In this document: positions 1 through 64,000 of the stretch, one piece after another | Numbering within the stretch: position 1 is the first letter of the stretch | Layout of the letters: each line of letters opens with the position of its first letter | Assembly (NCBI GenBank): GCA_964396265.1 | Contig: CAYNEM010000013.1 | Coordinates: 1,681 to 65,680 of the forward strand | Origin: an uncultured Methanomassiliicoccales archaeon | GTDB lineage: Archaea > Thermoplasmatota > Thermoplasmata > RBG-16-68-12 > EA-27 | Direction: 5' to 3' | DNA: 64,000 nt | Notes under the pieces: generated by a model | The model's database searches: none | Seen by the model: only the letters and a program-made list of their open reading frames with translations | What the model was told of the DNA's origin: nothing | Program-made: the position numbers and the translations under genes

Positions 1-38
1 ATTCCCTTAATCTATCGAAAGCACATGGGGATTTCAGA

Positions 39-266
39 ATGATGAGCAAAACGAAAGTCTCTAAGGGTCATTCGACGGTCGTGCCGAAGCACATCCGGAA
101 GTCCCTCGGGGTGCAGGAGGGGGACATCCTGGAATGGACCACGGACGGCGAGAGAGCCGTCGTCCGGCCTCGGAAGCGGCGGACGTTCGAGGACATCACT
201 GCCCTGATCGCGGTCGGCGGCGACGCGGTCCGAGACAAGAAACGGCTCGCGCGGGGCGAACCGTGA
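39..266 (+). CDS. AbrB/SpoVT-fold antitoxin (VapB-like)
   Basis: 75-aa ORF. 'VSKGHSTVVPKHIRKSLGVQEGDILEW' is the SpoVT/AbrB swapped-hairpin motif. Its stop overlaps the next ORF start (GTGA at 263-266). Confidence 0.8.
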   Translation: MMSKTKVSKGHSTVVPKHIRKSLGVQEGDILEWTTDGERAVVRPRKRRTFEDITALIAVGGDAVRDKKRLARGEP

Positions 267-475
267 TCCTCGTCGACTCCTCGTTCTTCGTGGGGCTGGC
301 CGATGCGAAGGACCGATGGCATGCCGATGCGCTGCGGCTCCGCCAGCGACTCCGACGGGAGCCCGTGGTCTCCGACCTGTGCCTGGCCGAGGCGGCGACC
401 ATCCTCGGGAAGCGGAAAAACGCTTATTCGCCTCTTGTCACTCCACGTGCCTGTCTGAAACGAAGCAAGTTGTAG
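263..475 (+). pseudogene. Truncated PIN-domain toxin (VapC remnant)
   Basis: GTG start coupled to the antitoxin stop. 'VILVDSSFFVGLADAKD...CLAEAATILGKR' carries the first two acidic PIN positions, but the frame ends after 70 aa (PIN domains are usually about 125-140 aa). The tail coincides with the GC drop at the edge of the next gene. Confidence 0.55.
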
Positions 476-484
476 GTTACTCCG

Positions 485-2356
485 ATGAGGCTTTACTCAG
501 GAAGCTCGCAACAGTTCATCGACGACACCCATCAGAATCAAATCACAGAGAAATTAATCGCCTCGTTCTTCCGACAAATGGGACACATCCCGCCTCCAGG
601 CGAGGTAAGTGCGTGGAGGAATTCCCTCCGAGCCACTTCCATGGTCTTCCTGAATGCGAACCTCACAAACCACGGCGTGATTCTCGAGTACCAGCTCCCT
701 TTGACGTCCAAGAGACTGGACTGCATGATCTGCGGGAAGGATGCCGCAGAGAGAGACAATGCTGTGATCATCGAACTGAAGCAGTGGGAGAGGAGCAAGC
801 CCGCGGACGGTGACCGGGAAGTCATCACTTGGGTGGGGGGTGCAGAAAGAGAGCATCTTCACCCATCGGTCCAGGCTGAACAGTATCGTACGTACCTCGA
901 GGACGGCCATACGGCATTCTACGAAGAACCCGACCCCATCGTGCTGAACGCTTGTGCCTACCTGCACAACTATAGCCCTATCTCGGATGACCCGCTCCTC
1001 GCCTCCAAGTTTGCTAGCGTCATCGAGTCCACTCCATTGTTCACCGCGGATGACGTGCCCAAGTTCGAACTTTATCTTATCTCAAGACTCGAGAACGGAC
1101 AGGGTCTTGAGGTCCTGAAGCGGGTTGAGGAGAGCAAGTCGAGGCCGAGCAAGAAACTGATGGACCACGTCTCGAACGTGATCAAGGGAAAGCGTGAGTA
1201 CGTCCTGCTCGACGACCAGCTCATCGTCTACGACAGGGTTCTCGCGTGCGCCAGGGAGGGGTTCCACAACCGGAAGAAGACCGTGCTCATCGTTAAGGGC
1301 GGGCCCGGGACCGGCAAGTCAGTGATAGCGATCAACCTGATGGCCGACCTGCTGCAAAATGGTTACAACGCGCAATACGCCACAGGGTCGCGCGCGTTTA
1401 CCGAGACGTTGAGGAAAGCCATTGGCCCTCGAGGCGGGGTTCAGTTCAAGTATTTCAACAGCTACGGGGCAGCTGATTACAACTCGCTGGACGTCCTGGT
1501 TGCAGACGAGGCGCATCGAATCCGGAAGACCAGCAGCAATTGGCGCACGCCGAAAGAGAAGAGATCGGGGGTAACTCAAATTGAAGAACTGGTCAACGCC
1601 TCGAAGGTGGCGGTCTTCTTCATCGACGATGACCAAGTCGTGAGACCTGATGAGATTGGGTCGGTACGATACATTCGAGAATACGCGGAACGGGAAGGAG
1701 CTAGGGTCTTTGAATACGAGCTGGAAACACAGTTCCGGTGCGCAGGATCAGGCGCTTTCGTGAACTGGGTCAACAACACACTCGCCATCAGGCCAACCGC
1801 CAACGCCGTGTGGGGGCGCGAGGAAGAGTTCGATTTCAAGATCTTTGAATCTCCTCTGGCGCTCGAGCAAGCGATTATCGGCAAAGTGGCGGAGGGTTCA
1901 TCGGGGAGGATGACCGCCGGCTTTTGTTGGCCATGGTCGGAACCACGACGCGACGGGACGTTGGAGGACGACGTCGTCATCGGAGAATATACCCGGCCGT
2001 GGAACGCAAAGCCCGATGCCGGAAAGCTGGCCAAGGGAATCCCGAAGGCCCAGACTTGGGCTTACGAGAAGGAAGGAATCGGCCAGGTTGGCTGCGTTTA
2101 CACGGCCCAGGGCTTCGAATTCGACTACGTTGGCGTGATCTTCGGCAAGGACCTCCGATACAATCACGGGACCCATTCGTGGGAAGGCCATCGCGACGAT
2201 TCGCAAGATTCGGCCGTCAAGAGGTCGCGTGATAGATTCACGGACTTGGTGAAGAACACGTACCGAGTGCTCTTGACTCGAGGGATGAAAGGCTGCTATG
2301 TGTACTTCCAGGACAAGGACACCGAGAGCTATTTCAGATCACGAATCAACGTCTAG
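485..2356 (+). CDS. DUF2075-type SF1 helicase/ATPase with an N-terminal PD-(D/E)xK-like nuclease domain
   Basis: 623 aa. Walker A 'KGGPGTGKS', Walker B 'LVADEAHRI', C-terminal 'YTAQGFEFDYVGVIFG' and 'YRVLLTRGMKGCYVY' are typical of DUF2075/UvrD_C-like proteins. The N-terminal 150 aa has 'ILEY...RLDCMI...IIELKQW' (E-D-ExK pattern). GC is visibly lower than in the neighbours. Confidence 0.85.
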   Translation: MRLYSGSSQQFIDDTHQNQITEKLIASFFRQMGHIPPPGEVSAWRNSLRATSMVFLNANLTNHGVILEYQLPLTSKRLDCMICGKDAAERDNAVIIELKQWERSKPADGDREVITWVGGAEREHLHPSVQAEQYRTYLEDGHTAFYEEPDPIVLNACAYLHNYSPISDDPLLASKFASVIESTPLFTADDVPKFELYLISRLENGQGLEVLKRVEESKSRPSKKLMDHVSNVIKGKREYVLLDDQLIVYDRVLACAREGFHNRKKTVLIVKGGPGTGKSVIAINLMADLLQNGYNAQYATGSRAFTETLRKAIGPRGGVQFKYFNSYGAADYNSLDVLVADEAHRIRKTSSNWRTPKEKRSGVTQIEELVNASKVAVFFIDDDQVVRPDEIGSVRYIREYAEREGARVFEYELETQFRCAGSGAFVNWVNNTLAIRPTANAVWGREEEFDFKIFESPLALEQAIIGKVAEGSSGRMTAGFCWPWSEPRRDGTLEDDVVIGEYTRPWNAKPDAGKLAKGIPKAQTWAYEKEGIGQVGCVYTAQGFEFDYVGVIFGKDLRYNHGTHSWEGHRDDSQDSAVKRSRDRFTDLVKNTYRVLLTRGMKGCYVYFQDKDTESYFRSRINV

Positions 2357-2433
2357 GCCAGGCATGGTCGTCTGCAGCCGCGAATGAACTGGGGGACGAG
2401 GGAAACCTAATCCGGACCGATGGAAATGAGCTC

Positions 2434-4263
2434 ATGCAAATGGAGCCGATCCTCGCGGGCCGCGACCTCCGCAAGTCCTTCGGGCCCACGCTCGTCCTCG
2501 AGCACGCGGACTTCCGGATCCACGCGGGCGACAAGGTCGCCCTCGTCGGCCCGAACGGCGCGGGGAAGTCCACGCTCTTCAAGCTCATCGCGGGCGAGAC
2601 GCAGCTCGACCTCGGCGACCTCGTCCTCAAACCAGGCCTCCGCTACGGCTACCTCCCGCAGGTCCCGAACGTCCCGACGGACACGCCCGTGCGCGACGTC
2701 CTCTCCTCCCCGAGCCCGGAGGCGCAGCGCATCGCCGCCGAACTCGCGGACCTCGAGGCGTGGATGGCCCGGCCGGACGCCTGGGACGCCAAGGACGCGA
2801 CCGCGCGCATGGCCCGATACGAGGCGCTCCACACGGCCCTCGGCGGCGCGAAGAGCCGCAGCGTGATCGTGAACGACCCGATCCTCAACGACCTGGGCGT
2901 CGGCGAGGAACTCCTCGACCAGACGTTCGATTCCCTTTCCGGCGGGGAGAAGTCGAAGGTCCTCACCGCCCGAGCCCTCGCGAACGCGAAGGAGAAGGAC
3001 ATCCTCCTGCTCGACGAACCGACGAACCACATGGACATCGACACGATCGAGTGGATCGAGGAGTACCTCCTGGAGATCGACGCGGCCGTGCTCCTCGCGA
3101 GCCACGACAAGTTCCTGCTCGACGCGATCGCCGACAAGGTCCTCGAGGTCGACCTCTTCCGGATCCACACCTACGACGGGAACTACTCGGACTACCGCGT
3201 GCAGCGCGACGCGCTCCAGCGCGCCCGGGAGGCGCAACACCGCCGCCACTTCGAGGAGGTCAAGCGCCAGCTCGCGATCATCGAGGAGTTCAAGTCGCGG
3301 AAGGTGTACGAACAGATCCTCTCCCGGAAGTTGGCTTTGGAGAAGCTCCGGCGGGAGGTCCCGGAGGCGGGGCCGAGCGCGGGCCGCGCGTTCCGCCTCG
3401 TCTTCCGCGCGGGCGCGGGGGGCCAGGGGGTCGTGCGCGTCGATGGCGTCGCGAAGTCCCACGGCGGCCGCTTGCTGTTCTCCAGCGCGGACCTCGAGCT
3501 CGGGAAGGGGGATCGCGTCGGCCTCGTCGGCCCGAACGGGTGCGGGAAGACGACGCTCCTCGAGGTCTTGATCGGGCGGCAGGAGCCGGACGCCGGATCT
3601 GTCTACCGCGGTCGGACCGTCAGCATCGGCTACTTCGCCCAGGAGGCGGAGGAACTGGATTTCTCGCGCACGCTCCTCGGGGAGGTCATGAGCATCCGCG
3701 ACCCGCCCCCGGCCGAGGCATGGGCCCGCGGCCTCCTCGGACGCTTCTGGTTTCGGGGGGACTCCGTCCAGGGCCGCGTCGGGAACCTCAGCGGCGGAGA
3801 GCGCGCGCGCCTCGCCCTCGCGAAGTTCATCGCCCAGGAGTATGATCTTCTCGTCCTCGACGAGCCGACGAACCACCTCGACATCGAATCGCAGGAGATC
3901 GTGGCGGCGGCTCTCAGGGAGTACCCGGGCATGGTGCTCGTCGTGAGCCACAACCGCAGCTTCCTGAACGAGGTCTGCACGAAGACCGCGGTCATCGCGC
4001 ACCAGCGGCTGGCGGTGTTCCAGGGGACATTCAAGGACTCCTGGGCGGCGGCGAAGATGGCGGATTTCATGGCGGTGACGAAGGAGAAGCCTCGGTACCG
4101 CGTGCTTCGCGTCGTCAAGGACTGGGAGACGGGGACCGCGTACCATGGCGGCGACGTGATCGCGCTCACGGGCGCGGAGACGCAGGCGTTCCTCCGGCTG
4201 CTGCGGTGGGCGGAGGCGAACGGGCGCGTCGAACGGCTTGAGACCACCCAACGAGCATCATAG
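2434..4263 (+). CDS. ABC-F family ATPase (two ABC cassettes, no TM domain)
   Basis: Cassette 1: 'GPNGAGKSTL', 'LSGGEKSKV', 'LLLDEPTNHMD'. A charged helical linker follows. Cassette 2: 'GPNGCGKTTLL', 'LSGGERARL', 'LVLDEPTNHLD'. There is a C-terminal extension of about 85 aa. Confidence 0.9.
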   Translation: MQMEPILAGRDLRKSFGPTLVLEHADFRIHAGDKVALVGPNGAGKSTLFKLIAGETQLDLGDLVLKPGLRYGYLPQVPNVPTDTPVRDVLSSPSPEAQRIAAELADLEAWMARPDAWDAKDATARMARYEALHTALGGAKSRSVIVNDPILNDLGVGEELLDQTFDSLSGGEKSKVLTARALANAKEKDILLLDEPTNHMDIDTIEWIEEYLLEIDAAVLLASHDKFLLDAIADKVLEVDLFRIHTYDGNYSDYRVQRDALQRAREAQHRRHFEEVKRQLAIIEEFKSRKVYEQILSRKLALEKLRREVPEAGPSAGRAFRLVFRAGAGGQGVVRVDGVAKSHGGRLLFSSADLELGKGDRVGLVGPNGCGKTTLLEVLIGRQEPDAGSVYRGRTVSIGYFAQEAEELDFSRTLLGEVMSIRDPPPAEAWARGLLGRFWFRGDSVQGRVGNLSGGERARLALAKFIAQEYDLLVLDEPTNHLDIESQEIVAAALREYPGMVLVVSHNRSFLNEVCTKTAVIAHQRLAVFQGTFKDSWAAAKMADFMAVTKEKPRYRVLRVVKDWETGTAYHGGDVIALTGAETQAFLRLLRWAEANGRVERLETTQRAS

Positions 4264-4314
4264 TTGACGTTCAGTGCAGCTAGCTTTAAGGTCACCTATG
4301 CCATCCGTTTCTCG

Positions 4315-4596
4315 ATGACGCTGACCACGCTGCCGAGGCCCCCCAAGCTCGAGGGTCGCGGTCCCACGCTCTCGACCCTCCATGAAATCGAGGGCATCCT
4401 CCGGGACGCGGACGGACCGTTGAGCCTGAACGAAATCAAGAGGCGGTTGTCCGCCAAGGCTGCCCGCCACTCGATGGTCCGGCAGGCCGTCGAAGAGTTC
4501 AAGCGGCTTGGATTCGTCGTCGAGGGCGCGAAGGGCGTCGTCTGGGTCCTGAATCTCTCCCCCAAGATTTGGGCCGGCCGCTGGCGGGAACTCTGA
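4315..4596 (+). CDS. Small winged-helix protein, putative antitoxin partner of the downstream RelE-like gene
   Basis: ATG at 4315 inside track ORF 4264..4596. 'LSLNEIKRRLSAKAARHSMVRQAVEEFKRLGFVVEG' looks like a wHTH. It ends 11 nt before the RelE-like start. Confidence 0.5.
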   Translation: MTLTTLPRPPKLEGRGPTLSTLHEIEGILRDADGPLSLNEIKRRLSAKAARHSMVRQAVEEFKRLGFVVEGAKGVVWVLNLSPKIWAGRWREL

Positions 4597-4607
4597 GGCG
4601 GATCGCG

Positions 4608-4931
4608 ATGCCCCGACACCGCGTGCTCGTCTCCGAAGAGGCGGCGCGGGAACGCGGGCGGCTCAGTCCCGTCCAAGGGAGGAAACTCCTCTGGTGGGCA
4701 GACAGGTTGGCCATGGACCCCACGACAGGAGACAACGTCCGCAAGGCCCTCATCCCGCGGGAACTGAAGCGACGGTTCGGCGTCGAGAACCTTTGGCGCG
4801 TGGAACTTCCCGGCGGTTGGCGTTTGCTGTACACGATCGTGGCGAAGGTCGATGTGCGCCCGGAGGTTCGCGTCCTGCGCATCCTCACACACAAGGAGTA
4901 TGACCGCATCTTTGGCTACTCGACGTCCTAG
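4608..4931 (+). CDS. RelE/ParE-superfamily toxin
   Basis: ATG at 4608. 'NLWRVELPGGWRLLYTI...VRVLRILTHKEYDRIFG' matches the RelE/ParE core pattern (WR.R.G.yRllY...v.vl.i.hR..aY). Confidence 0.7.
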   Translation: MPRHRVLVSEEAARERGRLSPVQGRKLLWWADRLAMDPTTGDNVRKALIPRELKRRFGVENLWRVELPGGWRLLYTIVAKVDVRPEVRVLRILTHKEYDRIFGYSTS

Positions 4932-5011
4932 TCGCACAGTATGCACTCCATCCGCGTGGACCCGGACATCCCGAAAACGCACAAATAGGACCGCGTCCTT
5001 GGGCGGGTTGC

Positions 5012-5112
5012 AGCCCCGTGGTCTAGCGGTCAAGGATACGAGGCTCTGGATCCGCCGTTCCGACGGCGCGAGGAGAGACCTTGTGGCGGCAGTTCGAATC
5101 TGCCCGGGGCTA
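5012..5112 (+). tRNA. tRNA-Gln (anticodon CUG) with a 28-nt intron at the canonical 37/38 position
   Basis: Acceptor AGCCCCG/CGGGGCT plus discriminator A. D arm GTCT..GGAT. Anticodon stem CGAGG/CCTTG. Loop CT-CTG-G[intron 5050-5077]A. T arm GGCAG-TTCGAAT-CTGCC. The intron has an internal hairpin CGCCG-TTCCGA-CGGCG, and its 3' AGAG pairs with CTCT of the loop (BHB-like). No encoded CCA. Confidence 0.85.
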
Positions 5113-5293
5113 TTCCGACCGCGAAGAGACGCCGACGATTCCCCGGGGAGGCGTGGAACGGTGCGGAATCGTTCCACTCCATGCCCAATATCCCGCATGC
5201 GTCCTCCCTTCGAGGTAGCCGCCAGAAGCTTGACAGCGTGCAATTGTTGCTAAATCCGAAACATTAATAGACCGATCGAAGTTGTTGTGGTCA

Positions 5294-5806
5294 ATGCGTG
5301 AGACGCGCGATGCAGACGCTGAGCTCTTCGCCGCGGTCCAGACGTTCCATCGAGCGATGGCCGAGGTCGTCCATCCGATGTTCGAGGAGGTCGGCGTCAC
5401 GAACGGGCAGTTCTTCCTCCTCTTCTTCATCGAGAAGATGCCCCGGCCGACCGTCGGGTCGATCGCGGACCAGCTCGGCGTCCAGATGTCCACGGTGACC
5501 CATCTCCTGAACGCCGTCGAGGAGCGTGGACTCGTGCGGCGCGAGCGATCGTCCGAGGACCGCCGCGTCGTCCGACTCGTGGTGACCTCGCGCGGTTCGA
5601 AGCTCCTCGCAAGGATCGAGGGCCACCTCCTCGACCAGGTCCGATCCGCGTCCTCGGGGATCGACGAGGGGAAGAAGACCGCCGCCAGCCGGCTGCTGAA
5701 CGAGATTGCGTCGCGCATCCGAGGCGCCGAAGGCGATACCGGCGCCCGCGCCTCCCTTCCGTCTCACGCTCCCAAGAAGAAGCCCACGAGAGGTGGTCGA
5801 AGATGA
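5294..5806 (+). CDS. MarR-family transcriptional regulator
   Basis: 'VTNGQFFLLFFIEKMPRPTVGSIADQLGVQMSTVTHLLNAVEERGLVRRERSSEDRRVVRLVVTSRG' is a classic MarR wHTH. Its stop overlaps the ABC ATPase start (ATGA). Confidence 0.85.
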   Translation: MRETRDADAELFAAVQTFHRAMAEVVHPMFEEVGVTNGQFFLLFFIEKMPRPTVGSIADQLGVQMSTVTHLLNAVEERGLVRRERSSEDRRVVRLVVTSRGSKLLARIEGHLLDQVRSASSGIDEGKKTAASRLLNEIASRIRGAEGDTGARASLPSHAPKKKPTRGGRR

Positions 5807-6552
5807 TCGCATCGAAGGAAAGTGGAACGGTACCGACGAACGACGTCGTCATCGAATGCCAGGAAGTGCGGAAGACCTACGAGACCGGCAAGATCGCCGT
5901 CGAGGCGCTTCGCGGGGTCGACCTGCGCGTGAGCCGCGGCGAGGTCGTGGCGGTGATGGGGCCGTCGGGCTGCGGGAAGACCACGCTGCTCAACTGCCTC
6001 TCCGGCCTGGACGACGTATCCACGGGTAGTGTCCGGATCGAAGGGAAGGAGATCGCCCGGATGGACGACAACCAGCGCTCCGACTTCCGCGCCATGCGGA
6101 TGGGGTTCGTCTTCCAGAACTACAACCTGATGCCGGTGCTCACGGCGCGGGAGAACGTCGAGCTGCCCCTCCTCCTCACCGGGAGTAGCCGTGCGGACGC
6201 CCGGAAGAGGGCGCACGAGTCGCTCAAGGTCATGGGGTTGGAGGGCCGCGAGAGCCACCGCCCGGCCGAGCTGAGCGGCGGGGAGCAGCAGCGCGTCGCG
6301 ATCGCGCGGTCGATCGTGAATTCGCCCGCAATCCTCTGGGCGGACGAGCCGACGGGGAACCTCGACACGCAGACCGCGCTGAAGGTGATGGAGCTTCTCC
6401 TCCAGGTGAACGCGCGAACCGGGCAGACCGTCGTCATGGTCACCCACGAGCCGAACGTGGGGAAGCGCTCGCACCGGATCCTCCGCATGGACTCCGGAGT
6501 CATGGTGACCGAGGAGACCGGGGAACTCGCCGTTGCGGGTCGCGCCGCGTGA
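5803..6552 (+). CDS. ABC transporter ATP-binding protein (MacB/LolD-like)
   Basis: 'GPSGCGKTTLLN', Q-loop, 'LSGGEQQRVAIARS', 'LWADEPTGNLD', H-loop 'VTHE'. Confidence 0.9.
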   Translation: MIASKESGTVPTNDVVIECQEVRKTYETGKIAVEALRGVDLRVSRGEVVAVMGPSGCGKTTLLNCLSGLDDVSTGSVRIEGKEIARMDDNQRSDFRAMRMGFVFQNYNLMPVLTARENVELPLLLTGSSRADARKRAHESLKVMGLEGRESHRPAELSGGEQQRVAIARSIVNSPAILWADEPTGNLDTQTALKVMELLLQVNARTGQTVVMVTHEPNVGKRSHRILRMDSGVMVTEETGELAVAGRAA

Positions 6553-9502
6553 GGGAGGTGTTGTCTTGGCAGAGATCGCCCTGACCCCCGCGCTCCTCAT
6601 CCTCCTGATCGTCCTCCTCGTGCTCGGAGCGTTCGCCGCCCGCCGGAGGGTCCTCTTCCGCATCGGCGCCCGCAACTTCATCCGACACAAGTCGACGTCC
6701 GCCCTCGTCGTGGCGGGCCTCCTCATCGGCTCCGCGATCCTCTCCGCCGCGGCGGTCCTCGGCGACTCGGTCGCCTTCACGATCGTCCGCGGCACGTACG
6801 AGGGTTACGACCTCGTCGACGTGGAGGTCCGGGATGCCGACGGCCGGGTGTTCAATGCGAGCGTCTCCGACGCCCTCCTCGCGTCCACGGCGCTGAGGGA
6901 TCGCTCCGATGCGGCCGCGCCCCTCCTGATGACGTACGGAGCCGTCGACGACCAGGACAGCGGCCAGGCAGAGCCCTTCGTCGTGGTGCAAGGGTTCGAC
7001 CCGACGCTCGACCGGGCGTTCGGACCGTTCGACCCTCAGGCGCGCGTCGGGGATCTCTGGGGCGACGAGCTCAACGCGACCTCGGTGTACCTGAACTTCC
7101 GCGCCGCGGACGCTCTCGACGCGAGCGAGGGCGACCGCCTGAACCTCCTCCTCCTCAACCCCGCGTCCCCACAGCCTGCCTTCGCATCGGCCCGCGTCGC
7201 CGCGATCGTCGAGGATTCCGGCAAGGGAGGTTATGGCTCCACCGCGACCGTCTTCTTCCGCCTCGACGCGCTCCAAGCCCATCTTTCCCTCCCGGCCGCC
7301 GTCTCTATGGTCCGTTTCTCCGCCCCCGGCGACCGCGAAGAGGGCGCGCTTTCGAGCGGGCCGCTGGCGGAGTCCGCGCGCTCCGTCATCGCGGGCTTCG
7401 GGGCCCCCGCCGCGCGCCTCGAGGTGCGCGAGGTCAAGGCGGACGCGCTCGAACAGGCTCAGCAGGCGTCCGAAGGGATTCGCATCTTCCTCACGATCAT
7501 GGGCAGCTTCTCCATCATCGCCGGGGTCGTCCTGATCATCAACATCTTCACGATGCTCGCGGAGGAGCGCAAGGTCGAACTCGGCATGGGGCGGGCGATG
7601 GGCATGCGGCGGTCCTCGCTCGTACAGCTGTTCGTCTTCGAGGGCCTTACCTATGCAGTCGCGGCGGCCGCGGCAGGGACCCTCGTGGGGATCGCCATCG
7701 GCGCCATCCTCATCGGCACGCTCAATTCCGTCTTCGGCACGCTCGGGGCGAGCCTTCCCATCGTGATCGTCCCGGGGAGCATGATCGATGCCTTCGCGAT
7801 CGGCGTGCTGCTGACGCTGGCGACGATCTGTTTCGCGGCTTACCGCCTCTCGCGCTTCAACATCATCGTTGCCGTCCGCGACCTCCCGGAGCCCGTGACG
7901 GAGCGCGCGTCGCGTCGGTTCGCGATCACCGGTGCGGCGATCGGCGTCGTGACCCTGCTCCTCGCAATCGTGTCCCGCGGGAATTCGTCGATCATGTCCC
8001 TCCTGTTGGCGGTCGCGGTCATCGCGTTCTCCGTCCCCCTGAGCCGGCGCGTCCCCTCCCGTTGGGCCTACAGCGGCGGGGCCCTGGCCGCGCTGGCGGT
8101 CGTCCTCTGGAACCTGGGGAGTCAGACACCGGGCGAGGGGGGCGTCGAGTCCTTCGCGGCCGGTTTCATCGGCGCCGGGGTGGTCATCGTCTTCGCCGCC
8201 GTCCTCATCGTCATCGCCAACTCCGACTACGTCTCTGCCGGCCTCGCGCGCCTCATGTTCGCCTCCCGTTCCCTCCGGCCCGCCGCCAAGGTCTCCGCGG
8301 CCTATCCCCTCTACCGCCGCTTTCGGACTGGATCGACCGTGGCGATGTTCGGCCTCGTGCTGTTCACGATCGTCGTGCTGAGCATCTTCACCGGGATCTT
8401 CTCGAGCGACATCGACCAGCAGCTCCGCGACCAGAGCGGCGGGTACGACATTATGGGGACGAGCATCGCACCCGTCACCCTGACGAACGCCTCTGCGCCC
8501 TCGTTGGTCGCCCGCGTCGAGAGGTTCGTCCAGTTCGGCTCGATGAACGCCCCGGTGCTTGCGCGCGGCCGATTGCTCAGTCAAGGGGGCGTGTTCGGAC
8601 CCGGCGGCGGCGCAGGCGGCGGGCCCGTGACGGTCCTCGGCGCCGACGCCTCGTTCACCTCGGGGGACACGCCGACCTTGTCGGAGATCGCGCCGGGATA
8701 CGACCGGGCCTCCGCCTGGGCAGCGGTCGAGGACGGGACCGGGACAGTGCTGACCTCCTCGGTCCTCGGAGGCGGCGGCTTCGGCCCGCCCGGCGGCAAC
8801 AACAGCGCGGTCGGACTCGGCGAACCGGTCCAGATCAATGGCACCTCGGGGCCGATGAACGTGACCGCGGTCGGCACCACCCAGTCGTTCTTCATCCAGG
8901 GGATTATCGTCTCCCGCAGCGCCCTCCTGTCCGCGTTCCCGGGTGACACTCGCGCGGTGAGTTCGACGTTCTTCCTCTTCAAGTCGCGGGACCCCGCGGA
9001 CCTCCCTGAGCTAACGCACGATCTCGAGCGGGAGCTGCGTCCGATCGGGATGAACACGGTGAACCTCCGCGAGAGCGTCGAATTGTTTCAGGCAGCCTTC
9101 AACACGATCTTCCTCCTCTTCCAGTCGTTCCTCGCCCTCGGCCTCGTCGTGGGCATCGCCGGCCTCGCGATCATCACCGCCCGGAACGTGGTCGAGCGGA
9201 AACGGGAGATCGGCGTGCTCCGGGCCCTCGGGTTCCGCCGCTCGTTGGTCCTGAAGTCGCAGCTCATCGAGGTGCTCCTGGTCGTCTCGCTCGGGGTGGT
9301 GATCGGTCTCGTCGTCGGCATCGCCTTCGCGGCCCAGCTCTTCGCATCTTCCGCGGTCGCGGGGGTCACGCTCACGATTCCGTGGGACCGGCTCGGGATC
9401 ATCTTCCTCATCACCTACGCGGCGGTCCTCCTGGCCTCGATCGTCCCCGTGCTCCGCGCCGCCAGAATCCGGCCCTCCGAGGCATTGCGCATGATGGAGT
9501 GA
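6533..9502 (+). CDS. ABC transporter permease with two FtsX-type domains
   Basis: 989 aa with multiple TM bundles separated by large extracytoplasmic segments. The C-terminus 'VPVLRAARIRPSEALR' is the FtsX/MacB signature. The start is uncertain (alternative TTG at 6566 behind GGAGGTG). Confidence 0.85.
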   Translation: MRVAPREGGVVLAEIALTPALLILLIVLLVLGAFAARRRVLFRIGARNFIRHKSTSALVVAGLLIGSAILSAAAVLGDSVAFTIVRGTYEGYDLVDVEVRDADGRVFNASVSDALLASTALRDRSDAAAPLLMTYGAVDDQDSGQAEPFVVVQGFDPTLDRAFGPFDPQARVGDLWGDELNATSVYLNFRAADALDASEGDRLNLLLLNPASPQPAFASARVAAIVEDSGKGGYGSTATVFFRLDALQAHLSLPAAVSMVRFSAPGDREEGALSSGPLAESARSVIAGFGAPAARLEVREVKADALEQAQQASEGIRIFLTIMGSFSIIAGVVLIINIFTMLAEERKVELGMGRAMGMRRSSLVQLFVFEGLTYAVAAAAAGTLVGIAIGAILIGTLNSVFGTLGASLPIVIVPGSMIDAFAIGVLLTLATICFAAYRLSRFNIIVAVRDLPEPVTERASRRFAITGAAIGVVTLLLAIVSRGNSSIMSLLLAVAVIAFSVPLSRRVPSRWAYSGGALAALAVVLWNLGSQTPGEGGVESFAAGFIGAGVVIVFAAVLIVIANSDYVSAGLARLMFASRSLRPAAKVSAAYPLYRRFRTGSTVAMFGLVLFTIVVLSIFTGIFSSDIDQQLRDQSGGYDIMGTSIAPVTLTNASAPSLVARVERFVQFGSMNAPVLARGRLLSQGGVFGPGGGAGGGPVTVLGADASFTSGDTPTLSEIAPGYDRASAWAAVEDGTGTVLTSSVLGGGGFGPPGGNNSAVGLGEPVQINGTSGPMNVTAVGTTQSFFIQGIIVSRSALLSAFPGDTRAVSSTFFLFKSRDPADLPELTHDLERELRPIGMNTVNLRESVELFQAAFNTIFLLFQSFLALGLVVGIAGLAIITARNVVERKREIGVLRALGFRRSLVLKSQLIEVLLVVSLGVVIGLVVGIAFAAQLFASSAVAGVTLTIPWDRLGIIFLITYAAVLLASIVPVLRAARIRPSEALRMME

Positions 9503-9560
9503 GGTCGATCATCGGGTCCGCGCCGGGCTAATTCGCGAGAAGTTCACGCAAGTTCGCGGG

Positions 9561-11075
9561 TCAGACGTCGCGTCCCTCCATCCACCGCCGGCTCGCCTCG
9601 ACAAGACCGCGATATCGATCCAGCTCCGCCGCTCGTCGCGCGCTGTCCCAGCCGAGTTCCGCCGCCAAGACGTTCGCGACCTTCGGGGCCTCGTCCATGC
9701 CCTGATCGAGCGTCTCGTGGAATACGTGCGTGCGGCGAATGAACACATCGTCCAGATGCATCGCCATCTCTTTCCTGACGGCACGGGACGCTTCTGCGGT
9801 CACACTCTCGGGTTCTGGTGCTCCGGAGTCTTCGATCCGCAGCGCGGCCGCCGACGTTCGCCCCTCGATCGTTCCCCGAACGCGAGGCGCGATCCGGTCA
9901 AGCACCTCCGCCGCCATCGCGTGCGCGGTCGTCAGCTTCCCGCCAACGACGGTGACCAGGCCATCCGGGTCCTCGACGACTGCGTACTTCCTCGAGACGC
10001 GGGACTCCTCCGACTCGCCCGTGTCCAAGAGGGGACGGAGACCCGCATACGAGCTCACCACATCACGACGGCTCAGGTGGGCCTCGGGGAACGTGGCGTT
10101 GACCGCCTCGAGAAGATAGTCGACGTCTCCGCGCTCGGCGACCACATCATCCCGGTCCCCGCGATAGTCCGTGTCCGTGGTCCCGAGGAGCGAGAAGCGT
10201 CCCCAGGGGATGGCGAACACGAGGCGGCCGTCCGGACCGAACAGGACGATCGCGTGGCGGTGGCCCAGTCTCTCGCGCGGGACGAGGACGTGGACGCCCT
10301 TCGTGGGCCGAAGCCGCAGCCGATGCGCCTCTCCCTGGAGGTCCGGAGCCCACGCCCCCGCCGCGTTGACGACGACCGTCGCACGGACCGTGAACGATTC
10401 TCCGGCCTCTCCATCTTCGACGCGCACCCCGCGGACCGCCCCCCCTTCCCGAAGGACCTCGGAGACGCGCGCGTAGTTCGCGACGAGCGCGCCGGACGCG
10501 TGCGCCGTGCGGACCACCGCCAGGACGAGGCGCGCGTCGTCGGCCATCGCGTCCGAGTACACCCCCGCCGCCAGGAGTCCTTCGCGTCCGAGGCCGGGCT
10601 CGAGATCGAGCGCACCGTCGGCAGACGTCCATCGTCTTCGCGGAAGGGACCGGTCGTTCGACAGCGCGTCGTACGCCCAAAGGCCCAGACGGAGCTGCCA
10701 CGACCTCGGACCGCGCTGGCGGTAGACCGGGATGACGAACGTGAGGGGCTTCACGAGCCCCGGCGCGATCCGCAGGAGGAGATCACGCTCCCGCGCGGCC
10801 TGCCGCACGAGGCCAAAACGAAATTGTCGGAGGTACCGGAGCCCACCGTGGATGAGGCGCGACGTCTTCCCGCTCGTCCCGCTCGCGAAGTCGCCCTTCT
10901 CCACGAGTGCCGTGCGGAGCCCGCGACGCGCGGCGGTGAGGGCGACCCACGCGCCGACGATGCCGCCGCCAACGACCAGGACGTCGACGGGGCCCGCCGC
11001 CATCGCCCGCAGGTCTGCGGCCCGCGTGCGGAACGAGAACTCTCTCACGGCCCCGCCCGTACCACCGCCATCCAT
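9561..11075 (-). CDS. FAD-dependent glycerol-3-phosphate dehydrogenase/oxidase family protein
   Basis: 'DVLVVGGGIVGAWVALTAARRGLRTALVEKGDFASGTSGKTSRLIHGGLRYL' is the GlpA/GlpD N-terminal dinucleotide-binding signature. The track ORF extends to 11159. ATG at 11075 is my preferred start. Confidence 0.8.
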   Translation of the reverse strand: MDGGGTGGAVREFSFRTRAADLRAMAAGPVDVLVVGGGIVGAWVALTAARRGLRTALVEKGDFASGTSGKTSRLIHGGLRYLRQFRFGLVRQAARERDLLLRIAPGLVKPLTFVIPVYRQRGPRSWQLRLGLWAYDALSNDRSLPRRRWTSADGALDLEPGLGREGLLAAGVYSDAMADDARLVLAVVRTAHASGALVANYARVSEVLREGGAVRGVRVEDGEAGESFTVRATVVVNAAGAWAPDLQGEAHRLRLRPTKGVHVLVPRERLGHRHAIVLFGPDGRLVFAIPWGRFSLLGTTDTDYRGDRDDVVAERGDVDYLLEAVNATFPEAHLSRRDVVSSYAGLRPLLDTGESEESRVSRKYAVVEDPDGLVTVVGGKLTTAHAMAAEVLDRIAPRVRGTIEGRTSAAALRIEDSGAPEPESVTAEASRAVRKEMAMHLDDVFIRRTHVFHETLDQGMDEAPKVANVLAAELGWDSARRAAELDRYRGLVEASRRWMEGRDV

Positions 11076-11212
11076 GAGATCGCTGCCGGTGTCCGCGCAT
11101 CCGCCTTGACGGGATGAACGTGCCGCCTGCGCTCTCTTCCTTGTTGCAAGTACGCCCAACCCCGAATAACCTGTGCGCCGCCTTGCCCTTGACGAGATGG
11201 TCGTGGATTCCG

Positions 11213-11620
11213 ATGCCCCTGATCGACGAAGAATGGCGAGCCTTCATCAACGAGTACAACGGTGTGATGGAAGATGTCGAAGCTAACCTCCATGCCGCGC
11301 TTGAAGGAAGTCGACATGCTCTCGAGAATCTCGCAGAGCGAGGAGAAGTTCCGGCTATTGAAGCTCAACCCCCCCTCGACACCCTCCGAGAGTCCCTCCG
11401 CCGAGTCCAAGACCGACTAAACGCGTTCGGGCGCCGAATCGTGCGGATGCGCGAGGCCGTAAGCCTTCATGCGACCCATCCCATCGTCGGCAAACCGGGG
11501 GGGGTGGCCCGCGCGATCGTCCGGGAGCGAAGGCCCTGGTTCCCGCATTTCTCCCAGGAGATGAGGAGAGACGTCTGTAGATGGTCGACCGCTCCCGCAC
11601 GCGCACCTCACGAGGGCTGA
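11213..11620 (+). CDS. Hypothetical protein
   Basis: ATG at 11213 inside track ORF 11114..11620. The first 80 aa are predicted helical and acidic. No recognisable motif. Confidence 0.35.
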   Translation: MPLIDEEWRAFINEYNGVMEDVEANLHAALEGSRHALENLAERGEVPAIEAQPPLDTLRESLRRVQDRLNAFGRRIVRMREAVSLHATHPIVGKPGGVARAIVRERRPWFPHFSQEMRRDVCRWSTAPARAPHEG

Positions 11621-11655
11621 CTCACGTCTCACTCAGTCCCGCCCGCGGGAAGGCC

Positions 11656-12144
11656 TCACGGCGGCCGTCTCTCCGGGCGCTCTTGCAGGAACGGCCCAGC
11701 GCGTCGGACCGCAAAGTCCCGTGAAGCCGGATGCGCAATCCGGCGGAACCGCTCGTCTCCCGCCATCCGTTCGAGGATGCGATCTTCCGTGAGAAACAAG
11801 TCCGACTCCGCCGCTGCGGTCGCGAGGAGGATGCAGTCGAGGAAGTCCGAATGCAACGACCGCAGATCGGCCGCAGCGATGAGGATGTCCTCCCGATGCA
11901 TCGGCACCACCTCGAGTTCCAAGTCTGCGAGGATCGCCCGCAATCCCCGCACGAGACGACCACGCGCAAGCCTTCGCGCGGCCACGAGCTTTCCGCCCTT
12001 CGCGGCGACCTCAAGGATAGAGACCGAGGACGCGAGCGTCTGATGCCCCCGGTCCCGGACCCGGAGGAGGACGTCGGGCGGCGCGGCGGTGACCGCGACC
12101 CCGACCGCCGGGAGCAGGTACGTCGTGTCCAGAAGAACCCTCAT
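11656..12144 (-). CDS. PIN-domain toxin (VapC)
   Basis: 'MRVLLDTTYLL...SILEVAAKG...DCILLATAAAESDLFLTEDR' places the PIN acidic residues as expected. 4-nt overlap with the upstream antitoxin. Confidence 0.85.
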   Translation of the reverse strand: MRVLLDTTYLLPAVGVAVTAAPPDVLLRVRDRGHQTLASSVSILEVAAKGGKLVAARRLARGRLVRGLRAILADLELEVVPMHREDILIAAADLRSLHSDFLDCILLATAAAESDLFLTEDRILERMAGDERFRRIAHPASRDFAVRRAGPFLQERPERRPP

Positions 12145-12383
12145 CGCTCCGCTTCCCGGGACAATTTGGACCGGAGGGCCCGGATCTCGGCGGGGGCGAT
12201 GACGACCTCCGGGGGTTCCCGAAGCACGTCCTTAAGGGCGGGCAGAAGCTCGACCACAAGGCGACCCTCCTCCGTCCGATAGCGGACCTCAGCGCGAGGT
12301 CGGAGGCCGATCTCGTCCCGGAGCTTCTTGGGAGGGAACAGTTCTCCCTTAGCCCCCACTCTTCCGCGGACCGCGTGCGCCAC
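12141..12383 (-). CDS. AbrB/SpoVT-fold antitoxin (VapB)
   Basis: 'GRVGAKGELFPPKKLRDEIGLRPRAEVRYRTEEGRLVVE' is SpoVT/AbrB-like. Translationally coupled to the PIN gene. Confidence 0.8.
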   Translation of the reverse strand: MAHAVRGRVGAKGELFPPKKLRDEIGLRPRAEVRYRTEEGRLVVELLPALKDVLREPPEVVIAPAEIRALRSKLSREAER

Positions 12384-12792
12384 GGGATGATCATAATGTC
12401 CGGCGTACTTATGCCTTTCCGTCAGAATAACGTTCGCCGGATGACTTACGTTTTATCCGGTCGACACCACTTCGCCGGAGCCTTCGCAGAAAGCCCCAAT
12501 CCTTCGGAACATCCTGGGACACCGGGTGGTCCTCGAGCCCGACCGTGACGTACATGCTCGGGGACGACGGGACGGGAACCGCCCAAGTCCGATGACCTAC
12601 GGGGAACTCACGGACGCGCCCCGTCCAACATCCTTCCTTGAGACTTCCGGCGACACAGTTTCGCCTCGCCACTCGTCACCGCCAAGAGTCGCTCGCAGGC
12701 CCGCTTCGGAAGGCCTCCACCGCGCAGGGAGCGGAGTCGGCGAACCTTTATAGAGACGGAATCATGGGGACGAAAGCCTCCGGGGGAGTCCG

Positions 12793-13950
12793 ATGATCGA
12801 CCATGCTCGGGTGCTCGAGGTCCTCGAGGACTACGACCTCGACGACATTCGAATCGCGACGATCGGCTCCCACTCCGCGCTCGACATCTGCGACGGAGCC
12901 GTCGAGGAGGGCTTCCGCACGCTCGTCATGTGCGAGCACGGCCGCGAGGCGCCGTACACGCGGTACCTCAAGGCCACGCGCGCGAAGGACGGACGGCTCC
13001 TGAAGGGCGTCGTCGACGACGCGGTCGTGCTCGATAAGTTCGAGCACGCGACGCACAAGAAAACGATGCGCGCGCTGCGGGAGCGCAACGCGATCTTCGT
13101 CCCGAACCGCTCCCTCACGAGCTACTGCGGCGTCGACGCGATCGAGTCCGATTTCCTCGTCCCGCTATTCGGCTCGCGCAACCTCCTGCGCACGGAGGAG
13201 CGCACGGAGAAACGTTCGTACTACTGGCTCCTCGAGAAGGCGAAGCTCCCGTTCCCCGAGAAGATCGACGGCCCCGAGGACATCGACGGCCTCGTCATCG
13301 TGAAGCTCCCCCATAAGGCGAAGAGGCTCGAGCGCGGGTTCTTCACCGCCGCCAGCGCGAAGGAGTACAGGGAGAAATCCGAGAGGCTCGTCAAGTCCGG
13401 CATGATCGACCGGAAGGATTTGGCGGCGGCGCGGATCGAGCGGTACATCATCGGCCCCGTGTTCAACTTCGACTTCTTCTACTCGCCGCTCCAGGAGGTC
13501 GGGGAGCGCCTCGAGCTCCTCGGGGTCGACTGGCGGTTCGAGACGTCCCTCGACGGACACGTCCGGCTCCCCGCGGACCAGCAGCTCAGCCTCCCCGCCC
13601 ATCAGGGGACGCCGGAGTACACGGTCGTGGGCCACAACAGCGCGACGCTGCGCGAGTCGTCGCTGAACACGGTCTACGAGATGGCGGAGCGCTTCGTCCG
13701 CGTGACCCGGGAGCACCACGCCCCGGGGATCATCGGGCCCTTCACGCTCCAGACGTGCGTCGACAAGGACCTCGGCTTCTGGATCTACGACGTCGCGCCT
13801 CGGATCGGCGGCGGCACGAACGTCCACATGTCCGTGGGCCACCCGTACGGCAACGCGCTCTGGCGGCGGACGATGAGCACGGGCCGGAGGATCGCGCTCG
13901 AGATCCGCAACGCGATCGAGGCGGGAAGGCTCGACGCGGTCGTGACGTGA
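12793..13950 (+). CDS. purP: 5-formaminoimidazole-4-carboxamide ribonucleotide (FAICAR) synthetase
   Basis: 'IRIATIGSHSALDICDGAVEEGF', 'YIIGPVFNFDFFYSP' and 'FTLQTCVD' match the archaeal ATP-grasp PurP family. Confidence 0.9.
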   Translation: MIDHARVLEVLEDYDLDDIRIATIGSHSALDICDGAVEEGFRTLVMCEHGREAPYTRYLKATRAKDGRLLKGVVDDAVVLDKFEHATHKKTMRALRERNAIFVPNRSLTSYCGVDAIESDFLVPLFGSRNLLRTEERTEKRSYYWLLEKAKLPFPEKIDGPEDIDGLVIVKLPHKAKRLERGFFTAASAKEYREKSERLVKSGMIDRKDLAAARIERYIIGPVFNFDFFYSPLQEVGERLELLGVDWRFETSLDGHVRLPADQQLSLPAHQGTPEYTVVGHNSATLRESSLNTVYEMAERFVRVTREHHAPGIIGPFTLQTCVDKDLGFWIYDVAPRIGGGTNVHMSVGHPYGNALWRRTMSTGRRIALEIRNAIEAGRLDAVVT

Positions 13951-13953
13951 GGG

Positions 13954-14859
13954 TCAGTAGACCGTGCCGCAGCGCGTGCACACGTGGCGGCCGTCGCCGC
14001 GGGGCACGAGCGAGCCGCCACAGTTGCTGCAGAAGCGGGCCGCAACGAGCTGTCCCGATTCATTCCACTGGTGCTGGGGCCACCCGCCCGGCGGGGGTTG
14101 GCCGGTGGGTGGTTGCTGCGGCTGCCAGCCTCCCGGGGGAACCGTCTGCTGCGGGGGTGCTTGGTAAGGCGCGGCCTGCTGTGGCGGCTGCTGGTACGCG
14201 GGCGGCGCGGTGGACGGGGGCTGCTGGGGAGACGTCGGCGGCGCCCACACGGGCGGTCCGTAGCCCTGCGGGGGCGCGGGATGTGGCGGAGGCGTGGCCA
14301 TCTGGCGGAACTGCTCTTCCATGTACGCCTGCGCGTCCGTGCGCACGACGGTCGTCCCCGCGAGCCGGTCCGTAATCTTCTGGCGCGGGTCGCCCTCCGT
14401 CCCGATGCCGACGATCCAATCGATGAGGAGGATGAGCCAGTAGAACTTCGAGACGTTCCGGATCGTGGCCTTCACGACGTCGACGGGCCCCGTCGTGCCG
14501 ACGACCTGGAGCTTCATGACCTTCTTGCCCACCGTTGCGCCCCAGAACCCTTCCTGGAGGATCCAGTAGAGGAGGCCGATGAGTCCGATCAGGAGGGTGC
14601 CGATGCCGAAGAACAGGCCTCCGAAGCCCGCGGTCGTCCAGGCCGAGAAGAAGAGCACGAAGACGAGGATGACCGAGACGACCCAGACGATGAGGGCATC
14701 GATGATGAACGCGACGATCCGCTTGATCCAGTGATCCTGCAGGGCCTTGTTCGAGCCGATGATGTTCAGACCGGTGGGCACGTCTTCACCATCCCTTGCG
14801 CGCCCCATCGGAGTCCGGAGCATAAAGCTGTTGGCGCACGTATGAAAGGCGATTTTCAC
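13954..14859 (-). CDS. RDD-family membrane protein with a P/Q-rich linker and C-terminal zinc ribbon
   Basis: 'HWIKRIVAFIIDALIVWV' with 3 TM segments and 'KITDRLAGTTVV' (RDD pattern). A PPQ-rich stretch of about 90 aa follows, then 'FCSNCGGSLVPRGDGRHVCTRCG'. The start could be ATG at 14808. Confidence 0.75.
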   Translation of the reverse strand: MKIAFHTCANSFMLRTPMGRARDGEDVPTGLNIIGSNKALQDHWIKRIVAFIIDALIVWVVSVILVFVLFFSAWTTAGFGGLFFGIGTLLIGLIGLLYWILQEGFWGATVGKKVMKLQVVGTTGPVDVVKATIRNVSKFYWLILLIDWIVGIGTEGDPRQKITDRLAGTTVVRTDAQAYMEEQFRQMATPPPHPAPPQGYGPPVWAPPTSPQQPPSTAPPAYQQPPQQAAPYQAPPQQTVPPGGWQPQQPPTGQPPPGGWPQHQWNESGQLVAARFCSNCGGSLVPRGDGRHVCTRCGTVY

Positions 14860-14872
14860 CGGAGGGAACGAC

Positions 14873-15568
14873 TCACGGTTCGCTGGGCGGAAGCTCCTCT
14901 TCGACGCGTTCCGCCTTCCGCAGGAACGCCCCCGGGACCTCCTTCGTCAGATACACGGTCTTGCCCGCCTTCATGATGACGTGGCCCGCCCCTCGCGCGG
15001 CATTCACGTCGACTTCGAGGATCACCGGCTCGTTCATGTGGACGCGGCCTGCCTCGAGTGCCGCCTCGTACGTCTTGCTCAGGTGCACCATCTTCCGGTC
15101 CGTCGGCTTGAGGCCGGCCTCCAGGAAGACGGGTAATTGTTCCGGGGACGCCGGATAGAAGAGGACCTCGGGGATGTTCTCCGTCGGTAGGTCGAGGTCG
15201 ACGTCGATCGAGTGCCCGTACGTCGCCCGGATGAGGCCGTCCCGGAACTGATAGCGTCCCTTCGGGTCCGTCTCGATCAACCCGACGATGTGGTGCGGTT
15301 TCAGGAACCGCAGGCGGCGGTTCCGGATCGCGGCCGCCGTGAGGAAGTCCCGCAGGTCCACCCATCCGTTCTTGTCCGCCTCGAGCCCGTACCGCTCAGG
15401 GAAGTGCCGGAGGACGCCGGCCATCGTGCGCCCGACGACCTCGACCTCCTCGTCGTTGAGGAGGAACTTCGCCTGGCTTCCGCACATCGGGCAGATCTCT
15501 TCGCGGAAGAAGCCGTGGGAGTGGCATTCGTTCAGCATGGAGCGATGCGCGGAGAACCGCCCGCGCAT
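14873..15568 (-). CDS. kptA: RNA 2'-phosphotransferase (Tpt1/KptA) with an N-terminal zinc ribbon
   Basis: 231 aa from ATG at 15568. 'CPMCG', 'VLRHFPERYGLEADKNGWVDL', 'RYQFRDGLIRATYGHS' and 'MVHLS' match Tpt1/KptA. The rest of track ORF 14873..16336 is an out-of-frame overlap with dtdA. Confidence 0.85.
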   Translation of the reverse strand: MRGRFSAHRSMLNECHSHGFFREEICPMCGSQAKFLLNDEEVEVVGRTMAGVLRHFPERYGLEADKNGWVDLRDFLTAAAIRNRRLRFLKPHHIVGLIETDPKGRYQFRDGLIRATYGHSIDVDLDLPTENIPEVLFYPASPEQLPVFLEAGLKPTDRKMVHLSKTYEAALEAGRVHMNEPVILEVDVNAARGAGHVIMKAGKTVYLTKEVPGAFLRKAERVEEELPPSEP

Positions 15569-16410
15569 TAAAGGTTTTCTGGGCGGCCCGCGCGCGGCTC
15601 GAGGTCCGCCTCGCGCACGGACTCCAGGCCCCGGTCCTTGAAAAAGGCCTCCACGGTCCGGAGGAGCGGCTTCGGCAGGGCCTTCCGGTGGAGGTAGACG
15701 AACCTCGCCCCGGGGGTCCTTGCGATCGCGCGCTCGATGGCGTCCCAGTTCGGGGGGTCGAGCGCGTGCGAGGGGACGAGATGGCCGAAGGACACGCGTC
15801 GCCCGAGGGCCACCTCCGTCACCCGAGGGACGTAGTGACCGCCGCCAACGCCGATCGCGACGGGGTCGCGGGACTCCTGGGCGTCGATCACCGCGCGGGC
15901 GAGGATCGCGGCCGCCCGGGGGTCCGACCATCGCTCCGCGCCGCTCCCCACTTCGACGTAGAACGTAGGGGTCTCCAGGTACGGGCCGTGATGGGTCGCC
16001 TCGTATGAGGACGCGAGTCCATATCCTTGGGCCCCGTCGGCCACACGCAAAAGAACATCCGTCATGAGGCCGGAAGGAACGGGCACGACCTCGCCTGGAC
16101 GACCTCCGAAGTCGGCGGCGTGCCAGTTCCCGATCGGATGGACCGTGAACGCGTCCCGCCCGCTCGCGGCCCGATGTTTGGACACGTACACGACCGCGTC
16201 GGCGGCCACGTTCAGAGCGTCCCGGATTCGCGCGTCGATGTCGTCTGCATAGAGGTGGTGCTCGCGGATCGTGACCAGGAGCCGGTCGTTCCGCCGCCAG
16301 ACCGGACTCCCGTCGAACGTCCCCCCCTCGGTCCAACCACCGACCTCAAGGAGCCGATCGCGTATGTTCACGCTCGCCTCGTCCGCGAGAGAGGCGACGA
16401 CCAGCAGCAC
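15568..16410 (-). CDS. dtdA: D-aminoacyl-tRNA deacylase, archaeal type (DTD2)
   Basis: 'LLVVASLADEASVNIRDRL', 'VYVSKHRAASG', 'FTVHPIGNW', 'EATHHGP' and 'FYVEVGS'. GTG at 16410 gives about 280 aa, typical for the family (the track ORF runs to ATG at 16518). The stop overlaps the kptA start (TAATG). Confidence 0.85.
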   Translation of the reverse strand: MLLVVASLADEASVNIRDRLLEVGGWTEGGTFDGSPVWRRNDRLLVTIREHHLYADDIDARIRDALNVAADAVVYVSKHRAASGRDAFTVHPIGNWHAADFGGRPGEVVPVPSGLMTDVLLRVADGAQGYGLASSYEATHHGPYLETPTFYVEVGSGAERWSDPRAAAILARAVIDAQESRDPVAIGVGGGHYVPRVTEVALGRRVSFGHLVPSHALDPPNWDAIERAIARTPGARFVYLHRKALPKPLLRTVEAFFKDRGLESVREADLEPRAGRPENL

Positions 16411-16519
16411 GCCCGGGCGCGTGGCCCCGTCGATACTTAACGCTTCTGACAGCCGACAGCAACTGCAACGAAACCCGCGTGGAGTTCCGTTATCCTGAGC
16501 GATAACCGCACCATGCACC

Positions 16520-16527
16520 TAATATAT
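16520..16527 (+). promoter_or_regulatory. Candidate TATA box for the giant surface-protein gene
   Basis: TAATATAT sits in the divergent dtdA/surface-protein intergenic region, about 64 nt upstream of ATG 16591. Confidence 0.35.
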
Positions 16528-16590
16528 CGTTCGGGAAGAGCGGGCACGAAGGGCTCCGACCCCCGGTGCCTTCACTTGGAGATCTGCCGA

Positions 16591-25074: not shown

Positions 25075-26776
25075 GAATCTCCTCGCTCGATCTCGTGTTC
25101 ACGACGTCGGCTGTCTCAAGCCAGCCGCGCCGGGCCGTGCCGACCCCGAGCCTCATGTAGTCGAGCTGGTCCGTCGAGTGGCTGTCCGTGTCGATGATGA
25201 GCGCGACGCCGTGCTCCCTCGCGAGCCTCGCGTGTGCGCTGTTCAGGTCCGTGCGGTCCGGGTACGCGTTCACCTCGAGCACGGTTCCCGTGTCCGCGGC
25301 GACCTCCAGGATCCGCTCGATGTCGAGGGAGATGGGCTCGCGCTGGGCGATCTTGCGGGCGGTCGGGTGGGCGAGGATGTCCATGTGCGGGTTCTCCATC
25401 GCGCGGACGACGCGCTTCGTCATCGCCTCCTCGGACATGCGGAAGTTCGAGTGGATGGACGCGATGACGTAGTCCAGGCCCTGGAGCACGTCGTCCGGAT
25501 AGTCGAGCGTGCCGTCCGCGAGGATATCGCACTCCGTCCCCGCCAGAAGCTTGAGGTCGGGGCTCCGCGAACTGTACGCGCGGATGTGCGCGACGTGGAT
25601 CCGCAGGTTCTCCTCGGAGAGGCCGCCCGCGACGCGCAGGGACGGGCTGTGGTCGGAGATGCCGAGGTAGGCGTAGCCCTTCGAACGCGCGGCCGCCGCC
25701 ATCTCCTCGAGCGTGTTCACCCCGTCCGTGAGGTTCGTGTGCGCGTGCAGGTCGCCGCGGATGTCCGCAAGGGTGACGAGCTTCGGCAGCTCACCCTTCG
25801 TCGCCGCCTCGATCTCGCCGGCGTCCTCGCGCAGCTCCGGCTCGATGAACGGGAGTTCGAGGGCCCCGTAGATCTCCTCCTCCGTCCTCGCCGCCACGAG
25901 CTCCTCGGGCTCGCCCTCGCGGAACAACCCGTACTCGTTCAGCTTCAGCCCGCGCTTCTGTGCCATGGCGCGCAGCCTGATGTTGTGGTCCTTGCTCCCG
26001 GTGAAGTACTGGAGACCGGCACCCCACCGGTCGGGCTCGAGCACGCGAAGGTCCACCTGCAGGCCCTCTGCGATCACGACCGTCGACTTCGTGTCGCCCG
26101 TCGCGACGACCTCGCGGACAAACGGCATCGACGTGAACGCCTTCGTCACCGCTAACGGGTCCCGCGTCGTGACCAGGAGGTCGATGTCTCCGATCGTCTC
26201 TCTCATGCGGCGGAGGCTCCCGGCGTAGCTCGCTCGCTCCACGGGGGCATTCGCCCTCAGATGCGCGAGCACAAGCTCCGCGATCGGCAATGCGATGCCA
26301 AGGAGTTGGCGGCCCTGGGCCTGCTTCGCGACCTGGATGCCCCGGAGGATGTTCTGCTCCGTCTTCTCGCCGAACCCCTTCAGCCCCCGAAGCTTCCCGG
26401 ACTCTGCGGCCGTCCGCAGTTCTTCCAGGTTCGTGATCTTCAACTCGAAGTAAAGGCGGCGCGCCGTCTTCGGGCCGACGTCCCGTATGCGCATGATGTC
26501 CGTGACCCCCGGCGGGAACTCCGCTCGTAGCTTCTCGAGCACAGCGACCTTCCCCTCGGCGACGTACTGACGGACCTTCCCTGCGATCGCCTTCCCGATG
26601 CCCGGAACGCCTTCCAGTCCGCCCCGCCGCGCAATGTCCTCGATCTCCTCGCCCAGGCCCTCGATCGCGCGGGCCGCTCGACGGTAGGCAATCGGCCGGA
26701 AGCGGTCCTCGGGCTCGGACATCTCCAAGAGGTCGGCGATCTCATAGAGGACGGAGGCGACCTCCTCGTTCCGCAC
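25058..26776 (-). CDS. polX: Family X DNA polymerase with a C-terminal PHP domain
   Basis: HhH motifs ('GIGKAIAGKV', 'DVGPKTARRL'), nucleotidyltransferase 'IGDIDLLVTT', and PHP 'GDLHAHTNLTDG...ISDHS...DTDSH'. Confidence 0.9.
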   Translation of the reverse strand: MRNEEVASVLYEIADLLEMSEPEDRFRPIAYRRAARAIEGLGEEIEDIARRGGLEGVPGIGKAIAGKVRQYVAEGKVAVLEKLRAEFPPGVTDIMRIRDVGPKTARRLYFELKITNLEELRTAAESGKLRGLKGFGEKTEQNILRGIQVAKQAQGRQLLGIALPIAELVLAHLRANAPVERASYAGSLRRMRETIGDIDLLVTTRDPLAVTKAFTSMPFVREVVATGDTKSTVVIAEGLQVDLRVLEPDRWGAGLQYFTGSKDHNIRLRAMAQKRGLKLNEYGLFREGEPEELVAARTEEEIYGALELPFIEPELREDAGEIEAATKGELPKLVTLADIRGDLHAHTNLTDGVNTLEEMAAAARSKGYAYLGISDHSPSLRVAGGLSEENLRIHVAHIRAYSSRSPDLKLLAGTECDILADGTLDYPDDVLQGLDYVIASIHSNFRMSEEAMTKRVVRAMENPHMDILAHPTARKIAQREPISLDIERILEVAADTGTVLEVNAYPDRTDLNSAHARLAREHGVALIIDTDSHSTDQLDYMRLGVGTARRGWLETADVVNTRSSEEILSFFR

Positions 26777-26957
26777 GCCCGCGGAAGCCTCCCTCGCCTT
26801 ATTAGGGCTGGCGTGGCCCCGTCAAGGGAGCCGCGCACCTCGACTCCGCGGTGACAACCGTCGAGGTCCAACCGCCACCGCCTCGCGGACGCCCGTTATC
26901 ATCCACCGCCGCTGCGGCCGAAAAGCTATTCAACGGGAGACCTCGTGTCGCGCCCCG

Positions 26958-28472
26958 ATGGAAGTGAGGCGCGAGACCGGAATCCCCGAGGAATTGCTTC
27001 AGTTCTTTGCGTCCCCCGGCGGCCATTCGCTCATCGTGAAAGGTGCGGCCGGAACGGGCAAGACGACGTTTGCCCTGCAGCTTGCGGAGGAGCTTGGCGA
27101 GGACGCGCGCGCGTTCTACATGAGCATCCGCGTAAGCGACGCGAGCCTGTATCGCCAGTTCCCTTGGCTCGAGAACCAGAGGGAACGACTCAAGATCGCC
27201 GGGGAACGGGCGTCCCGGGCAGAGGGCACCCCCGCAGGCAAGGTCGACCGGACGGAGCTGCACAAGCTCGAGGGCCGCGTGGAGATGGGCCAGGAGGGGG
27301 ACGAATCGTACGGGAAGCACGGGGAGGGCGAGGCGGCGAGCGACTCCCTGATCTTCGACCTGGGCTCGGACCTCCCGGAGATCGACCTTGCGTACGACGA
27401 GGTCGAGCGCAACCTCCCGAAGCCGACCCTTGTGCTCGTGGACTCGATCGACGGGCTCAGCGAGCGGTACGGCATCGTGGCCAGCAAGTTGATCAACACC
27501 CTTCAGAGGGACCTCGTCGAGAAGGGGAACGCGCGCGTCGTGTACGTGCTCGAGAGCAGCGGGGAGACGCGACTCGACTACCTCGGAGACGGCGTCATCT
27601 CGTTCCGGAGCGAAGAGCACTCCGGACGGCGCCTGCGGAACATGACGATCGAGAAGCTCCGGGGCACGGAGATCCGCCAGCACCGCTACATCTACACCCT
27701 CAAGGACGGGCGGATCCTCGCATTCACGAACCGGCTCCCGATGCCGGCCGCGAGGTCGAGCCCGTGGGTGGCCGTCCCGGACTTGGCCGACGGGTCCGCC
27801 TCCTGGGGGTACGAGGCGCTCGACCGCATCGCGGGCGGGCTTCGCGCCGGCGCCATGGTCGCGCTCGAGATCGATGCGGACGTCCCGCGCGTGCACGTGG
27901 ACGCGATCAAGGCCGGCATCCTCTGCAACTTCGCCGCTCTCGGCCGAGGCGTCGCGTATGTGCCCGCGCAGAAGTCCTCCGCGGAACTCGTGCGGGACTG
28001 GCTCGGTCCGTACGTGTCAGAGGCGGATTTCGACGACCGCGTCCGCGTCTTCGAGTCCTCGCCCCTCGGAACGCTCGAGGGGGGCAAGAACGCCCTGCAC
28101 ATGGAGGGCTCGAACGTCGACGCGGACATGAAGTGGAGCAATGTCGAGTACCGCCTCCCGGGGAGCAAGCATCCGTTCCTCTCCTTCGTCGCCTTCGACA
28201 CGCTCGAGTCCGTGTACGGCGAGGACGTGTTCGACCAGATGACGGGACACCTGTCTTCGGTCCGCCGCAGCAGGGACCTCTTCATCGGCCACGTGAGCCC
28301 GATGACGAAGAGCACGCAGAAACTCGCGAACCTTGCGCACGTCCACCTTCGCGTCCAGAACGTGAACGGCTCGATCCTCCTCTTCGGCCAGAAACCCTTC
28401 ACGGAGCTGTTCAGCCTGGGCCTCGCATACCCGCGGGGCGTGCCGAACATCGTCCTCACCCCCATCGTATAG
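26958..28472 (+). CDS. Two-module KaiC/GvpD/RecA-superfamily ATPase (canonical first P-loop, P-loop-less second module)
   Basis: 'GHSLIVKGAAGTGKTTFALQLAEEL', 'LVLVDSIDGL' and 'RRLRNMTIEKLRGTE' in module 1. Module 2 has 'GYEALDRIAGGLRAGAMVALEID' without GK[ST]. Confidence 0.75.
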   Translation: MEVRRETGIPEELLQFFASPGGHSLIVKGAAGTGKTTFALQLAEELGEDARAFYMSIRVSDASLYRQFPWLENQRERLKIAGERASRAEGTPAGKVDRTELHKLEGRVEMGQEGDESYGKHGEGEAASDSLIFDLGSDLPEIDLAYDEVERNLPKPTLVLVDSIDGLSERYGIVASKLINTLQRDLVEKGNARVVYVLESSGETRLDYLGDGVISFRSEEHSGRRLRNMTIEKLRGTEIRQHRYIYTLKDGRILAFTNRLPMPAARSSPWVAVPDLADGSASWGYEALDRIAGGLRAGAMVALEIDADVPRVHVDAIKAGILCNFAALGRGVAYVPAQKSSAELVRDWLGPYVSEADFDDRVRVFESSPLGTLEGGKNALHMEGSNVDADMKWSNVEYRLPGSKHPFLSFVAFDTLESVYGEDVFDQMTGHLSSVRRSRDLFIGHVSPMTKSTQKLANLAHVHLRVQNVNGSILLFGQKPFTELFSLGLAYPRGVPNIVLTPIV

Positions 28473-28538
28473 GATTCAGTTTCACCGCCGATACTGGGGT
28501 CGATAACGCTTTAAGAACTGCTCATCATCGAACGCCAG

Positions 28539-28883
28539 ATGCGGGAGAAAGATATTTCCAAGCTTCTCACGGATGAGTATTCGGAGCGCATCCTCGTGGC
28601 CACGCAGATGAACCCGAAGTCCGTGCAGGAGATCAGCGACAAGTTCGACATCCCCATCGCCGCCTGCTACCGCAAGATCCACGAGCTCGAGGCCGCCGGG
28701 TTCCTGCGCTGCGCGCAGATCGTCACGACCGCGAAGGGCAAGACGATGAAGCTCTACGGATCCCTCTTGAAATCGGCGCATCTCGTCTACGAGGCGGGCG
28801 TGTTCCGCGTGAAGTTCGAGTTCGACTACGACAAGGACATCAACGGGAAATGGATCGAACTCAACGCCGCACCTGCGGCGTGA
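28539..28883 (+). CDS. Winged-helix (ArsR/TrmB-like) transcriptional regulator
   Basis: 'SKLLTDEYSERILVATQMNPKSVQEISDKFDIPIAACYRKIHELEAAGFL'. Confidence 0.7.
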   Translation: MREKDISKLLTDEYSERILVATQMNPKSVQEISDKFDIPIAACYRKIHELEAAGFLRCAQIVTTAKGKTMKLYGSLLKSAHLVYEAGVFRVKFEFDYDKDINGKWIELNAAPAA

Positions 28884-28940
28884 GAATCATCCCGGGTAGC
28901 GATTCACACGGCTGAGAATCACGGCGGATATTTTATATAG
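28881..28940 (+). promoter_or_regulatory. Direct repeats TGAGAATCA (x2, 32 bp apart) followed by a TATA box
   Basis: TGAGAATCA occurs at 28881-28889 and 28913-28921. TTTATATA at 28932-28939 ends 27 nt before ATG 28966, consistent with a leaderless or short-leader transcript. Confidence 0.5.
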
Positions 28941-28965
28941 AGCAGACACCCCTGAAGATGGCTAC

Positions 28966-29370
28966 ATGGGGTTCGAAGGCGTGGAGAACAACGGGTTCGA
29001 GGGCGTGGGCACCGAGAACGACATGAGTCCGCTTCAGGCCTCGCAGCTCCTGACGGACGAGTACTCCGCGAAGATCCTGCTCGCGACGTACAAGCGCCGC
29101 ATCAGCGCCCAGGAGATCAGCCAGAGGTACGGGATCCCGATCGCGGCCTGCTACCGCAAGATCCGGACGCTGGAAGAGGCGGGCCTCATCCAGTGCGTCG
29201 ACCGCATCCTGACGCAGAAGGGGAAGCGGAAGAACCTGTACACGTCGAACCTGAGGAACGCCTACATCTTCTTCGAGGGCGGCCGCCTCCGCGCGCGGTT
29301 CCAGCTCGCCACGGGCGTCGTGAAGGACTTTGGCGGCGATTGGAACGGCATGGACCTGCTGAGGCAATAG
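28966..29370 (+). CDS. Winged-helix regulator, tandem paralog of 28539..28883
   Basis: 'SQLLTDEYSAKILLATYKRRISAQEISQRYGIPIAACYRKIRTLEEAGLI' aligns nearly residue for residue with the upstream gene. Confidence 0.7.
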   Translation: MGFEGVENNGFEGVGTENDMSPLQASQLLTDEYSAKILLATYKRRISAQEISQRYGIPIAACYRKIRTLEEAGLIQCVDRILTQKGKRKNLYTSNLRNAYIFFEGGRLRARFQLATGVVKDFGGDWNGMDLLRQ

Positions 29371-29651
29371 GTCCGAGCGCCGCCGCAGGGGTCCGCCCGG
29401 GACCATTCTCAGGGCGGATACTCGTCTCCGCGGGTTTATGTCATTGGGAGACCCGGATACAGCGTCATGAGAATCCGGCTTCACAAGATCCTGAACGAGG
29501 GTCGGAGCGTGCGATTTGAGAAATCCGACGACGACGAAGTTCTCGACCTGAACGTCATCGTGTTTCGAGAGAAGACGGGCTCCCGCCAGAAGTCGGAATA
29601 GGGTTTTCCGCCCCGAGCATGTTGCACGATCCGCGCGTCCCGCTGTCGTCA

Positions 29652-29912
29652 TCACGAGGGGACGCGCGTCCAGCGAAGGTGCAGCCCGGCGAGCAAGAGG
29701 CCTGTGCCGAGGAACGCGGCAGCGTACGCCGCCCACGTCGCCTCCTTCAGTAACAGGGGAAATAGGAGCGCCATCACGTAGGTGCCGGAGCCGAGAGCGA
29801 GGAGGGGCGCGTGCTTCGTTGGGGCGAGGTGGGGGCCACGGCTCCTTACGAGTCGTGTCCGCGAGAGCCCGTTGATGCGTCCCGGCCCGGCTGCCGACGT
29901 GGGACTCGCCAT
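29652..29912 (-). CDS. Possible small 2-TM membrane protein
   Basis: Two hydrophobic helices ('YVMALLFPLLL', 'AAFLGTGLLLAGL'). No other support. Confidence 0.3.
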   Translation of the reverse strand: MASPTSAAGPGRINGLSRTRLVRSRGPHLAPTKHAPLLALGSGTYVMALLFPLLLKEATWAAYAAAFLGTGLLLAGLHLRWTRVPS

Positions 29913-29972
29913 AGCCCCGACGCAGAGCGATGGCCATAAGTCCCTTGCGGGCCCGTTATCACCGCCGGACGG

Positions 29973-30542
29973 TCAGGCCCTCTCCACGAGGTGACCGTCG
30001 ACCACGTCGACCTTGAGAAGCGTGCGGATGGACACGCCCAGCTCCCGCTCCAAGGCCTCTCTCTCCCGGGTCTTCTCGAACACGACGATCACCTCGACGA
30101 GGTCCGCGCCGATGTGCCGGAGCGCCTGGACGACCGCGCGCAGGGTGCCGCCGGTGGAGATTACGTCGTCCACGAAGATGATCCGGTCTCCGGCGTGCAC
30201 GTTGTTGATGAAGAGATTCGCCCGGCCGTACCCCGTCACCTGGGCCACGCTGACCTCCCCGGGCAGGCCGTACTGACGCTTGCGAAAGAAGACGTATGGC
30301 TTCCGGACCCGGAGGGACACCGCGGCCGCGAGGGGGAAGCCCATCGATTCCGCGGTGGCGATCTTGTCGCACTGGGACCAACGACCCATGCGGACGATGG
30401 CGTCGACGACCTCCTCGAGGACCTCGGGCCGGCCGAGCGGGATCCCGTCCGTGATCGAGTGGACGAAGTACGGATAGCCTCCGAAGTCGACGATGGGGGA
30501 ATCCGCGAGGCTCGCCCTCAACCGGTCCAGGGCCAAGCTCAC
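29973..30542 (-). CDS. hpt: Type I purine phosphoribosyltransferase (archaeal Hpt-like)
   Basis: PRPP-binding loop 'RIIFVDDVISTGGTLRA'. 'YPYFVHSITDGIP' is typical of the archaeal Hpt/Apt-like family. GTG start overlaps the mtaD stop. Confidence 0.8.
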   Translation of the reverse strand: MSLALDRLRASLADSPIVDFGGYPYFVHSITDGIPLGRPEVLEEVVDAIVRMGRWSQCDKIATAESMGFPLAAAVSLRVRKPYVFFRKRQYGLPGEVSVAQVTGYGRANLFINNVHAGDRIIFVDDVISTGGTLRAVVQALRHIGADLVEVIVVFEKTREREALERELGVSIRTLLKVDVVDGHLVERA

Positions 30543-31798
30543 ATCCCCCGCACGAGGTCCGCCGCCACCTTCGAAGCGCGGTCCAGGATCGCCGATTCAC
30601 CAGGGACCTTGCGATGCTCCATGAGGACCCGGCCGTCGCAGATCACGGTGTCGACGCAGTCCCCCGTGGCGGCGTAGACCGCGTTCGACACGAGGCTGTG
30701 CGTCGGGGTCATCTCGGGCCGCCGGATGTCGAGGAGGATCAGGTCCGCAAGCTTCCCCTCGGCGATCTCCCCCGCGTCGAGGCCGAGCGCGCGGGCACCG
30801 CCGAGCGTCGCAAGGTCGAACACCTCTCGTGCCGCGGCCACCGTCGGTTCGCCGGTTGCGAACTTGTGGAGCAGGGCCGCCGTCTTCATCGTCTGGAACA
30901 TGTCGAGGCTGTTGTTCGAGGCGGCGCCGTCCGTGCCCAGGGAGACCGTGACGCCCGCGGCGCGCATGGGTTCGAGGGGCATCGCGCGGGCGACGCCCAG
31001 CTTCATGTTCGACACCGGGCAATGCGCGACCTTGACGCCGCGCTGGGAGAGCGTCCGAATCTCCGCGTCGTCGAGCCACACGGAGTGCGCCGCGACCACG
31101 TTCGGGCCGAGGACGCCGATGGATTCGAGATACTGCACGGGCGTCTTCCCATGGTCCTCCTTGGCCTCATCGACCTCCTGCTTCGTCTCGCTCACGTGGA
31201 TGTGGTACAGGCAGCCACGCGCGTCGGCGAGGTCCTTCAGGGCCCGCAGGGATTCCTGCGAGACCGTGTAGATCGCGTGCGGCCCGACCGCAGGGACGAC
31301 GCGCTTCGATCCGATGGCGGCGATCTTGGCCATGACCGCTTCGTTCTCCTTGAGGAGAGTCTCCCCGCGCGTCGCGTCGAGGAGGTCGATGAACCCCTCG
31401 CTGAGAAAGGCGCGCATGCCCATCTCGTCCACCGCCTGCGCGGCACGGTCCATGTGGAAGTACATGTCGTTGAAGCACGTCGTGCCCGTCTTGATCATCT
31501 CCAGGCACGCGAGTTTCGTACCCCAGTAGATCGCGTCCGGCGTGATCCGGCCCTCGACCGGCCAGACCTTCTCCGTGAGCCAGTCGTGGAGCTCCATGTC
31601 GTCCGCGTACCCCCGGAGGAGCGTCATCGCCCCGTGAGTGTGTGTGTTCACGAGCCCGGGGAGGAGGACCATCCCGCGGCCGTCGATCGTGACGTCCGCC
31701 TCCCGTGCCCGCCCGATCTCCGTGATCCGATCGTCCTCGACGTACACGGACGCCATTCGACCGTCTAGAAGGAGGGCGTCGTGGATCGCGAGGCTCAC
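30539..31798 (-). CDS. mtaD: 5-methylthioadenosine/S-adenosylhomocysteine deaminase (amidohydrolase)
   Basis: 'LLPGLVNTHTHGAMTLLRGYADD', 'HVSET', 'AHSVWL' and 'LGTDGAASNNSLDM'. GTG at 31798 gives 420 aa. The longer track ORF runs out of frame across mtnP. Confidence 0.85.
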   Translation of the reverse strand: MSLAIHDALLLDGRMASVYVEDDRITEIGRAREADVTIDGRGMVLLPGLVNTHTHGAMTLLRGYADDMELHDWLTEKVWPVEGRITPDAIYWGTKLACLEMIKTGTTCFNDMYFHMDRAAQAVDEMGMRAFLSEGFIDLLDATRGETLLKENEAVMAKIAAIGSKRVVPAVGPHAIYTVSQESLRALKDLADARGCLYHIHVSETKQEVDEAKEDHGKTPVQYLESIGVLGPNVVAAHSVWLDDAEIRTLSQRGVKVAHCPVSNMKLGVARAMPLEPMRAAGVTVSLGTDGAASNNSLDMFQTMKTAALLHKFATGEPTVAAAREVFDLATLGGARALGLDAGEIAEGKLADLILLDIRRPEMTPTHSLVSNAVYAATGDCVDTVICDGRVLMEHRKVPGESAILDRASKVAADLVRGM

Positions 31799-31821
31799 GG
31801 GCCGCCGATGCCCGGCATCCC

Positions 31822-32601
31822 CTAAACCTTTTTGGCGGCGAGGTCGCGCAGTACGTCCGGGAGGAGCGCCGCTACCTTGTCCGCGTTCCTCTTGGCTCCC
31901 TTGCGGATCTCCTCGTAGGACAGGGATTTCGCCGCGATCCCATGCGCGTAGTTGTCGACCGTGCACAGGCACGCGTACCCGAGGCCCGCCTCCGCCGCCA
32001 GCGTCGCCTCCGAGGCCATCGTCATCCCCACCAGGTCCGCGTAGTCCGCCAGCATCCGGATCTCCGCCTTCGTCTCGAGGCGCGGGCCGCGGGTCTGCGC
32101 GTACACGGCACGCGCGCGAGGCGAGAAGCCGGACCGCTTCGCCGCCGCCAGCAGGACCTTCCGTGCGGGTTCGTCGAGCGCCGGCGTCGCGTGAACGACC
32201 TTGTCGTCGAAGAACGTGGGAAGGTCCGAGAGGCACAGATAGTCGTGCGGCACCGCCAACGAGCCGGGGCGCAGGTCTCTTCGCAGGCTGCCCACGGAGG
32301 AGAGAGCGACGATGCGTCGCACCCCGAGCTCGCGGAGCGCCCACACGTTCGCGCGGTGATTGATACGGTGCGGTGGGATCGCGTGCCCGGGGCCGTGCCG
32401 CATCAGGAACGCGACCTCGGCGGGACCGACGCGACCGACCCGGATCGCGCCCGATGTAGCGCCGTAGGGCGTGTCGATCGCCGCCTCCGAGGCATCCTTC
32501 AGGTCGTCCAGCCCCTCGACCCCGGAACCGCCGATCAACGCAAGGCGCGGGCGCACGGCGGGATACAAGGGGCGGTTTCGATAAACGTATCGCGCGGTCA
32601 T
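31822..32601 (-). CDS. mtnP: Methylthioadenosine/methylthioinosine phosphorylase (PNP/MTAP family)
   Basis: 'LALIGGSGV', 'FLMRHGPGHAIPPHRINHRANVWAL', 'RGPRLETKAEIRM', 'VGMTMASE' and 'CTVDNYA'. Confidence 0.85.
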   Translation of the reverse strand: MTARYVYRNRPLYPAVRPRLALIGGSGVEGLDDLKDASEAAIDTPYGATSGAIRVGRVGPAEVAFLMRHGPGHAIPPHRINHRANVWALRELGVRRIVALSSVGSLRRDLRPGSLAVPHDYLCLSDLPTFFDDKVVHATPALDEPARKVLLAAAKRSGFSPRARAVYAQTRGPRLETKAEIRMLADYADLVGMTMASEATLAAEAGLGYACLCTVDNYAHGIAAKSLSYEEIRKGAKRNADKVAALLPDVLRDLAAKKV

Positions 32602-32708
32602 TCAGCCTCCCACCCGGTGCTACTCGCTATCGATTCCGATATTGAGCGCAACACGTATATGAGCGGTCGAGCGGCCTCTCGTAAGCGCACGCCTGCCACA
32701 GGCTTCCC

Positions 32709-33227
32709 ATGGAGAAACACGCCGCTGCCGACGAGGACGAGCTGTTCCGTCAGCTGGCGTTCGGCGAGCCGCCGCGGCTCGAGGGCGGCCGCTCGTATCT
32801 CGTAAAGGAGCGGAAGCCCGGGAGGGCGTGGGAACTGTTCGACCGGATGCTCAACGAGGGGTACGAGGGCCTGTACGTGACGCGTCAGCATCCGAACCAT
32901 GTGGAGAACGCGCACGGGCCGAGGACGTTGAAGGTCGTGTGGCTGTCGACGACGCTCGGGCGGGACTACGTGGACCCTCACAACCTGAGCGCGCTCACGA
33001 ACCTGATCAACGGGTTCATCGAGTCCTCGAGACGCGCGATCATCCTGATCGACGGGCTCGAATACATGAGGCTCAACAACGATGCCGACCGGGTCCTCAA
33101 GTTCCTCGAGTACCTCGACGAGATCGTGATGCACCGACAGGGCATCCTGATCCTGTCCCTCGACGCGCGCGCGTTCGATGCGAGGGAGCTGGCCTTCATT
33201 GAGCGGAACAGCGTCGTGCTCGAGTGA
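32709..33227 (+). CDS. DUF835 protein (P-loop-less KaiC-related module)
   Basis: 'GRSYLVKERKPGRAWELF...GLYVTRQHP...VVWLST...ALTNLINGFIE...IILIDGLEYM...VLKFLEYLDE' follows the DUF835 consensus. Confidence 0.85.
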   Translation: MEKHAAADEDELFRQLAFGEPPRLEGGRSYLVKERKPGRAWELFDRMLNEGYEGLYVTRQHPNHVENAHGPRTLKVVWLSTTLGRDYVDPHNLSALTNLINGFIESSRRAIILIDGLEYMRLNNDADRVLKFLEYLDEIVMHRQGILILSLDARAFDARELAFIERNSVVLE

Positions 33228-33604
33228 TCGATAGCCTGAAGGGGCGCAAGAAGAGCATGTCGTTCGAGCGCCTCGCGCAGGCGGGATCCAAGCCGGTGAA
33301 TTTCCGGGCCCTCGAAGGCACCAATAAGGCCAGGTGCACCCAAGCGTAGTGAGCCTGCAGGGACCGGTGTTTGAGCAACCGTCCCCGGATTCCGACCCGG
33401 CCTCGGAAAGGTTTCCGATCGTCCCTTGTCGGGCAAGTCCGATTGAATCAATCTCGATGACGACGGCGCCAAGCTTACCGACGCGGATCGGTCCGGGCTT
33501 GACCATCCCGGAGGATTTCACCGCTTTCTTGGAGGGCCTCTCCCGCCATTGGCGGCGTTGTCGCGGATCCCGTTCTCGAGTTCCGCCTGGGGCTCCGAAG
33601 TACC

Positions 33605-34306
33605 TCACGAGATGAGGTCCGTCACGCGGAATCCGTGGTCGAACACGAGGGCGTGGTACCCGGTGTCGTGACGCGCGCCCCTCATCTTCACCACGCGGAT
33701 CCTGCGCTGCACCTCGAAGTCCCCGCGCTGTTCGAGGCTGAGGTGGAGGATGCCGTCCGCGAGGTAGTCCTCCCGGTGCTTCCCGAACGCCTGCGGGGCG
33801 TGGCCCTTCGCGTTCGAAGGGAGTTCGCCGATGACGAACGAGGTGCAGGCGAGCCCTCGCAGCCACTTGAACAACTCCAGCACGTCCTTCCGGTAGTTCT
33901 GGAACCTTGCGAGGACCTCGAGCGCGTCGAGCGAGTCCAGCACGAGCGTCTCGTAAGGGAAGCCCACGCGCACGCTCTGCGTGTACATCTTGAACAGGTC
34001 CACCCACGAACCCTCGTCCGCCAATTTCTTGCGGAGGGCGGCGAGGTCCAGGATGCTCAGCGCATTCCCCAGCATCGCGGGGTCGAACCCCAGGCTCTCC
34101 GCATGGTCCGCAAGGCTCGCGCGGCTCTGCTCCAGGCTCACGTATAGGCCCTTCGTCCCGCGGATGGCGTTCTCGTACAGGACGGAATACGCGAGGGACG
34201 TCTTCATCGTCCCCGGCGCGCCCGCGAGCAGGACGACGTGGCCCGCGGGGATGCCTCCGCCCAGGATGCGATCGAGTTCCTCCGTGTGCGTCTTCAGTTT
34301 CTTCAT
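33605..34306 (-). CDS. KaiC-like ATPase, single module (last gene of the operon)
   Basis: 233 aa from ATG 34306 with GGAGG upstream. 'LDRILGGGIPAGHVVLLAGAPGTMKTSLA', 'LVLDSLDAL' and 'RRIRVVKMRGARHD'. The rest of track ORF 33605..36148 is out-of-frame shadow. Confidence 0.9.
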   Translation of the reverse strand: MKKLKTHTEELDRILGGGIPAGHVVLLAGAPGTMKTSLAYSVLYENAIRGTKGLYVSLEQSRASLADHAESLGFDPAMLGNALSILDLAALRKKLADEGSWVDLFKMYTQSVRVGFPYETLVLDSLDALEVLARFQNYRKDVLELFKWLRGLACTSFVIGELPSNAKGHAPQAFGKHREDYLADGILHLSLEQRGDFEVQRRIRVVKMRGARHDTGYHALVFDHGFRVTDLIS

Positions 34307-36030
34307 CTCCCTTCCTCCGCCAATCCGGCCAGCTGGGCCCGCAATCTCTTCGCCCGATCGACGAAGTCTTGACCGGCGGCGACGACGTCCAACGCGCCGC
34401 CAAAGTCCGCCATCACTTCGTCCGCGAGACGAGCCACCTTCGCCAGGTCCTCCGCGCCGATTGCGGAGGTCTCCTTCCGAAGCTTTCGAAGGACCCGCCG
34501 GAACGCGGGATCCCCCGCCGGCCCCAGGCTTGCGACGAAAGCCTCGCGGATCGTCTCCCCCAGGGGAGGACGTTGTTCCGCCTCCGGTACCCAGGCCTCG
34601 AGTCCCAAGATCGACGAAGCCTTCACGACGCCGAGGCCCCCGAGCGTCGCCGCATCCGAGGAAAGGGTGCGGGCCATCACCTGGGTGGGCGGGGTTCGCC
34701 AGAGTCGTTCGAGATCCGCCCCCAGGTCCTCGTTCACCCGCGTCCAACCGGGTTCTGCAGCGCCGTCGGACGGCGCCTGAAGCTCCTGGAGCATGTCGCG
34801 AAGGTACTCCAGCACGTGGGGCACATCCGAGACAGCGAGATCCTGCGGGCGTTTTCCCCAGGTAAGCGCAGCCCGCCACAGGAGGTCCGACGATCCCAAT
34901 CGGGAACGCAGGGCCCCGGCCAACGCCACGTGGAGCTCGGGCGGGGAGAGCCACGCCCCGCGCAAGGCCCGGAACGACTCCCGTTCCTCCGAGGACAGCT
35001 TGGCGAGCGAGACGACCAGGCTCGCGCCCTCGCGCATGCCGAGGATGACGGAATGGATCGCGGCGACCGTGGCCGGGCCGCTGTGGGTGAACGCGTACGA
35101 GGCATCGTCGATCAGGATGGCGCCCTCGGGATGACGGGAGAGGAACTCCGACGCCGTCGCCGCCAACACGCACGCGCACTGCTCCCCTGGCGGGAGAATC
35201 ACGGACTCCACGCCCATGAGCTCCGGGCGCGGACTGCCCGGACCTGCAATCGCCAATGCGGGTCGGGTTCCTGCGGCTGCGAGGAACGTCGCCTCCGCGT
35301 ACGTCGGTCTCATCTCGTCGAGGATGTAGACGCCGGGCGACACCTCCCATGGGATCGGCGAGGACGCTGACGGACGGCCACGAAACGCGAGGGGATTGGC
35401 CCCCCGGAGCGCCTGCGCGTAGAGCACCGCCGCCACCGGCACCGCGAGGTTCGTCCCCACGAACTCTGCGTGACCGAGGATCGTGAGCTCGAAACCGTAC
35501 ACGGGCCCGCCCACCACGAGCGCCACGGTCCCCATGACGACGAGCCACGCCTCCCTGCGCCGGTGCGGCGATTGGCTCCGCGCCGCCAAGGACTCTCCGA
35601 GGGCGATGGCGAGGCACGCGACGGGATAGGCGTTCAGACTGTAGAGACCCGCCTCCGTGCCGAGCTGGAACGCGTGGGAACTCCGCCAGCCGGCCGCGAT
35701 GCCTGCGACGGCCAATCCACCGCCAAAGAGGGCGATCCCCGCACTCGCCACCACACGAAGACGAGACCTCCCGCCAGGAAAGTACGTCATCGCGAATGCG
35801 GCGATGGCGGCGTGGGCGAGGAGGAAGGAGGAGAGCCACAGGGCTTCCCATGGTGCGTCCGGAGAGAGAGCCAGGCGCCCGAAGACGGCGGCGTTGGCGG
35901 TGCTGAACAACGCGAGGGACGCGAGCAGAAGAGCGAGCGGCGCTCGCCGACGGACGGAGATTGCGAGGAGCGCGGAGATCCACAGGGTGGCGGCGATCGC
36001 AGCAAGCACGATGAAGGGGGCGATCGTCAC
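34303..36030 (-). CDS. Polytopic membrane protein (about 6-7 TM) fused to a DUF835-like module and a helical C-terminal domain
   Basis: The N-terminal 250 aa are hydrophobic helices. 'GVYILDEMRPTYAEATFL...ILIDDASYAF...' resembles DUF835. GTGA/ATGA overlaps with both neighbours. Confidence 0.7.
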   Translation of the reverse strand: MTIAPFIVLAAIAATLWISALLAISVRRRAPLALLLASLALFSTANAAVFGRLALSPDAPWEALWLSSFLLAHAAIAAFAMTYFPGGRSRLRVVASAGIALFGGGLAVAGIAAGWRSSHAFQLGTEAGLYSLNAYPVACLAIALGESLAARSQSPHRRREAWLVVMGTVALVVGGPVYGFELTILGHAEFVGTNLAVPVAAVLYAQALRGANPLAFRGRPSASSPIPWEVSPGVYILDEMRPTYAEATFLAAAGTRPALAIAGPGSPRPELMGVESVILPPGEQCACVLAATASEFLSRHPEGAILIDDASYAFTHSGPATVAAIHSVILGMREGASLVVSLAKLSSEERESFRALRGAWLSPPELHVALAGALRSRLGSSDLLWRAALTWGKRPQDLAVSDVPHVLEYLRDMLQELQAPSDGAAEPGWTRVNEDLGADLERLWRTPPTQVMARTLSSDAATLGGLGVVKASSILGLEAWVPEAEQRPPLGETIREAFVASLGPAGDPAFRRVLRKLRKETSAIGAEDLAKVARLADEVMADFGGALDVVAAGQDFVDRAKRLRAQLAGLAEEGR

Positions 36031-36554
36031 CGGTGCGCCTCCAGGTGGAAGGTGACGAGGAGGAGAATCTGCTGCGGATCGCGGGCCTTCCCGCGCGACC
36101 AGACGGTGCGGAAGTCCTCGAGGCCCTTGAAGCCGGCCGCGACGACATCGGTCTCCTCGAGGTCCTCGGCGAGGCAGCGTCGGACGTCCTCGATCTTCAT
36201 GCGGGCGACCTGGCGGTCCTCCTCAAGGACGACCTTCGCCACGGAACCCGGCGGTGGAATCGACGCGCCCAGGGAAACGATCGCGACGGTTTGGGTTCCA
36301 TCCAGACCGCGACCCACCGCCTCTCTCGGGAGCGAGAAGACCCAACGCGGGCGGAGGCCGAACGGCCTCCCCGTGGCGAGCCGCTGGAGGGCGAGAAGGA
36401 CGAGGAATGTCGCGAGCCCCCCCACGAAGAGGAGCGGGAGAAGCCCGAACTGATAGAAGGTGCCGTGAAACCAGAAGCCCGCGACGAGGGTGACCGAGAT
36501 GAGGAACAACAACGCGTAGCGCGTCGTCCTCTCGCGACCTCGGAGCGACATCAT
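36027..36554 (-). CDS. Small membrane protein (2 TM) with a soluble beta-rich C-terminal domain (possibly ASCH/PUA-like, tentative)
   Basis: ATGATG start at 36554. TM helices 'YALLFLISVTLVAGFWF' and 'LLPLLFVGGLATFLVLLAL'. The C-terminal 'VAIVSLG...KIEDVRRCLAEDLEETDVVAAGFKGLEDFRTVW...ILLLVTFHL' loosely resembles an ASCH fold. Confidence 0.55.
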   Translation of the reverse strand: MMSLRGRERTTRYALLFLISVTLVAGFWFHGTFYQFGLLPLLFVGGLATFLVLLALQRLATGRPFGLRPRWVFSLPREAVGRGLDGTQTVAIVSLGASIPPPGSVAKVVLEEDRQVARMKIEDVRRCLAEDLEETDVVAAGFKGLEDFRTVWSRGKARDPQQILLLVTFHLEAHR

Positions 36555-36562
36555 CGTTCCCC

Positions 36563-37294
36563 CTACGAGATCGCCTTCGCGACCTCGAAATAGCCGTTCT
36601 CGAAGACGAGCGTGAAGAAGTCGCTGCTGTGGTTCGCGGACCGCATCTTCGAACACTGGATCCGCCGCTGGAAGGACACGTCCGTCACGGCCTCCAGTCG
36701 AAGGCGGAAGATCGCGTCGGAGAGGAACTCCTCCTCGAGCCCTTCCTCTCCCTCTGCCTCCTCCGCAAGGACCAACGTCGTGCAACCGAGGGAGCGGAGC
36801 CACTCGAACAGGTCGAACGTCTCGCGTCGCGGGTCTTCGAACTCGAGGAGCACGGTCAAGGCGGTCCATGAATCGATGACGAGGAGTTCGAACCCGAACT
36901 CCCGGCGAAGCTGCGAGATCTTCGCCTTCAGGAGCGCAGTCATCGGCCGCTCCGCGGGTCCCAAAGTCCAATCCTTCAGCCTCTTGGCGAGCTTCTCGCG
37001 CACGTCACGGCTGCGACCGAGGTCCAGGACCGGGAGGGCGTCCGACACGCTGGCGGGCTTGAGCCCCAGGGTCGCCATCTGGGAGAGAAAAGCGGCGGCA
37101 TCCTGCTCGACGGTCACGTAGAGCCCCCGGGTGCCCTTCTCGGCATTGCGATACAGGATCGAGTAGGCGACGGAGGACTTCATCGTGCCCGAGGCCCCTC
37201 GGATCAGGACGACCTGACCCTTCGGGATGCCCTGGCCGAGTCCGCCGTCGAACCGTCGGATGTACGTGGGGACGAACGCGCGCAGAGTCCCACC
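36563..37294 (-). CDS. KaiC-like ATPase module with no canonical start codon, in frame directly after the TGA of the upstream KaiC-like gene
   Basis: Codons 37294-37184 read 'GGTLRAFVPTYIRRFDGGLGQGIPKGQVVLIRGASGT' and continue into 'MKSSVAYS...' at 37183. This encodes the LD..LG.GIP.G motif and the P-loop 'GASGTMKSS', with no ATG/GTG/TTG. 'RRIQCSKMRSANH' lies near the C-terminus. Confidence 0.7.
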   Translation of the reverse strand, partial: GGTLRAFVPTYIRRFDGGLGQGIPKGQVVLIRGASGTMKSSVAYSILYRNAEKGTRGLYVTVEQDAAAFLSQMATLGLKPASVSDALPVLDLGRSRDVREKLAKRLKDWTLGPAERPMTALLKAKISQLRREFGFELLVIDSWTALTVLLEFEDPRRETFDLFEWLRSLGCTTLVLAEEAEGEEGLEEEFLSDAIFRLRLEAVTDVSFQRRIQCSKMRSANHSSDFFTLVFENGYFEVAKAIS

Positions 37295-38407
37295 TCACGC
37301 GCCGATGGCGGGGGCAACCTCGAATTCCTTCCCCGGAGCCACGTGCAACGTCATGTAGCCCGTGTCGTGGGCCGTCCCGCGCATCTTCACGATCCGAATC
37401 CTGCGCTGGATCTGTACGTCGGTGACAGAATGGAGGCGAAGCTGGATCATCCCGTCCGCGAGGAAGTCCTCGTCGTGGCGGCCCTGGAACACGTTCCCGC
37501 GGATGACGAAGTCCGGCCGCTCCGCGATGACGAACGACGTGAGCCCCAGGTCGCGAAGCCACTCGAACAGGCGGAAGAGCTCCACGCGCCGGTTCTCGAA
37601 CTTCGCGAGGACCTCCAGCGCTTCCAGGGAGTCGATGACGAGCAGCTGAAGGTGGGCCCCCGCCAGCGCTTTCAACCGCCCCTTCAAATCGTTGAGCCAG
37701 TCCCGCTTTCTCCTCTTGACCGAGCGCCACAGGAGCGTCGCGTCAAGTATCTCCAGGCGACCTTCCACCCGAGAGAAGTCGAGGCCCAAGGTCTCAATCT
37801 GGCGAAACAGGCTGCCGGCGCGTTCCCCGAACGTGATATACAACCCGCCACGAAGGTCCGAGATGGCGTTGTTCGCCAGGATGAACAGTGCGAGGGACGT
37901 CTTCATCGTCCCCGGCGCGCCCGCGATCAGGACCACGGAACCCTGCGGGACGCCGCCGTGAAGCGCCCCGTCAAGCCCCGGGATGTGCGTCGCGATGCGG
38001 GAAAGAGGCGCTCCGGAGTTTCCGCGAGCTCGCAAGACTCCGGGGGCACCAGGCGCCCTCGCCCCTCCCTTCGATTGCGCTCCCGCAGCTCCGGATTCCG
38101 GCCCTCGTCCGGCCAACGCCTGCTCGCGTCGGTCCAACGCGATCTCCCTCACCATCAAGCGCCTCTCCCGTTCGTAGGCGCGGCGCTTTGAAGCTTCTTC
38201 CACCTCCTGGAGGCGGCGCAGCTGCAGGTCGAGAACGAGCCGGGTCGTCTTTCCTTTCCTGAAGCCCTCTGGTGCACGCCGGGACCTGTCCTTCGGGCCG
38301 ACCAGCTCGATCCCCGGACTCCGCAGGATGCAGCCGCACGCACGACATCGAAGCCTCTTGTGGGCGTTCGAGGTCGAACAGTTGGGACATCGCAGGGCCG
38401 TCGTCAT
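37295..38407 (-). CDS. Zinc-ribbon / coiled-coil / KaiC-like ATPase
   Basis: ATG at 38407, 2 nt after the upstream stop. 'CPNCSTSNAHKRLRCRACGC', a charged coiled coil, 'IPGLDGALHGGVPQGSVVLIAGAPGTMKTSLA', 'LVIDSLEAL' and 'RRIRIVKMRGTAHD'. The upstream part of track ORF ..38818 overlaps the neighbouring gene out of frame. Confidence 0.85.
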   Translation of the reverse strand: MTTALRCPNCSTSNAHKRLRCRACGCILRSPGIELVGPKDRSRRAPEGFRKGKTTRLVLDLQLRRLQEVEEASKRRAYERERRLMVREIALDRREQALAGRGPESGAAGAQSKGGARAPGAPGVLRARGNSGAPLSRIATHIPGLDGALHGGVPQGSVVLIAGAPGTMKTSLALFILANNAISDLRGGLYITFGERAGSLFRQIETLGLDFSRVEGRLEILDATLLWRSVKRRKRDWLNDLKGRLKALAGAHLQLLVIDSLEALEVLAKFENRRVELFRLFEWLRDLGLTSFVIAERPDFVIRGNVFQGRHDEDFLADGMIQLRLHSVTDVQIQRRIRIVKMRGTAHDTGYMTLHVAPGKEFEVAPAIGA

Positions 38408-38409
38408 GT

Positions 38410-39132
38410 CTACACGCTCAAGGCCGGGGCGACGCTGAACTTCCCATGTTCCAACACGAGGGCCACGTAGTGCGTCTCGTGCGCACTCTCGCGCATCTTC
38501 ACGACGCGGAGGCGCCGCTGGATCGTGACATCGCTCACCTGATGCATCTTCAGATGGATGATCCCGTCGGCGAGGTAGGCCGCGTCGTTCCTGTGATCCG
38601 CCTCGCCCGGCATGAGGAGGCTCTCGGGGGGTGCCTCCGTGAGCACGAAGCTCGTCGCCCCCAGGCCCCGCAGCCATTCGAAGAGCTCGAACAGCTCTGC
38701 GCGCGGTTCCTTGAAGCCGCCGAGAACCTCCAGGGCCTCGAGGGAATCGAGCGCCAACAGCGAGAACGGCTGGATCTCCCTTCGAGTCTCGACCGCGCGC
38801 GGGAGGAACTCCCGCCACACCGGGGGGCGACCCCTTCCCAATTCCTTCCTGAGGGTCGCCAGGTCGGCGACGCTGACGCGGGCCCCTTCGGCGCCCCCGC
38901 CGAACCCCATCCCTTCCATCTGACCTTCCAAGCTCGCCCTCGTCTGTTCGAGGCTCACGTATACGCTGGCCTTCCCTTCATGGACGGCGTTTTGGTGGAG
39001 GATGGAGTACGTAAGGGACGACTTCATCGTGCCCGGAAGCCCGGAGACGAGGACCACATGCCCTGCGGGGATCCCTCCTCGCATGATCTCGTCGAGCCCT
39101 TCCACATAGGTCCGGAACCGTTGGCGCGTCAT
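38410..39132 (-). CDS. KaiC-like ATPase, single module
   Basis: ATG at 39132. 'VEGLDEIMRGGIPAGHVVLVSGLPGTMKSSLT', 'LALDSLEAL' and 'RRLRVVKMRESAHE'. Confidence 0.9.
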   Translation of the reverse strand: MTRQRFRTYVEGLDEIMRGGIPAGHVVLVSGLPGTMKSSLTYSILHQNAVHEGKASVYVSLEQTRASLEGQMEGMGFGGGAEGARVSVADLATLRKELGRGRPPVWREFLPRAVETRREIQPFSLLALDSLEALEVLGGFKEPRAELFELFEWLRGLGATSFVLTEAPPESLLMPGEADHRNDAAYLADGIIHLKMHQVSDVTIQRRLRVVKMRESAHETHYVALVLEHGKFSVAPALSV

Positions 39133-39136
39133 GGGC

Positions 39137-39541
39137 TCAGATCCCAGACACGATGACTTCGACTTCCCGGGCCGCACGTTCGATGCTGATGAGCACGAGG
39201 CCCATGTTGGCATCGGGGCGCACAATCGTGACGAGGAGCGCCCGCTCCCCCGCTCCCGTGCTGATGACCTTGCCTTCCTCCGCCTCGACGATCGACTGCA
39301 GGAACTTCCCCTGGTTCAGTTCCCTTGCCGCGAGTTCGCTTGTCCCCACGAGTGCGGCGCACATCGCCGCCACCTTCTTGGGATCCGAGCCTTTCGGAAG
39401 GATGTGGGAGATGATGAGGCCGTCCCGACGGGCCACGGCGACGGCGATAACGTCGGCGAGCCTGCGGAGACTTTCCATCGCGGTCGCCAGGTCGCCCTCG
39501 ATGCCTGACACCGACCCGCCGGTGCTATATCCGGAGATCAT
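39137..39541 (-). CDS. Roadblock/LC7 (MglB-like) protein
   Basis: 'ESLRRLADVIAVAVARRDGLIISHILP...KKVAAMCAALVGTSELAAREL...QSIVEAEEGKVISTGAGERALLVTIV' is the canonical Robl_LC7 pattern. ATGA overlap with the GTPase gene. Confidence 0.9.
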   Translation of the reverse strand: MISGYSTGGSVSGIEGDLATAMESLRRLADVIAVAVARRDGLIISHILPKGSDPKKVAAMCAALVGTSELAARELNQGKFLQSIVEAEEGKVISTGAGERALLVTIVRPDANMGLVLISIERAAREVEVIVSGI

Positions 39542-40698
39542 CGAGCACCCACCAGCTGCTCGGCGAGGAGGGTCAGACCCTCCAGCAGGCCCTTGCCCTC
39601 GGTTGCCACGGTGGCGACCACGGGGACCGTGGAAGCTAGGGAAAGGGACTGACGGATCTTCTCAGGTTCCATCGCGCCGCCCAAGTCCATCTTGTTCGCG
39701 AGGACGACCAAAGGCACGTCGGATCCCACGATTCCCAGGATCTGCTTCGCGCGCGGGAGGTCCTCCTCGCGCGTGCTGTCCACAACCAGGAGAACCCCGT
39801 TCACCTGACGAGCAAAGATCTGGAAGATGAACTCGAACCGTTCCTGGCCCGGCGTCCCGAAGAGCTCCGCCTCGAGCCCGGACACCTGGACGTTTCCATA
39901 GTCGAATGCCACCGTGGTCCCGAGCCGATCGACGCTCATCGCGTTCTGACACAGCTTCTGCACGACGGTGGACTTGCCCGCGTCCGGAGGGCCCGTGACC
40001 AGGATGCGCGGAAAGTACACGCTCAGACCGACGAGCTCCCGGAACGTGAGCGGAATCCAGTTCGTCGCGCGCGTCCCCGGCCGTTGGTCCCGGATCCGCA
40101 TGTAGTGTTCGAGGATCCCCGTCCTCATCTTGGATTGGAACTCCACCGTGTAGTCGTTGGTGTCGTTCATCCTCTGGACTTCCTTCTGGCCATACAGCCA
40201 GTTCAGGAACATGTAGCAGACGACGGACCCCGTCGACTTCGTGACCTCGGACAGTCGCCGCCATCGTTCGAAGAGACCTTCCGTCGAGACGCGATCGGCC
40301 AAGAACTCCATCGAATCGATCACGATCCTCTGAGGTTTCTCGTCCCGGACGGCCTGTTCGATCGTGTCCATGATCCCGTCGAACGTGTCGATGCTGTGCA
40401 CGATGTATCGCTCCGTGGACGGAATGAGGAGCTGGGAGCTCGTCCCGTCCACGAACACGAGGCGATCCTCCGGGAAGGGACCGAACTTGCGGAGGTCCCT
40501 TCGGGCGAGGGCCGGCGCCCGGTAGAAATCGACGTAGAGGCAACGCTCCCCTTCCTTGAGTCCCGTGGTCACGAACTGTTCGGCAAAGAGGCGGCGCTCG
40601 GTGGGATGGTCGCTGAAGAACAAGATCGTCGAGGGCTTCTCGAAGCCTCCCCCCAGCCACGAGTCGAGGATTTGAAGTCCCGTGTGCGCCCGGTCCGT
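39538..40698 (-). CDS. Degenerate (P-loop-less) KaiC-like module fused to an MglA-like/COG2229-type small GTPase; its conserved N-terminus follows an in-frame TGA
   Basis: Codons 40698-40624 read 'TDRAHTGLQILDSWLGGGFEKPSTI' with no ATG/GTG/TTG, and the track start is TTG at 40623. The P-loop position reads 'FFSDHPTERR'. 'IVIDSMEFL' is present. GTPase motifs: G1 'TGPPDAGKST', G3 'LFGTPGQERF' (MglA-type), G4 'LANKMDL'. Confidence 0.8.
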   Translation of the reverse strand, partial: TDRAHTGLQILDSWLGGGFEKPSTILFFSDHPTERRLFAEQFVTTGLKEGERCLYVDFYRAPALARRDLRKFGPFPEDRLVFVDGTSSQLLIPSTERYIVHSIDTFDGIMDTIEQAVRDEKPQRIVIDSMEFLADRVSTEGLFERWRRLSEVTKSTGSVVCYMFLNWLYGQKEVQRMNDTNDYTVEFQSKMRTGILEHYMRIRDQRPGTRATNWIPLTFRELVGLSVYFPRILVTGPPDAGKSTVVQKLCQNAMSVDRLGTTVAFDYGNVQVSGLEAELFGTPGQERFEFIFQIFARQVNGVLLVVDSTREEDLPRAKQILGIVGSDVPLVVLANKMDLGGAMEPEKIRQSLSLASTVPVVATVATEGKGLLEGLTLLAEQLVGAR

Positions 40699-41367
40699 TC
40701 ACGCCACCCCCAGGACCTGGAACGTCTGCCACTTCGGCGTTGCCGCCATGCCGCGCAGATGATGGGTCCGGACCTCGCGGTCCATGGACTCCGTGAACCG
40801 CATCTCCAGGACGCCGTCCACGAGGGAGCGCAGGAGGTTCAGAGTCTGCGGGTCGTGGACGCCCTCCTGGACGGCGTAGGCGATGGACCCCAGTTCAGTC
40901 TTGACGCGATTCGTCACCATCTGCAGGAATTTCGCGATGGCCTGCGGGGAGTTGTGCAGGAAGAGAGTGGTGATGCTGTAGAAGAGAATGCGGACCGGCA
41001 GACCCATGGAAACCGAGGCGCGCGAAATCGCCATGCCCAGCGCTTCGAGGTTGGAGTAGCTGCTAACCGTCCAGAGCTTCGGGTTGTTCGCGTCATCGGA
41101 CGTTGATTGAGCGCTCGAGGAGTAGCAGTCGATAAAGGCGAAGTTCGTCCCCTCGGATCTGCCGAGGTCAAGACCCATCGCTTCCGCTCGTCTTCGAATC
41201 TCGCGGGGGTGGACGTCCAGGGTCACAAAGACGACGCGCTCGTTCCCGCGAAGATAGGCCCGCGCGGAGGCCAGCAACCACTCGAACTTGCCGATCCCCG
41301 GAGGACCGACCAGCAAGATGGAATAGTGTCTCGGTAGAGATTCGGCAACGGCTTCCGTGTCCATCAT
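40699..41367 (-). CDS. KaiC-like ATPase module (P-loop GPPGIGKF)
   Basis: 'YSILLVGPPGIGKFEWLLASARAYL...VVFVTLD...' and 'REVRTHHLRGMAATP' (KaiC-family C-terminal R..K/R.RG motif variant). Ends with TGA at 40701-40699. Confidence 0.8.
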   Translation of the reverse strand: MMDTEAVAESLPRHYSILLVGPPGIGKFEWLLASARAYLRGNERVVFVTLDVHPREIRRRAEAMGLDLGRSEGTNFAFIDCYSSSAQSTSDDANNPKLWTVSSYSNLEALGMAISRASVSMGLPVRILFYSITTLFLHNSPQAIAKFLQMVTNRVKTELGSIAYAVQEGVHDPQTLNLLRSLVDGVLEMRFTESMDREVRTHHLRGMAATPKWQTFQVLGVA

Positions 41368-41393
41368 CGACCCCCCCGAAACGTCTCATCGCG

Positions 41394-41972
41394 CTAACGG
41401 TCCGATGGCGAAGTCCCCCTGCGCTTGAGTCCCGCGCGCGCAATCCTGTCGGCAAGGGTTAGGAAGGCGAGGTCGACGTTCTGACCCGTCCTCGCGCTTG
41501 TGAGCCAGCTCGGGGCGGAGAAGTCCTCCGCGACCTCGTTGATTACCGCCATTGCATCCGGCTCGGCGGAGAGGTCGCTCTTCGCCCCCAGCACGACGAT
41601 CGGGACATGCCCGGAGACGTGGCACGCCGCGTCGATCCAGTCCGCCGTCGCCCCGATCGTCCGGGACCGCGTCAGGTCGCCGACCGCAAGGACTCCCTGG
41701 AGCGCTGAGAAATACACGTCCTTGAGCAGATCTCGGAACGAGGGTTCCCCCATGATGTCCCAGATGGTCAAAACCGCATGGACCGGGTGGTCGTCGACGA
41801 AGAGATCGAACTCCTTCTTCGACACCTTCGCTCCCAAGGTTGCGTGGTAGTGGTCGTCCCACTGGTCGTACACGAACCGGCGGACGAGGCTCGACTTGCC
41901 CACCCCCGGTTCGCCAACCAGGCACACTTTGGCTCTCATCACCTCAAGACGTTCGGTACCTGGAACTGCCAT
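41394..41972 (-). CDS. Rab/Ras-like small GTPase
   Basis: G1 'KVCLVGEPGVGKSSLVRRFV', switch I 'YHATLG', G3 'LTIWDIMGEPSF', G4 variant 'VVLGAKSDL', G5 'TSARTG'. Starts 6 nt after the giant-protein stop. Confidence 0.85.
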   Translation of the reverse strand: MAVPGTERLEVMRAKVCLVGEPGVGKSSLVRRFVYDQWDDHYHATLGAKVSKKEFDLFVDDHPVHAVLTIWDIMGEPSFRDLLKDVYFSALQGVLAVGDLTRSRTIGATADWIDAACHVSGHVPIVVLGAKSDLSAEPDAMAVINEVAEDFSAPSWLTSARTGQNVDLAFLTLADRIARAGLKRRGTSPSDR

Positions 41973-41978
41973 CCGTTT

Positions 41979-44900
41979 TCACCTCTCCTGTGTCGCGGCC
42001 TCTACCGCCGGCGCCCGCCGCCCGAGGGGGAGTTTGCCCTCGATCCGCGCGGCGGCCGGCTTCATGTTTCCTCGCCTCGCGATGCGCTTGCGCGTGAGGA
42101 CCACGGACAAAACGAGAACGCCCGCGACAAGGATGCTCGGGAACTCCGGGATCTGCAGGTGACCCCACGTCCCTGGGTTGTTCTGGTTGACGTTGTCGGA
42201 ACCCCAAGTGTAGGTCGTGAAGGTGGTGTCGTCAAACCCGAGGACCGCGAAACCGGCGACCTGGTTCGCGCTCGTCGAGTTCGTGCCCCAGACATCCCAG
42301 AAGGAGATGCTGAACTCGTACACCTGCCGGGAGTTGTTGAACGCCCCCACCGCTGACGGCGAGGAGCACGAGCCGCTACAGGACACCCAGCCCGCCCCAT
42401 TCCCTTTTTCTGAGGTCAGAGAGCCGCCGCTCGTCACCCGGAACCGCCGATCGTCGCTCTGGGGCACAGATCCTCCGTCGTGGTTCCTGTCGAACACCAA
42501 TCGGCCCGAATCGACGGCGCCGTCATCGGTCGTGTCCGCGGTCACCTCGAGGCACACGTAGACGCGCGAGCTCGCCGACCGGCGGCCGACGAGGAACTTC
42601 AGGTTCGCGTTGCTCAGCTCGTCCGCGCCATGGTACTCGCTTGAGCTCGTGCCGCAGTTTCCATCCACGGTCGGGATGTTCGTGAGCGGCTTCGCGAGGG
42701 CCGTCAGGGCGTTCGTCCCGTGCAAGGGTATCAAGCCCGGACTCGCGCGGGTCCCATCCTGTTCCTCCGGCTCTGTCGCGTCCGCGGCCCCGGACCAGTC
42801 CGCCGTGATGACGATCACCCACTTTCCCTCGACCGCTGCGTCAGGGATGAGGGCGCCCGCCTCAAGCTCCTCGGCACCCAGACCCGTCGCTACCGGAGCT
42901 TCCCATTCCCACTCCGTCCCCGACCAGCGATAGGCGCTCGCGTTGTCGACCTGGCCCCCCCGGCCCTGAACATCGACGAAGCGGTCGAAGGAACGCCCGC
43001 CGAGCGTGATGCCGCCCCCCACCTCATCTGTACCGAGGTAGAAACGCACGTAGTCGCGCCCGACACGCGGTGGCGGAGGCGGCGGAGCGGCAGAAGCGCC
43101 GGGTGCACCCTCCCCGTCCGGCTCAGGCCTCAACAGGCGATCCGGCACGAGGCTGCCCTCCAATGCAGGTCCGAGGAGCCTCACGTACAGGAAGACCTGG
43201 TCCCCTGCGGCGAACGCGTCCCGGCTCACGATATTCATGGAGGATCTGCTGACACCGCGAAGATCTGTCTCGTCCGATTCTGGATTGGGCCAGTCCGCGA
43301 AGAGACCGTCAATACGCTTCAAGTTCTCGGGTGGGGGCTGTCCCACGTAGGCCCGGGCCTCGAATCCGACGACGGCGAACGGTCGATCCGCCACGACGGA
43401 AACGACTCCTGCGGACACGAGCGACCCTTGAGGAAGCGCCATGGGGTCCGCCGTAACCACGCGGGTCACCGGGGTCCCTTCGACGACCTCGAGGTCCTCT
43501 GGAATCGCCGCGAACGCCGCACCGGCACTCGTACGAAGCTCGACGCGTTGCACGTGAACCCGAGCCCCTGCTCCGATCGCCTCGAACCGGAGCGCGAGAA
43601 ACGGCTGGTGCCCGCTCTGCAGTGTCGTGACAAGGACCTGTTGCGTCACACGAAGCGCGCCGAGGGCAAGGCCGATGGGAACGACGGTGTGGCTCGTCTC
43701 TCCCGCGTTGTCATCCGAGGCGAACCTCGCGCGCAGGGAGGTCGGAGCGAGCTCCGCGAGGAGGTACGTCGGCACCTCAACCTCGAGCTCCCGACCGTTC
43801 GCCGCCGCTGACAAATCGACATCGCGCTTCCAGCCATTCCAGTCCGCACGATTGTCCCCCTCGAACCGCATTATGACCGCCTGCTCCACGACGCCGCCCG
43901 ATCCGGAAACTCGTGCCAAGTAGTCCGCGCCGAGCTCCCCCAGGTCGTATCCCGTGGTCAGATTGCCATCGACGTCGAGGAATCCATGGACCGTATCGTA
44001 GTCCAATGGGTCTGCGAGTGCGGATCCCGCGACTTCGACTCGGAAGAAGAGGGAGGCATCCGCAAGCTTGAGCGACACGGACTGAATGCGCACGTTCGGA
44101 CTCGTCGTGAAAGTTCCTTCCGCATAAGCGGGGACAGCCTTCCAGTCATCGAAGGAGCCGTCGATGGAAATCTCGCGTACTTGCGGCGGGGGAGAGAGGA
44201 GTTGAACCATGGTGGCCGTGGCCATCAGGAGGGCGGCCGCGATCACTATGTGCCGCGGGAGGAACCGTCCGCGTGGTGGAGCAACCGGTGGGGGAGGAAT
44301 TGCGTTCGGGATTCCAATCCCGTTGACGAGCCCGTTTACACGTCCATTGCCCTTGGCCGGTCCGCGTCCATTGACCAGCCCGTTGACGCGGCCAGTCCCG
44401 TTCGCGACTCCGCGTCCATTGACCAGCCCGTTGACGCGGCCAGTCCCGTTCGCGACTCCGCGTCCATTGACCAGCCCGTTGACGCGGCCAGTCCCGCTCG
44501 CGACTCCGCGTCCATTGACCAGCCCGTTGACGCGGCCTGTCCCGTTCACGTGGCTGTCGTTGTTCCTTTTCAAGTCGGTCGGCCGATGCCCGGGCGACCA
44601 AAGCCGAGACCAGCCCGGCGATTCGCTGATCAAACCACGACGTTGCGAGGCCGTGGGATCCGACTGTGCCCTATGTCCCTCCCTGAGGAGTTGCGCCGAC
44701 GCCGGGCCGAACCCAGAAAACGCCGGAAGCGCAGGCAGGCCGTCCGACGCGTTGCCCCGTGGGGAGACCTCCTCATACGTGTACCAAGAGGAGCAAGCTG
44801 GAGCCGGAGGATCCCCGTACCTAGAACTTGCGCGAGGCACGCCCGTGCAAACGAACCTGGTCGGATTCGTTGACCCACATCGAACGCAAGCGATTTCTGG

Positions 44901-45017
44901 ACCGGCCTGCCTGAGGAGATCCGCGACGGCGGTGGAGTTGCAACGAGGACAGACCGAGAGGGGTTGAAGGCTTCCGGAGCATTGCGGGCACCGGTGAAAG
45001 CGATCGAGCCGAAGCAT
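41979..45017 (-). CDS. Giant surface protein: cytoplasmic double zinc ribbon, 16-aa tandem repeats, TM, ectodomain of about 700 aa, PEF-CTERM-like anchor
   Basis: 'CPQCSGSLQPLSVCPRC' and 'CVRCGSTNPTRFVC'. Five repeats of 'GTGRVNGLVNGRGVAN'. TM 'HIVIAAALLMATATMVQLL'. The C-terminus 'LQIPEFPSILVAGVLVLSVVLTRKRIARR' is a PEF motif plus TM plus basic cluster, followed by about 30 more residues. Confidence 0.8.
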   Translation of the reverse strand: MLRLDRFHRCPQCSGSLQPLSVCPRCNSTAVADLLRQAGPEIACVRCGSTNPTRFVCTGVPRASSRYGDPPAPACSSWYTYEEVSPRGNASDGLPALPAFSGFGPASAQLLREGHRAQSDPTASQRRGLISESPGWSRLWSPGHRPTDLKRNNDSHVNGTGRVNGLVNGRGVASGTGRVNGLVNGRGVANGTGRVNGLVNGRGVANGTGRVNGLVNGRGPAKGNGRVNGLVNGIGIPNAIPPPPVAPPRGRFLPRHIVIAAALLMATATMVQLLSPPPQVREISIDGSFDDWKAVPAYAEGTFTTSPNVRIQSVSLKLADASLFFRVEVAGSALADPLDYDTVHGFLDVDGNLTTGYDLGELGADYLARVSGSGGVVEQAVIMRFEGDNRADWNGWKRDVDLSAAANGRELEVEVPTYLLAELAPTSLRARFASDDNAGETSHTVVPIGLALGALRVTQQVLVTTLQSGHQPFLALRFEAIGAGARVHVQRVELRTSAGAAFAAIPEDLEVVEGTPVTRVVTADPMALPQGSLVSAGVVSVVADRPFAVVGFEARAYVGQPPPENLKRIDGLFADWPNPESDETDLRGVSRSSMNIVSRDAFAAGDQVFLYVRLLGPALEGSLVPDRLLRPEPDGEGAPGASAAPPPPPPRVGRDYVRFYLGTDEVGGGITLGGRSFDRFVDVQGRGGQVDNASAYRWSGTEWEWEAPVATGLGAEELEAGALIPDAAVEGKWVIVITADWSGAADATEPEEQDGTRASPGLIPLHGTNALTALAKPLTNIPTVDGNCGTSSSEYHGADELSNANLKFLVGRRSASSRVYVCLEVTADTTDDGAVDSGRLVFDRNHDGGSVPQSDDRRFRVTSGGSLTSEKGNGAGWVSCSGSCSSPSAVGAFNNSRQVYEFSISFWDVWGTNSTSANQVAGFAVLGFDDTTFTTYTWGSDNVNQNNPGTWGHLQIPEFPSILVAGVLVLSVVLTRKRIARRGNMKPAAARIEGKLPLGRRAPAVEAATQER
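44317..44550. repeat. 48-bp in-frame tandem repeat (about 5 copies, 3 nearly identical)
   Basis: The unit CGTCCATTGACCAGCCCGTTGACGCGGCCAGTCCCGTTCGCGACTCCG starts at 44365, 44413, 44461 and 44509, with a degenerate copy upstream. It encodes the GRVNGLVNGRG repeats of the giant protein. Confidence 0.9.
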
Positions 45018-45392
45018 CTAGGCCTCCGAGCGGTTCGCATTCCCACACGGTCGGCGAGTGAGCCCGACGGACTCAGAATCCGCGTCGGCAAGACGGATCG
45101 AGTCTCGGGCGGTGTCAGAGGGTCCCGGAAGGGAAAAAGGCAGGCCCGGACGGTCAGGACGAACCGGACACGCGGGGTAAACGCTTCCGGTCGAAAAGAT
45201 GGTTTCGTTCGACATTTGGCCTGCCTTGCGGAATCTTGCCGCTTTCGGGCGACGTTTGATAGCAAGTAATGACGCTTTCCATCCGAGTATCAAAAATAAG
45301 AACGGAAAGCAGCGCGTACAAAGAGATGGATTTCACGAGACATTATTATATACATCATCATATTTATTAGCCCCTCCGTCAATTACCGTAGT

Positions 45393-45599
45393 GTGCCTCG
45401 ACGAGCGACGTCGCATCGGAGTTCGACGAGCATCGGGGTCCGAGCGCCCCAGCCGCTGCTGGCGCGGATCGATGCTTTGGTACGAACCGGTCTCTACCGA
45501 TCACGGGCCGAGGTCATCCTCGACGCCCTGAGACGATCCATGGAAACCCTCGAGCGCGAGGCAGGCCTTCAACGTCTCACGGGTCCTGCCCGCCCGTAG
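45393..45599 (+). CDS. Ribbon-helix-helix (CopG/NikR-like) DNA-binding protein
   Basis: 'IGVRAPQPLLARIDALVRTGLYRSRAEVILDALRRSME' is a beta-strand plus two helices RHH pattern. The GTG start is preceded by AT-rich TTATTATATAC at about 45343. Confidence 0.65.
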   Translation: MPRRATSHRSSTSIGVRAPQPLLARIDALVRTGLYRSRAEVILDALRRSMETLEREAGLQRLTGPARP

Positions 45600-45656
45600 C
45601 GAAGTGACGGCGAAGTCCCCCGAGGTCGCCGGACCGCGGGCAAACGTCCTAGAGGA

Positions 45657-46139
45657 TCAGGCGCCCGCGACGCCCTGAACCATCGGAAACGACCTCTTGA
45701 GTTCATCGAGTTCCCAGGACGTGAGCGTGCGCGTGTCGATGGGGATGATGCACCCGGCGCCGTTCTGCTGCAGCATCGCTTGGATGCGGAGGAGGAAGTC
45801 GCGGACCTGCTCGTAACCGTTCACGACCATGAGGAGTTCGACGCCGTCGATGAGGATGGCCGCGTCGGGATTGCGCTCCAGGAACGACTCGATGAGGCCG
45901 GAGATCCGCTTGAGGCGGAAGGGGCTCAGGGCGCGCGCGTCCCCCCTTGTGACGAGCCAATAGTGCTCGGCGCCATTCATGGGGTACCTCGCCCGGACCC
46001 GTTCCGGAGGCTCCCGGGTGATGCAGAGCACCTTGCGCCCGGACCCCGCCAGCTGGCCGAGGAGGCGATGGCTCAGGTCCGGCTTACGCTCGTCCACAAG
46101 GACAACAGGCCCCACTGTCAGCGCGTGCGAGGGTTCCAT
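45657..46139 (-). CDS. DUF835 protein
   Basis: 'VVLVDERKPDLSHRLL...VLCITREPP...HYWLV...RISGLIESFLE...AILIDGVELLMVVNGYEQVRDFLLRIQ'. Confidence 0.85.
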   Translation of the reverse strand: MEPSHALTVGPVVLVDERKPDLSHRLLGQLAGSGRKVLCITREPPERVRARYPMNGAEHYWLVTRGDARALSPFRLKRISGLIESFLERNPDAAILIDGVELLMVVNGYEQVRDFLLRIQAMLQQNGAGCIIPIDTRTLTSWELDELKRSFPMVQGVAGA

Positions 46140-46188
46140 GGCGATCCCAGACGGATGCCTTTCCCCTGGAGCCTATAAGTCAATTATC

Positions 46189-46222
46189 GGAACATGTTCC
46201 ATTTTAGAGAGCCATTATATAG
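46189..46222 (+). promoter_or_regulatory. 12-bp perfect palindrome GGAACATGTTCC followed by a TATA box
   Basis: Palindrome at 46189-46200. ATTATATAG at 46214-46222 lies 24 nt before ATG 46246. Confidence 0.55.
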
Positions 46223-46245
46223 GCGCGGATTCATCGAAGTTGCCG

Positions 46246-48936
46246 ATGGCGGCAGGGGTTGCGCGGAACCCCTATTACAAGCGAAAGTTGTTCTACGACA
46301 CGCGGGACCGCATCCTGCTGCACCTCCTGGAGTTCGTGGGGTTCGAAGACGACTTCGCCCTCCCTGACCAGATGACCCAGTTCGGGATCGCCGACGGGAT
46401 CCGCCTCGTCCGGAGCACGGTCTCGAAGTCGATCCGGGGGCTCATGAAGGAGGGGCTCGTCCGGGGCTCGCGCGCCCACGTGCCGTCCGGTTCGATCCGT
46501 CGCACCGTGTACGTGCTCTCGCAGGATGGCGTCGACGCCGCGAACCGGCGTCGGAGGGAGATCGAGGAGGAGATCGTCCTGTTCCGCGATTCCTCGGGCG
46601 AAGGGCGGAAGCTGCGCATGGGCGACATTCCCAACCTCATGACGGACTTCGCGACCCTCTTCGACGTCGTGACCCATGTTTCGAAGGGCGTGTTCGACCT
46701 CGCCTCGTTCAAGACGCGCCGCGGGAAGCTCGTGGACCTGACCGACCGCATGTCGAGGATACGCCACTTCTTCGGACGCGAGGCCGAACTGGCGAGGGCC
46801 GAGGCATGGCTTGAGAGTCCGGCCGAGCGGGTCCTCGTCATCACGGGCCTGGCAGGGATCGGGAAGACGACCTTCCTGGCCCGGAAGCTCGACGATTGGC
46901 GGGAGCGCCGCCATCTCCTCTTCCACCGGATCCTCCCGTGGACGACGCTCCGGGGCGTCGCGCTGCAGATCGCAGAGTTCCTCACCCGCATAAGCCGGAA
47001 GGGACTCGCCCAGTACCTCGACGCCACCCAGGGAACGGACATCGAGCAGATGGTCGGGATACTCGCGGCGGACTTGGATGGAGTATCGGTCGTCCTCGTG
47101 TTCGACGACTACCACAACGCAGAGCCTGCGATCCGGAACTTCTTCTATGCGTTCCGGGCCATGCTCGAGACCATCAAGGACGCGAAACTCATCGTCGCTG
47201 GCCGCAACGTCAGGCCGTTCTACGACCGACGGGATGTCCGCATCAAGGAGACGGTTCGCGAGATCGCTCTGGGCGGACTCGATCCCGAGAGCGCGCGGAA
47301 ACTGCTGCAGACCCGGAACGCCCGACTTCCGGAGGCGGAGCTGGACGCCCTGGTTCGACGTACCCGGGGTCATCCGCTGTTCCTCGAGCTCGCCGACCTC
47401 CACGGCGGCGGCGTCGCGGCCGACATCCACCGATTCCTGAACGAGGAGCTGTTCTCGAAGATCACGCCGGTCGAAACCCGCGCGCTGACCCTCGCTTCGG
47501 TCTTCCGCAGTCCCGTGTCCGCGGACGCGCTCCAGGAAGAGGAGGGAGTCGAGCCGGGCACGATCCGGAGCCTCGTCGAGCAGACGTTGCTCCTCGAGGT
47601 CTCCACCAAGGTTTTCGACGTCCACGACCTGATCCGGTCGGCGATTATCGAAATCGCAAGCGCCAAGGAACGGAAACGGTTCCATGGGATGGCTGCCCGG
47701 TTCTACCTTTCCACGGCGGAACCGCGGGCACTCGAGGGGCTGTTCCACCTCGTCGAAGCGGACGACTTCACGGCGGCGGCACGCCTCGCTGTCACGGACG
47801 GGCGCGGGATATTGAAACACGAGACGCAGGAGCTGCTCGGCATTCTGGACCGACTGCTGCCCCGCATCGACGATCCTGCGCAGAATCTCGAGCTACGGCT
47901 CCTCCGGGCTCAAGCGCTGGACATCCGGGGGGAGCTTGACGGAGCGATCCGGATCTATCGGGACATCATCCAGACGACGAGCGGACCTGGGTTCGAGCGG
48001 AAGATCGCGGGGGCCCACCATCAACTTGGGGACATCTACCGCAGACTTGGGGAAAACGAGGCCGCCGAGGAACGCCTCGAAGCAGGACTGGCCCTCTACC
48101 GCGCCTCGAAGGACGCCTCGGGCGAGGCGAGGGTTCTCCACGCCCTGTCCATGCTCGCGGAAGGGCGCGGTGACATCCAACGATCCGAACGTCTCTGTGA
48201 CAGGTCCCGGGTGCTCGCTCGGCAACTCGGGATGAAGGAACTCGAAGCGGAGTTGGAGGTCGCGGTGGCGCGGTACCTCGATCACCGGGGTGATCACAAG
48301 ACCTCCCTAGAACGAAAACGCCACGCCTTGGCCCTCGCCGAGTCTCTCGGGGATTGGCATCTCCTCGCGAAACTGCACATCTCGCTGGGAGCCGGGTATC
48401 ACTTCCTCAACCAGCACAACGAGGCGGCACTGGAGTACGAACAGGGGATCCAGCTCGCTCGCCGCATCGGAAACCTGCGGATGCTCGCCTTCGGGTTGTA
48501 CAATGCAGCGGGGGTCTACCTCCGCAGGGAGGACTTCGTGCGTGGAGAACCCGCCCTTAAGGAAGCGGGCGCGCTCTTTCACAAGCTCGGCGACCCCGTA
48601 AACGAAGCGCTGGTCCTGCTCTATGAAGGCTCGATGTGGTCGAAGCTGGGAAAGTGGGGCCTGGGGAAGGCAAGGTTCTCGGAATGCGTAGAACGGCTAC
48701 GCCGGGCCTCCAGCCCCGCGGATCTGGTCCGGTCCCTCTATGCGTTCTCCTGGCACACGCATTTGCACGGGGAAGCTGACGCAGCTCTCCGACTGGTTGA
48801 CGAGGCCATCGCCATAGCCCGGAGGATCCGAATGAAAGCCTTGGTGGTGGAAATGCAGGACTATCGCGAGCGATACGCGAAAGGCGTTGTCAAAGGCCCC
48901 GGTGGCGTGCCGCGTAGCGTTCCGACTCCGGGATGA
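46246..48936 (+). CDS. wHTH - STAND/AAA ATPase - TPR signal-transduction protein
   Basis: N-terminal MarR-like wHTH ('GIADGIRLVRSTVSKSIRGLMKEGLV...RTVYVLSQDG'). Walker A 'ITGLAGIGKTTFLARKL' and Walker B 'VVLVFDDYHNAE'. The C-terminal 400 aa are TPR-like repeats ('HHQLGDIYRRLGENEAAEERLEAGLALY...'). Confidence 0.85.
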   Translation: MAAGVARNPYYKRKLFYDTRDRILLHLLEFVGFEDDFALPDQMTQFGIADGIRLVRSTVSKSIRGLMKEGLVRGSRAHVPSGSIRRTVYVLSQDGVDAANRRRREIEEEIVLFRDSSGEGRKLRMGDIPNLMTDFATLFDVVTHVSKGVFDLASFKTRRGKLVDLTDRMSRIRHFFGREAELARAEAWLESPAERVLVITGLAGIGKTTFLARKLDDWRERRHLLFHRILPWTTLRGVALQIAEFLTRISRKGLAQYLDATQGTDIEQMVGILAADLDGVSVVLVFDDYHNAEPAIRNFFYAFRAMLETIKDAKLIVAGRNVRPFYDRRDVRIKETVREIALGGLDPESARKLLQTRNARLPEAELDALVRRTRGHPLFLELADLHGGGVAADIHRFLNEELFSKITPVETRALTLASVFRSPVSADALQEEEGVEPGTIRSLVEQTLLLEVSTKVFDVHDLIRSAIIEIASAKERKRFHGMAARFYLSTAEPRALEGLFHLVEADDFTAAARLAVTDGRGILKHETQELLGILDRLLPRIDDPAQNLELRLLRAQALDIRGELDGAIRIYRDIIQTTSGPGFERKIAGAHHQLGDIYRRLGENEAAEERLEAGLALYRASKDASGEARVLHALSMLAEGRGDIQRSERLCDRSRVLARQLGMKELEAELEVAVARYLDHRGDHKTSLERKRHALALAESLGDWHLLAKLHISLGAGYHFLNQHNEAALEYEQGIQLARRIGNLRMLAFGLYNAAGVYLRREDFVRGEPALKEAGALFHKLGDPVNEALVLLYEGSMWSKLGKWGLGKARFSECVERLRRASSPADLVRSLYAFSWHTHLHGEADAALRLVDEAIAIARRIRMKALVVEMQDYRERYAKGVVKGPGGVPRSVPTPG

Positions 48937-49030
48937 TGGTCGATCAGGTGGGGTTCTTTGGCGGCAAGTCCGGATCCATGGTGCATGCACCTCCGCGCGC
49001 CCACGGAGACCTGGCCCTCATCAACGCTCT

Positions 49031-49051
49031 TGGAACATGTTCCAAATTTTG
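49031..49051 (+). promoter_or_regulatory. Second copy of the GGAACATGTTCCA palindrome with an A/T tract
   Basis: TGGAACATGTTCCA at 49031-49044 is followed by AATTTT. It sits in the intergenic region about 65 nt upstream of the likely arcS start. Confidence 0.45.
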
Positions 49052-49110
49052 GGAATGAACCCCATCCCGGGGTACAAAAACGACTTCTAGGGTGGCATCT
49101 GTCCCGCCGT

Positions 49111-50913
49111 GTGTTCGAGGTCCGAGCCCGCTCCGGCATGGGCCGCAACGCGACCTGGTCCGTGGGGGGCTCCACCGTCCCGACCCCGAACGTCCTCTTC
49201 GCGGTTTCCCCGCGCCACCCCGCTCCCCTGATCGCGGAGATCCTTCTCACGGCGACTCCGCTCCAGGACCCCCGCCCCACGTTCCTCGACCGGGGGAGCT
49301 TGTACCGGCCCCTCGCGCACGAAGGCGGGCTCGCCATCCCCGCGGACGCAGCCAGGCCCTCCGTGCTCCCTGACCTGGAGCGCCCCCCGATGGCCCCAGG
49401 AACCACCGTCGTCGCGACCCATGCAGCCGACGTCGGCGCGCATCCGGAAGCGGAGCTCGTCGTCCTCGGGGACGCCGCCGCCTACCTCCGCCGTCCGAAA
49501 CCTTTCGTGGCGGCAATCGCCGAGCTCCGGCGGGCGATGGGGTATGCCCGCCTCCTCTACACCCCCGGGATCGCCACCCCGGGCAACCTGGCGATCCTCG
49601 CCTACAGCGGCGTGGACCTCGTCGACTCGACGCGGGTGGTGTTCGAGTCCACCCTTGGCCGCTTCCACACCCCGGACGCATCCTGGGTCTCAGATGAAGT
49701 CGACCCGGGGGCGTGCGCGTGTCCGGCGTGCGCCGCCAAGGGAGCGGGGAAGGACCTCGAGGGCCACAACACGCGGGCTCTCCTCGAGGAGGCCCGATAC
49801 GCCGCGATGGCGATCCGCACGGGGCGTCTCCGAGAACTCGCAGAGCGCCGTGCCGCGAACGACCCCTGGTCCACCACCGTGCTGCGCGAGCTCGACCTGC
49901 GCCACGCGGACTGGCAGGAATACCATGCGCCCGTCGCGGGCGGCACCCTCTTCGCGTACACCGCGCAGTCCCTCCTCCGCCCCGAGGTCGTGCGGTTCCG
50001 CCGGCGCCTCGTGGAACGGTACGCGAAGCCGCCGAGCGCCCGCGTCCTCGTCCTGCTCCCGTGCTCGGCGCGAAAGCCGTACGCCGACTCGAAGACGCAC
50101 CGCCGGTTCCGGGACGCGGTGTGGGCGGCAGGGAACCCGCACGCGGCGCACGAGGTGATCGTCACGTCGCCGTTCGGCCTCGTCCCGCGGGAGCTCGAGC
50201 GCACGTACCCGGCCGCGCACTACGACGTGCCCGTGACGGGGGACTGGAGCCGCGACGAGGTCGCCGTCCTCCAGGGGGACCTGCGGGCGTTCCTCGCAAG
50301 GAATCACTACGATGCCGTGATCGCGCACGTCGTCACGGAGGCGCCGTTCGTCCGCGATGTCATCCCGGACGCCACGTTCACGGGGGGCGAGAAGACGACG
50401 CAGGATGCATCCCTGGCGGCGTTGACGGGGGCGTTATTCTCTGCCCTCGGGGGCACGCCGAAGGTCTCGGTTCGCCCCCGGATCGCGGAGGACTTACACA
50501 ACCTGGCGGTGTTCCAATTCGGCGCGGAGGGTGCGGCGCTCGTGGCGGGCGCCTCGTTCCGGGGCCGCTACCCGGACGTCCGCATCATCAAAGGCGAGAC
50601 CCAGGTGGGCTCCGTGACGGAGCTCGGGAAAATCTCGCTCACGATGGACGGTGGGCGAATCCTCTCGGACGCCAACGCGCATTGGGTCGAGATCGAGGAT
50701 TTCCGCCCGGAGGGCAGCGTGTTCGCGGTCGGCGTCACGGGGGCGGACGACCGGATCCGCGTGGGCGACGAGGTCGTCGTGCGTCATCAGGGGGACGTGC
50801 GCGCGGTCGGGGTGGCGGCGATGAACCCGCGCGAGATGGTGGACCTGAAGCGTGGCGAGGCCGTGAAGGTCCGGCACAAGACGAAGAAGCTCGAGGCGGG
50901 CGCACAAGTCTAA
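49111..50913 (+). CDS. arcS: Archaeosine synthase (TGT-like domain, DUF5591-type domain, PUA)
   Basis: 'FEVRARSGMGRNATW..VPTPNVLF' is a TGT-like N-terminus. Also 'CACPAC', 'VLVLLPCSARKPY' and 'VTSPFGLVPRELE'. C-terminal PUA-like 'VFAVGV..IRVGDEVVV..AVGVAAM'. The GTG 49111 start was chosen by homology pattern (the track ORF starts at 48958). Confidence 0.8.
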   Translation: MFEVRARSGMGRNATWSVGGSTVPTPNVLFAVSPRHPAPLIAEILLTATPLQDPRPTFLDRGSLYRPLAHEGGLAIPADAARPSVLPDLERPPMAPGTTVVATHAADVGAHPEAELVVLGDAAAYLRRPKPFVAAIAELRRAMGYARLLYTPGIATPGNLAILAYSGVDLVDSTRVVFESTLGRFHTPDASWVSDEVDPGACACPACAAKGAGKDLEGHNTRALLEEARYAAMAIRTGRLRELAERRAANDPWSTTVLRELDLRHADWQEYHAPVAGGTLFAYTAQSLLRPEVVRFRRRLVERYAKPPSARVLVLLPCSARKPYADSKTHRRFRDAVWAAGNPHAAHEVIVTSPFGLVPRELERTYPAAHYDVPVTGDWSRDEVAVLQGDLRAFLARNHYDAVIAHVVTEAPFVRDVIPDATFTGGEKTTQDASLAALTGALFSALGGTPKVSVRPRIAEDLHNLAVFQFGAEGAALVAGASFRGRYPDVRIIKGETQVGSVTELGKISLTMDGGRILSDANAHWVEIEDFRPEGSVFAVGVTGADDRIRVGDEVVVRHQGDVRAVGVAAMNPREMVDLKRGEAVKVRHKTKKLEAGAQV

Positions 50914-51183
50914 ATCGCGGATCCGTTCGAACACTTTCAGGCGACCCGGGCGTCCTGACCCGGGCCGGACCGAGTACTTTCGCAGACCTCTCCCCGACCT
51001 AGGGCTATCCGTGCCGGGCGTCTACAGGGATTCCGAGGACAAACATGATCGCAATCGCGATGGAACCGGAACCGTGCGGCTGGGACGAGGTCTACGCCGC
51101 GTACGGATGCCCCGTCGGGCTCGAAGCGGAGCTCGACGAGGGCGACTAACGATCAATTGCTGGCTCCGAAGACTTCCCATCCC

Positions 51184-52682
51184 GATAGGCGCGAGGCCTC
51201 CGACTCCCGCCTATCACCCCTTTTTCTGTGTTCCGGAAGTACAAGATTCCCGGGACCTTCTCCTACAAGGAGTCTGATCGGATCTCCTCCTTCGACCGAA
51301 ACTTTCGGCCCCCTCTCGACTGTGTTCAAAGGCACCTCCGACCGTGGGGTCCGCATGCCCGGTCGCCTCGTCCGGAGCCTTGTGTTCCCGGTGGGCGAGA
51401 CTCCACCACCCCTCCGTGCTCTCCTCGCAGAGTTCCGACGACTCGTGAACCGGTCCATCCGCATCGCGCTCCACGAGGACGCACGCTCGCGCTCGCGGCT
51501 GACGAAGGTCGCGTACCGCATGCTCTCCGCGGAGCACGACGTGTACAAGCAGTACATCCCGTCCGCGTTCGAGATTGCCCTCGCGGTCTTGAAGGCGCAC
51601 CGTCGGCGCGTGCGCAAGGGTAGGCCGACGAGCGTCCCGTACCTCCGAACGCCCATCCTGAAGGCGGAGAACCAGTCCTATCGCCTGGACAGGGAGACGG
51701 GACGGCTCCGGATCCCGATCCGTCGCACGGAGGGCGTGCAGCTCACGCTGCCCCTGTCCGACTGGCACCGCACGTTCCTCACAGACGCGTCGTGGGGCCT
51801 CGGCTCTCTCACGGTGACGAGGGACCGCATCACTATCGTCGTGCGGAAGGGAGCGCCGAGGCCGTACGAGCCCGCGGCGGCGATTGCGCTGGACACGAAC
51901 GAGTCCTCCCTTGACGGCGTCGCGGCCGAGGGCATTGAGGCCCGCCTCGTGACGGTCCCCTTCCCCGAAGTCCGCGTCGTGCAGGCGACGCACGTCCGCC
52001 GTCGGAAGCGGCTCGCGAGAAGGAAGACGAACGACCGACGGGTGATGCGCCGACTCCTCCGCCGCGAGGGACGGCGCGAGCGGAATCGAATCCGCCAGCG
52101 CCTCCACATTGTGAGCAAGTCGCTCGTCGCCTCCGCGAGGGAACAGCGGGCCGTGATCGTCCTCGAGGATCTCCGGATGCCACAAGGCGGAGGGCGAGGC
52201 CGAAAGATGCGCCGACGTCTCTCCTCGTGGCCCCAGGGCGAACTCCACCGCCAGATCGAGTACAAAGCCCTCGCTGCGGGCGTCCCCCTCATCAAAGTCC
52301 ATCCGGCATGGACCTCTAAGACCTGCCCAGCGTGTGGCGCCCGGCGCCGAGACAGGGTGGGCCAGGACTTCGTGTGCCTCGTGTGCGACTGGGAACTCGA
52401 CCGGCAGCACAACGCGGGCCTGAACATCCTGAAATTCGCCTTGGCCTCGGACGAGGCTTTGGCAAGGGCCGTACGGTTCCGGCCCGGTGCCCTCCGCCGT
52501 GACGTGGTGATTCCCCTCTACGACCTTCCCGCGAGGGAAGGCGCACGGGAGGAGCCGAGCGGAGTGGAGTTGCGTCTGGGCGGGCACGTTGCCACCAGTC
52601 GCCGACAGAACCGAAGGCCTGTATCCATGACGTGAACGCACGCGGTAGCCTTATCATCGGGCTTGGAAATGCTGCGCGCAGA
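51184..52682 (+). mobile_element. Solo-TnpB IS200/IS605-family element (no TnpA); boundaries approximate
   Basis: Hairpin GATAGGCG-N16-CGCCTATC at 51184-51215 lies upstream of tnpB (candidate left-end structure). The element abuts tRNA-Gly. No Y1 transposase ORF is present. Confidence 0.45.
51355..52635 (+). CDS. tnpB: TnpB (OrfB_IS605) RNA-guided endonuclease-family protein
   Basis: RuvC-I 'AIALDTNESS', RuvC-II 'VIVLEDL', zinc ribbon 'CPACGARRRDRVGQDFVCLVCDWELD' and RuvC-III 'DRQHNAGLNIL'. ATG at 51355 inside the track ORF. Confidence 0.9.
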   Translation: MPGRLVRSLVFPVGETPPPLRALLAEFRRLVNRSIRIALHEDARSRSRLTKVAYRMLSAEHDVYKQYIPSAFEIALAVLKAHRRRVRKGRPTSVPYLRTPILKAENQSYRLDRETGRLRIPIRRTEGVQLTLPLSDWHRTFLTDASWGLGSLTVTRDRITIVVRKGAPRPYEPAAAIALDTNESSLDGVAAEGIEARLVTVPFPEVRVVQATHVRRRKRLARRKTNDRRVMRRLLRREGRRERNRIRQRLHIVSKSLVASAREQRAVIVLEDLRMPQGGGRGRKMRRRLSSWPQGELHRQIEYKALAAGVPLIKVHPAWTSKTCPACGARRRDRVGQDFVCLVCDWELDRQHNAGLNILKFALASDEALARAVRFRPGALRRDVVIPLYDLPAREGAREEPSGVELRLGGHVATSRRQNRRPVSMT

Positions 52683-52754
52683 GCGGCGGTAGTCTAGTGG
52701 TTAGGACCGGGGCCTTCCAAGCCCCAGGCGCGGGTTCGACTCCCGCCCGCCGCA
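52683..52754 (+). tRNA. tRNA-Gly (anticodon UCC)
   Basis: Acceptor GCGGCGG/CCGCCGC plus A. Anticodon arm GGGGC-CTTCCAA-GCCCC. T arm GCGGG-TTCGACT-CCCGC. No intron and no encoded CCA. Confidence 0.9.
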
Positions 52755-53057
52755 CTTCCTACTCGGCGCGCGGAACAGATCCCACGGGTCCGGGGGTCTT
52801 GCTCCAAGGCACCCTAGGGCAAGCGATCGGCACCCTCGAAGGCCTCCGACTCCCCGGGACTTCCTGCGGGCTAGCCTCGAGCCACTGACGGGGCCGACGT
52901 CGTATCCCCCAAGCCACCGGCGCAGGCGAGGCATCGGGTCCGCGATGCCTCCTCCGTCGTCCTCCACCTACAATAGGCGGGACTCGCCCGATCCTCTGGC
53001 TCTGACTCCGCAACGCGGAGTAACGTCTTTCCCTCAGACACCCATGCAATCCCTTCG

Positions 53058-54290
53058 ATGACGGTCCATGCGTCGGGTTGGCGATGGAAACTGGGCCTTT
53101 GGGTCGCGGGCACCCTCATGCTGGCCGCTTCTCTAGCCTTGTTCGCTCGACTGCCTCCGTTTGGAGGCCTGATCGTCCTCGTCCCATTCGCGTTCGCCTT
53201 TCTCCCATGGTTCCAGGCAGGTCTGCTGCGGGCAGCCCCGGAGAGCGTCCTCGCGTACCTCGCCCACGACTTCCGGATGTCCTCCCACCTTGTTGCGGAG
53301 GTCTCCGGGGAGATCACGGTCCGCCTCAGCCGGTGGGCATCGGTCAAGATCCGAGCCCGGCCCGAAGGAGAGGGGTGCACGCTTTCCTACCAAGTGTACG
53401 CCACGCCGAGCGGCTGGGGAGCCCTGGTCCTCTGTTTCCTCATCATCTGGCCCACGCCGCTCGCGATCATCCCGATCCTCGTCATCTTCCATCGGGTCGT
53501 CGCGGCGATAGAGCAACGGGTCGCCCCGATCGTGCGCGAGGGCCGCCTCCCGGAAGCTTTCCAGCGCGACGACATCCGCGTCCTGCTCCTCTCCAGTCTC
53601 GGGGAAAGTCATCGTCTCGCCCTCGAGAGCCACGAGGCGGAGCGGGACAGCTACCACGACACGCTCGGCCTCGTCGCCCTGGGTGCGTTGTTGGGCTGGT
53701 TCCTCGTCTTCATCGGCCTTGGATTCCTTCTCCCGGATCCGGACTGGGGTCGTCGCACGGTGAACGCGTTCTTGATTTCACTGGGCGGAGCGCTCGCCTT
53801 TGGAATCCTTTCGGGCCTCCTCGTGCGGCGGCGCTTCAAGCCAACCATCCTCCGACATCGGGAATGGGTTTCTCGTCTCGAGGTGGCCTTCCGGGGGGAG
53901 ACCCCGCGCAAACCCACCGGGACGGGGCTGCCGAGCACGTTCGACGTGCTCTGGCAGGCGTCGCAGGAGGTCCCGCGCTGGATCGCCACACAGCGCCGCG
54001 CCGGGCTGAACCGGGACCCCGCGGTCTGGGGAATCCTGTTCATCGCCGTGTGGTGGGGCGTCCAGCTGATGGCCTTCGGCGTTCCGCTCCTCCTGATTCC
54101 GGGGCTTGTGAACCCGGGCCTTGGAGTCGCGCTTGTGGCGGTGGGGGTGGGCCTGCTCTTCGGAGCGGATCGATTCTACCGGCGGTGGCGGCGGAAGCGG
54201 GACGACGAACTCGCGCGACAGCAGGACGGCTGGAACCGCCGATATGCCTCGCTGCGGGACCGAATGGAGCAGTTCCTCCAGGACCTATGA
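53058..54290 (+). CDS. Polytopic membrane protein (hypothetical)
   Basis: 410 aa with at least 8 hydrophobic segments and a charged C-terminal helix 'RRWRRKRDDELARQQDGWNRRYASLRDRMEQF'. No catalytic motif recognised. Confidence 0.6.
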   Translation: MTVHASGWRWKLGLWVAGTLMLAASLALFARLPPFGGLIVLVPFAFAFLPWFQAGLLRAAPESVLAYLAHDFRMSSHLVAEVSGEITVRLSRWASVKIRARPEGEGCTLSYQVYATPSGWGALVLCFLIIWPTPLAIIPILVIFHRVVAAIEQRVAPIVREGRLPEAFQRDDIRVLLLSSLGESHRLALESHEAERDSYHDTLGLVALGALLGWFLVFIGLGFLLPDPDWGRRTVNAFLISLGGALAFGILSGLLVRRRFKPTILRHREWVSRLEVAFRGETPRKPTGTGLPSTFDVLWQASQEVPRWIATQRRAGLNRDPAVWGILFIAVWWGVQLMAFGVPLLLIPGLVNPGLGVALVAVGVGLLFGADRFYRRWRRKRDDELARQQDGWNRRYASLRDRMEQFLQDL

Positions 54291-54294
54291 GGGC

Positions 54295-54588
54295 ATGGCG
54301 GCCACGTCGGGGCGACCGGATCTGTTCGTCGTCGTGCGGCTCCTGGAGAGCCTCTGGCGCGAGGGCGAGCCGATGGTGAAGACGCGTCTGCAGGTCGCGG
54401 CCAACGTGAATTACGACGTGTTCAGCAAGTACCTGACGTGGTGCCTCGCCCGCGGCCTCGTCTCCGTCGAGAACTCCCCGGACGCGCACGAGCGGATCCT
54501 CATCACGGAGAAGGGGAAGAACGCGTACCGCCGGCTCGTCGAGTGGCTGAACGAGTTCGTCCATGGTCGCAGGCCGGACCTCCCGTGA
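54295..54588 (+). CDS. Small winged-helix protein
   Basis: ATG at 54295. 'FVVVRLLESLWREGEPMVKTRLQVAANVNYDVFSKYLTWCLARGLVSVE...ILITEKGKNAYRRLVEWL' is a typical archaeal wHTH of about 95 aa. Confidence 0.65.
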   Translation: MAATSGRPDLFVVVRLLESLWREGEPMVKTRLQVAANVNYDVFSKYLTWCLARGLVSVENSPDAHERILITEKGKNAYRRLVEWLNEFVHGRRPDLP

Positions 54589-54622
54589 GGAGAGACCGTC
54601 AGACACGTGTCCGACCGAAGGG

Positions 54623-54629
54623 TATAAAT
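54623..54629 (+). promoter_or_regulatory. TATA box candidate for the giant TPR gene
   Basis: TATAAAT lies 45 nt upstream of ATG 54674. Confidence 0.45.
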
Positions 54630-54673
54630 CCCCTGATTCGGGTACGTCGCCCGCCCAGGGATGGGACCCAGGG

Positions 54674-57600
54674 ATGGGACCGCTGCGCACGTGGCTTAAT
54701 CGGGAGTCTCGAATCCTCGCTCGAGCCCGCAGGCTTCAGTCCCACGCGCGGACCTTGTACGAACACGGATCCGAGGCGAGGGCCGCCGCCATGTTCCTCA
54801 AAGGACTCGCCCTCCTCGAACAGAACCGCGCTGCCGGCGGACGCCTCCCTTCGGAGTACGCCGTCACGTTTGCCGCGATAGGACGCGGGCTGTACGATCT
54901 GGGCCGTGCGGTCGAGGCGGACCGTGCGGCGACCGCCGCCCTCGCCCTCGACCCCGGGAACGTCGAAGCGCTTGATTGCCGTGGCCTCCTCCTTGCGAGT
55001 CGCGGGAACACCGAGGAGGCCCGTGCCTCGTTCACGCGCGCATTGGCGGTGGACCCGACGCGGACGGAGGCGTGGGGGAACCTCGGCGACCTGGAGTACG
55101 CGGTCGGCGAGCGGGATGCGGCGACCGTCGCTTGGTCCAACGTGCTCCGGCTCGACCGGCTCGACGTGGACACCTACGACAAGCTCCTACGCCTCCGCCC
55201 GGGAGACGCCGATCTGTGGTTCCAGAAGGCCGAGGTCACGCGTGAGCTCGAGCGTCGCGAGGAGTCGCTGGCGGCGTACGAGCATGTGCTGCACGTGGAC
55301 CCTCGAAGCAAGGAGGCGTGGCGGGGGCGCGCGCAGGTGCTCCTGAAGGCCCGCCAGCCCGACCGTGCGCTGCAGTCCATCGAGAAGGCGCTGGAGATCG
55401 ACGATGAGGACCCCTCCCTCTGGAAGACGCGCGGCGCGATCCTCCGGGACCTCGGCAAGCTCGAGGACGCGGTCGCGAGCTACGATTCCGCGATCCAGCT
55501 GCGCGGCGACGACGCCGACGCCTGGCTTCAGAAAGCTCTCTGTCTGGGAGCGCTGAACCGCAACGACGAGGCCGTCAAGGACTTCGACGCCGTCCTGAAG
55601 CTCGCGCTCAAGGACCCGGCGGCACTCGAGGGACGCAAGAAGTCCCTGCTCACGCTTCAACGGTGGGACGCCGCGCTCGACGCGTGCGACGCGCTCCTCG
55701 CGGCGGCCGCGGACCACGTGGAGACGCTCCTCGACCGAGGCACCGTGCTCGTGCGACTCGACCGGAAGGCCGAGGCCGTCGAGGCGCTCGACGCGTTCCT
55801 CGCACGGATGCCCGGAGACCTTGCCGCCCTGCGCTCGAAGGCCGACCTGGTGAAGACCCTCGGGCGATGGTCGGAACTGAACGCGGTCAGCGAACTGATC
55901 CTCCGGCAGGACAAAAGGGACGCCCGCGCGCACAAGGACAAGGGGCTCGCGCTGCGCATGAACGGGGACCCCGGGCACGGGCTGCGCGCCTACGAGGCCG
56001 CGTTGGCGGTGGACGTTGACGACCTCGAGGCTCTCCGGGGCAAGCGCGACTGCCTGAAGGCGTTGGACGATACGAAACACGTCGTCCGCGTCACCCGCGA
56101 GATCCTCCACCTCGACGCTTCGGACGTCATCTCCTGGCTAGATCACGCGGTCGCGGTCGAATCCCTCGGGGACCTGACGGAGGCGCTGGCGGCATACGAC
56201 CACGCGCTCGCCCTCTCGCCCGGGGACGGGGTCGCCTGGCACCGGCGGGGCGATGTGCAGGCCCGGCTCGGCCACTGGGAGGACGCGGTGTGGTCCTACC
56301 GCCAGGGTCTCAAGGTCCGTCCCGACGTCGCGGACGCATGGCACGGCCTCGGGACCGCACTCGGGCAGATCGGGTCGTACACGGACGCCGTCGCCGCCTT
56401 CGAGTCATGCCTCGGCCTCGCGCCGGACGACAAGCGCGCGTGGTTCGGGAAAGGGCTGGCGCTCGAGGGGGCGAAGAGGTACGAGGAGGCGGTCAGCGCG
56501 TACGACAAGGCGATCGCGCTCGACGCGCGGGACGCCCGCGTCTGGTTCTCGCGCGGGGCCGCGCTCGCGTGGCTCGAGCGGTATGAGGAGGCCGTCGACG
56601 CGTTCGACCGCGCGCATCTCCTCGATCCCACGAACGGCGCGTACGCGGTCCGCAAGGCGCGCACGATGCTCAAGGTGGGCCGCCAAGAGGAGGCCCTCCT
56701 CACGTTCAACACCACCCTCGAGGCACATCCCGGGGACCTCGAGGCGCTCGACGGGGCACGGGAGGCGCTCGAGCTCCTGCACCGGCCCGAAGAGGCGTAC
56801 GCCGTCACCGGCCAGATCGTGCAGGTCCATCCCCGCGACCCACGCGCGTGGCAGGAGAGGGCGCGGCTCGGTCTCGCCACCGGCAGGAGCCGTGAGGCCC
56901 TGGCGGCGATCGGCAAGGCGCTGCACCTCGATGGCGCGAACGTGGAATTCCTGCGCGCGAAGCGCGAGATCCTGACGGCGCTCAAGGACCACGACGGGGT
57001 CGTCGAGGTCTGCGAGGCCCTACTCGCCGCCAACCCCAAGGACACGGAGGCCCACCGCGAGAAGGCCTTCGCCCTCGAGGGAGCGGGCCGGTTCGACGAC
57101 GCGCTCCTGGCGTACGACGCGGCGCTCGCGGTCGATCCGATGGACCGCGCGTCGTGGGACGCGAAGGGGCTCGCGTACGTCCGCGCGCACCGCGCGCCGG
57201 AGGCGCTCGATTGCTTCGACCATGCACTGACGATCAACCCCGGGGACCGCACGGCGCTCTCGTCGAAGGGTCGCGTCCTGTTCGAGGCGGGCCGCCATGC
57301 CGCCGCGCTCCGGGTGTTCGACGACGGCCTCCTCCTCGAACGCGGGAACGCGGAGTTCCTCGACGGGAAGGCCCTGTGCCTCCTCGCCCTCGAGAAGCCG
57401 CGCGAGGCGCTGCAGTGCGCGGAGGTCGCGCTCGAGACGAACCCCCGGGACCCGGTCGCGCTCCGCGTGAAGGCCGACGTGAGCCTCCGGGAGGGGCGCG
57501 CGGAGGAGGCGCTCGCGATCGTGGATCACGCGTTGGCGGTGGAGTCGAATCCCGCCGCACTCTGGAGGCTCAAGGGCCTCGCGCTCCAGGCGATGGGGAA

Positions 57601-58846
57601 AGATGCGGAATCCGTCGAAGCGCTCACGCGCGCCGTCTCCCTCGAGCCGAGCGATGGCAAGACCTGGCGCGCGAAGGGACTCGCGCACGTGAAGCTCCAT
57701 CAGTTCGCCGAGGCCGCGGACGCGTACGAGCGGGCCCTCCAGCGGGCGCCGAACGACAAGGAGTTGTGGTCGCTGAAGGCGTTCGCGCTCGAACGTGCGG
57801 GCGAGCGGGAGCCCGCGGTGGCGGCGTACGACAAGGCGATCGCGCTCGACCCCGTGGACAAGACGCTCTGGAGCTCGAAGGGGCTCGCGCTTCTCGCGCT
57901 CCGGCGGTATGAGGACGCGGTCCGCTGCTTCGACTACGCGACGAAGCTCGACCCGGTGTACGACATCGCTGCCAAGGGGCGGAAGGACGCGGAGGCCGGC
58001 CTCCATCTCCGCCAGGTCGAGGACTGCGCGCGGCGCATCGTGGAGTGGGAGCGCGCGAACGGGCGCATGGCGTCGCGAGACGAGGCGTTCCGCATGGCGG
58101 GCGTGCCGTTCTCGATCCTCGATGAGGTGATCACGTATCTGGCGGAGCCGCCGAAGGTGCTGCCCGCGGACCTGCCCGCGGAGAAGCTCCACCGGTTCGA
58201 GGCCGTCTCGTCCGTCGTCCTCAAGATGGTCGACAATCCGGTAGAGGTGGATCGGTATAGCGTGGCGATGAGTGCGCCGGGCGCCGACGCGTCCGAGGTC
58301 CGCGAGATGTGGGGGTACATCCACAACGTCGCCGAGGCGGACGTGGATCCGGAGCCGGATCCCCACCTCGACGCGCTCCTGCGCCGCGCGCTCGACCTCC
58401 CGCGCGAGGAGTGGGACCTCGTGCACCTCGCCCGCCAGCTCGACCTCGGGATCTGGGAGGCGAAGCGGCTCGAGACGTCCCTGAAGATCTTCGAGGGCGG
58501 CGCATACCGCGTGACGACGAAGCCCACGCCCGAGGTCGCGAAGTCGCACGCGGCGGTCCCGCCGCCGAGAAAGGCGGAGGAGGCCCGCGAGGTCCGCCAA
58601 TGCCGAGACCACCATGGGAAGGCCGTGTCCAAGCATGCGTGCGGTGCGTGGCTGTGCTCCGCATGCCTCGACGAGGCGCACTGTCCCTCCTGCAGCAAGC
58701 CCCTCCACGTTCCCAAGCCGAAGGAGGAGGAACCCGACAAAGAGGAGAATGAGACGAAGGAACCAGAGGAGTCCCCGCCCCTGCCGCCAAAGGAGCGCCC
58801 CCGAAGACGCGAGGACGAGGCAAACCGCGACTTCAATCGCCTCTAG
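54674..58846 (+). CDS. Giant TPR-repeat protein (about 1390 aa) with a C-terminal Cys/His cluster and K/E-rich tail
   Basis: More than 30 consecutive 34-aa repeats with the TPR signature (W..KG.AL..LGR.EEA...YD.AL.LDP.D). Then 'CRDHHGKAVSKHACGAWLCSACLDEAHCPSCSKPLH' and a 'KPKEEEPDKEENETKEPEE' tail. Confidence 0.85.
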   Translation: MGPLRTWLNRESRILARARRLQSHARTLYEHGSEARAAAMFLKGLALLEQNRAAGGRLPSEYAVTFAAIGRGLYDLGRAVEADRAATAALALDPGNVEALDCRGLLLASRGNTEEARASFTRALAVDPTRTEAWGNLGDLEYAVGERDAATVAWSNVLRLDRLDVDTYDKLLRLRPGDADLWFQKAEVTRELERREESLAAYEHVLHVDPRSKEAWRGRAQVLLKARQPDRALQSIEKALEIDDEDPSLWKTRGAILRDLGKLEDAVASYDSAIQLRGDDADAWLQKALCLGALNRNDEAVKDFDAVLKLALKDPAALEGRKKSLLTLQRWDAALDACDALLAAAADHVETLLDRGTVLVRLDRKAEAVEALDAFLARMPGDLAALRSKADLVKTLGRWSELNAVSELILRQDKRDARAHKDKGLALRMNGDPGHGLRAYEAALAVDVDDLEALRGKRDCLKALDDTKHVVRVTREILHLDASDVISWLDHAVAVESLGDLTEALAAYDHALALSPGDGVAWHRRGDVQARLGHWEDAVWSYRQGLKVRPDVADAWHGLGTALGQIGSYTDAVAAFESCLGLAPDDKRAWFGKGLALEGAKRYEEAVSAYDKAIALDARDARVWFSRGAALAWLERYEEAVDAFDRAHLLDPTNGAYAVRKARTMLKVGRQEEALLTFNTTLEAHPGDLEALDGAREALELLHRPEEAYAVTGQIVQVHPRDPRAWQERARLGLATGRSREALAAIGKALHLDGANVEFLRAKREILTALKDHDGVVEVCEALLAANPKDTEAHREKAFALEGAGRFDDALLAYDAALAVDPMDRASWDAKGLAYVRAHRAPEALDCFDHALTINPGDRTALSSKGRVLFEAGRHAAALRVFDDGLLLERGNAEFLDGKALCLLALEKPREALQCAEVALETNPRDPVALRVKADVSLREGRAEEALAIVDHALAVESNPAALWRLKGLALQAMGKDAESVEALTRAVSLEPSDGKTWRAKGLAHVKLHQFAEAADAYERALQRAPNDKELWSLKAFALERAGEREPAVAAYDKAIALDPVDKTLWSSKGLALLALRRYEDAVRCFDYATKLDPVYDIAAKGRKDAEAGLHLRQVEDCARRIVEWERANGRMASRDEAFRMAGVPFSILDEVITYLAEPPKVLPADLPAEKLHRFEAVSSVVLKMVDNPVEVDRYSVAMSAPGADASEVREMWGYIHNVAEADVDPEPDPHLDALLRRALDLPREEWDLVHLARQLDLGIWEAKRLETSLKIFEGGAYRVTTKPTPEVAKSHAAVPPPRKAEEAREVRQCRDHHGKAVSKHACGAWLCSACLDEAHCPSCSKPLHVPKPKEEEPDKEENETKEPEESPPLPPKERPRRREDEANRDFNRL

Positions 58847-58850
58847 CCGG

Positions 58851-59288
58851 CTATCGAACGACCTCGAAGCCCAGCGCTACGATCGCGCCGATGTCCTCGT
58901 CCAAGACCTGGAGAAACAGCAAGTAGCCGGCGCCGCAGAAGCATGCCTGACAGCGAATGCCGTTGTCCAGTGTCTCGCGGCGAGCGTCGATGATATGAAT
59001 CCCCAACCTGCCATAATAGTCGATGATGATCTCCCTTTGCGACGTCCACTCCCGGGGATAATCAATCGCACTCGCGTTGTTTGACCGAAGCCAGTCCTCC
59101 TCCCACGGATTGCCGTGGCACTGAATCGGCTCGATCGACACCCACGTTGCGCCGGCTTGGTCGGGCAACGGATGCCGCGGAACTGCGTTTCCGCTCCACA
59201 GTACGGTCGCCGCCGGAAGCACGATTCCGAGGATGACTCCGACCGTGAGGCTGATCTGGAGCCCCCAGCGGTGGTGGCGGATCTTCAC
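58851..59288 (-). CDS. Signal-anchored small Cys-containing protein (hypothetical)
   Basis: N-terminal anchor 'LQISLTVGVILGIVLPAATVLW'. GC is lower than the surroundings. No motif recognised. Confidence 0.45.
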   Translation of the reverse strand: MKIRHHRWGLQISLTVGVILGIVLPAATVLWSGNAVPRHPLPDQAGATWVSIEPIQCHGNPWEEDWLRSNNASAIDYPREWTSQREIIIDYYGRLGIHIIDARRETLDNGIRCQACFCGAGYLLFLQVLDEDIGAIVALGFEVVR

Positions 59289-59367
59289 AGGAACACCTCA
59301 GTCCCCGCTCTGGACTTAATCGTTGGGGGCTCTTGTCGCTGGCTGACGCGAGCGGCAGGCGGACAGT

Positions 59368-60063
59368 TCACGCGACGTCAAACACCCATTTGTCCCGCTC
59401 CCGCAAGACCTCCCGTAGACGCTCCGTCGCCTCCGACTCCTTCAGGCTCATGAAGAACCTCCCGATGTGCTTGCAAAATAGCTTCGCCCTCGCGCGGCTC
59501 TGCGTCCAGTCCGTGCAGTCGTGGTAGATCGACTTGTTCAGAAGGTCGAGGGAGACGACGTAATCCTTCACATCCGCGTTCACGATCGTGGAGCCTCGTT
59601 TCGTGAATCGGACCTGAACCTCCGCAATCTCTTTCGCGCGCGCGAATCGATCCGTCCCGAGGAACACCTTCAGCAGGTCGTCGAGGTCCATCGCCTCGAT
59701 CGGCTTCCCGAGCGCGACGTCCTGCTCGATGATGTCGGCCTCGCGCTCCTCGACGCCTCCCTTGATCTTGGCGGCGACGCCGAACTTCGCGAGCGCCGCG
59801 TTGATCTTGCGGTCGATGTACGCCTGCTCGGCCTCGTCGTACCTCCCGCGGTTCACCGGATCGTTGAAGTACCGCCGCGCCGCGCGAGCGTGAAACGGCG
59901 AATGCACGGGGTATTTCCAGTTCTTCGGGTCTCCGTATTTGTCTGGATCCTTCGGCCAGCCCTCGGGCGGGCTCGGACGGCCGTCGCGCTTGCGTGCGGG
60001 GACCTTCGCGCGGACCACGGAGGCGAAGTGGCGGCAGGTGCGATAAGAGTTCTCAAGAACCAC
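59368..60063 (-). CDS. Hypothetical protein with a C-terminal SWIM-like zinc-finger motif
   Basis: 'YHDCTDWTQSRARAKLFCKHIGRFF' resembles a SWIM finger (C.C...C.H). The N-terminus has 'NWKYPVHSPFHARAARRYF'. Confidence 0.5.
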   Translation of the reverse strand: MVLENSYRTCRHFASVVRAKVPARKRDGRPSPPEGWPKDPDKYGDPKNWKYPVHSPFHARAARRYFNDPVNRGRYDEAEQAYIDRKINAALAKFGVAAKIKGGVEEREADIIEQDVALGKPIEAMDLDDLLKVFLGTDRFARAKEIAEVQVRFTKRGSTIVNADVKDYVVSLDLLNKSIYHDCTDWTQSRARAKLFCKHIGRFFMSLKESEATERLREVLRERDKWVFDVA

Positions 60064-60187
60064 AAGGAGGCGCTGATGCCGGGTGATCGAGGACCACGGC
60101 GCGCCCTTCGCGGCCCGTTGGCCGCCGCGACAGGATCGCGGAAAGTATTATGACGGGGCAGGCGACTCCCGGCGCCGAGGGGTAGGT

Positions 60188-60787
60188 ATGGCCTTCTGTC
60201 CGTCGTGCGGCTCACAGGTCGCGGAAGGCGTGAAGTTCTGCGCCGCCTGCGGCAACCCGATGCCCGCGATTGCAGTCCCGACGGAGGCGCCTGCACCATC
60301 CCCCGAGGCGCAGCAGTACGCGCCCCCGGCATATCCACCGCAGCCCGCGTACCCGCAGCAGTACGCGCCACCACAGCAATACGCGCCGCCAGGATACCCG
60401 CAGTATCCGCAGTACCAGCAACCCTACGCGTACCCGATGGTCCAGCCGCCAGCGCAGAAGACCGGAATGCCCATGGCCGCCGGCGTACTCCTGATCATCG
60501 CAGGCGTCCTCGGCCTGATCGAATGGGCGTGGGTCTTCATGGCCGGGACCTTCGCCTCAATCATCCCCTTCGCCGGGCAGATCATCCTCATCTGCGGGAT
60601 CATCGGCATCACGTTCTCCGTCTTCGGGCTGATCGGAGGCGTCATGGCGGTCCAGCGCAAGATGTGGGGCCTCGCCCTGACCGGGAGCATCCTCGGATTG
60701 TTCATCCTCGGCCCCTTTGGCGTGTCGAGCATCCTCTCCCTCGTCGCGCTCATCCTTATCGCCATCTCCCACCGCGAATTCACTTGA
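60188..60787 (+). CDS. Zinc-ribbon / P-Q-Y-rich linker / 4-TM membrane protein
   Basis: ATG at 60188. 'FCPSCGSQVAEGVKFCAACG', then a 'PPQPAYPQQYAPPQQYAPPGYPQYPQYQQPY' linker, then four hydrophobic helices. Confidence 0.75.
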   Translation: MAFCPSCGSQVAEGVKFCAACGNPMPAIAVPTEAPAPSPEAQQYAPPAYPPQPAYPQQYAPPQQYAPPGYPQYPQYQQPYAYPMVQPPAQKTGMPMAAGVLLIIAGVLGLIEWAWVFMAGTFASIIPFAGQIILICGIIGITFSVFGLIGGVMAVQRKMWGLALTGSILGLFILGPFGVSSILSLVALILIAISHREFT

Positions 60788-60839
60788 CCGGGCCGTGCCT
60801 TTAAGTGCCTCCGGCGCCTCCCCAGGGCGGGGGACACCC

Positions 60840-61649
60840 ATGGCGAAACTCGAACGTCTGAGCGAAGTGAGCGTCTACACGCGGAACCTGAAGCTCGCGA
60901 AGGAATTCTACACACGAAAGATCGGACTGAAGGTCCGAGAAGAAGACCGCAAGATGGGCTACCTGAGCCTCGGCGCCACGAAGGGCGGCGAGGACGCGGG
61001 CTTCGACCTCTGGCAGCCCGACCCGAAGTGGGGGCAGGAGTTCTACGACGAGGGCACGAAGTCCATCGGCATCGTGACCGGCATCGGGTTCCAGACCTCG
61101 AACCTCGAGAAGACCGTGGAGCAGCTCGCCGGGCGGGGCGTGAAGGTCGAGAAGGACTCGGACACGTTCGCGCGCTTCTGGGACACGGACGGGAACGTCC
61201 TCTTCGTCCAGGAGGAGCTGCGGCCGAAGGTAAAGCGGGCGGGCCTGCAGGCCGTTTCGTTCGTGACCGTCTCCGTCCGCGACGAGAAGAAGGCGGGCGC
61301 GTTCTTCAAGACGCTGGGATTCAAGAGTCGCAAGGTCCCCGGGGAGTCCCGCGCGGAAGGTTCGTCGTTCACCATCTACCAGCTCGGCCCGAAGGGGACC
61401 GCGATCATGCCGTTCAAGCCGAACCGGGAGATGTACGACGACCCCTCCGAGTACGACTCGGACATGGCCCACATCGGCGAGGAGACGGGCATCGGCATCA
61501 CGGTGAACGAGATCTACAAGCTGCAGGACGCGCTCCTCGCGAAGGGCGTGCAGTTCAAGGCAAAGGCAGAAGAGCGCGAGTGGGGGAGCATCGCCGCCAG
61601 GATCTACGACCCCGACCGCAATTCGTACATGCTGTACCAGATGAAGTAA
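60840..61649 (+). CDS. Two-domain VOC/glyoxalase-family protein
   Basis: ATG at 60840. 'LSEVSVYTRNLKLAKEFYTRKIGLKV' and 'AVSFVTVSVRDEKKAGAFFKTLGFK' are two betaalphabetabetabeta VOC module starts. 'IYDPDRNSYMLYQ' is a typical C-terminus. Confidence 0.8.
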   Translation: MAKLERLSEVSVYTRNLKLAKEFYTRKIGLKVREEDRKMGYLSLGATKGGEDAGFDLWQPDPKWGQEFYDEGTKSIGIVTGIGFQTSNLEKTVEQLAGRGVKVEKDSDTFARFWDTDGNVLFVQEELRPKVKRAGLQAVSFVTVSVRDEKKAGAFFKTLGFKSRKVPGESRAEGSSFTIYQLGPKGTAIMPFKPNREMYDDPSEYDSDMAHIGEETGIGITVNEIYKLQDALLAKGVQFKAKAEEREWGSIAARIYDPDRNSYMLYQMK

Positions 61650-61659
61650 CCGTCATCGC

Positions 61660-62802
61660 CTACAACGCGAGCATCTCGCGGGCGATGACCATCCGCTGGA
61701 TCTCGCTCGTCCCCTCACCGATCTCGCACAGCTTGGCGTCGCGGAACATCCGCTCGACCGGGTAGTCTTTGATGTATCCGTAGCCTCCGTGGACCTGGAC
61801 GGCTTTCGTCGTCACCCACATCGCGGCCTCGCTCGAGAACAGCTTCGCCATGGAGGCCTCCGTCTTGAACGGCCTCCCCTGGTCGCGCAGCCACGCCGCG
61901 CGGTACACGAGCATCCGCGACGCCTCGATCTTCACCGCCATGTCCGCGAGGTGCCACTGCACCCCCTGGAACTGCGCGATCGCCTGCCCGAACTGCTCGC
62001 GCTGCTTCGCATAGGCGACCGCCTCTTCGAAGGCGCCCTGCGCGATGCCGAGTCCGAGAGCGCCGATGGCGATGCGCCCGCCGTCGAGCGTCTTCAACGC
62101 GTTCACGAACCCCTCGCCCTCCTTCCCGAGGAGGTTCTCCGCGGGGATGCGGCAGTCCTCGAGGAGGACCTGCGATGTCGCGGACGCTCGCATCCCGAGC
62201 TTGTCCTCCATCTTCCCGACGTGGAGCCCGGGCGTCCCCTTCTCCACGATGAACGCGCTCACGCCGCGGTTCCCCTTGGCGCCATCCGTCTTGGCGGTGA
62301 GGACGAAGGTCCCGGCGACCGGCGCGTTCGTGCAGAAGTTCTTCGAGCCGTTCAGGACATAGGCATCCCCGTCGCGCGTCGCGACAGTCTTCATGCCGGC
62401 GGCATCGGAGCCGACGGAGGGCTCCGTGAGGCCCCAAGCGCCGATCTTCTTCCCCGCCGCCAGATCCGGGACGTATCTGCGCTTCTGCTCCTCGTTCGCG
62501 GCGATGAGGATGTTCCCCGTGCACAGCCCGTTGTGCGCCGCCATGATCAGGGCGTGGCTCCCGTCCACGCGCGCGATCTCTTCGATCGCGACCGCGTACT
62601 CGAGCGTGCTCGCGCCTGCGCCGCCAAGGTCCGGGGGGACGAGCATCCCGAGGAGGCCGAGCTCTCCCATCGTCGCGACGGTCCGCGATGGGAACTCGCC
62701 GGACGCATCGAACTCCCGCGCGATCGGCTTGATCTCTTTCTCCGCGAATTCACGCGCGGTCTTGCGGACGAGGTCCATCTCGGGCGTCGGGCGGAATTCC
62801 AC
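61660..62802 (-). CDS. Acyl-CoA dehydrogenase
   Basis: '[14 protein letters not shown]', 'GSKNFCTNA' and '[40 protein letters not shown]' are ACAD signatures. Confidence 0.92.
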
Positions 62803-62826
62803 GGCCAGCGATGCCCCCGGCGGATA

Positions 62827-63399
62827 TTAGGGCTTTCGCGTCGCCGTCTCCCGCTTCCGCTTGCGATCGCCGAACGTCGTCAGCAGTGCGCGCAGCTCCG
62901 CGAGGAGGGCGAGGGTCACGTCCCTCTCGTTCTCGATGTACGCTAGGATCTCCTGAAACTTTCCCTGGCGGTAGAGCACGGGGACCTCGGCGCTCGCCCC
63001 CTTGTCCACGAAGTTCGCGATCCCGGAGCCGTCGAACCTCCCCGCGTTCATCAGCACGAGCACGGACCCGAGGTCGAGCATCGCCTTGTCGAACCAGAAC
63101 CGGCGCACCTCGGGCGGGGACCACTCCCTCACCTTGTGGTGCTGTCCCCGCTCCATGAGGAACGTGAGGTCGAACCGCAGGCGGTTCCCGACCGGCACGA
63201 AGTCCCAGGTGACGTCGAGCACCCCCTTGCTGAGGACCGAACGCAAGATCTCCCGTTCGCCCCAATCCCACTCCGTGAGAATCTGCAGGGATCCCATCGG
63301 CCGGAGGTCCTCGGACAGCTGCTGGAACTGCACGGTGATCACCCGGTCCGACTGCGGGTCCTCGCCCTCCGTCTCGATGTCGAAGTAGAAGAGGGGCAC
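62827..63399 (-). CDS. RNase H-like / DEDD-type exonuclease-fold protein (tentative)
   Basis: '[10 protein letters not shown]' (ExoI-like DxE) at the N-terminus. 190 aa with a basic tail. The remaining motifs are weak. Confidence 0.55.
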
Positions 63400-63454
63400 C
63401 GGTCGAGAATGTCCCGTGGCGGCTATCTACGTTGCGGGCTCACACCTTTATCCC

Positions 63455-64000
63455 ATGCAGCCAATCCCGCCACGAGGGAGGTTCCTGAGCTCGCCGCCGA
63501 CGCCGCCACCGGCGTGGGGCCCGCCGCCCCCGATATGGGGCGCGCCGCCTTCTCGACGTCATGTCGACGAAGCCGCGCACCGGGGCCGCCTGCAGTCTTC
63601 CGCGAACCTTCTCGTCGTGGCGGCCGTGCTCCATGTCGCCGCCGGGGCCCTCTCCTTTCTGGTCCTCACCGCCACGATCCCGGACTCGTCGATCCCGGAA
63701 TTCCCGGACATCGTGTACGCGATCGCGGTCATCGGCCTCGTCGCGCAGATCACATTCGCCGCCATCGCGGGAGCCGGCTTCGCCTTCCTGCCGAGGGGCG
63801 GGACTAACGTCGTGTCGTTGGGCACGGCCCTTCTCGTCGTCGGCATCCTCGCGGCGATCTTCTCCATCGCGATCTCTGGCGGCTTCATCGGAGTAATCGC
63901 GGGTGCCCTGACCGCCTACGCCGGGAACAAAGTGCGCAAGCCGCCGACTCTCGCCTGGATCCCGCCGTCCAGCTGGATGCCGCCCCCGCAGCCTCCGGGG
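63455..64000 (+). CDS. Membrane protein, 3'-partial (runs off the window)
   Basis: ATG at 63455 opens a frame with no stop through 64000 (182 codons), so it is absent from the ORF track. Pro-rich N-terminus, then 4 hydrophobic helices ('LLVVAAVLHVAAGALSFLVL', 'IVYAIAVIGLVAQITFAAIAGAGFAF', and others). Confidence 0.5.
   Translation, partial: MQPIPPRGRFLSSPPTPPPAWGPPPPIWGAPPSRRHVDEAAHRGRLQSSANLLVVAAVLHVAAGALSFLVLTATIPDSSIPEFPDIVYAIAVIGLVAQITFAAIAGAGFAFLPRGGTNVVSLGTALLVVGILAAIFSIAISGGFIGVIAGALTAYAGNKVRKPPTLAWIPPSSWMPPPQPPG

What the first reader, a model, noticed from the sequence alone, without database searches (positions are those of the whole stretch)
33605..45017. 11.4-kb co-directional operon linking a giant PEF-CTERM surface protein to two small GTPases, a Roadblock/MglB protein and eight KaiC/DUF835-type modules
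Seen in the sequence: twelve minus-strand reading frames run from 45017 to 33605. Junctions are 4-nt overlaps (ATGA/GTGA at 39538-41, 36027-30 and 34303-06), gaps of 2 to 26 nt, or a single in-frame TGA. The order is: giant surface protein; Rab/Ras-like GTPase; KaiC-like; (TGA) degenerate KaiC fused to an MglA-like GTPase; Roadblock/LC7; KaiC-like; zinc-ribbon-coiled-coil-KaiC; (TGA) KaiC-like; 2-TM protein; polytopic-membrane DUF835-like protein; KaiC-like. Established knowledge: MglA-type GTPases pair with Roadblock/MglB GAPs. Roadblock plus COG2229 GTPase pairs occur in actinobacterial conservons. KaiC-like ATPases and DUF835 have been proposed as archaeal signal-transduction hubs (Makarova and colleagues, 2017, from memory). 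Inference: this looks like one membrane-to-cytoplasm signalling or positioning machine, in which surface and membrane sensors feed a GTPase/GAP switch and a heteromeric KaiC-type ATPase assembly. I do not know of a described system with this full composition.
Basis: partly seen in the sequence, partly recalled or inferred. Interest (0 to 1): 0.85.

Follow-up and report, generated by a model that had tools for sequence, protein, structure and literature searches.

The report
Archaeal KaiC–GTPase–Roadblock signalling operon
An uncultured soil archaeon (Thermoplasmata) carries a conserved 11-gene operon that wires a small GTPase switch and its Roadblock partner to a cluster of KaiC-like ATPases and membrane receptors; this is a real, uncharacterised variant of known signalling parts rather than a wholly new kind of system.

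Summary
Eleven (not twelve) co-directional minus-strand genes run from 45017 to 33605, with junctions of -4 to +26 nt.

Profile searches confirm a Rab-like GTPase, a Roadblock protein and six KaiC-family modules. They also confirm a fusion of an inactivated KaiC domain to a GTPase with the GTPGQ motif (MglA/CvnD type). The "DUF835-like" call for the 7TM protein is only weakly supported. The PEF-CTERM call is below threshold.

Synteny is strong. g3-g11 is conserved in many Thermoplasmata MAGs. g1-g11 is conserved in five closer relatives with different flanks. The minimal core is the iKaiC-GTPase fusion, an iKaiC and Roadblock, usually with a KaiC-like gene nearby. It recurs in DPANN archaea and Hydrothermarchaeota.

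The giant surface protein (CBM9-like ectodomain) and the Rab-like GTPase are lineage-specific add-ons.

The two "in-frame TGA" junctions are ordinary stops. Each is followed by a downstream gene with a near-cognate start (ACG, CTG) that is conserved in relatives. They are not fusions.

Best reading: a conservon-like or MglA/MglB-like GTPase switch docked onto a heteromeric KaiC-type hub and fed by membrane sensors. The output is unknown.

Verdict: new variant of a known kind, moderate interest.

The parts
45127..45303 (-). Conserved ~180-nt 5' leader upstream of g1, downstream of a TATA-like AT-rich box at 45340-45370. It ends in an invariant 9-bp closing stem (GGCAGGCC/GGCCUGCC) followed by a U-run.
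   Evidence: Mean column identity is 88% across 6 relatives, higher than the adjacent coding DNA. RNAalifold gives -44.3 kcal/mol, with 5 of 45 pairs compensatory. No Rfam match.
41979..45017 (-). g1, 1012 aa. Cytoplasmic N-terminus with zinc ribbons and 16-aa NG-rich repeats, then a TM helix, an all-beta ectodomain of about 700 aa with CBM9-like domains, and a C-terminal IPEF+TM+basic anchor with a 30-aa tail.
   Evidence: Weak TackOD1/zinc-ribbon hit. 48-bp tandem repeat at 44361-44547. AF2 mean pLDDT 83; Foldseek CBM9 1i82 E=2e-7, TMt 0.70. 401 database hits (E<=0.001); a 30-sequence alignment of them shows a near-invariant PEF. TIGR03024 PEF-CTERM scores 15.9 bits against a cut-off of 23.
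41394..41972 (-). g2, 192 aa. Rab-like small GTPase with G3 'DIMGE' (no catalytic Gln) and G4 'AKSD'.
   Evidence: Pfam Ras 3.9e-25. Best PDB matches are Ypt6 and Thorarchaeota Rab 7ezb. Motifs were read from the translation.
40699..41367 (-). g3, 222 aa. Inactivated KaiC-like module (DUF7504). Walker A is 'GPPGIGKF' (no Ser/Thr) and the Walker B Asp is replaced.
   Evidence: Pfam DUF7504 3.5e-16 and KaiC 1.4e-13. Motif alignment.
39538..40698 (-). g4, 386 aa. N-terminal KaiC-like domain without a P-loop, fused to a C-terminal MglA/CvnD-type GTPase (G1 GPPDAGKS, G2 GTTVAFDYG, G3 GTPGQ, G4 NKMD). The start codon is ACG at 40696-40698, directly after the g3 stop.
   Evidence: Pfam KaiC 3e-15 and Arf 6e-18. 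All 120 listed hits carry both domains, and most are about 385-395 aa. 77 representatives at E<=1e-30. ACG is conserved in L081, L082/83 and L084; ATG in L127 and P0003.
39137..39541 (-). g5, 134 aa. Roadblock/LC7 (MglB/CvnB-like) protein.
   Evidence: Pfam Robl_LC7 8.5e-14. PDB matches: archaeal Roadblock proteins 7f8m 1e-14, CvnB5 3leq 2e-7, MglB 2e-3.
38410..39132 (-). g6, 240 aa. KaiC-like ATPase with a variant P-loop, GLPGTMKSS.
   Evidence: Pfam KaiC 2.6e-30. The GTMK motif is conserved in all Thermoplasmata relatives.
37295..38407 (-). g7, 370 aa. Zinc ribbon, coiled coil, then KaiC-like ATPase (GAPGTMKTS).
   Evidence: Pfam KaiC 5.6e-39 at residues 139-360. CxxC...CxxC read from the translation.
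36563..37285 (-). g8, about 240 aa. KaiC-like ATPase (GASGTMKSS). The start codon is CTG at 37283-37285, preceded by an SD-like GAGGTG.
   Evidence: Pfam KaiC 1.1e-32. The first canonical start lies inside Walker A. L081, L083 and L084 have GTG at the same position; L127 has CTG.
36027..36554 (-). g9, 175 aa. Two TM helices plus a C-terminal cytoplasmic domain with weak ASCH-like similarity.
   Evidence: No Pfam or NCBIfam hit for the window protein. ASCH matches 3 of 8 family members, best E=0.0027. The gene is conserved after g8 in relatives.
34303..36030 (-). g10, 575 aa. Seven predicted TM helices, then an alpha/beta domain resembling DUF835/inactivated KaiC (residues ~230-350), then a helical C-terminal domain.
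   Evidence: 7TMR-DISM_7TM E=0.09. Homolog P0126 carries PF16927. hhalign against the flanking DUF835 protein gives E=1.5e-4, probability 51%. AF2 pLDDT is 63-92 for residues 230-350. Foldseek gives local KaiC hits with probability 0.91-0.97 but E~1.
33605..34306 (-). g11, 233 aa. KaiC-like ATPase (GAPGTMKTS; 'SLEQS' aligns with the KaiC catalytic 'EE').
   Evidence: Pfam KaiC 1.8e-36. PDB KaiC 2e-28, with alignment shown.
45657..46139 (-). Flanking stand-alone DUF835 gene (g0). It is separated from g1 by a plus-strand RHH gene and the leader, so it is probably a separate transcription unit.
   Evidence: Pfam DUF835 2.8e-24. The same DUF835-leader-g1 arrangement occurs in L101. RHH gene at 45393-45599.
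32709..33227 (+). Flanking stand-alone DUF835 gene, convergent with g11.
   Evidence: Pfam DUF835 5.7e-31. L083 has a DUF835 gene in the equivalent position.

Best explanation
The block is one operon encoding a membrane-associated signalling module. Its heart is a small-GTPase switch physically tied to a KaiC-type ATPase hub.

**Shown**
- The genes are co-directional and tightly coupled.
- g3-g11 are inherited as a unit in a Thermoplasmata clade.
- A minimal core of the iKaiC-GTPase fusion, an iKaiC and Roadblock, usually with a KaiC-like gene nearby, recurs in distant archaeal phyla.

**Inferred mechanism**
1. The four KaiC-like paralogs (g6, g7, g8, g11) keep the Walker A Lys and Ser/Thr and the Walker B Asp. 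g6, g8 and g11 also keep one catalytic Glu at the KaiC EE position ('EQ'); g7 reads 'GE' there. All carry a conserved Gly-to-Met P-loop change. They form RecA-like oligomers.
2. The inactivated KaiC-like modules act as adaptor subunits that dock onto or into that assembly. These are g3, the N-domain of g4 and the DUF835-like domain of the 7TM protein g10.
3. In this way the 7TM receptor g10, the 2TM protein g9 and (in this lineage) the CBM9-like surface protein g1 bring input to the hub.
4. The tethered MglA/CvnD-type GTPase of g4 is the switchable element, and the Roadblock protein g5 acts on it as GAP or scaffold, as MglB and CvnB do.
5. The Rab-like g2 is a second, lineage-specific GTPase that lacks its own catalytic Gln.

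The output is not encoded in the block. By analogy with MglA/MglB it may be localisation or activity of a surface machine. In the Hydrothermarchaeota variant a PilB/ArlI-type ATPase gene and a MinD-like gene lie next door.
For: - **Gene structure:**. No internal T-runs or AT-rich boxes.
- **Domain calls:**
- **GTPase signature:** G2 TT and G3 GTPGQ match MglA groups 2-5. The GTPase is 34-43% identical to actinobacterial homologs that have a Roadblock gene upstream.
- **Synteny:** g3-g11 is conserved in L001, L002, L003, L006, L011 and L015. The whole g1-g11 block is conserved in L081, L082/L083, L084 and L127 with unrelated flanks.
- **Core in other phyla:** the core recurs in Micrarchaeota, Aenigmatarchaeota, Undinarchaeota and Hydrothermarchaeota. 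L019 swaps the membrane sensors for a GAF-PAS-V4R protein while keeping DUF835, KaiC, iKaiC, the fusion, Roadblock and a GTPase. This fits a modular input-hub-switch design.
- **Selection on the KaiC modules:** the GxxGTMK[ST] P-loop is conserved in all four paralogs across relatives of 50-90% identity, so these are selected functional proteins.
- **Size of the fusion family:** the fusion architecture defines about 65 or more clusters at 50% identity.
Against: - No experiment bears on any step.
- No transcript data exist, so a single transcript is inferred only from spacing and the lack of terminator or promoter-like sequence.
- Heteromeric KaiC rings, adaptor docking and GAP activity are untested. 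I could not run multimer predictions.
- The Met in the P-loop could abolish nucleotide binding, which would make all seven modules pseudo-ATPases.
- The DUF835 assignment of g10 is marginal.
- g1 and g2 are absent from the operon in most relatives, so the surface-sensor part of the model applies at best to one sub-lineage.
- No output component is identified.
Confidence: 0.55

Rival explanations
1. The block is a biogenesis, anchoring or positioning machine for the giant surface protein g1. The KaiC-like ATPases would supply energy and the GTPases would target the cargo, rather than forming a signalling pathway.
For: g1 is the first gene, is translationally coupled to g2 (6-nt gap) and has an S-layer-like all-beta ectodomain with a sorting-signal-like C-terminus. 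Both the long g1-family members looked up (P0139, P0155) are followed directly by a GTPase gene (YchF-like).
Against: g1 and g2 are missing from the operon in most relatives, which keep g3-g11 intact. The core also exists in DPANN and Hydrothermarchaeota without any g1-like gene. No translocase, sortase or glycosylation gene lies in the block.
Confidence: 0.12
2. The block is a KaiC-based timing or oscillator system, an archaeal clock-like device built from multiple KaiC paralogs, with the GTPase as its output.
For: Six modules match the KaiC family. The best solved relatives of g11 are cyanobacterial KaiC (2e-28). Myxococcus MglA/MglB forms part of a polarity oscillator (PMC6785124, abstract listed).
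Against: All modules are single-domain, not the CI-CII double domain. The in-frame TGA junctions are true stops between separate genes. No KaiB- or KaiA-like gene is in the block. None has a canonical P-loop.
Confidence: 0.06
3. The block is an anti-virus defence or mobile-element cargo island. It lies near a STAND/TPR NTPase, a TnpB/Cas12f-like gene and toxin-antitoxin-like genes.
For: Neighbouring genes include an AAA_16/TPR STAND-like protein (45979-48936), an RHH gene and a Cas12f1-like TNB protein at 51157-52635.
Against: PADLOC models give nothing beyond a trivial P-loop hit. In distant relatives the operon sits next to PheRS, a housekeeping gene, in conserved order. GC content is uniform with the surroundings. 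The flanks differ among relatives while the block stays intact.
Confidence: 0.03
4. g3+g4 and g7+g8 are each made as one fusion protein by stop-codon read-through, giving double-domain KaiC-like proteins. The near-cognate 'starts' would then be just sense codons.
For: g4 and g8 lack ATG/GTG/TTG before their conserved N-terminal motifs. For g3/g4 the stop is in frame and directly abuts the ACG/ATG codon in the window, L081, L082/83, L084, L127 and the P0003 contig.
Against: The stop is TGA in some relatives and TAG in others. L127 and P0003 have ATG at exactly the ACG position, and L081, L083 and L084 have GTG at exactly the CTG position. SD-like motifs precede both. At the g7/g8 junction the frame relation differs in L083. 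Distant relatives have gaps, other frames and normal ATG starts. In DPANN the g3-like gene follows g4 rather than preceding it.
Confidence: 0.1

Closest known systems
Actinobacterial conservon (CvnA-CvnB-CvnC-CvnD)
   Same: A Roadblock protein (g5; CvnB5 3leq E=2e-7) is paired with a GTPGQ-type GTPase (g4 C-domain, 34-43% identical to actinobacterial homologs). Both are encoded together with a membrane sensor and a nucleotide-dependent partner in one operon. The GTPase is thought to be the output (PMC4316618).
   Different: There is no CvnA-type histidine kinase and no DUF742/CvnC. KaiC-like ATPases and pseudo-ATPases take their place. The GTPase is covalently fused to an inactivated KaiC domain. 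The system is archaeal.
MglA/MglB polarity switch (Myxococcus, Thermus)
   Same: A small Ras-superfamily GTPase of the MglA family is encoded with a Roadblock-fold regulator. g5 matches MglB weakly (PDB 3t1s 2e-3; NCBIfam MglB 4.5e-4).
   Different: g4 has the group 2-5 signature (TT, GTPGQ). It lacks the group 1 intrinsic Arg finger and TVPGQ motif. It is fused to another domain. No RomR/RomX or Frz-like partners are present.
Archaeal KaiC-like ATPases and inactivated KaiC domains (DUF835, MEDS), proposed as signal-transduction hubs (Makarova, Galperin and Koonin 2017, cited in PMC5847659)
   Same: There are multiple single-domain KaiC-family proteins and inactivated derivatives. One is attached to a polytopic membrane domain, and stand-alone DUF835 genes flank the block. 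PMC5847659 lists DUF835 and MEDS as iKaiC.
   Different: I could not read the 2017 paper. I therefore cannot say whether a KaiC-GTPase fusion or a KaiC-Roadblock neighbourhood is described there. The Gly-to-Met P-loop and the direct fusion to an MglA-type GTPase are not mentioned in any paper I could search.
Eukaryotic Ragulator-Rag and Asgard Roadblock/GTPase proteins
   Same: A Roadblock-fold protein works with small GTPases at a membrane. The closest solved relatives of g5 are Roadblock/LC7-domain entries 7f8m, 9jue and 7yh1. PMC10933270 lists accession codes 7YH1-3 among its Asgard structures. g2 is close to Thorarchaeota Rab 7ezb.
   Different: No longin, TRAPP or Rag-type C-terminal Roadblock fusion is present. 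The operon organisation contrasts with Asgard genomes, where GTPase and Roadblock genes are generally not in operons (PMC10933270).

Membership tests
KaiC family (Pfam PF06745) | Profile match above the gathering score | tested here: met
   g3 51 bits, g4N 57, g6 106, g7 134, g8 114 and g11 126, against a cut-off of 26.6.
KaiC family (bona fide KaiC) | Canonical Walker A GxxxxGK[ST] | tested here: not met
   g6, g7, g8 and g11 have GxxGTMK[ST], with Met in place of the second Gly. g3 has GPPGIGKF. g4N has no P-loop.
KaiC family (bona fide KaiC) | Tandem CI-CII double domain in one polypeptide | tested here: not met
   All modules are single-domain. The in-frame TGAs are real stops with separate downstream starts in relatives.
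KaiC family (bona fide KaiC) | KaiB/KaiA partner genes; hexamerisation and autophosphorylation | not testable with these tools
   No KaiB- or KaiA-like Pfam hit in the block. The biochemistry cannot be tested here.
MglA family, groups 2-5 (Wuichet and Sogaard-Andersen 2015) | G3 motif GTPGQ, and Thr instead of the Arg finger next to the G2 Thr | tested here: met
   g4 has 'GTTVAFDYG' and 'FGTPGQERF'. These residues are invariant in 24 homologs. The definition comes from PMC4316618.
MglA family, groups 2-5 | Genomic coupling to an MglB/Roadblock gene | tested here: met
   g5 overlaps the g4 stop by 4 nt. One or two Roadblock genes follow g4 in 23 of the 29 loci where g4 has 600 nt or more of downstream sequence.
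MglA family, groups 2-5 | Single-domain small GTPase | tested here: not met
   The GTPase is the C-terminal domain of a 386-aa protein whose N-terminal domain is KaiC-like.
MglB / Roadblock-LC7 | Robl_LC7 profile match; MglB equivalog score | tested here: inconclusive
   Pfam Robl_LC7 gives 51.5 bits against a cut-off of 23, so that part is met. The NCBIfam MglB equivalog gives 20 bits against a cut-off of 200, so that part is not met. GAP activity is not testable.
Conservon (CvnABCD) | All four components: HK-like CvnA, Roadblock CvnB, DUF742 CvnC, GTPase CvnD | tested here: not met
   CvnB-like and CvnD-like proteins are present. No HATPase or DUF742 hit occurs in any of the 11 products.
DUF835 (PF05763), for g10 | Profile match to DUF835 | tested here: inconclusive
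   No Pfam hit even at E<=10. hhalign of the g10 family against the flanking DUF835 protein gives E=1.5e-4, probability 51%, over 117 columns. Local KaiC fold hits have probability 0.91-0.97 but E~1.
PEF-CTERM sorting signal (TIGR03024), for g1 | Profile match above cut-off; signal at the extreme C-terminus; cognate archaeosortase | tested here: inconclusive
   It is the best hit in all 4 C-termini tested and covers the full model in three of them. The scores are 12.6-17.4 bits against a cut-off of 23. PEF is near-invariant in the family. A 30-aa tail follows the basic cluster. No archaeosortase was found among the window proteins scanned.
Ras/Rab small GTPases, for g2 | Ras profile match; DxxGQ catalytic Gln; NKxD | tested here: inconclusive
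   Pfam Ras gives 88.7 bits, so that part is met. G3 is DIMGE (no Gln) and G4 is AKSD (no Asn), so those parts are not met.

The most novel reading that the evidence does not exclude
The operon encodes a composite ATPase/GTPase signalling machine not yet described. In it, an MglA-type GTPase is covalently tethered through a pseudo-ATPase subunit to a heteromeric ring of KaiC-like proteins with a remodelled (Gly-to-Met) P-loop. Membrane receptors plug into the same ring through their own pseudo-KaiC domains. Subunit ratios are set by near-cognate ACG and CTG start codons, and expression is gated by a conserved structured leader RNA. This would be an archaeal counterpart of receptor-G-protein or Ragulator-Rag logic, built on a RecA-fold scaffold.
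Probability: 0.25. Interest if true: 0.8.

Novelty: new variant of a known kind. Interest (0 to 1): 0.55.

Why it matters
KaiC-like ATPases have been proposed as the main archaea-specific signalling hubs, but very few partners are known. The function of archaeal MglA-type GTPases is also open: PMC4316618 found no conserved neighbours for the archaeal group. This operon, and above all the widespread iKaiC-GTPase fusion, gives a concrete and testable physical link between the two systems, with defined candidate inputs (7TM, 2TM and surface proteins). It offers a route to test the 'KaiC hub' idea biochemically. It also supplies natural cases of conserved ACG and CTG initiation codons in an archaeon.

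Tried and rejected
1. **Selenocysteine, recoding or pseudogene at the in-frame TGAs.** Rejected. TGA is used as an ordinary stop elsewhere in the operon. Relatives have TAG at the same place, or ATG/GTG starts right after it.
2. **Defence system.** Rejected by PADLOC and by the housekeeping context in relatives.
3. **g1 as a core component.** Rejected by synteny and by the different context of the longer family members.
4. **Reading Makarova et al. 2017.** Three identifiers failed. Literature searches for KaiC together with Roadblock, GTPase or MglA found nothing relevant.
5. **Function of g9.** The PDB profile search gave only noise. ASCH similarity is weak.
6. **Whole-model fold search of g10.** No significant hit, because the 7TM part is poorly modelled.
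7. **The 17-mer scan of metagenomes for the leader.** It mostly returned chance matches. Only 4 of 120 loci were true homologs.
8. **Covariation support for the leader structure.** Too few divergent sequences are available.
9. **Rfam.** No hit for the leader or anything else in the block.

Full report
**1. Observation**

The window has about 67% G+C. Between 45017 and 33605 the minus strand carries eleven consecutive genes, here called g1 to g11.

- Junctions, in order, are +6, +26, 0, -4, +4, +2, +9, +8, -4 and -4 nt.
- Nearly every start is preceded by GGAGG, GAGGTG or a G-run.
- On the sense strand the block has no run of five or more T and no AT-rich 10-mer. The only AT-rich, TATA-like stretch in 33-47 kb is at 45288-45370, upstream of g1.

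I count seven KaiC/DUF835-type modules inside the span.

**2. Domain content**

| Gene | Result |
|---|---|
| g2 | Ras 3.9e-25 |
| g3 | DUF7504 3.5e-16, KaiC 1.4e-13 |
| g4 | KaiC 3e-15 (residues 5-208) plus Arf-like GTPase 6e-18 (residues 231-381) |
| g5 | Robl_LC7 8.5e-14 |
| g6, g7, g8, g11 | KaiC 2.6e-30, 5.6e-39, 1.1e-32, 1.8e-36 |
| g1, g9, g10 | no significant Pfam or NCBIfam family |

- **g4 GTPase.** It has G1 GPPDAGKS, G2 GTTVAFDYG, G3 GTPGQ and G4 NKMD. 'TT' plus 'GTPGQ' is the signature that Wuichet and Sogaard-Andersen give for MglA groups 2-5. That set includes conservon CvnD (group 2) and an archaeal group 4, for which they found no conserved neighbours (PMC4316618). Patterns from the g4 alignment recovered actinobacterial and Chloroflexi GTPases at 34-43% identity. 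In the actinobacterial loci a Roadblock gene lies about 1.3 kb upstream, which is the conservon layout.
- **g5 Roadblock.** Its closest solved relatives are Roadblock/LC7-domain entries 7f8m, 9jue and 7yh1, then CvnB5, then MglB.
- **g2.** It is Rab-like: Ypt6 and Thorarchaeota Rab are the best PDB matches. It has DIMGE and AKSD where Rabs have DTAGQ and NKxD.

**3. The KaiC modules**

- g6, g7, g8 and g11 share Walker A Gxx GTMK[ST]S and Walker B hhhhDS. At the site of KaiC's catalytic 'EE', g6, g8 and g11 read 'EQ' and g7 reads 'GE'.
- The Met that replaces the second P-loop Gly is conserved in all four paralogs in every Thermoplasmata relative examined. One paralog has Phe in three loci. 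It is therefore a selected feature.
- g3 (GPPGIGKF, Walker B Asp lost) and the g4 N-domain (no P-loop) look inactive.

**4. The membrane proteins**

- **g10.** The AF2 model has seven N-terminal helices at low confidence, a better-modelled alpha/beta domain (residues ~230-350, pLDDT 63-92) and a helical C-terminal region.
  - The g10 family profile aligns to the flanking DUF835 protein with E=1.5e-4 but only 51% probability.
  - The best local fold matches are KaiC and RecA-like proteins, with probability 0.91-0.97 and E~1.
  - 'DUF835-like' is therefore plausible but not established.
- **g9.** It has two TM helices and a C-terminal domain with weak ASCH similarity (3 of 8 family members, best E=0.0027).
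- **g1.** It has N-terminal zinc ribbons and four 16-aa NG-rich repeats, encoded by a 48-bp tandem repeat. A TM helix and an ectodomain follow.
  - The ectodomain models well (mean pLDDT 83) and matches CBM9 modules (E=2e-7, TMt 0.70).
  - Its C-terminal IPEF-TM-basic motif is near-invariant in a 30-sequence alignment drawn from the 401 database hits.
  - That motif scores below the PEF-CTERM cut-off and is followed by a 30-residue tail.

**5. Conservation**

- **Order-level relatives.** In 13 of 15 Thermoplasmata loci (L001-L013), g4 is at 50-63% identity. In the longer of these loci the order is g3, g4, Roadblock (usually two copies), g6, g7, g8, g9, g10, g11.
- **Start of the operon there.** In the seven of those loci whose upstream sequence I inspected (L001, L002, L006, L007, L008, L010, L012), the operon begins at g3, divergent from a PheRS alpha gene.
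- **Closer relatives.** The full g1-g11 block occurs in L081, L082/L083, L084 and L127, and in part on the P0003 contig. Its flanks are unrelated to those of the window.
- **Other phyla.** The core of the fusion, a g3-like iKaiC and Roadblock(s), usually with a KaiC-like gene nearby, is also present in Micrarchaeota, Aenigmatarchaeota, Undinarchaeota and Hydrothermarchaeota.
- **Hydrothermarchaeota variant (L019).** The order is DUF835, KaiC, KaiC/DUF7504, the fusion, a GAF-PAS-V4R protein, Roadblock, V4R, a stand-alone GTPase. A T2SSE (PilB/ArlI-type) ATPase gene and a MinD-like gene follow on the other strand.
- **Size of the fusion family.** An exhaustive search finds 77 representatives at E<=1e-30, about 65 of them full length.
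- **The g1 family elsewhere.** The longer g1-family members sit beside YchF and PolB genes. The window's g1 is therefore a shorter member of that family, found in this operon only in the closest relatives.

**6. The in-frame TGAs**

- **No canonical start.** g4 and g8 have no ATG, GTG or TTG before their conserved KaiC N-terminal motif.
- **g4.** Homologs P0002 and P0003 begin 'MGRARTG' where the window reads TGA-ACG-GAC. L127 has TGA-ATG. L081/L084 (after TAG) and L082/L083 (after TGA) have ACG, as the window does.
- **g8.** L081, L083 and L084 have GTG where the window and L127 have CTG. The same GAGGTG motif lies upstream in all.
- **Distant relatives.** They use ATG, with gaps and other frames.
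- **Conclusion.** The genes are separate, and in this lineage they appear to initiate at near-cognate codons directly after the upstream stop. Read-through is a minor alternative.

**7. Mechanism**

Gene structure, domain identities and conservation are shown. The rest is inferred.

- I read the block as a modular input-hub-switch system.
- The membrane proteins are the inputs, and g10 carries its own pseudo-KaiC domain.
- A mixed assembly of KaiC-like and pseudo-KaiC subunits is the hub.
- The tethered GTPGQ GTPase with its Roadblock partner is the switch.
- The replacement of membrane sensors by a cytoplasmic GAF-PAS-V4R sensor in L019 fits this modularity.
- The output is unknown. The PilB-like and MinD-like neighbours in L019, and the role of MglA/MglB in bacteria, point to control of a surface machine or of polarity. 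That is only a lead.

**8. Comparison and novelty**

- The parts are known kinds: KaiC-like hubs, iKaiC domains, and Roadblock/GTPase pairs as in conservons and MglAB.
- What I did not find described is their combination: the iKaiC-GTPase fusion, the Met P-loop KaiC paralogs, and the conserved nine-gene (in some lineages eleven-gene) operon.
- The caveat is that the most relevant paper (Makarova et al. 2017) could not be read.
- I rate it a new variant of a known kind, with interest about 0.55.

**9. Side observations**

- **Leader.** A ~180-nt leader upstream of g1 is more conserved (88% identity) than the coding DNA around it. It folds into a multi-branch structure closed by an invariant 9-bp stem followed by a U-run. 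It has no Rfam match. Covariation is too sparse to prove structure.
- **Neighbours.** DUF835 genes flank the block on both sides. A GvpD-like KaiC protein with two HTH genes lies 5 kb away.

Noticed in passing
window 40696-40698 (g4) and 37283-37285 (g8), minus strand: Two operon genes appear to start at near-cognate codons, ACG and CTG. Each is preceded by an SD-like motif and lies just after the upstream stop. ACG recurs in L081/L084 and L082/L083, and CTG recurs in L127. Other relatives have ATG or GTG at the same positions. This may set low subunit ratios or reflect termination-reinitiation.
   Followed up: yes
window 45127-45303 (minus strand), with a TATA-like box at 45340-45370: A conserved ~180-nt leader lies upstream of g1, with 88% column identity in 6 relatives, above that of the neighbouring coding DNA. 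The predicted multi-branch fold is closed by an invariant GGCAGGCC/GGCCUGCC stem and followed by a U-run. There is no Rfam hit. It could be an attenuator, a riboswitch-like element or an sRNA.
   Followed up: partly
window 39042, 37921, 37198, 34222 (first codon of the P-loops of g6, g7, g8, g11): All four KaiC-like paralogs carry GxxGTMK[ST], with Met in place of the conserved second Gly of Walker A. The change is strictly conserved across Thermoplasmata relatives (Phe in one paralog of L008-L010). The Hydrothermarchaeota homolog has a canonical GxxGxGK[ST]. The effect on nucleotide binding is unknown.
   Followed up: partly
window 44361-44547: A 48-bp tandem repeat (3.9 copies, 97% identical) encodes the 16-aa unit NGTGRVNGLVNGRGVA in the cytoplasmic juxtamembrane part of g1. 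NG-rich repeats of this type appear in the consensus of the 30 aligned family members.
   Followed up: partly
window 45657-46139 (-) and 32709-33227 (+): Stand-alone DUF835 (inactivated KaiC) genes flank the operon on both sides. L101 and L083 show the same flanking arrangement on one side each.
   Followed up: partly
window 26958-28472 (+), 28539-28883 (+), 28966-29370 (+): A GvpD-like KaiC-family protein (GvpD_P-loop, KaiC, GvpD_bR2) is followed by two small HTH_20 regulators. This looks like another KaiC-type regulatory unit, 5 kb from the operon.
   Followed up: no
window 45393-45599 (+): A small ribbon-helix-helix (CopG-type) gene is divergent from g1 and shares the AT-rich promoter region. 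The spacing between the DUF835 gene and the leader is the same in L101.
   Followed up: no
window 45979-48936 (+): A large AAA_16/TPR STAND-like NTPase. Its longest ORF overlaps the 5' end of the DUF835 gene by about 160 nt, so the true start is probably further downstream.
   Followed up: no
window 51157-52635 (+), 52683-52754 (+), 48958-50913 (+): A TnpB/Cas12f1-like gene lies directly upstream of a tRNA gene. Just before it is a DUF5591+PUA protein with a sub-threshold TGT (queuine tRNA-ribosyltransferase) hit.
   Followed up: no
L019 1-10339 (Hydrothermarchaeota MAG): A variant of the system has a cytoplasmic GAF-PAS-V4R sensor and an extra V4R protein and GTPase. It lies next to a PilB/ArlI-type ATPase gene, a MinD-like gene and another KaiC-like gene on the opposite strand. 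This is a possible hint at the output.
   Followed up: partly
L205 7001-14603 and L206 7001-14536: Longer members of the g1 family (about 1300 aa, with N-terminal HhH and zinc-ribbon domains) sit in a conserved context. Each is followed by a YchF-like GTPase gene and a family B DNA polymerase gene.
   Followed up: partly
window 25058-26776 (-): A family X DNA polymerase with a PHP domain (PolX-type).
   Followed up: no

What the first reader, a model, noticed from the sequence alone, without database searches (positions are those of the whole stretch)
36563..38407. In-frame TGA between two KaiC-like modules; the downstream module has no start codon ahead of its own P-loop (case 1)
Seen: the ZnR-coiled-coil-KaiC gene ends GGC GCG TGA at 37297-37295. 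The next 37 codons, in the same frame (37294-37184), read GGTLRAFVPTYIRRFDGGLGQGIPKGQVVLIRGASGT and contain no ATG, GTG or TTG. The first canonical start (ATG 37183) is the Met inside the Walker A 'GASGTMKSS', which aligns with 'GAPGTMKTS' and 'GLPGTMKSS' in the paralogs. Starting there would delete the P-loop glycines and the conserved LD..LG.GIP.G motif. Inference: one option is TGA read-through or recoding, which would give a 614-aa tandem protein (370+1+243 aa) resembling the two-domain CI-CII layout of bona fide KaiC. The others are non-canonical (re)initiation such as CTG 37285, a very recent nonsense mutation, or a sequencing error. The same pattern recurs 3.4 kb upstream (next finding), which argues against a random error.
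Basis: partly seen in the sequence, partly recalled or inferred. Interest (0 to 1): 0.75.

Follow-up and report, generated by a model that had tools for sequence, protein, structure and literature searches.

The report
Two coupled genes; downstream starts at CTG
The in-frame TGA is the ordinary stop of one KaiC-like ATPase gene in an uncultivated Thermoplasmata archaeon, sitting inside the ribosome-binding site of the next gene, and that next gene has the rare start codon CTG where relatives have ATG, GTG or TTG, so there is no read-through fusion.

Summary
The sequence facts are correct. On the minus strand the ZnR-coiled-coil-KaiC gene (38407-37295) ends GCG TGA. The next KaiC module follows in the same frame. 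No ATG, GTG or TTG occurs for 37 codons, until the Met of the Walker A motif (ATG 37183).

The read-through/tandem-KaiC reading is not supported. In 84 distinct orthologous junctions the upstream gene ends at the same place (TGA in 80). The stop is usually followed by GG, giving a Shine-Dalgarno-like TGAGG(TG). A start codon lies 4-10 nt downstream in 83 of the 84. The two genes fall in all three relative frames (35/37/12).

The window has CTG (37285-37283) exactly where relatives have ATG (70), GTG (6) or TTG (2). It lies 9 nt after the TGA and 5 nt after GAGGTG.

The CTG is not a sequencing error. A 99.4%-identical contig from another assembly has it. So do two further lineages (89% and 83% protein identity). 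The gene, including the 33 codons before the Met, is under purifying selection between CTG-bearing lineages.

The "second case" (40699) is the same kind of thing: ACG sits where the closest relative has ATG directly after the stop.

Best reading: a translationally coupled gene pair with a near-cognate start codon. This is a modest curiosity, not recoding.

The parts
37295..38407 (-). Upstream gene: zinc-ribbon + coiled-coil + KaiC-like ATPase, 370 aa, ATG 38407, natural stop TGA 37297-37295.
   Evidence: Searches give the sequence. Pfam PF06745 matches residues 139-360 with E 5.6e-39. The C-terminus ...EVAPAIGA* matches the ends of the paralogs (VAPALSV*, VAKAIS*, VTDLIS*).
37295..37297 (-). 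[quoted passage not shown] It overlaps the Shine-Dalgarno-like element of the downstream gene.
   Evidence: The stop is at the same position in 84 of 84 distinct orthologous junctions, and is TGA in 80 of them.
37291..37296 (-). Shine-Dalgarno-like GAGGTG, 5 nt upstream of the CTG. Its first two bases are the GA of the stop codon.
   Evidence: Searches show the element. A TGAGG(TG/GG/AG) pattern is seen in most orthologs. GAGGTG/GGAGGTG also precedes other gene starts in the window, for example at 5790, 6554 and 41985. Complementarity to the archaeal 16S 3' end is general knowledge and was not tested here, because no 16S rRNA gene lies in the window.
37283..37285 (-). CTG, the proposed initiation codon of the downstream gene, 9 nt after the TGA.
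   Evidence: It aligns with ATG/GTG/TTG start codons of orthologs. The same CTG is present in L005, in L059/L060/L136 and in L055.
36563..37285 (-). Downstream gene: single-domain KaiC-like ATPase, 240 codons from CTG to TAG 36565-36563.
   Evidence: Pfam PF06745 E 1.1e-32. Orthologs are stand-alone proteins of 240-247 aa that cover 97-99% of the query. dN/dS is 0.11-0.21 in the comparisons.
37175..37198 (-). Deviant Walker A GASGTMKS. Its Met codon (ATG 37183-37181) is the first canonical start triplet and the site where gene callers truncate the protein.
   Evidence: The truncated database entries P0003, P0031, P0032 and P0033 all begin MKS....
40696..40701 (-). Second junction ('case 2'): TGA stop of the DUF7504/KaiC-like gene (40701-40699), followed directly by ACG (40698-40696) at the start position of the KaiC-like + Arf-GTPase gene (40698-39538).
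   Evidence: Searches show the sequence. L059 (92% id) has TGA ATG at this place. More distant orthologs have ATGA or TGATG overlaps. L004 has TAG ACG. GGGGTG lies 6 nt upstream at 40710-40705.
33605..45017 (-). The surrounding operon. Its genes, in order, are: a 1012-aa Zn-ribbon/repeat protein, a Ras-like GTPase, DUF7504, a KaiC-like + Arf GTPase fusion, Roadblock/LC7, KaiC-A, ZnR-CC-KaiC, KaiC-C, a 175-aa protein, a 575-aa protein and KaiC-D. Seven of the eight junctions examined directly in the window have spacings of -4 to +9 nt.
   Evidence: The same gene order is seen in L004, L052 and L003.

Best explanation
These are two separate, adjacent genes of one operon, not one recoded gene. 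Three points are shown. (1) The TGA at 37297-37295 is the natural stop of the ZnR-coiled-coil-KaiC gene. (2) It sits inside a Shine-Dalgarno-like GAGGTG that serves the next gene. (3) Nine nucleotides after the stop, at the exact position where orthologs carry ATG, GTG or TTG, this genome has CTG.

The next steps are inferred. The downstream KaiC-like ATPase is translated from CTG 37285 as a 240-residue protein beginning with Met. The initiator tRNA would pair with CUG through a first-position mismatch, as it does with GUG and UUG. Ribosomes that have just terminated 9 nt upstream, and that the SD holds or re-recruits, probably help initiation. This would be translational coupling by termination-reinitiation and/or SD-directed initiation. 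A weak start codon would lower the output of this subunit relative to its upstream partner.

The in-frame relation between the two genes is incidental.
For: Orthologous junctions:
- In 84 distinct junctions the stop is TGA in 80, TAA in 2 and TAG in 2.
- The spacer is 4-10 nt in 83 of 84.
- The relative frame is 0, +1 and +2 in 35, 37 and 12 junctions.
- The start is ATG in 70, GTG in 6, TTG in 2, CTG in 3 and ACG/GCG in 3 (first set).

Closest relatives of the window:
- L056 (91% aa): TGA ggtgagacg TTG.
- L001 (91%): 10-nt spacer, out of frame, TTG.
- L003 (85%): GTG, out of frame.
- L004 (75%): TGA ggtgggacg GTG.

The CTG is real:
- L005 comes from a different assembly. It is 99.4% identical over 3035 nt with 18 mismatches and has the same junction.
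- CTG is also present in L059/L060/L136 (89% aa) and in L055 (83%).
- On an NJ tree these lineages interleave with TTG and GTG lineages, which requires at least 3 start-codon changes. CTG is therefore either long-lived or recurrent.

The gene is under selection:
- All nine close homologs have 240 codons and no indels.
- Between CTG-bearing lineages dN/dS is 0.11-0.18 for the body of the gene and 0.21-0.49 for the 33 codons between the CTG and the Walker-A Met.
- Synonymous changes exceed nonsynonymous ones in that segment with p = 0.002 (L059 vs L055) and p = 0.02 (WIN vs L055).

Other support:
- The Pfam and PDB KaiC alignments start within 5-8 residues of the stop.
- Non-canonical starts also occur in out-of-frame junctions (ACG lineages L006/L051/L052/L066 and L053/L054/L065, frame +1), where read-through could not rescue the gene.
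- Neighbouring junctions in the same loci are canonical: 76/76 and 42/42.
- Literature: gene pairs 10 nt apart or less are the class predicted to couple by termination-reinitiation in archaea and bacteria, and they are enriched for subunits of heteromeric complexes (PMC10666635, PMC6728339).
Against: No expression data exist. Nothing here shows that CUG is actually used as the start or how efficiently.

The review of archaeal initiation that I consulted lists only AUG, GUG and UUG as start codons (PMC7531240). Near-cognate sites seen by ribosome profiling in Haloferax volcanii were not validated (PMC7261190).

All three CTG lineages happen to be in frame with the upstream stop. This is not significant (Fisher p = 0.10), but it means low-level read-through cannot be formally excluded for them.

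One related lineage (L071/L137) has GCG at the start position and no near-cognate codon nearby. The near-cognate model does not explain that lineage.

The SD/anti-SD pairing is assumed from general archaeal 16S 3' ends. No 16S sequence is available for this genome.
Confidence: 0.75

Rival explanations
1. UGA read-through or recoding joins the two modules into a 614-aa tandem, KaiC-like CI-CII protein.
For: The two ORFs are in frame with a single TGA between them. All three CTG-bearing lineages have the 9-nt in-frame spacer.
Against: The relative frame is not conserved: 35, 37 and 12 of 84 junctions fall in frames 0, +1 and +2. The 91%- and 85%-identical relatives L001 and L003 are out of frame.

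Orthologs have their own SD and canonical start. The upstream protein ends at the family's normal C-terminal motif.

The RNA around and 3' of the stop is less structured than shuffled controls (z = +1.87). TGA is a working stop elsewhere in the window, for example at convergent gene ends 9502 and 13950.

Non-canonical starts also occur in out-of-frame lineages.
Confidence: 0.05
2. The start codon has been lost, and the downstream gene is silent or decaying (an incipient pseudogene), or is expressed only at trace level.
For: In E. coli CTG is a poor initiator, of the order of 1% of ATG or less (from memory of Hecht et al. 2017, which is cited in PMC10666635). Gene callers find no start (P0003).
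Against: The CTG state is shared by three lineages separated by dS of about 0.4-0.7. Their ORFs are intact at 240 codons and dN/dS is 0.11-0.18. The N-terminal 33 codons are also constrained.
Confidence: 0.08
3. Translation starts at another codon. One option is ATG 37183, giving a 206-aa protein as annotated in databases. Another is a different near-cognate codon further in, such as ACG 37267-37265 or ATC 37261-37259.
For: ATG 37183 is the first canonical start. Pipelines call it (P0003).
Against: ATG 37183 lies inside the Walker A motif. A start there would delete the conserved N-terminal strand and the P-loop glycines. The preceding 33 codons are under purifying selection in CTG lineages. 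Only the CTG sits at the orthologous start position with 5-nt SD spacing.
Confidence: 0.08
4. The pattern comes from a sequencing or assembly error at the stop or the start codon.
For: None beyond the oddity itself.
Against: An identical junction is found in an independent 99.4%-identical contig (L005). The same CTG is found in four further contigs from other samples.
Confidence: 0.01

Closest known systems
Translationally coupled unidirectional gene pairs, coupled by termination-reinitiation and/or an SD overlapping the upstream stop (Huber et al. 2019, PMC6728339; PMC10666635)
   Same: Both genes are on the same strand and 9 nt apart, within the -8 to +10 nt class predicted to couple. An SD-like element overlaps the stop codon. 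The pair sits in an operon in which most junctions examined are -4 to +9 nt. The products are paralogous subunits that probably form a hetero-oligomer.
   Different: The start codon is CTG rather than ATG, GTG or TTG. Coupling itself was not tested here.
Non-AUG initiation at near-cognate codons (CUG, ACG). NCBI translation table 11 lists CTG as a possible initiator; AUU at infC in E. coli and CUG starts in eukaryotes are known examples (from my own knowledge).
   Same: There is a single first-position (CUG) or second-position (ACG) mismatch to AUG. A good SD lies at normal spacing. The N-terminal extension is conserved.
   Different: This case is in an archaeon, where the review I consulted lists only AUG, GUG and UUG (PMC7531240). 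The support is evolutionary persistence, not experiment.
Cyanobacterial KaiC (double-domain CI-CII, about 519 aa; e.g. PDB 1tf7, 8zn5)
   Same: Each module is a KaiC/RecA-like ATPase domain (PF06745; PDB hits to KaiC down to E 2e-15).
   Different: These are single-domain proteins encoded by separate genes. The Walker A is GxxGTMK[ST] rather than GxxGxGK[ST]. No CI-CII fusion exists in any ortholog examined.
Single-domain archaeal KaiC-like / RAD55-family ATPases (e.g. Pyrococcus PH0186 2zts, PH0284 2dr3, Sulfolobus SSO2452 2w0m)
   Same: They are stand-alone KaiC-like domains of about 240 aa. Database names for the orthologs are 'KaiC/GvpD/RAD55 family RecA-like ATPase'.
   Different: Here four paralogs are clustered with Ras/Arf-like GTPases and Roadblock/LC7. 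The P-loop carries a Met.

Membership tests
KaiC/RecA-like ATPase domain family (Pfam PF06745) | Significant full-length match to the domain profile | tested here: met
   The upstream module has E 5.6e-39 and the downstream module E 1.1e-32, covering profile positions 1-221 of 231.
KaiC/RecA-like ATPase domain family (Pfam PF06745) | Canonical Walker A GxxxxGK[ST] | tested here: not met
   The motif is GASGTMKS, with Met in place of the Gly before the Lys. Met is invariant in alignment A1. Whether ATP is still bound or hydrolysed was not tested.
Bona fide double-domain KaiC (CI-CII in one polypeptide) | Two KaiC domains encoded in one continuous ORF, conserved among orthologs | tested here: not met
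   A stop codon separates the modules in 84 of 84 junctions, and the relative frame varies.
Programmed stop-codon read-through / UGA recoding (Sec or sense reassignment) | The downstream ORF stays in frame with the stop across relatives and has no initiation signals of its own | tested here: not met
   Frames 0, +1 and +2 occur in 35, 37 and 12 junctions. An SD plus a canonical start is present in 78 of 84.
Programmed stop-codon read-through / UGA recoding (Sec or sense reassignment) | A stimulatory RNA structure 3' of the stop, or genome-wide absence of TGA as a stop | tested here: not met
   The fold z-score is +1.87, with 195 of 200 shuffles folding at least as well. TGA ends many ORFs, including convergent gene ends.
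Translational coupling by termination-reinitiation | Co-directional genes overlapping or 10 nt apart or less | tested here: met
   The spacer is 9 nt in the window and 4-10 nt in 83 of 84 orthologous junctions. The criterion comes from PMC10666635.
Translational coupling by termination-reinitiation | Downstream translation depends on translation and termination of the upstream gene | not testable with these tools
   This needs a two-reporter assay with premature stops in the upstream gene.
Near-cognate (CUG) translation initiation | A near-cognate codon at the position of the orthologous start, with an SD at functional spacing, and a conserved coding sequence beginning there | tested here: met
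Near-cognate (CUG) translation initiation | A mapped protein N-terminus or ribosome initiation peak at the codon | not testable with these tools
   No proteomic or ribosome-profiling data are available for this uncultivated lineage.

The most novel reading that the evidence does not exclude
In this family of soil and sediment Thermoplasmata, ribosomes at very tightly coupled junctions (0-10 nt after the upstream stop, with the SD overlapping the stop) accept CUG and ACG as start codons well enough for these states to persist under purifying selection. One lineage may even lack any near-cognate codon at the start position. If so, start-codon stringency would be relaxed during archaeal reinitiation, and weak start codons may be used to set the stoichiometry of subunits of a KaiC-like / small-GTPase / Roadblock assembly.
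Probability: 0.3. Interest if true: 0.6.

Novelty: new member of a known kind. Interest (0 to 1): 0.33.

Why it matters
The finding removes a false lead. There is no stop-codon recoding and no tandem KaiC here.

It has a practical consequence for annotation. Gene callers that allow only ATG, GTG and TTG truncate this protein at the Met inside its own P-loop. Public databases already hold several such clipped entries (P0003, P0031, P0032, P0033, P0004, P0036). Domain and active-site inferences made from those entries would be wrong.

It also has a modest scientific value. It gives a natural, evolutionarily replicated set of junctions (ATG, GTG, TTG, CTG and ACG at the same position, with spacers of 4-10 nt). 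That set could be used to test how start-codon identity and termination-reinitiation interact in archaea, where near-cognate initiation has been glimpsed by ribosome profiling but not validated.

Tried and rejected
- Genome-wide TGA reassignment. Rejected: TGA ends many ORFs, including convergent gene ends.
- A GTG overlapping the stop (GCGTGA). It is in the wrong frame for the downstream module.
- A read-through-stimulating RNA structure. None: the junction folds worse than shuffled sequence.
- Rfam scan of the window. Only two tRNAs, with no recoding element and no rRNA.
- Other genes in the window with start-less coding 5' extensions. Only the two KaiC junctions qualify.
- An SD-motif scan as a start predictor. 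It is too unspecific in this 66% GC sequence, with many internal hits. I used it only to show that GAGGTG/GGAGGTG precedes some other real starts.
- An automated control for every operon junction. The KaiC-Arf->Roadblock and Roadblock->KaiC-A results were artefacts of an extra Roadblock paralog and of cross-hits between KaiC paralogs. Only the clean junctions (KaiC-C->175aa, 175aa->575aa, 575aa->KaiC-D) were used.
- Literature search for documented CTG starts in archaea. Nothing relevant was found in the held library.
- Association of CTG with the in-frame spacer. Not significant (p = 0.10).
Full report
**1. Observation**

The sequence facts hold. On the minus strand an ORF starts at ATG 38407. 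It encodes a zinc ribbon, a coiled coil and a KaiC-like ATPase domain, and it ends ...GGC GCG TGA at 37297-37295. The same frame continues GGT GGG ACT CTG CGC GCG TTC... to TAG 36565-36563.

The first ATG, GTG or TTG after the TGA is ATG 37183, 37 codons in. That codon is the Met of GASGTMKSS. Pfam's KaiC profile (PF06745) matches the 243-codon stretch from its residue 8 and from profile position 1. The alignment to solved KaiC structures begins at residue 5 of the 240-aa product.

The bare pattern is not improbable. Canonical start triplets are 6.3% of codons in this operon, so 36 codons without one has p about 0.10. One in three neighbours is in frame by chance. TGA is a working stop elsewhere in the window, for example at the convergent gene ends 9502 and 13950. 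A reassigned genetic code is therefore not in play.

**2. Organism and context**

Homologs are named KaiC/GvpD/RAD55-family ATPases of Thermoplasmata / 'Methanobacteriota' MAGs from soil and sediment. The window is 58-72% G+C in 2-kb windows, mostly 65-69%.

The two modules lie in a long minus-strand operon (33605-45017). Its genes, in order:
- a 1012-aa Zn-ribbon/repeat protein
- a Ras-like GTPase
- a DUF7504/KaiC-like protein
- a KaiC-like + Arf-like GTPase fusion
- Roadblock/LC7
- KaiC-A (240 aa)
- ZnR-CC-KaiC (370 aa)
- KaiC-C (the downstream module)
- a 175-aa protein and a 575-aa protein without Pfam hits
- KaiC-D (233 aa)

The same gene order is seen in related contigs. Seven of the eight junctions checked directly in the window are tight, from a 4-nt ATGA overlap to 9 nt; the Ras -> DUF7504 gap is 26 nt.

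Each KaiC-like paralog ends with the same short motif at its own stop: VAPALSV*, VAPAIGA*, VAKAIS*, VTDLIS*. The TGA at 37295 is therefore where this domain family normally ends.

**3. Orthologous junctions (the decisive evidence)**

A protein search with the 243-codon stretch found stand-alone proteins of 240-247 aa that cover 97-99% of it. Their Met aligns with the Leu encoded by CTG 37285. I fetched the DNA of 130-odd related loci. For each I located the upstream gene's stop and the downstream gene's start.

Among 84 distinct junction sequences:

| Feature | Result |
|---|---|
| Stop codon | TGA 80, TAA 2, TAG 2 |
| Spacer | 4-10 nt in 83 (mode 9-10) |
| Relative frame (0 / +1 / +2) | 35 / 37 / 12 |
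| Start codon | ATG 70, GTG 6, TTG 2, CTG 3, ACG/GCG 3 |

The stop is usually followed by GG, giving TGAGG(TG), a Shine-Dalgarno-like element that overlaps the stop. This explains why TGA is so strongly preferred. GAGGTG/GGAGGTG also precedes other gene starts in the window, including the Ras-like GTPase gene, whose SD again overlaps the preceding stop.

The frame relation is not conserved and the downstream gene has its own initiation signals. A conserved read-through fusion is therefore excluded.

**4. What is unusual in this genome**

Junctions of the window and its closest relatives:

| Locus | Protein identity | Junction |
|---|---|---|
| Window | - | TGA ggtgggact CTG cgcgcg |
| L056 | 91% | TGA ggtgagacg TTG |
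| L001/L002 | 91% | TGA ggtgagatcc TTG (10 nt, out of frame) |
| L003/L057/L058 | 85% | TGA ggtgaaccgc GTG (out of frame) |
| L004/L061/L062 | 75% | TGA ggtgggacg GTG |
| L059/L060/L136 | 89% | TGA ggtgagacg CTG |
| L055 | 83% | TGA ggtgagacg CTG |

The window thus has CTG exactly at the orthologous start, 5 nt after GAGGTG.

It is not an error. L005, a contig from another assembly, is 99.4% identical over 3035 nt with 18 mismatches and has the identical junction. Two further lineages carry CTG (table above).

On a neighbour-joining tree the CTG lineages interleave with TTG and GTG lineages. At least three start-codon changes are needed, so CTG is either long-lived or recurrent.

All nine close homologs are exactly 240 codons long with no indels. 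Between CTG-bearing lineages dN/dS is 0.11-0.18 for the body of the gene. For the 33 codons between the CTG and the Walker-A Met it is 0.21-0.49. Synonymous changes exceed nonsynonymous ones there with p = 0.002 and p = 0.02 in two of three comparisons. The N-terminal segment is therefore translated and the gene is functional in genomes that have CTG.

**5. Related non-canonical junctions**

Two sister lineages at 68-69% identity (L053/L054/L065 and L006/L051/L052/L066) have 'TGA nnnn ACG' in frame +1. ACG sits where neighbours have ATG. Read-through could not rescue these.

At 40701-40696 the window reads TGA ACG. The 92%-identical L059 reads TGA ATG. More distant orthologs have ATGA or TGATG overlaps. 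L004 reads TAG ACG. GGGGTG lies 6 nt upstream of the ACG.

Clean control junctions in the same loci are canonical. KaiC-C -> 175-aa gene is 76/76. 575-aa gene -> KaiC-D is 42/42, all with -4 overlaps. In the 64-kb window only these two ORFs show a coding-like, start-less 5' extension.

One lineage (L071/L137) has GCG at the start position and no near-cognate codon nearby. This is unexplained.

**6. Mechanism**

Shown: there are two genes; the stop is conserved inside an SD-like element; CTG sits at the orthologous start; the CTG state persists under purifying selection.

Inferred: translation initiates at CUG with initiator tRNA, through a first-position mismatch as for GUG and UUG. Ribosomes terminating 9 nt upstream probably assist.

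Supporting literature:
- Gene pairs 10 nt apart or less are the class predicted to couple by termination-reinitiation. They are enriched for subunits of heteromeric complexes (PMC6728339, PMC10666635).
- A review of archaeal initiation lists only AUG, GUG and UUG as start codons (PMC7531240).
- Ribosome profiling in Haloferax volcanii found about 30% of putative alternative initiation sites at near-cognate codons but did not pursue them (PMC7261190).

The junction RNA is less structured than shuffled controls (z = +1.87). That fits an open initiation region and gives no support to a read-through stimulator. A weak start codon would reduce the output of this subunit. Whether that is adaptive is speculation.

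**7. Rivals**

- Read-through fusion, about 0.05. It cannot be formally excluded as a minor product in the in-frame CTG lineages. The association of CTG with the in-frame spacer is not significant (p = 0.10).
- Start loss or a decaying gene, about 0.08. Selection and persistence argue against it.
- Another start site, about 0.08. ATG 37183 would destroy the domain.
- Sequencing error, about 0.01.

**8. Comparison with what is known, and novelty**

This is a standard translationally coupled gene pair with the SD overlapping the upstream stop. Its products are single-domain archaeal KaiC-like (RAD55-family) ATPases, not a CI-CII KaiC. The only non-standard element is the near-cognate start codon. 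That is a known but rare phenomenon: translation table 11 lists CTG as an initiator. It is poorly documented in archaea.

I file it as a new member of a known kind. Interest is modest. The main values are correcting annotation and offering a natural allelic series for testing start-codon stringency at coupled junctions.

Noticed in passing
window 39132-38410, 38407-37295, 37285-36563, 34306-33605 (minus strand): All four single-domain KaiC-like modules carry a deviant Walker A, G-x-x-G-T-M-K-[ST], with Met in place of the Gly before the catalytic Lys. Met and Lys are invariant across the homolog alignment, whereas solved KaiC structures have GTGK. Whether these proteins still bind or hydrolyse ATP is open.
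   Followed up: partly
window 40696-40710 (minus strand); L004 about 2625-2660; the corresponding junction in L059: At the second junction (DUF7504 -> KaiC-like + Arf GTPase) ACG directly follows the stop, where the 92%-identical relative has ATG. L004 also has ACG, after a TAG stop. More distant orthologs use ATGA or TGATG overlaps.
   Followed up: partly
L071 about 900-925; L137 about 210-240: A related lineage has GCG at the orthologous start position, in frame +1 relative to the upstream gene, with no ATG/GTG/TTG/CTG/ACG/ATH within reach of the SD. Where its translation starts is unexplained.
   Followed up: partly
window 5012-5112 (+): A tRNA with anticodon CUG (Gln) carries an insertion of about 31 nt (an intron) in the anticodon loop region. 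Rfam found it and ARAGORN missed it.
   Followed up: partly
public proteins P0003, P0031, P0032, P0033, P0004, P0036: Database versions of this gene are truncated. They are called from the Met inside the Walker A or from a later GTG, because the true start is non-canonical. Such entries lack the N-terminal strand and half of the P-loop.
   Followed up: yes
window 41972-41987 (minus strand): The stop TGA of the 1012-aa gene lies inside GAGAGGTGA, 6 nt before the ATG of the Ras-like GTPase gene. This is the same SD-over-stop design as at 37295.
   Followed up: partly
window 41979-45017 (minus strand): The 1012-aa protein has N-terminal zinc ribbons, a run of NGxGRVNGLVNGRGVA repeats and a C-terminal transmembrane-like tail. 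Its only Pfam hit is a weak one to TackOD1.
   Followed up: no
L136 about 1990-2217: In this contig, which has an L059-type CTG junction, the KaiC-C ORF diverges after EEEFL into unrelated sequence. This is a likely assembly chimera or rearrangement.
   Followed up: no
L076, L081, L091, L118, L130 (about 1150-1600): The more distant clade (52-57% identity) has an additional Roadblock/LC7 gene immediately after the KaiC-Arf gene, starting at TAGATG or TGATG.
   Followed up: partly
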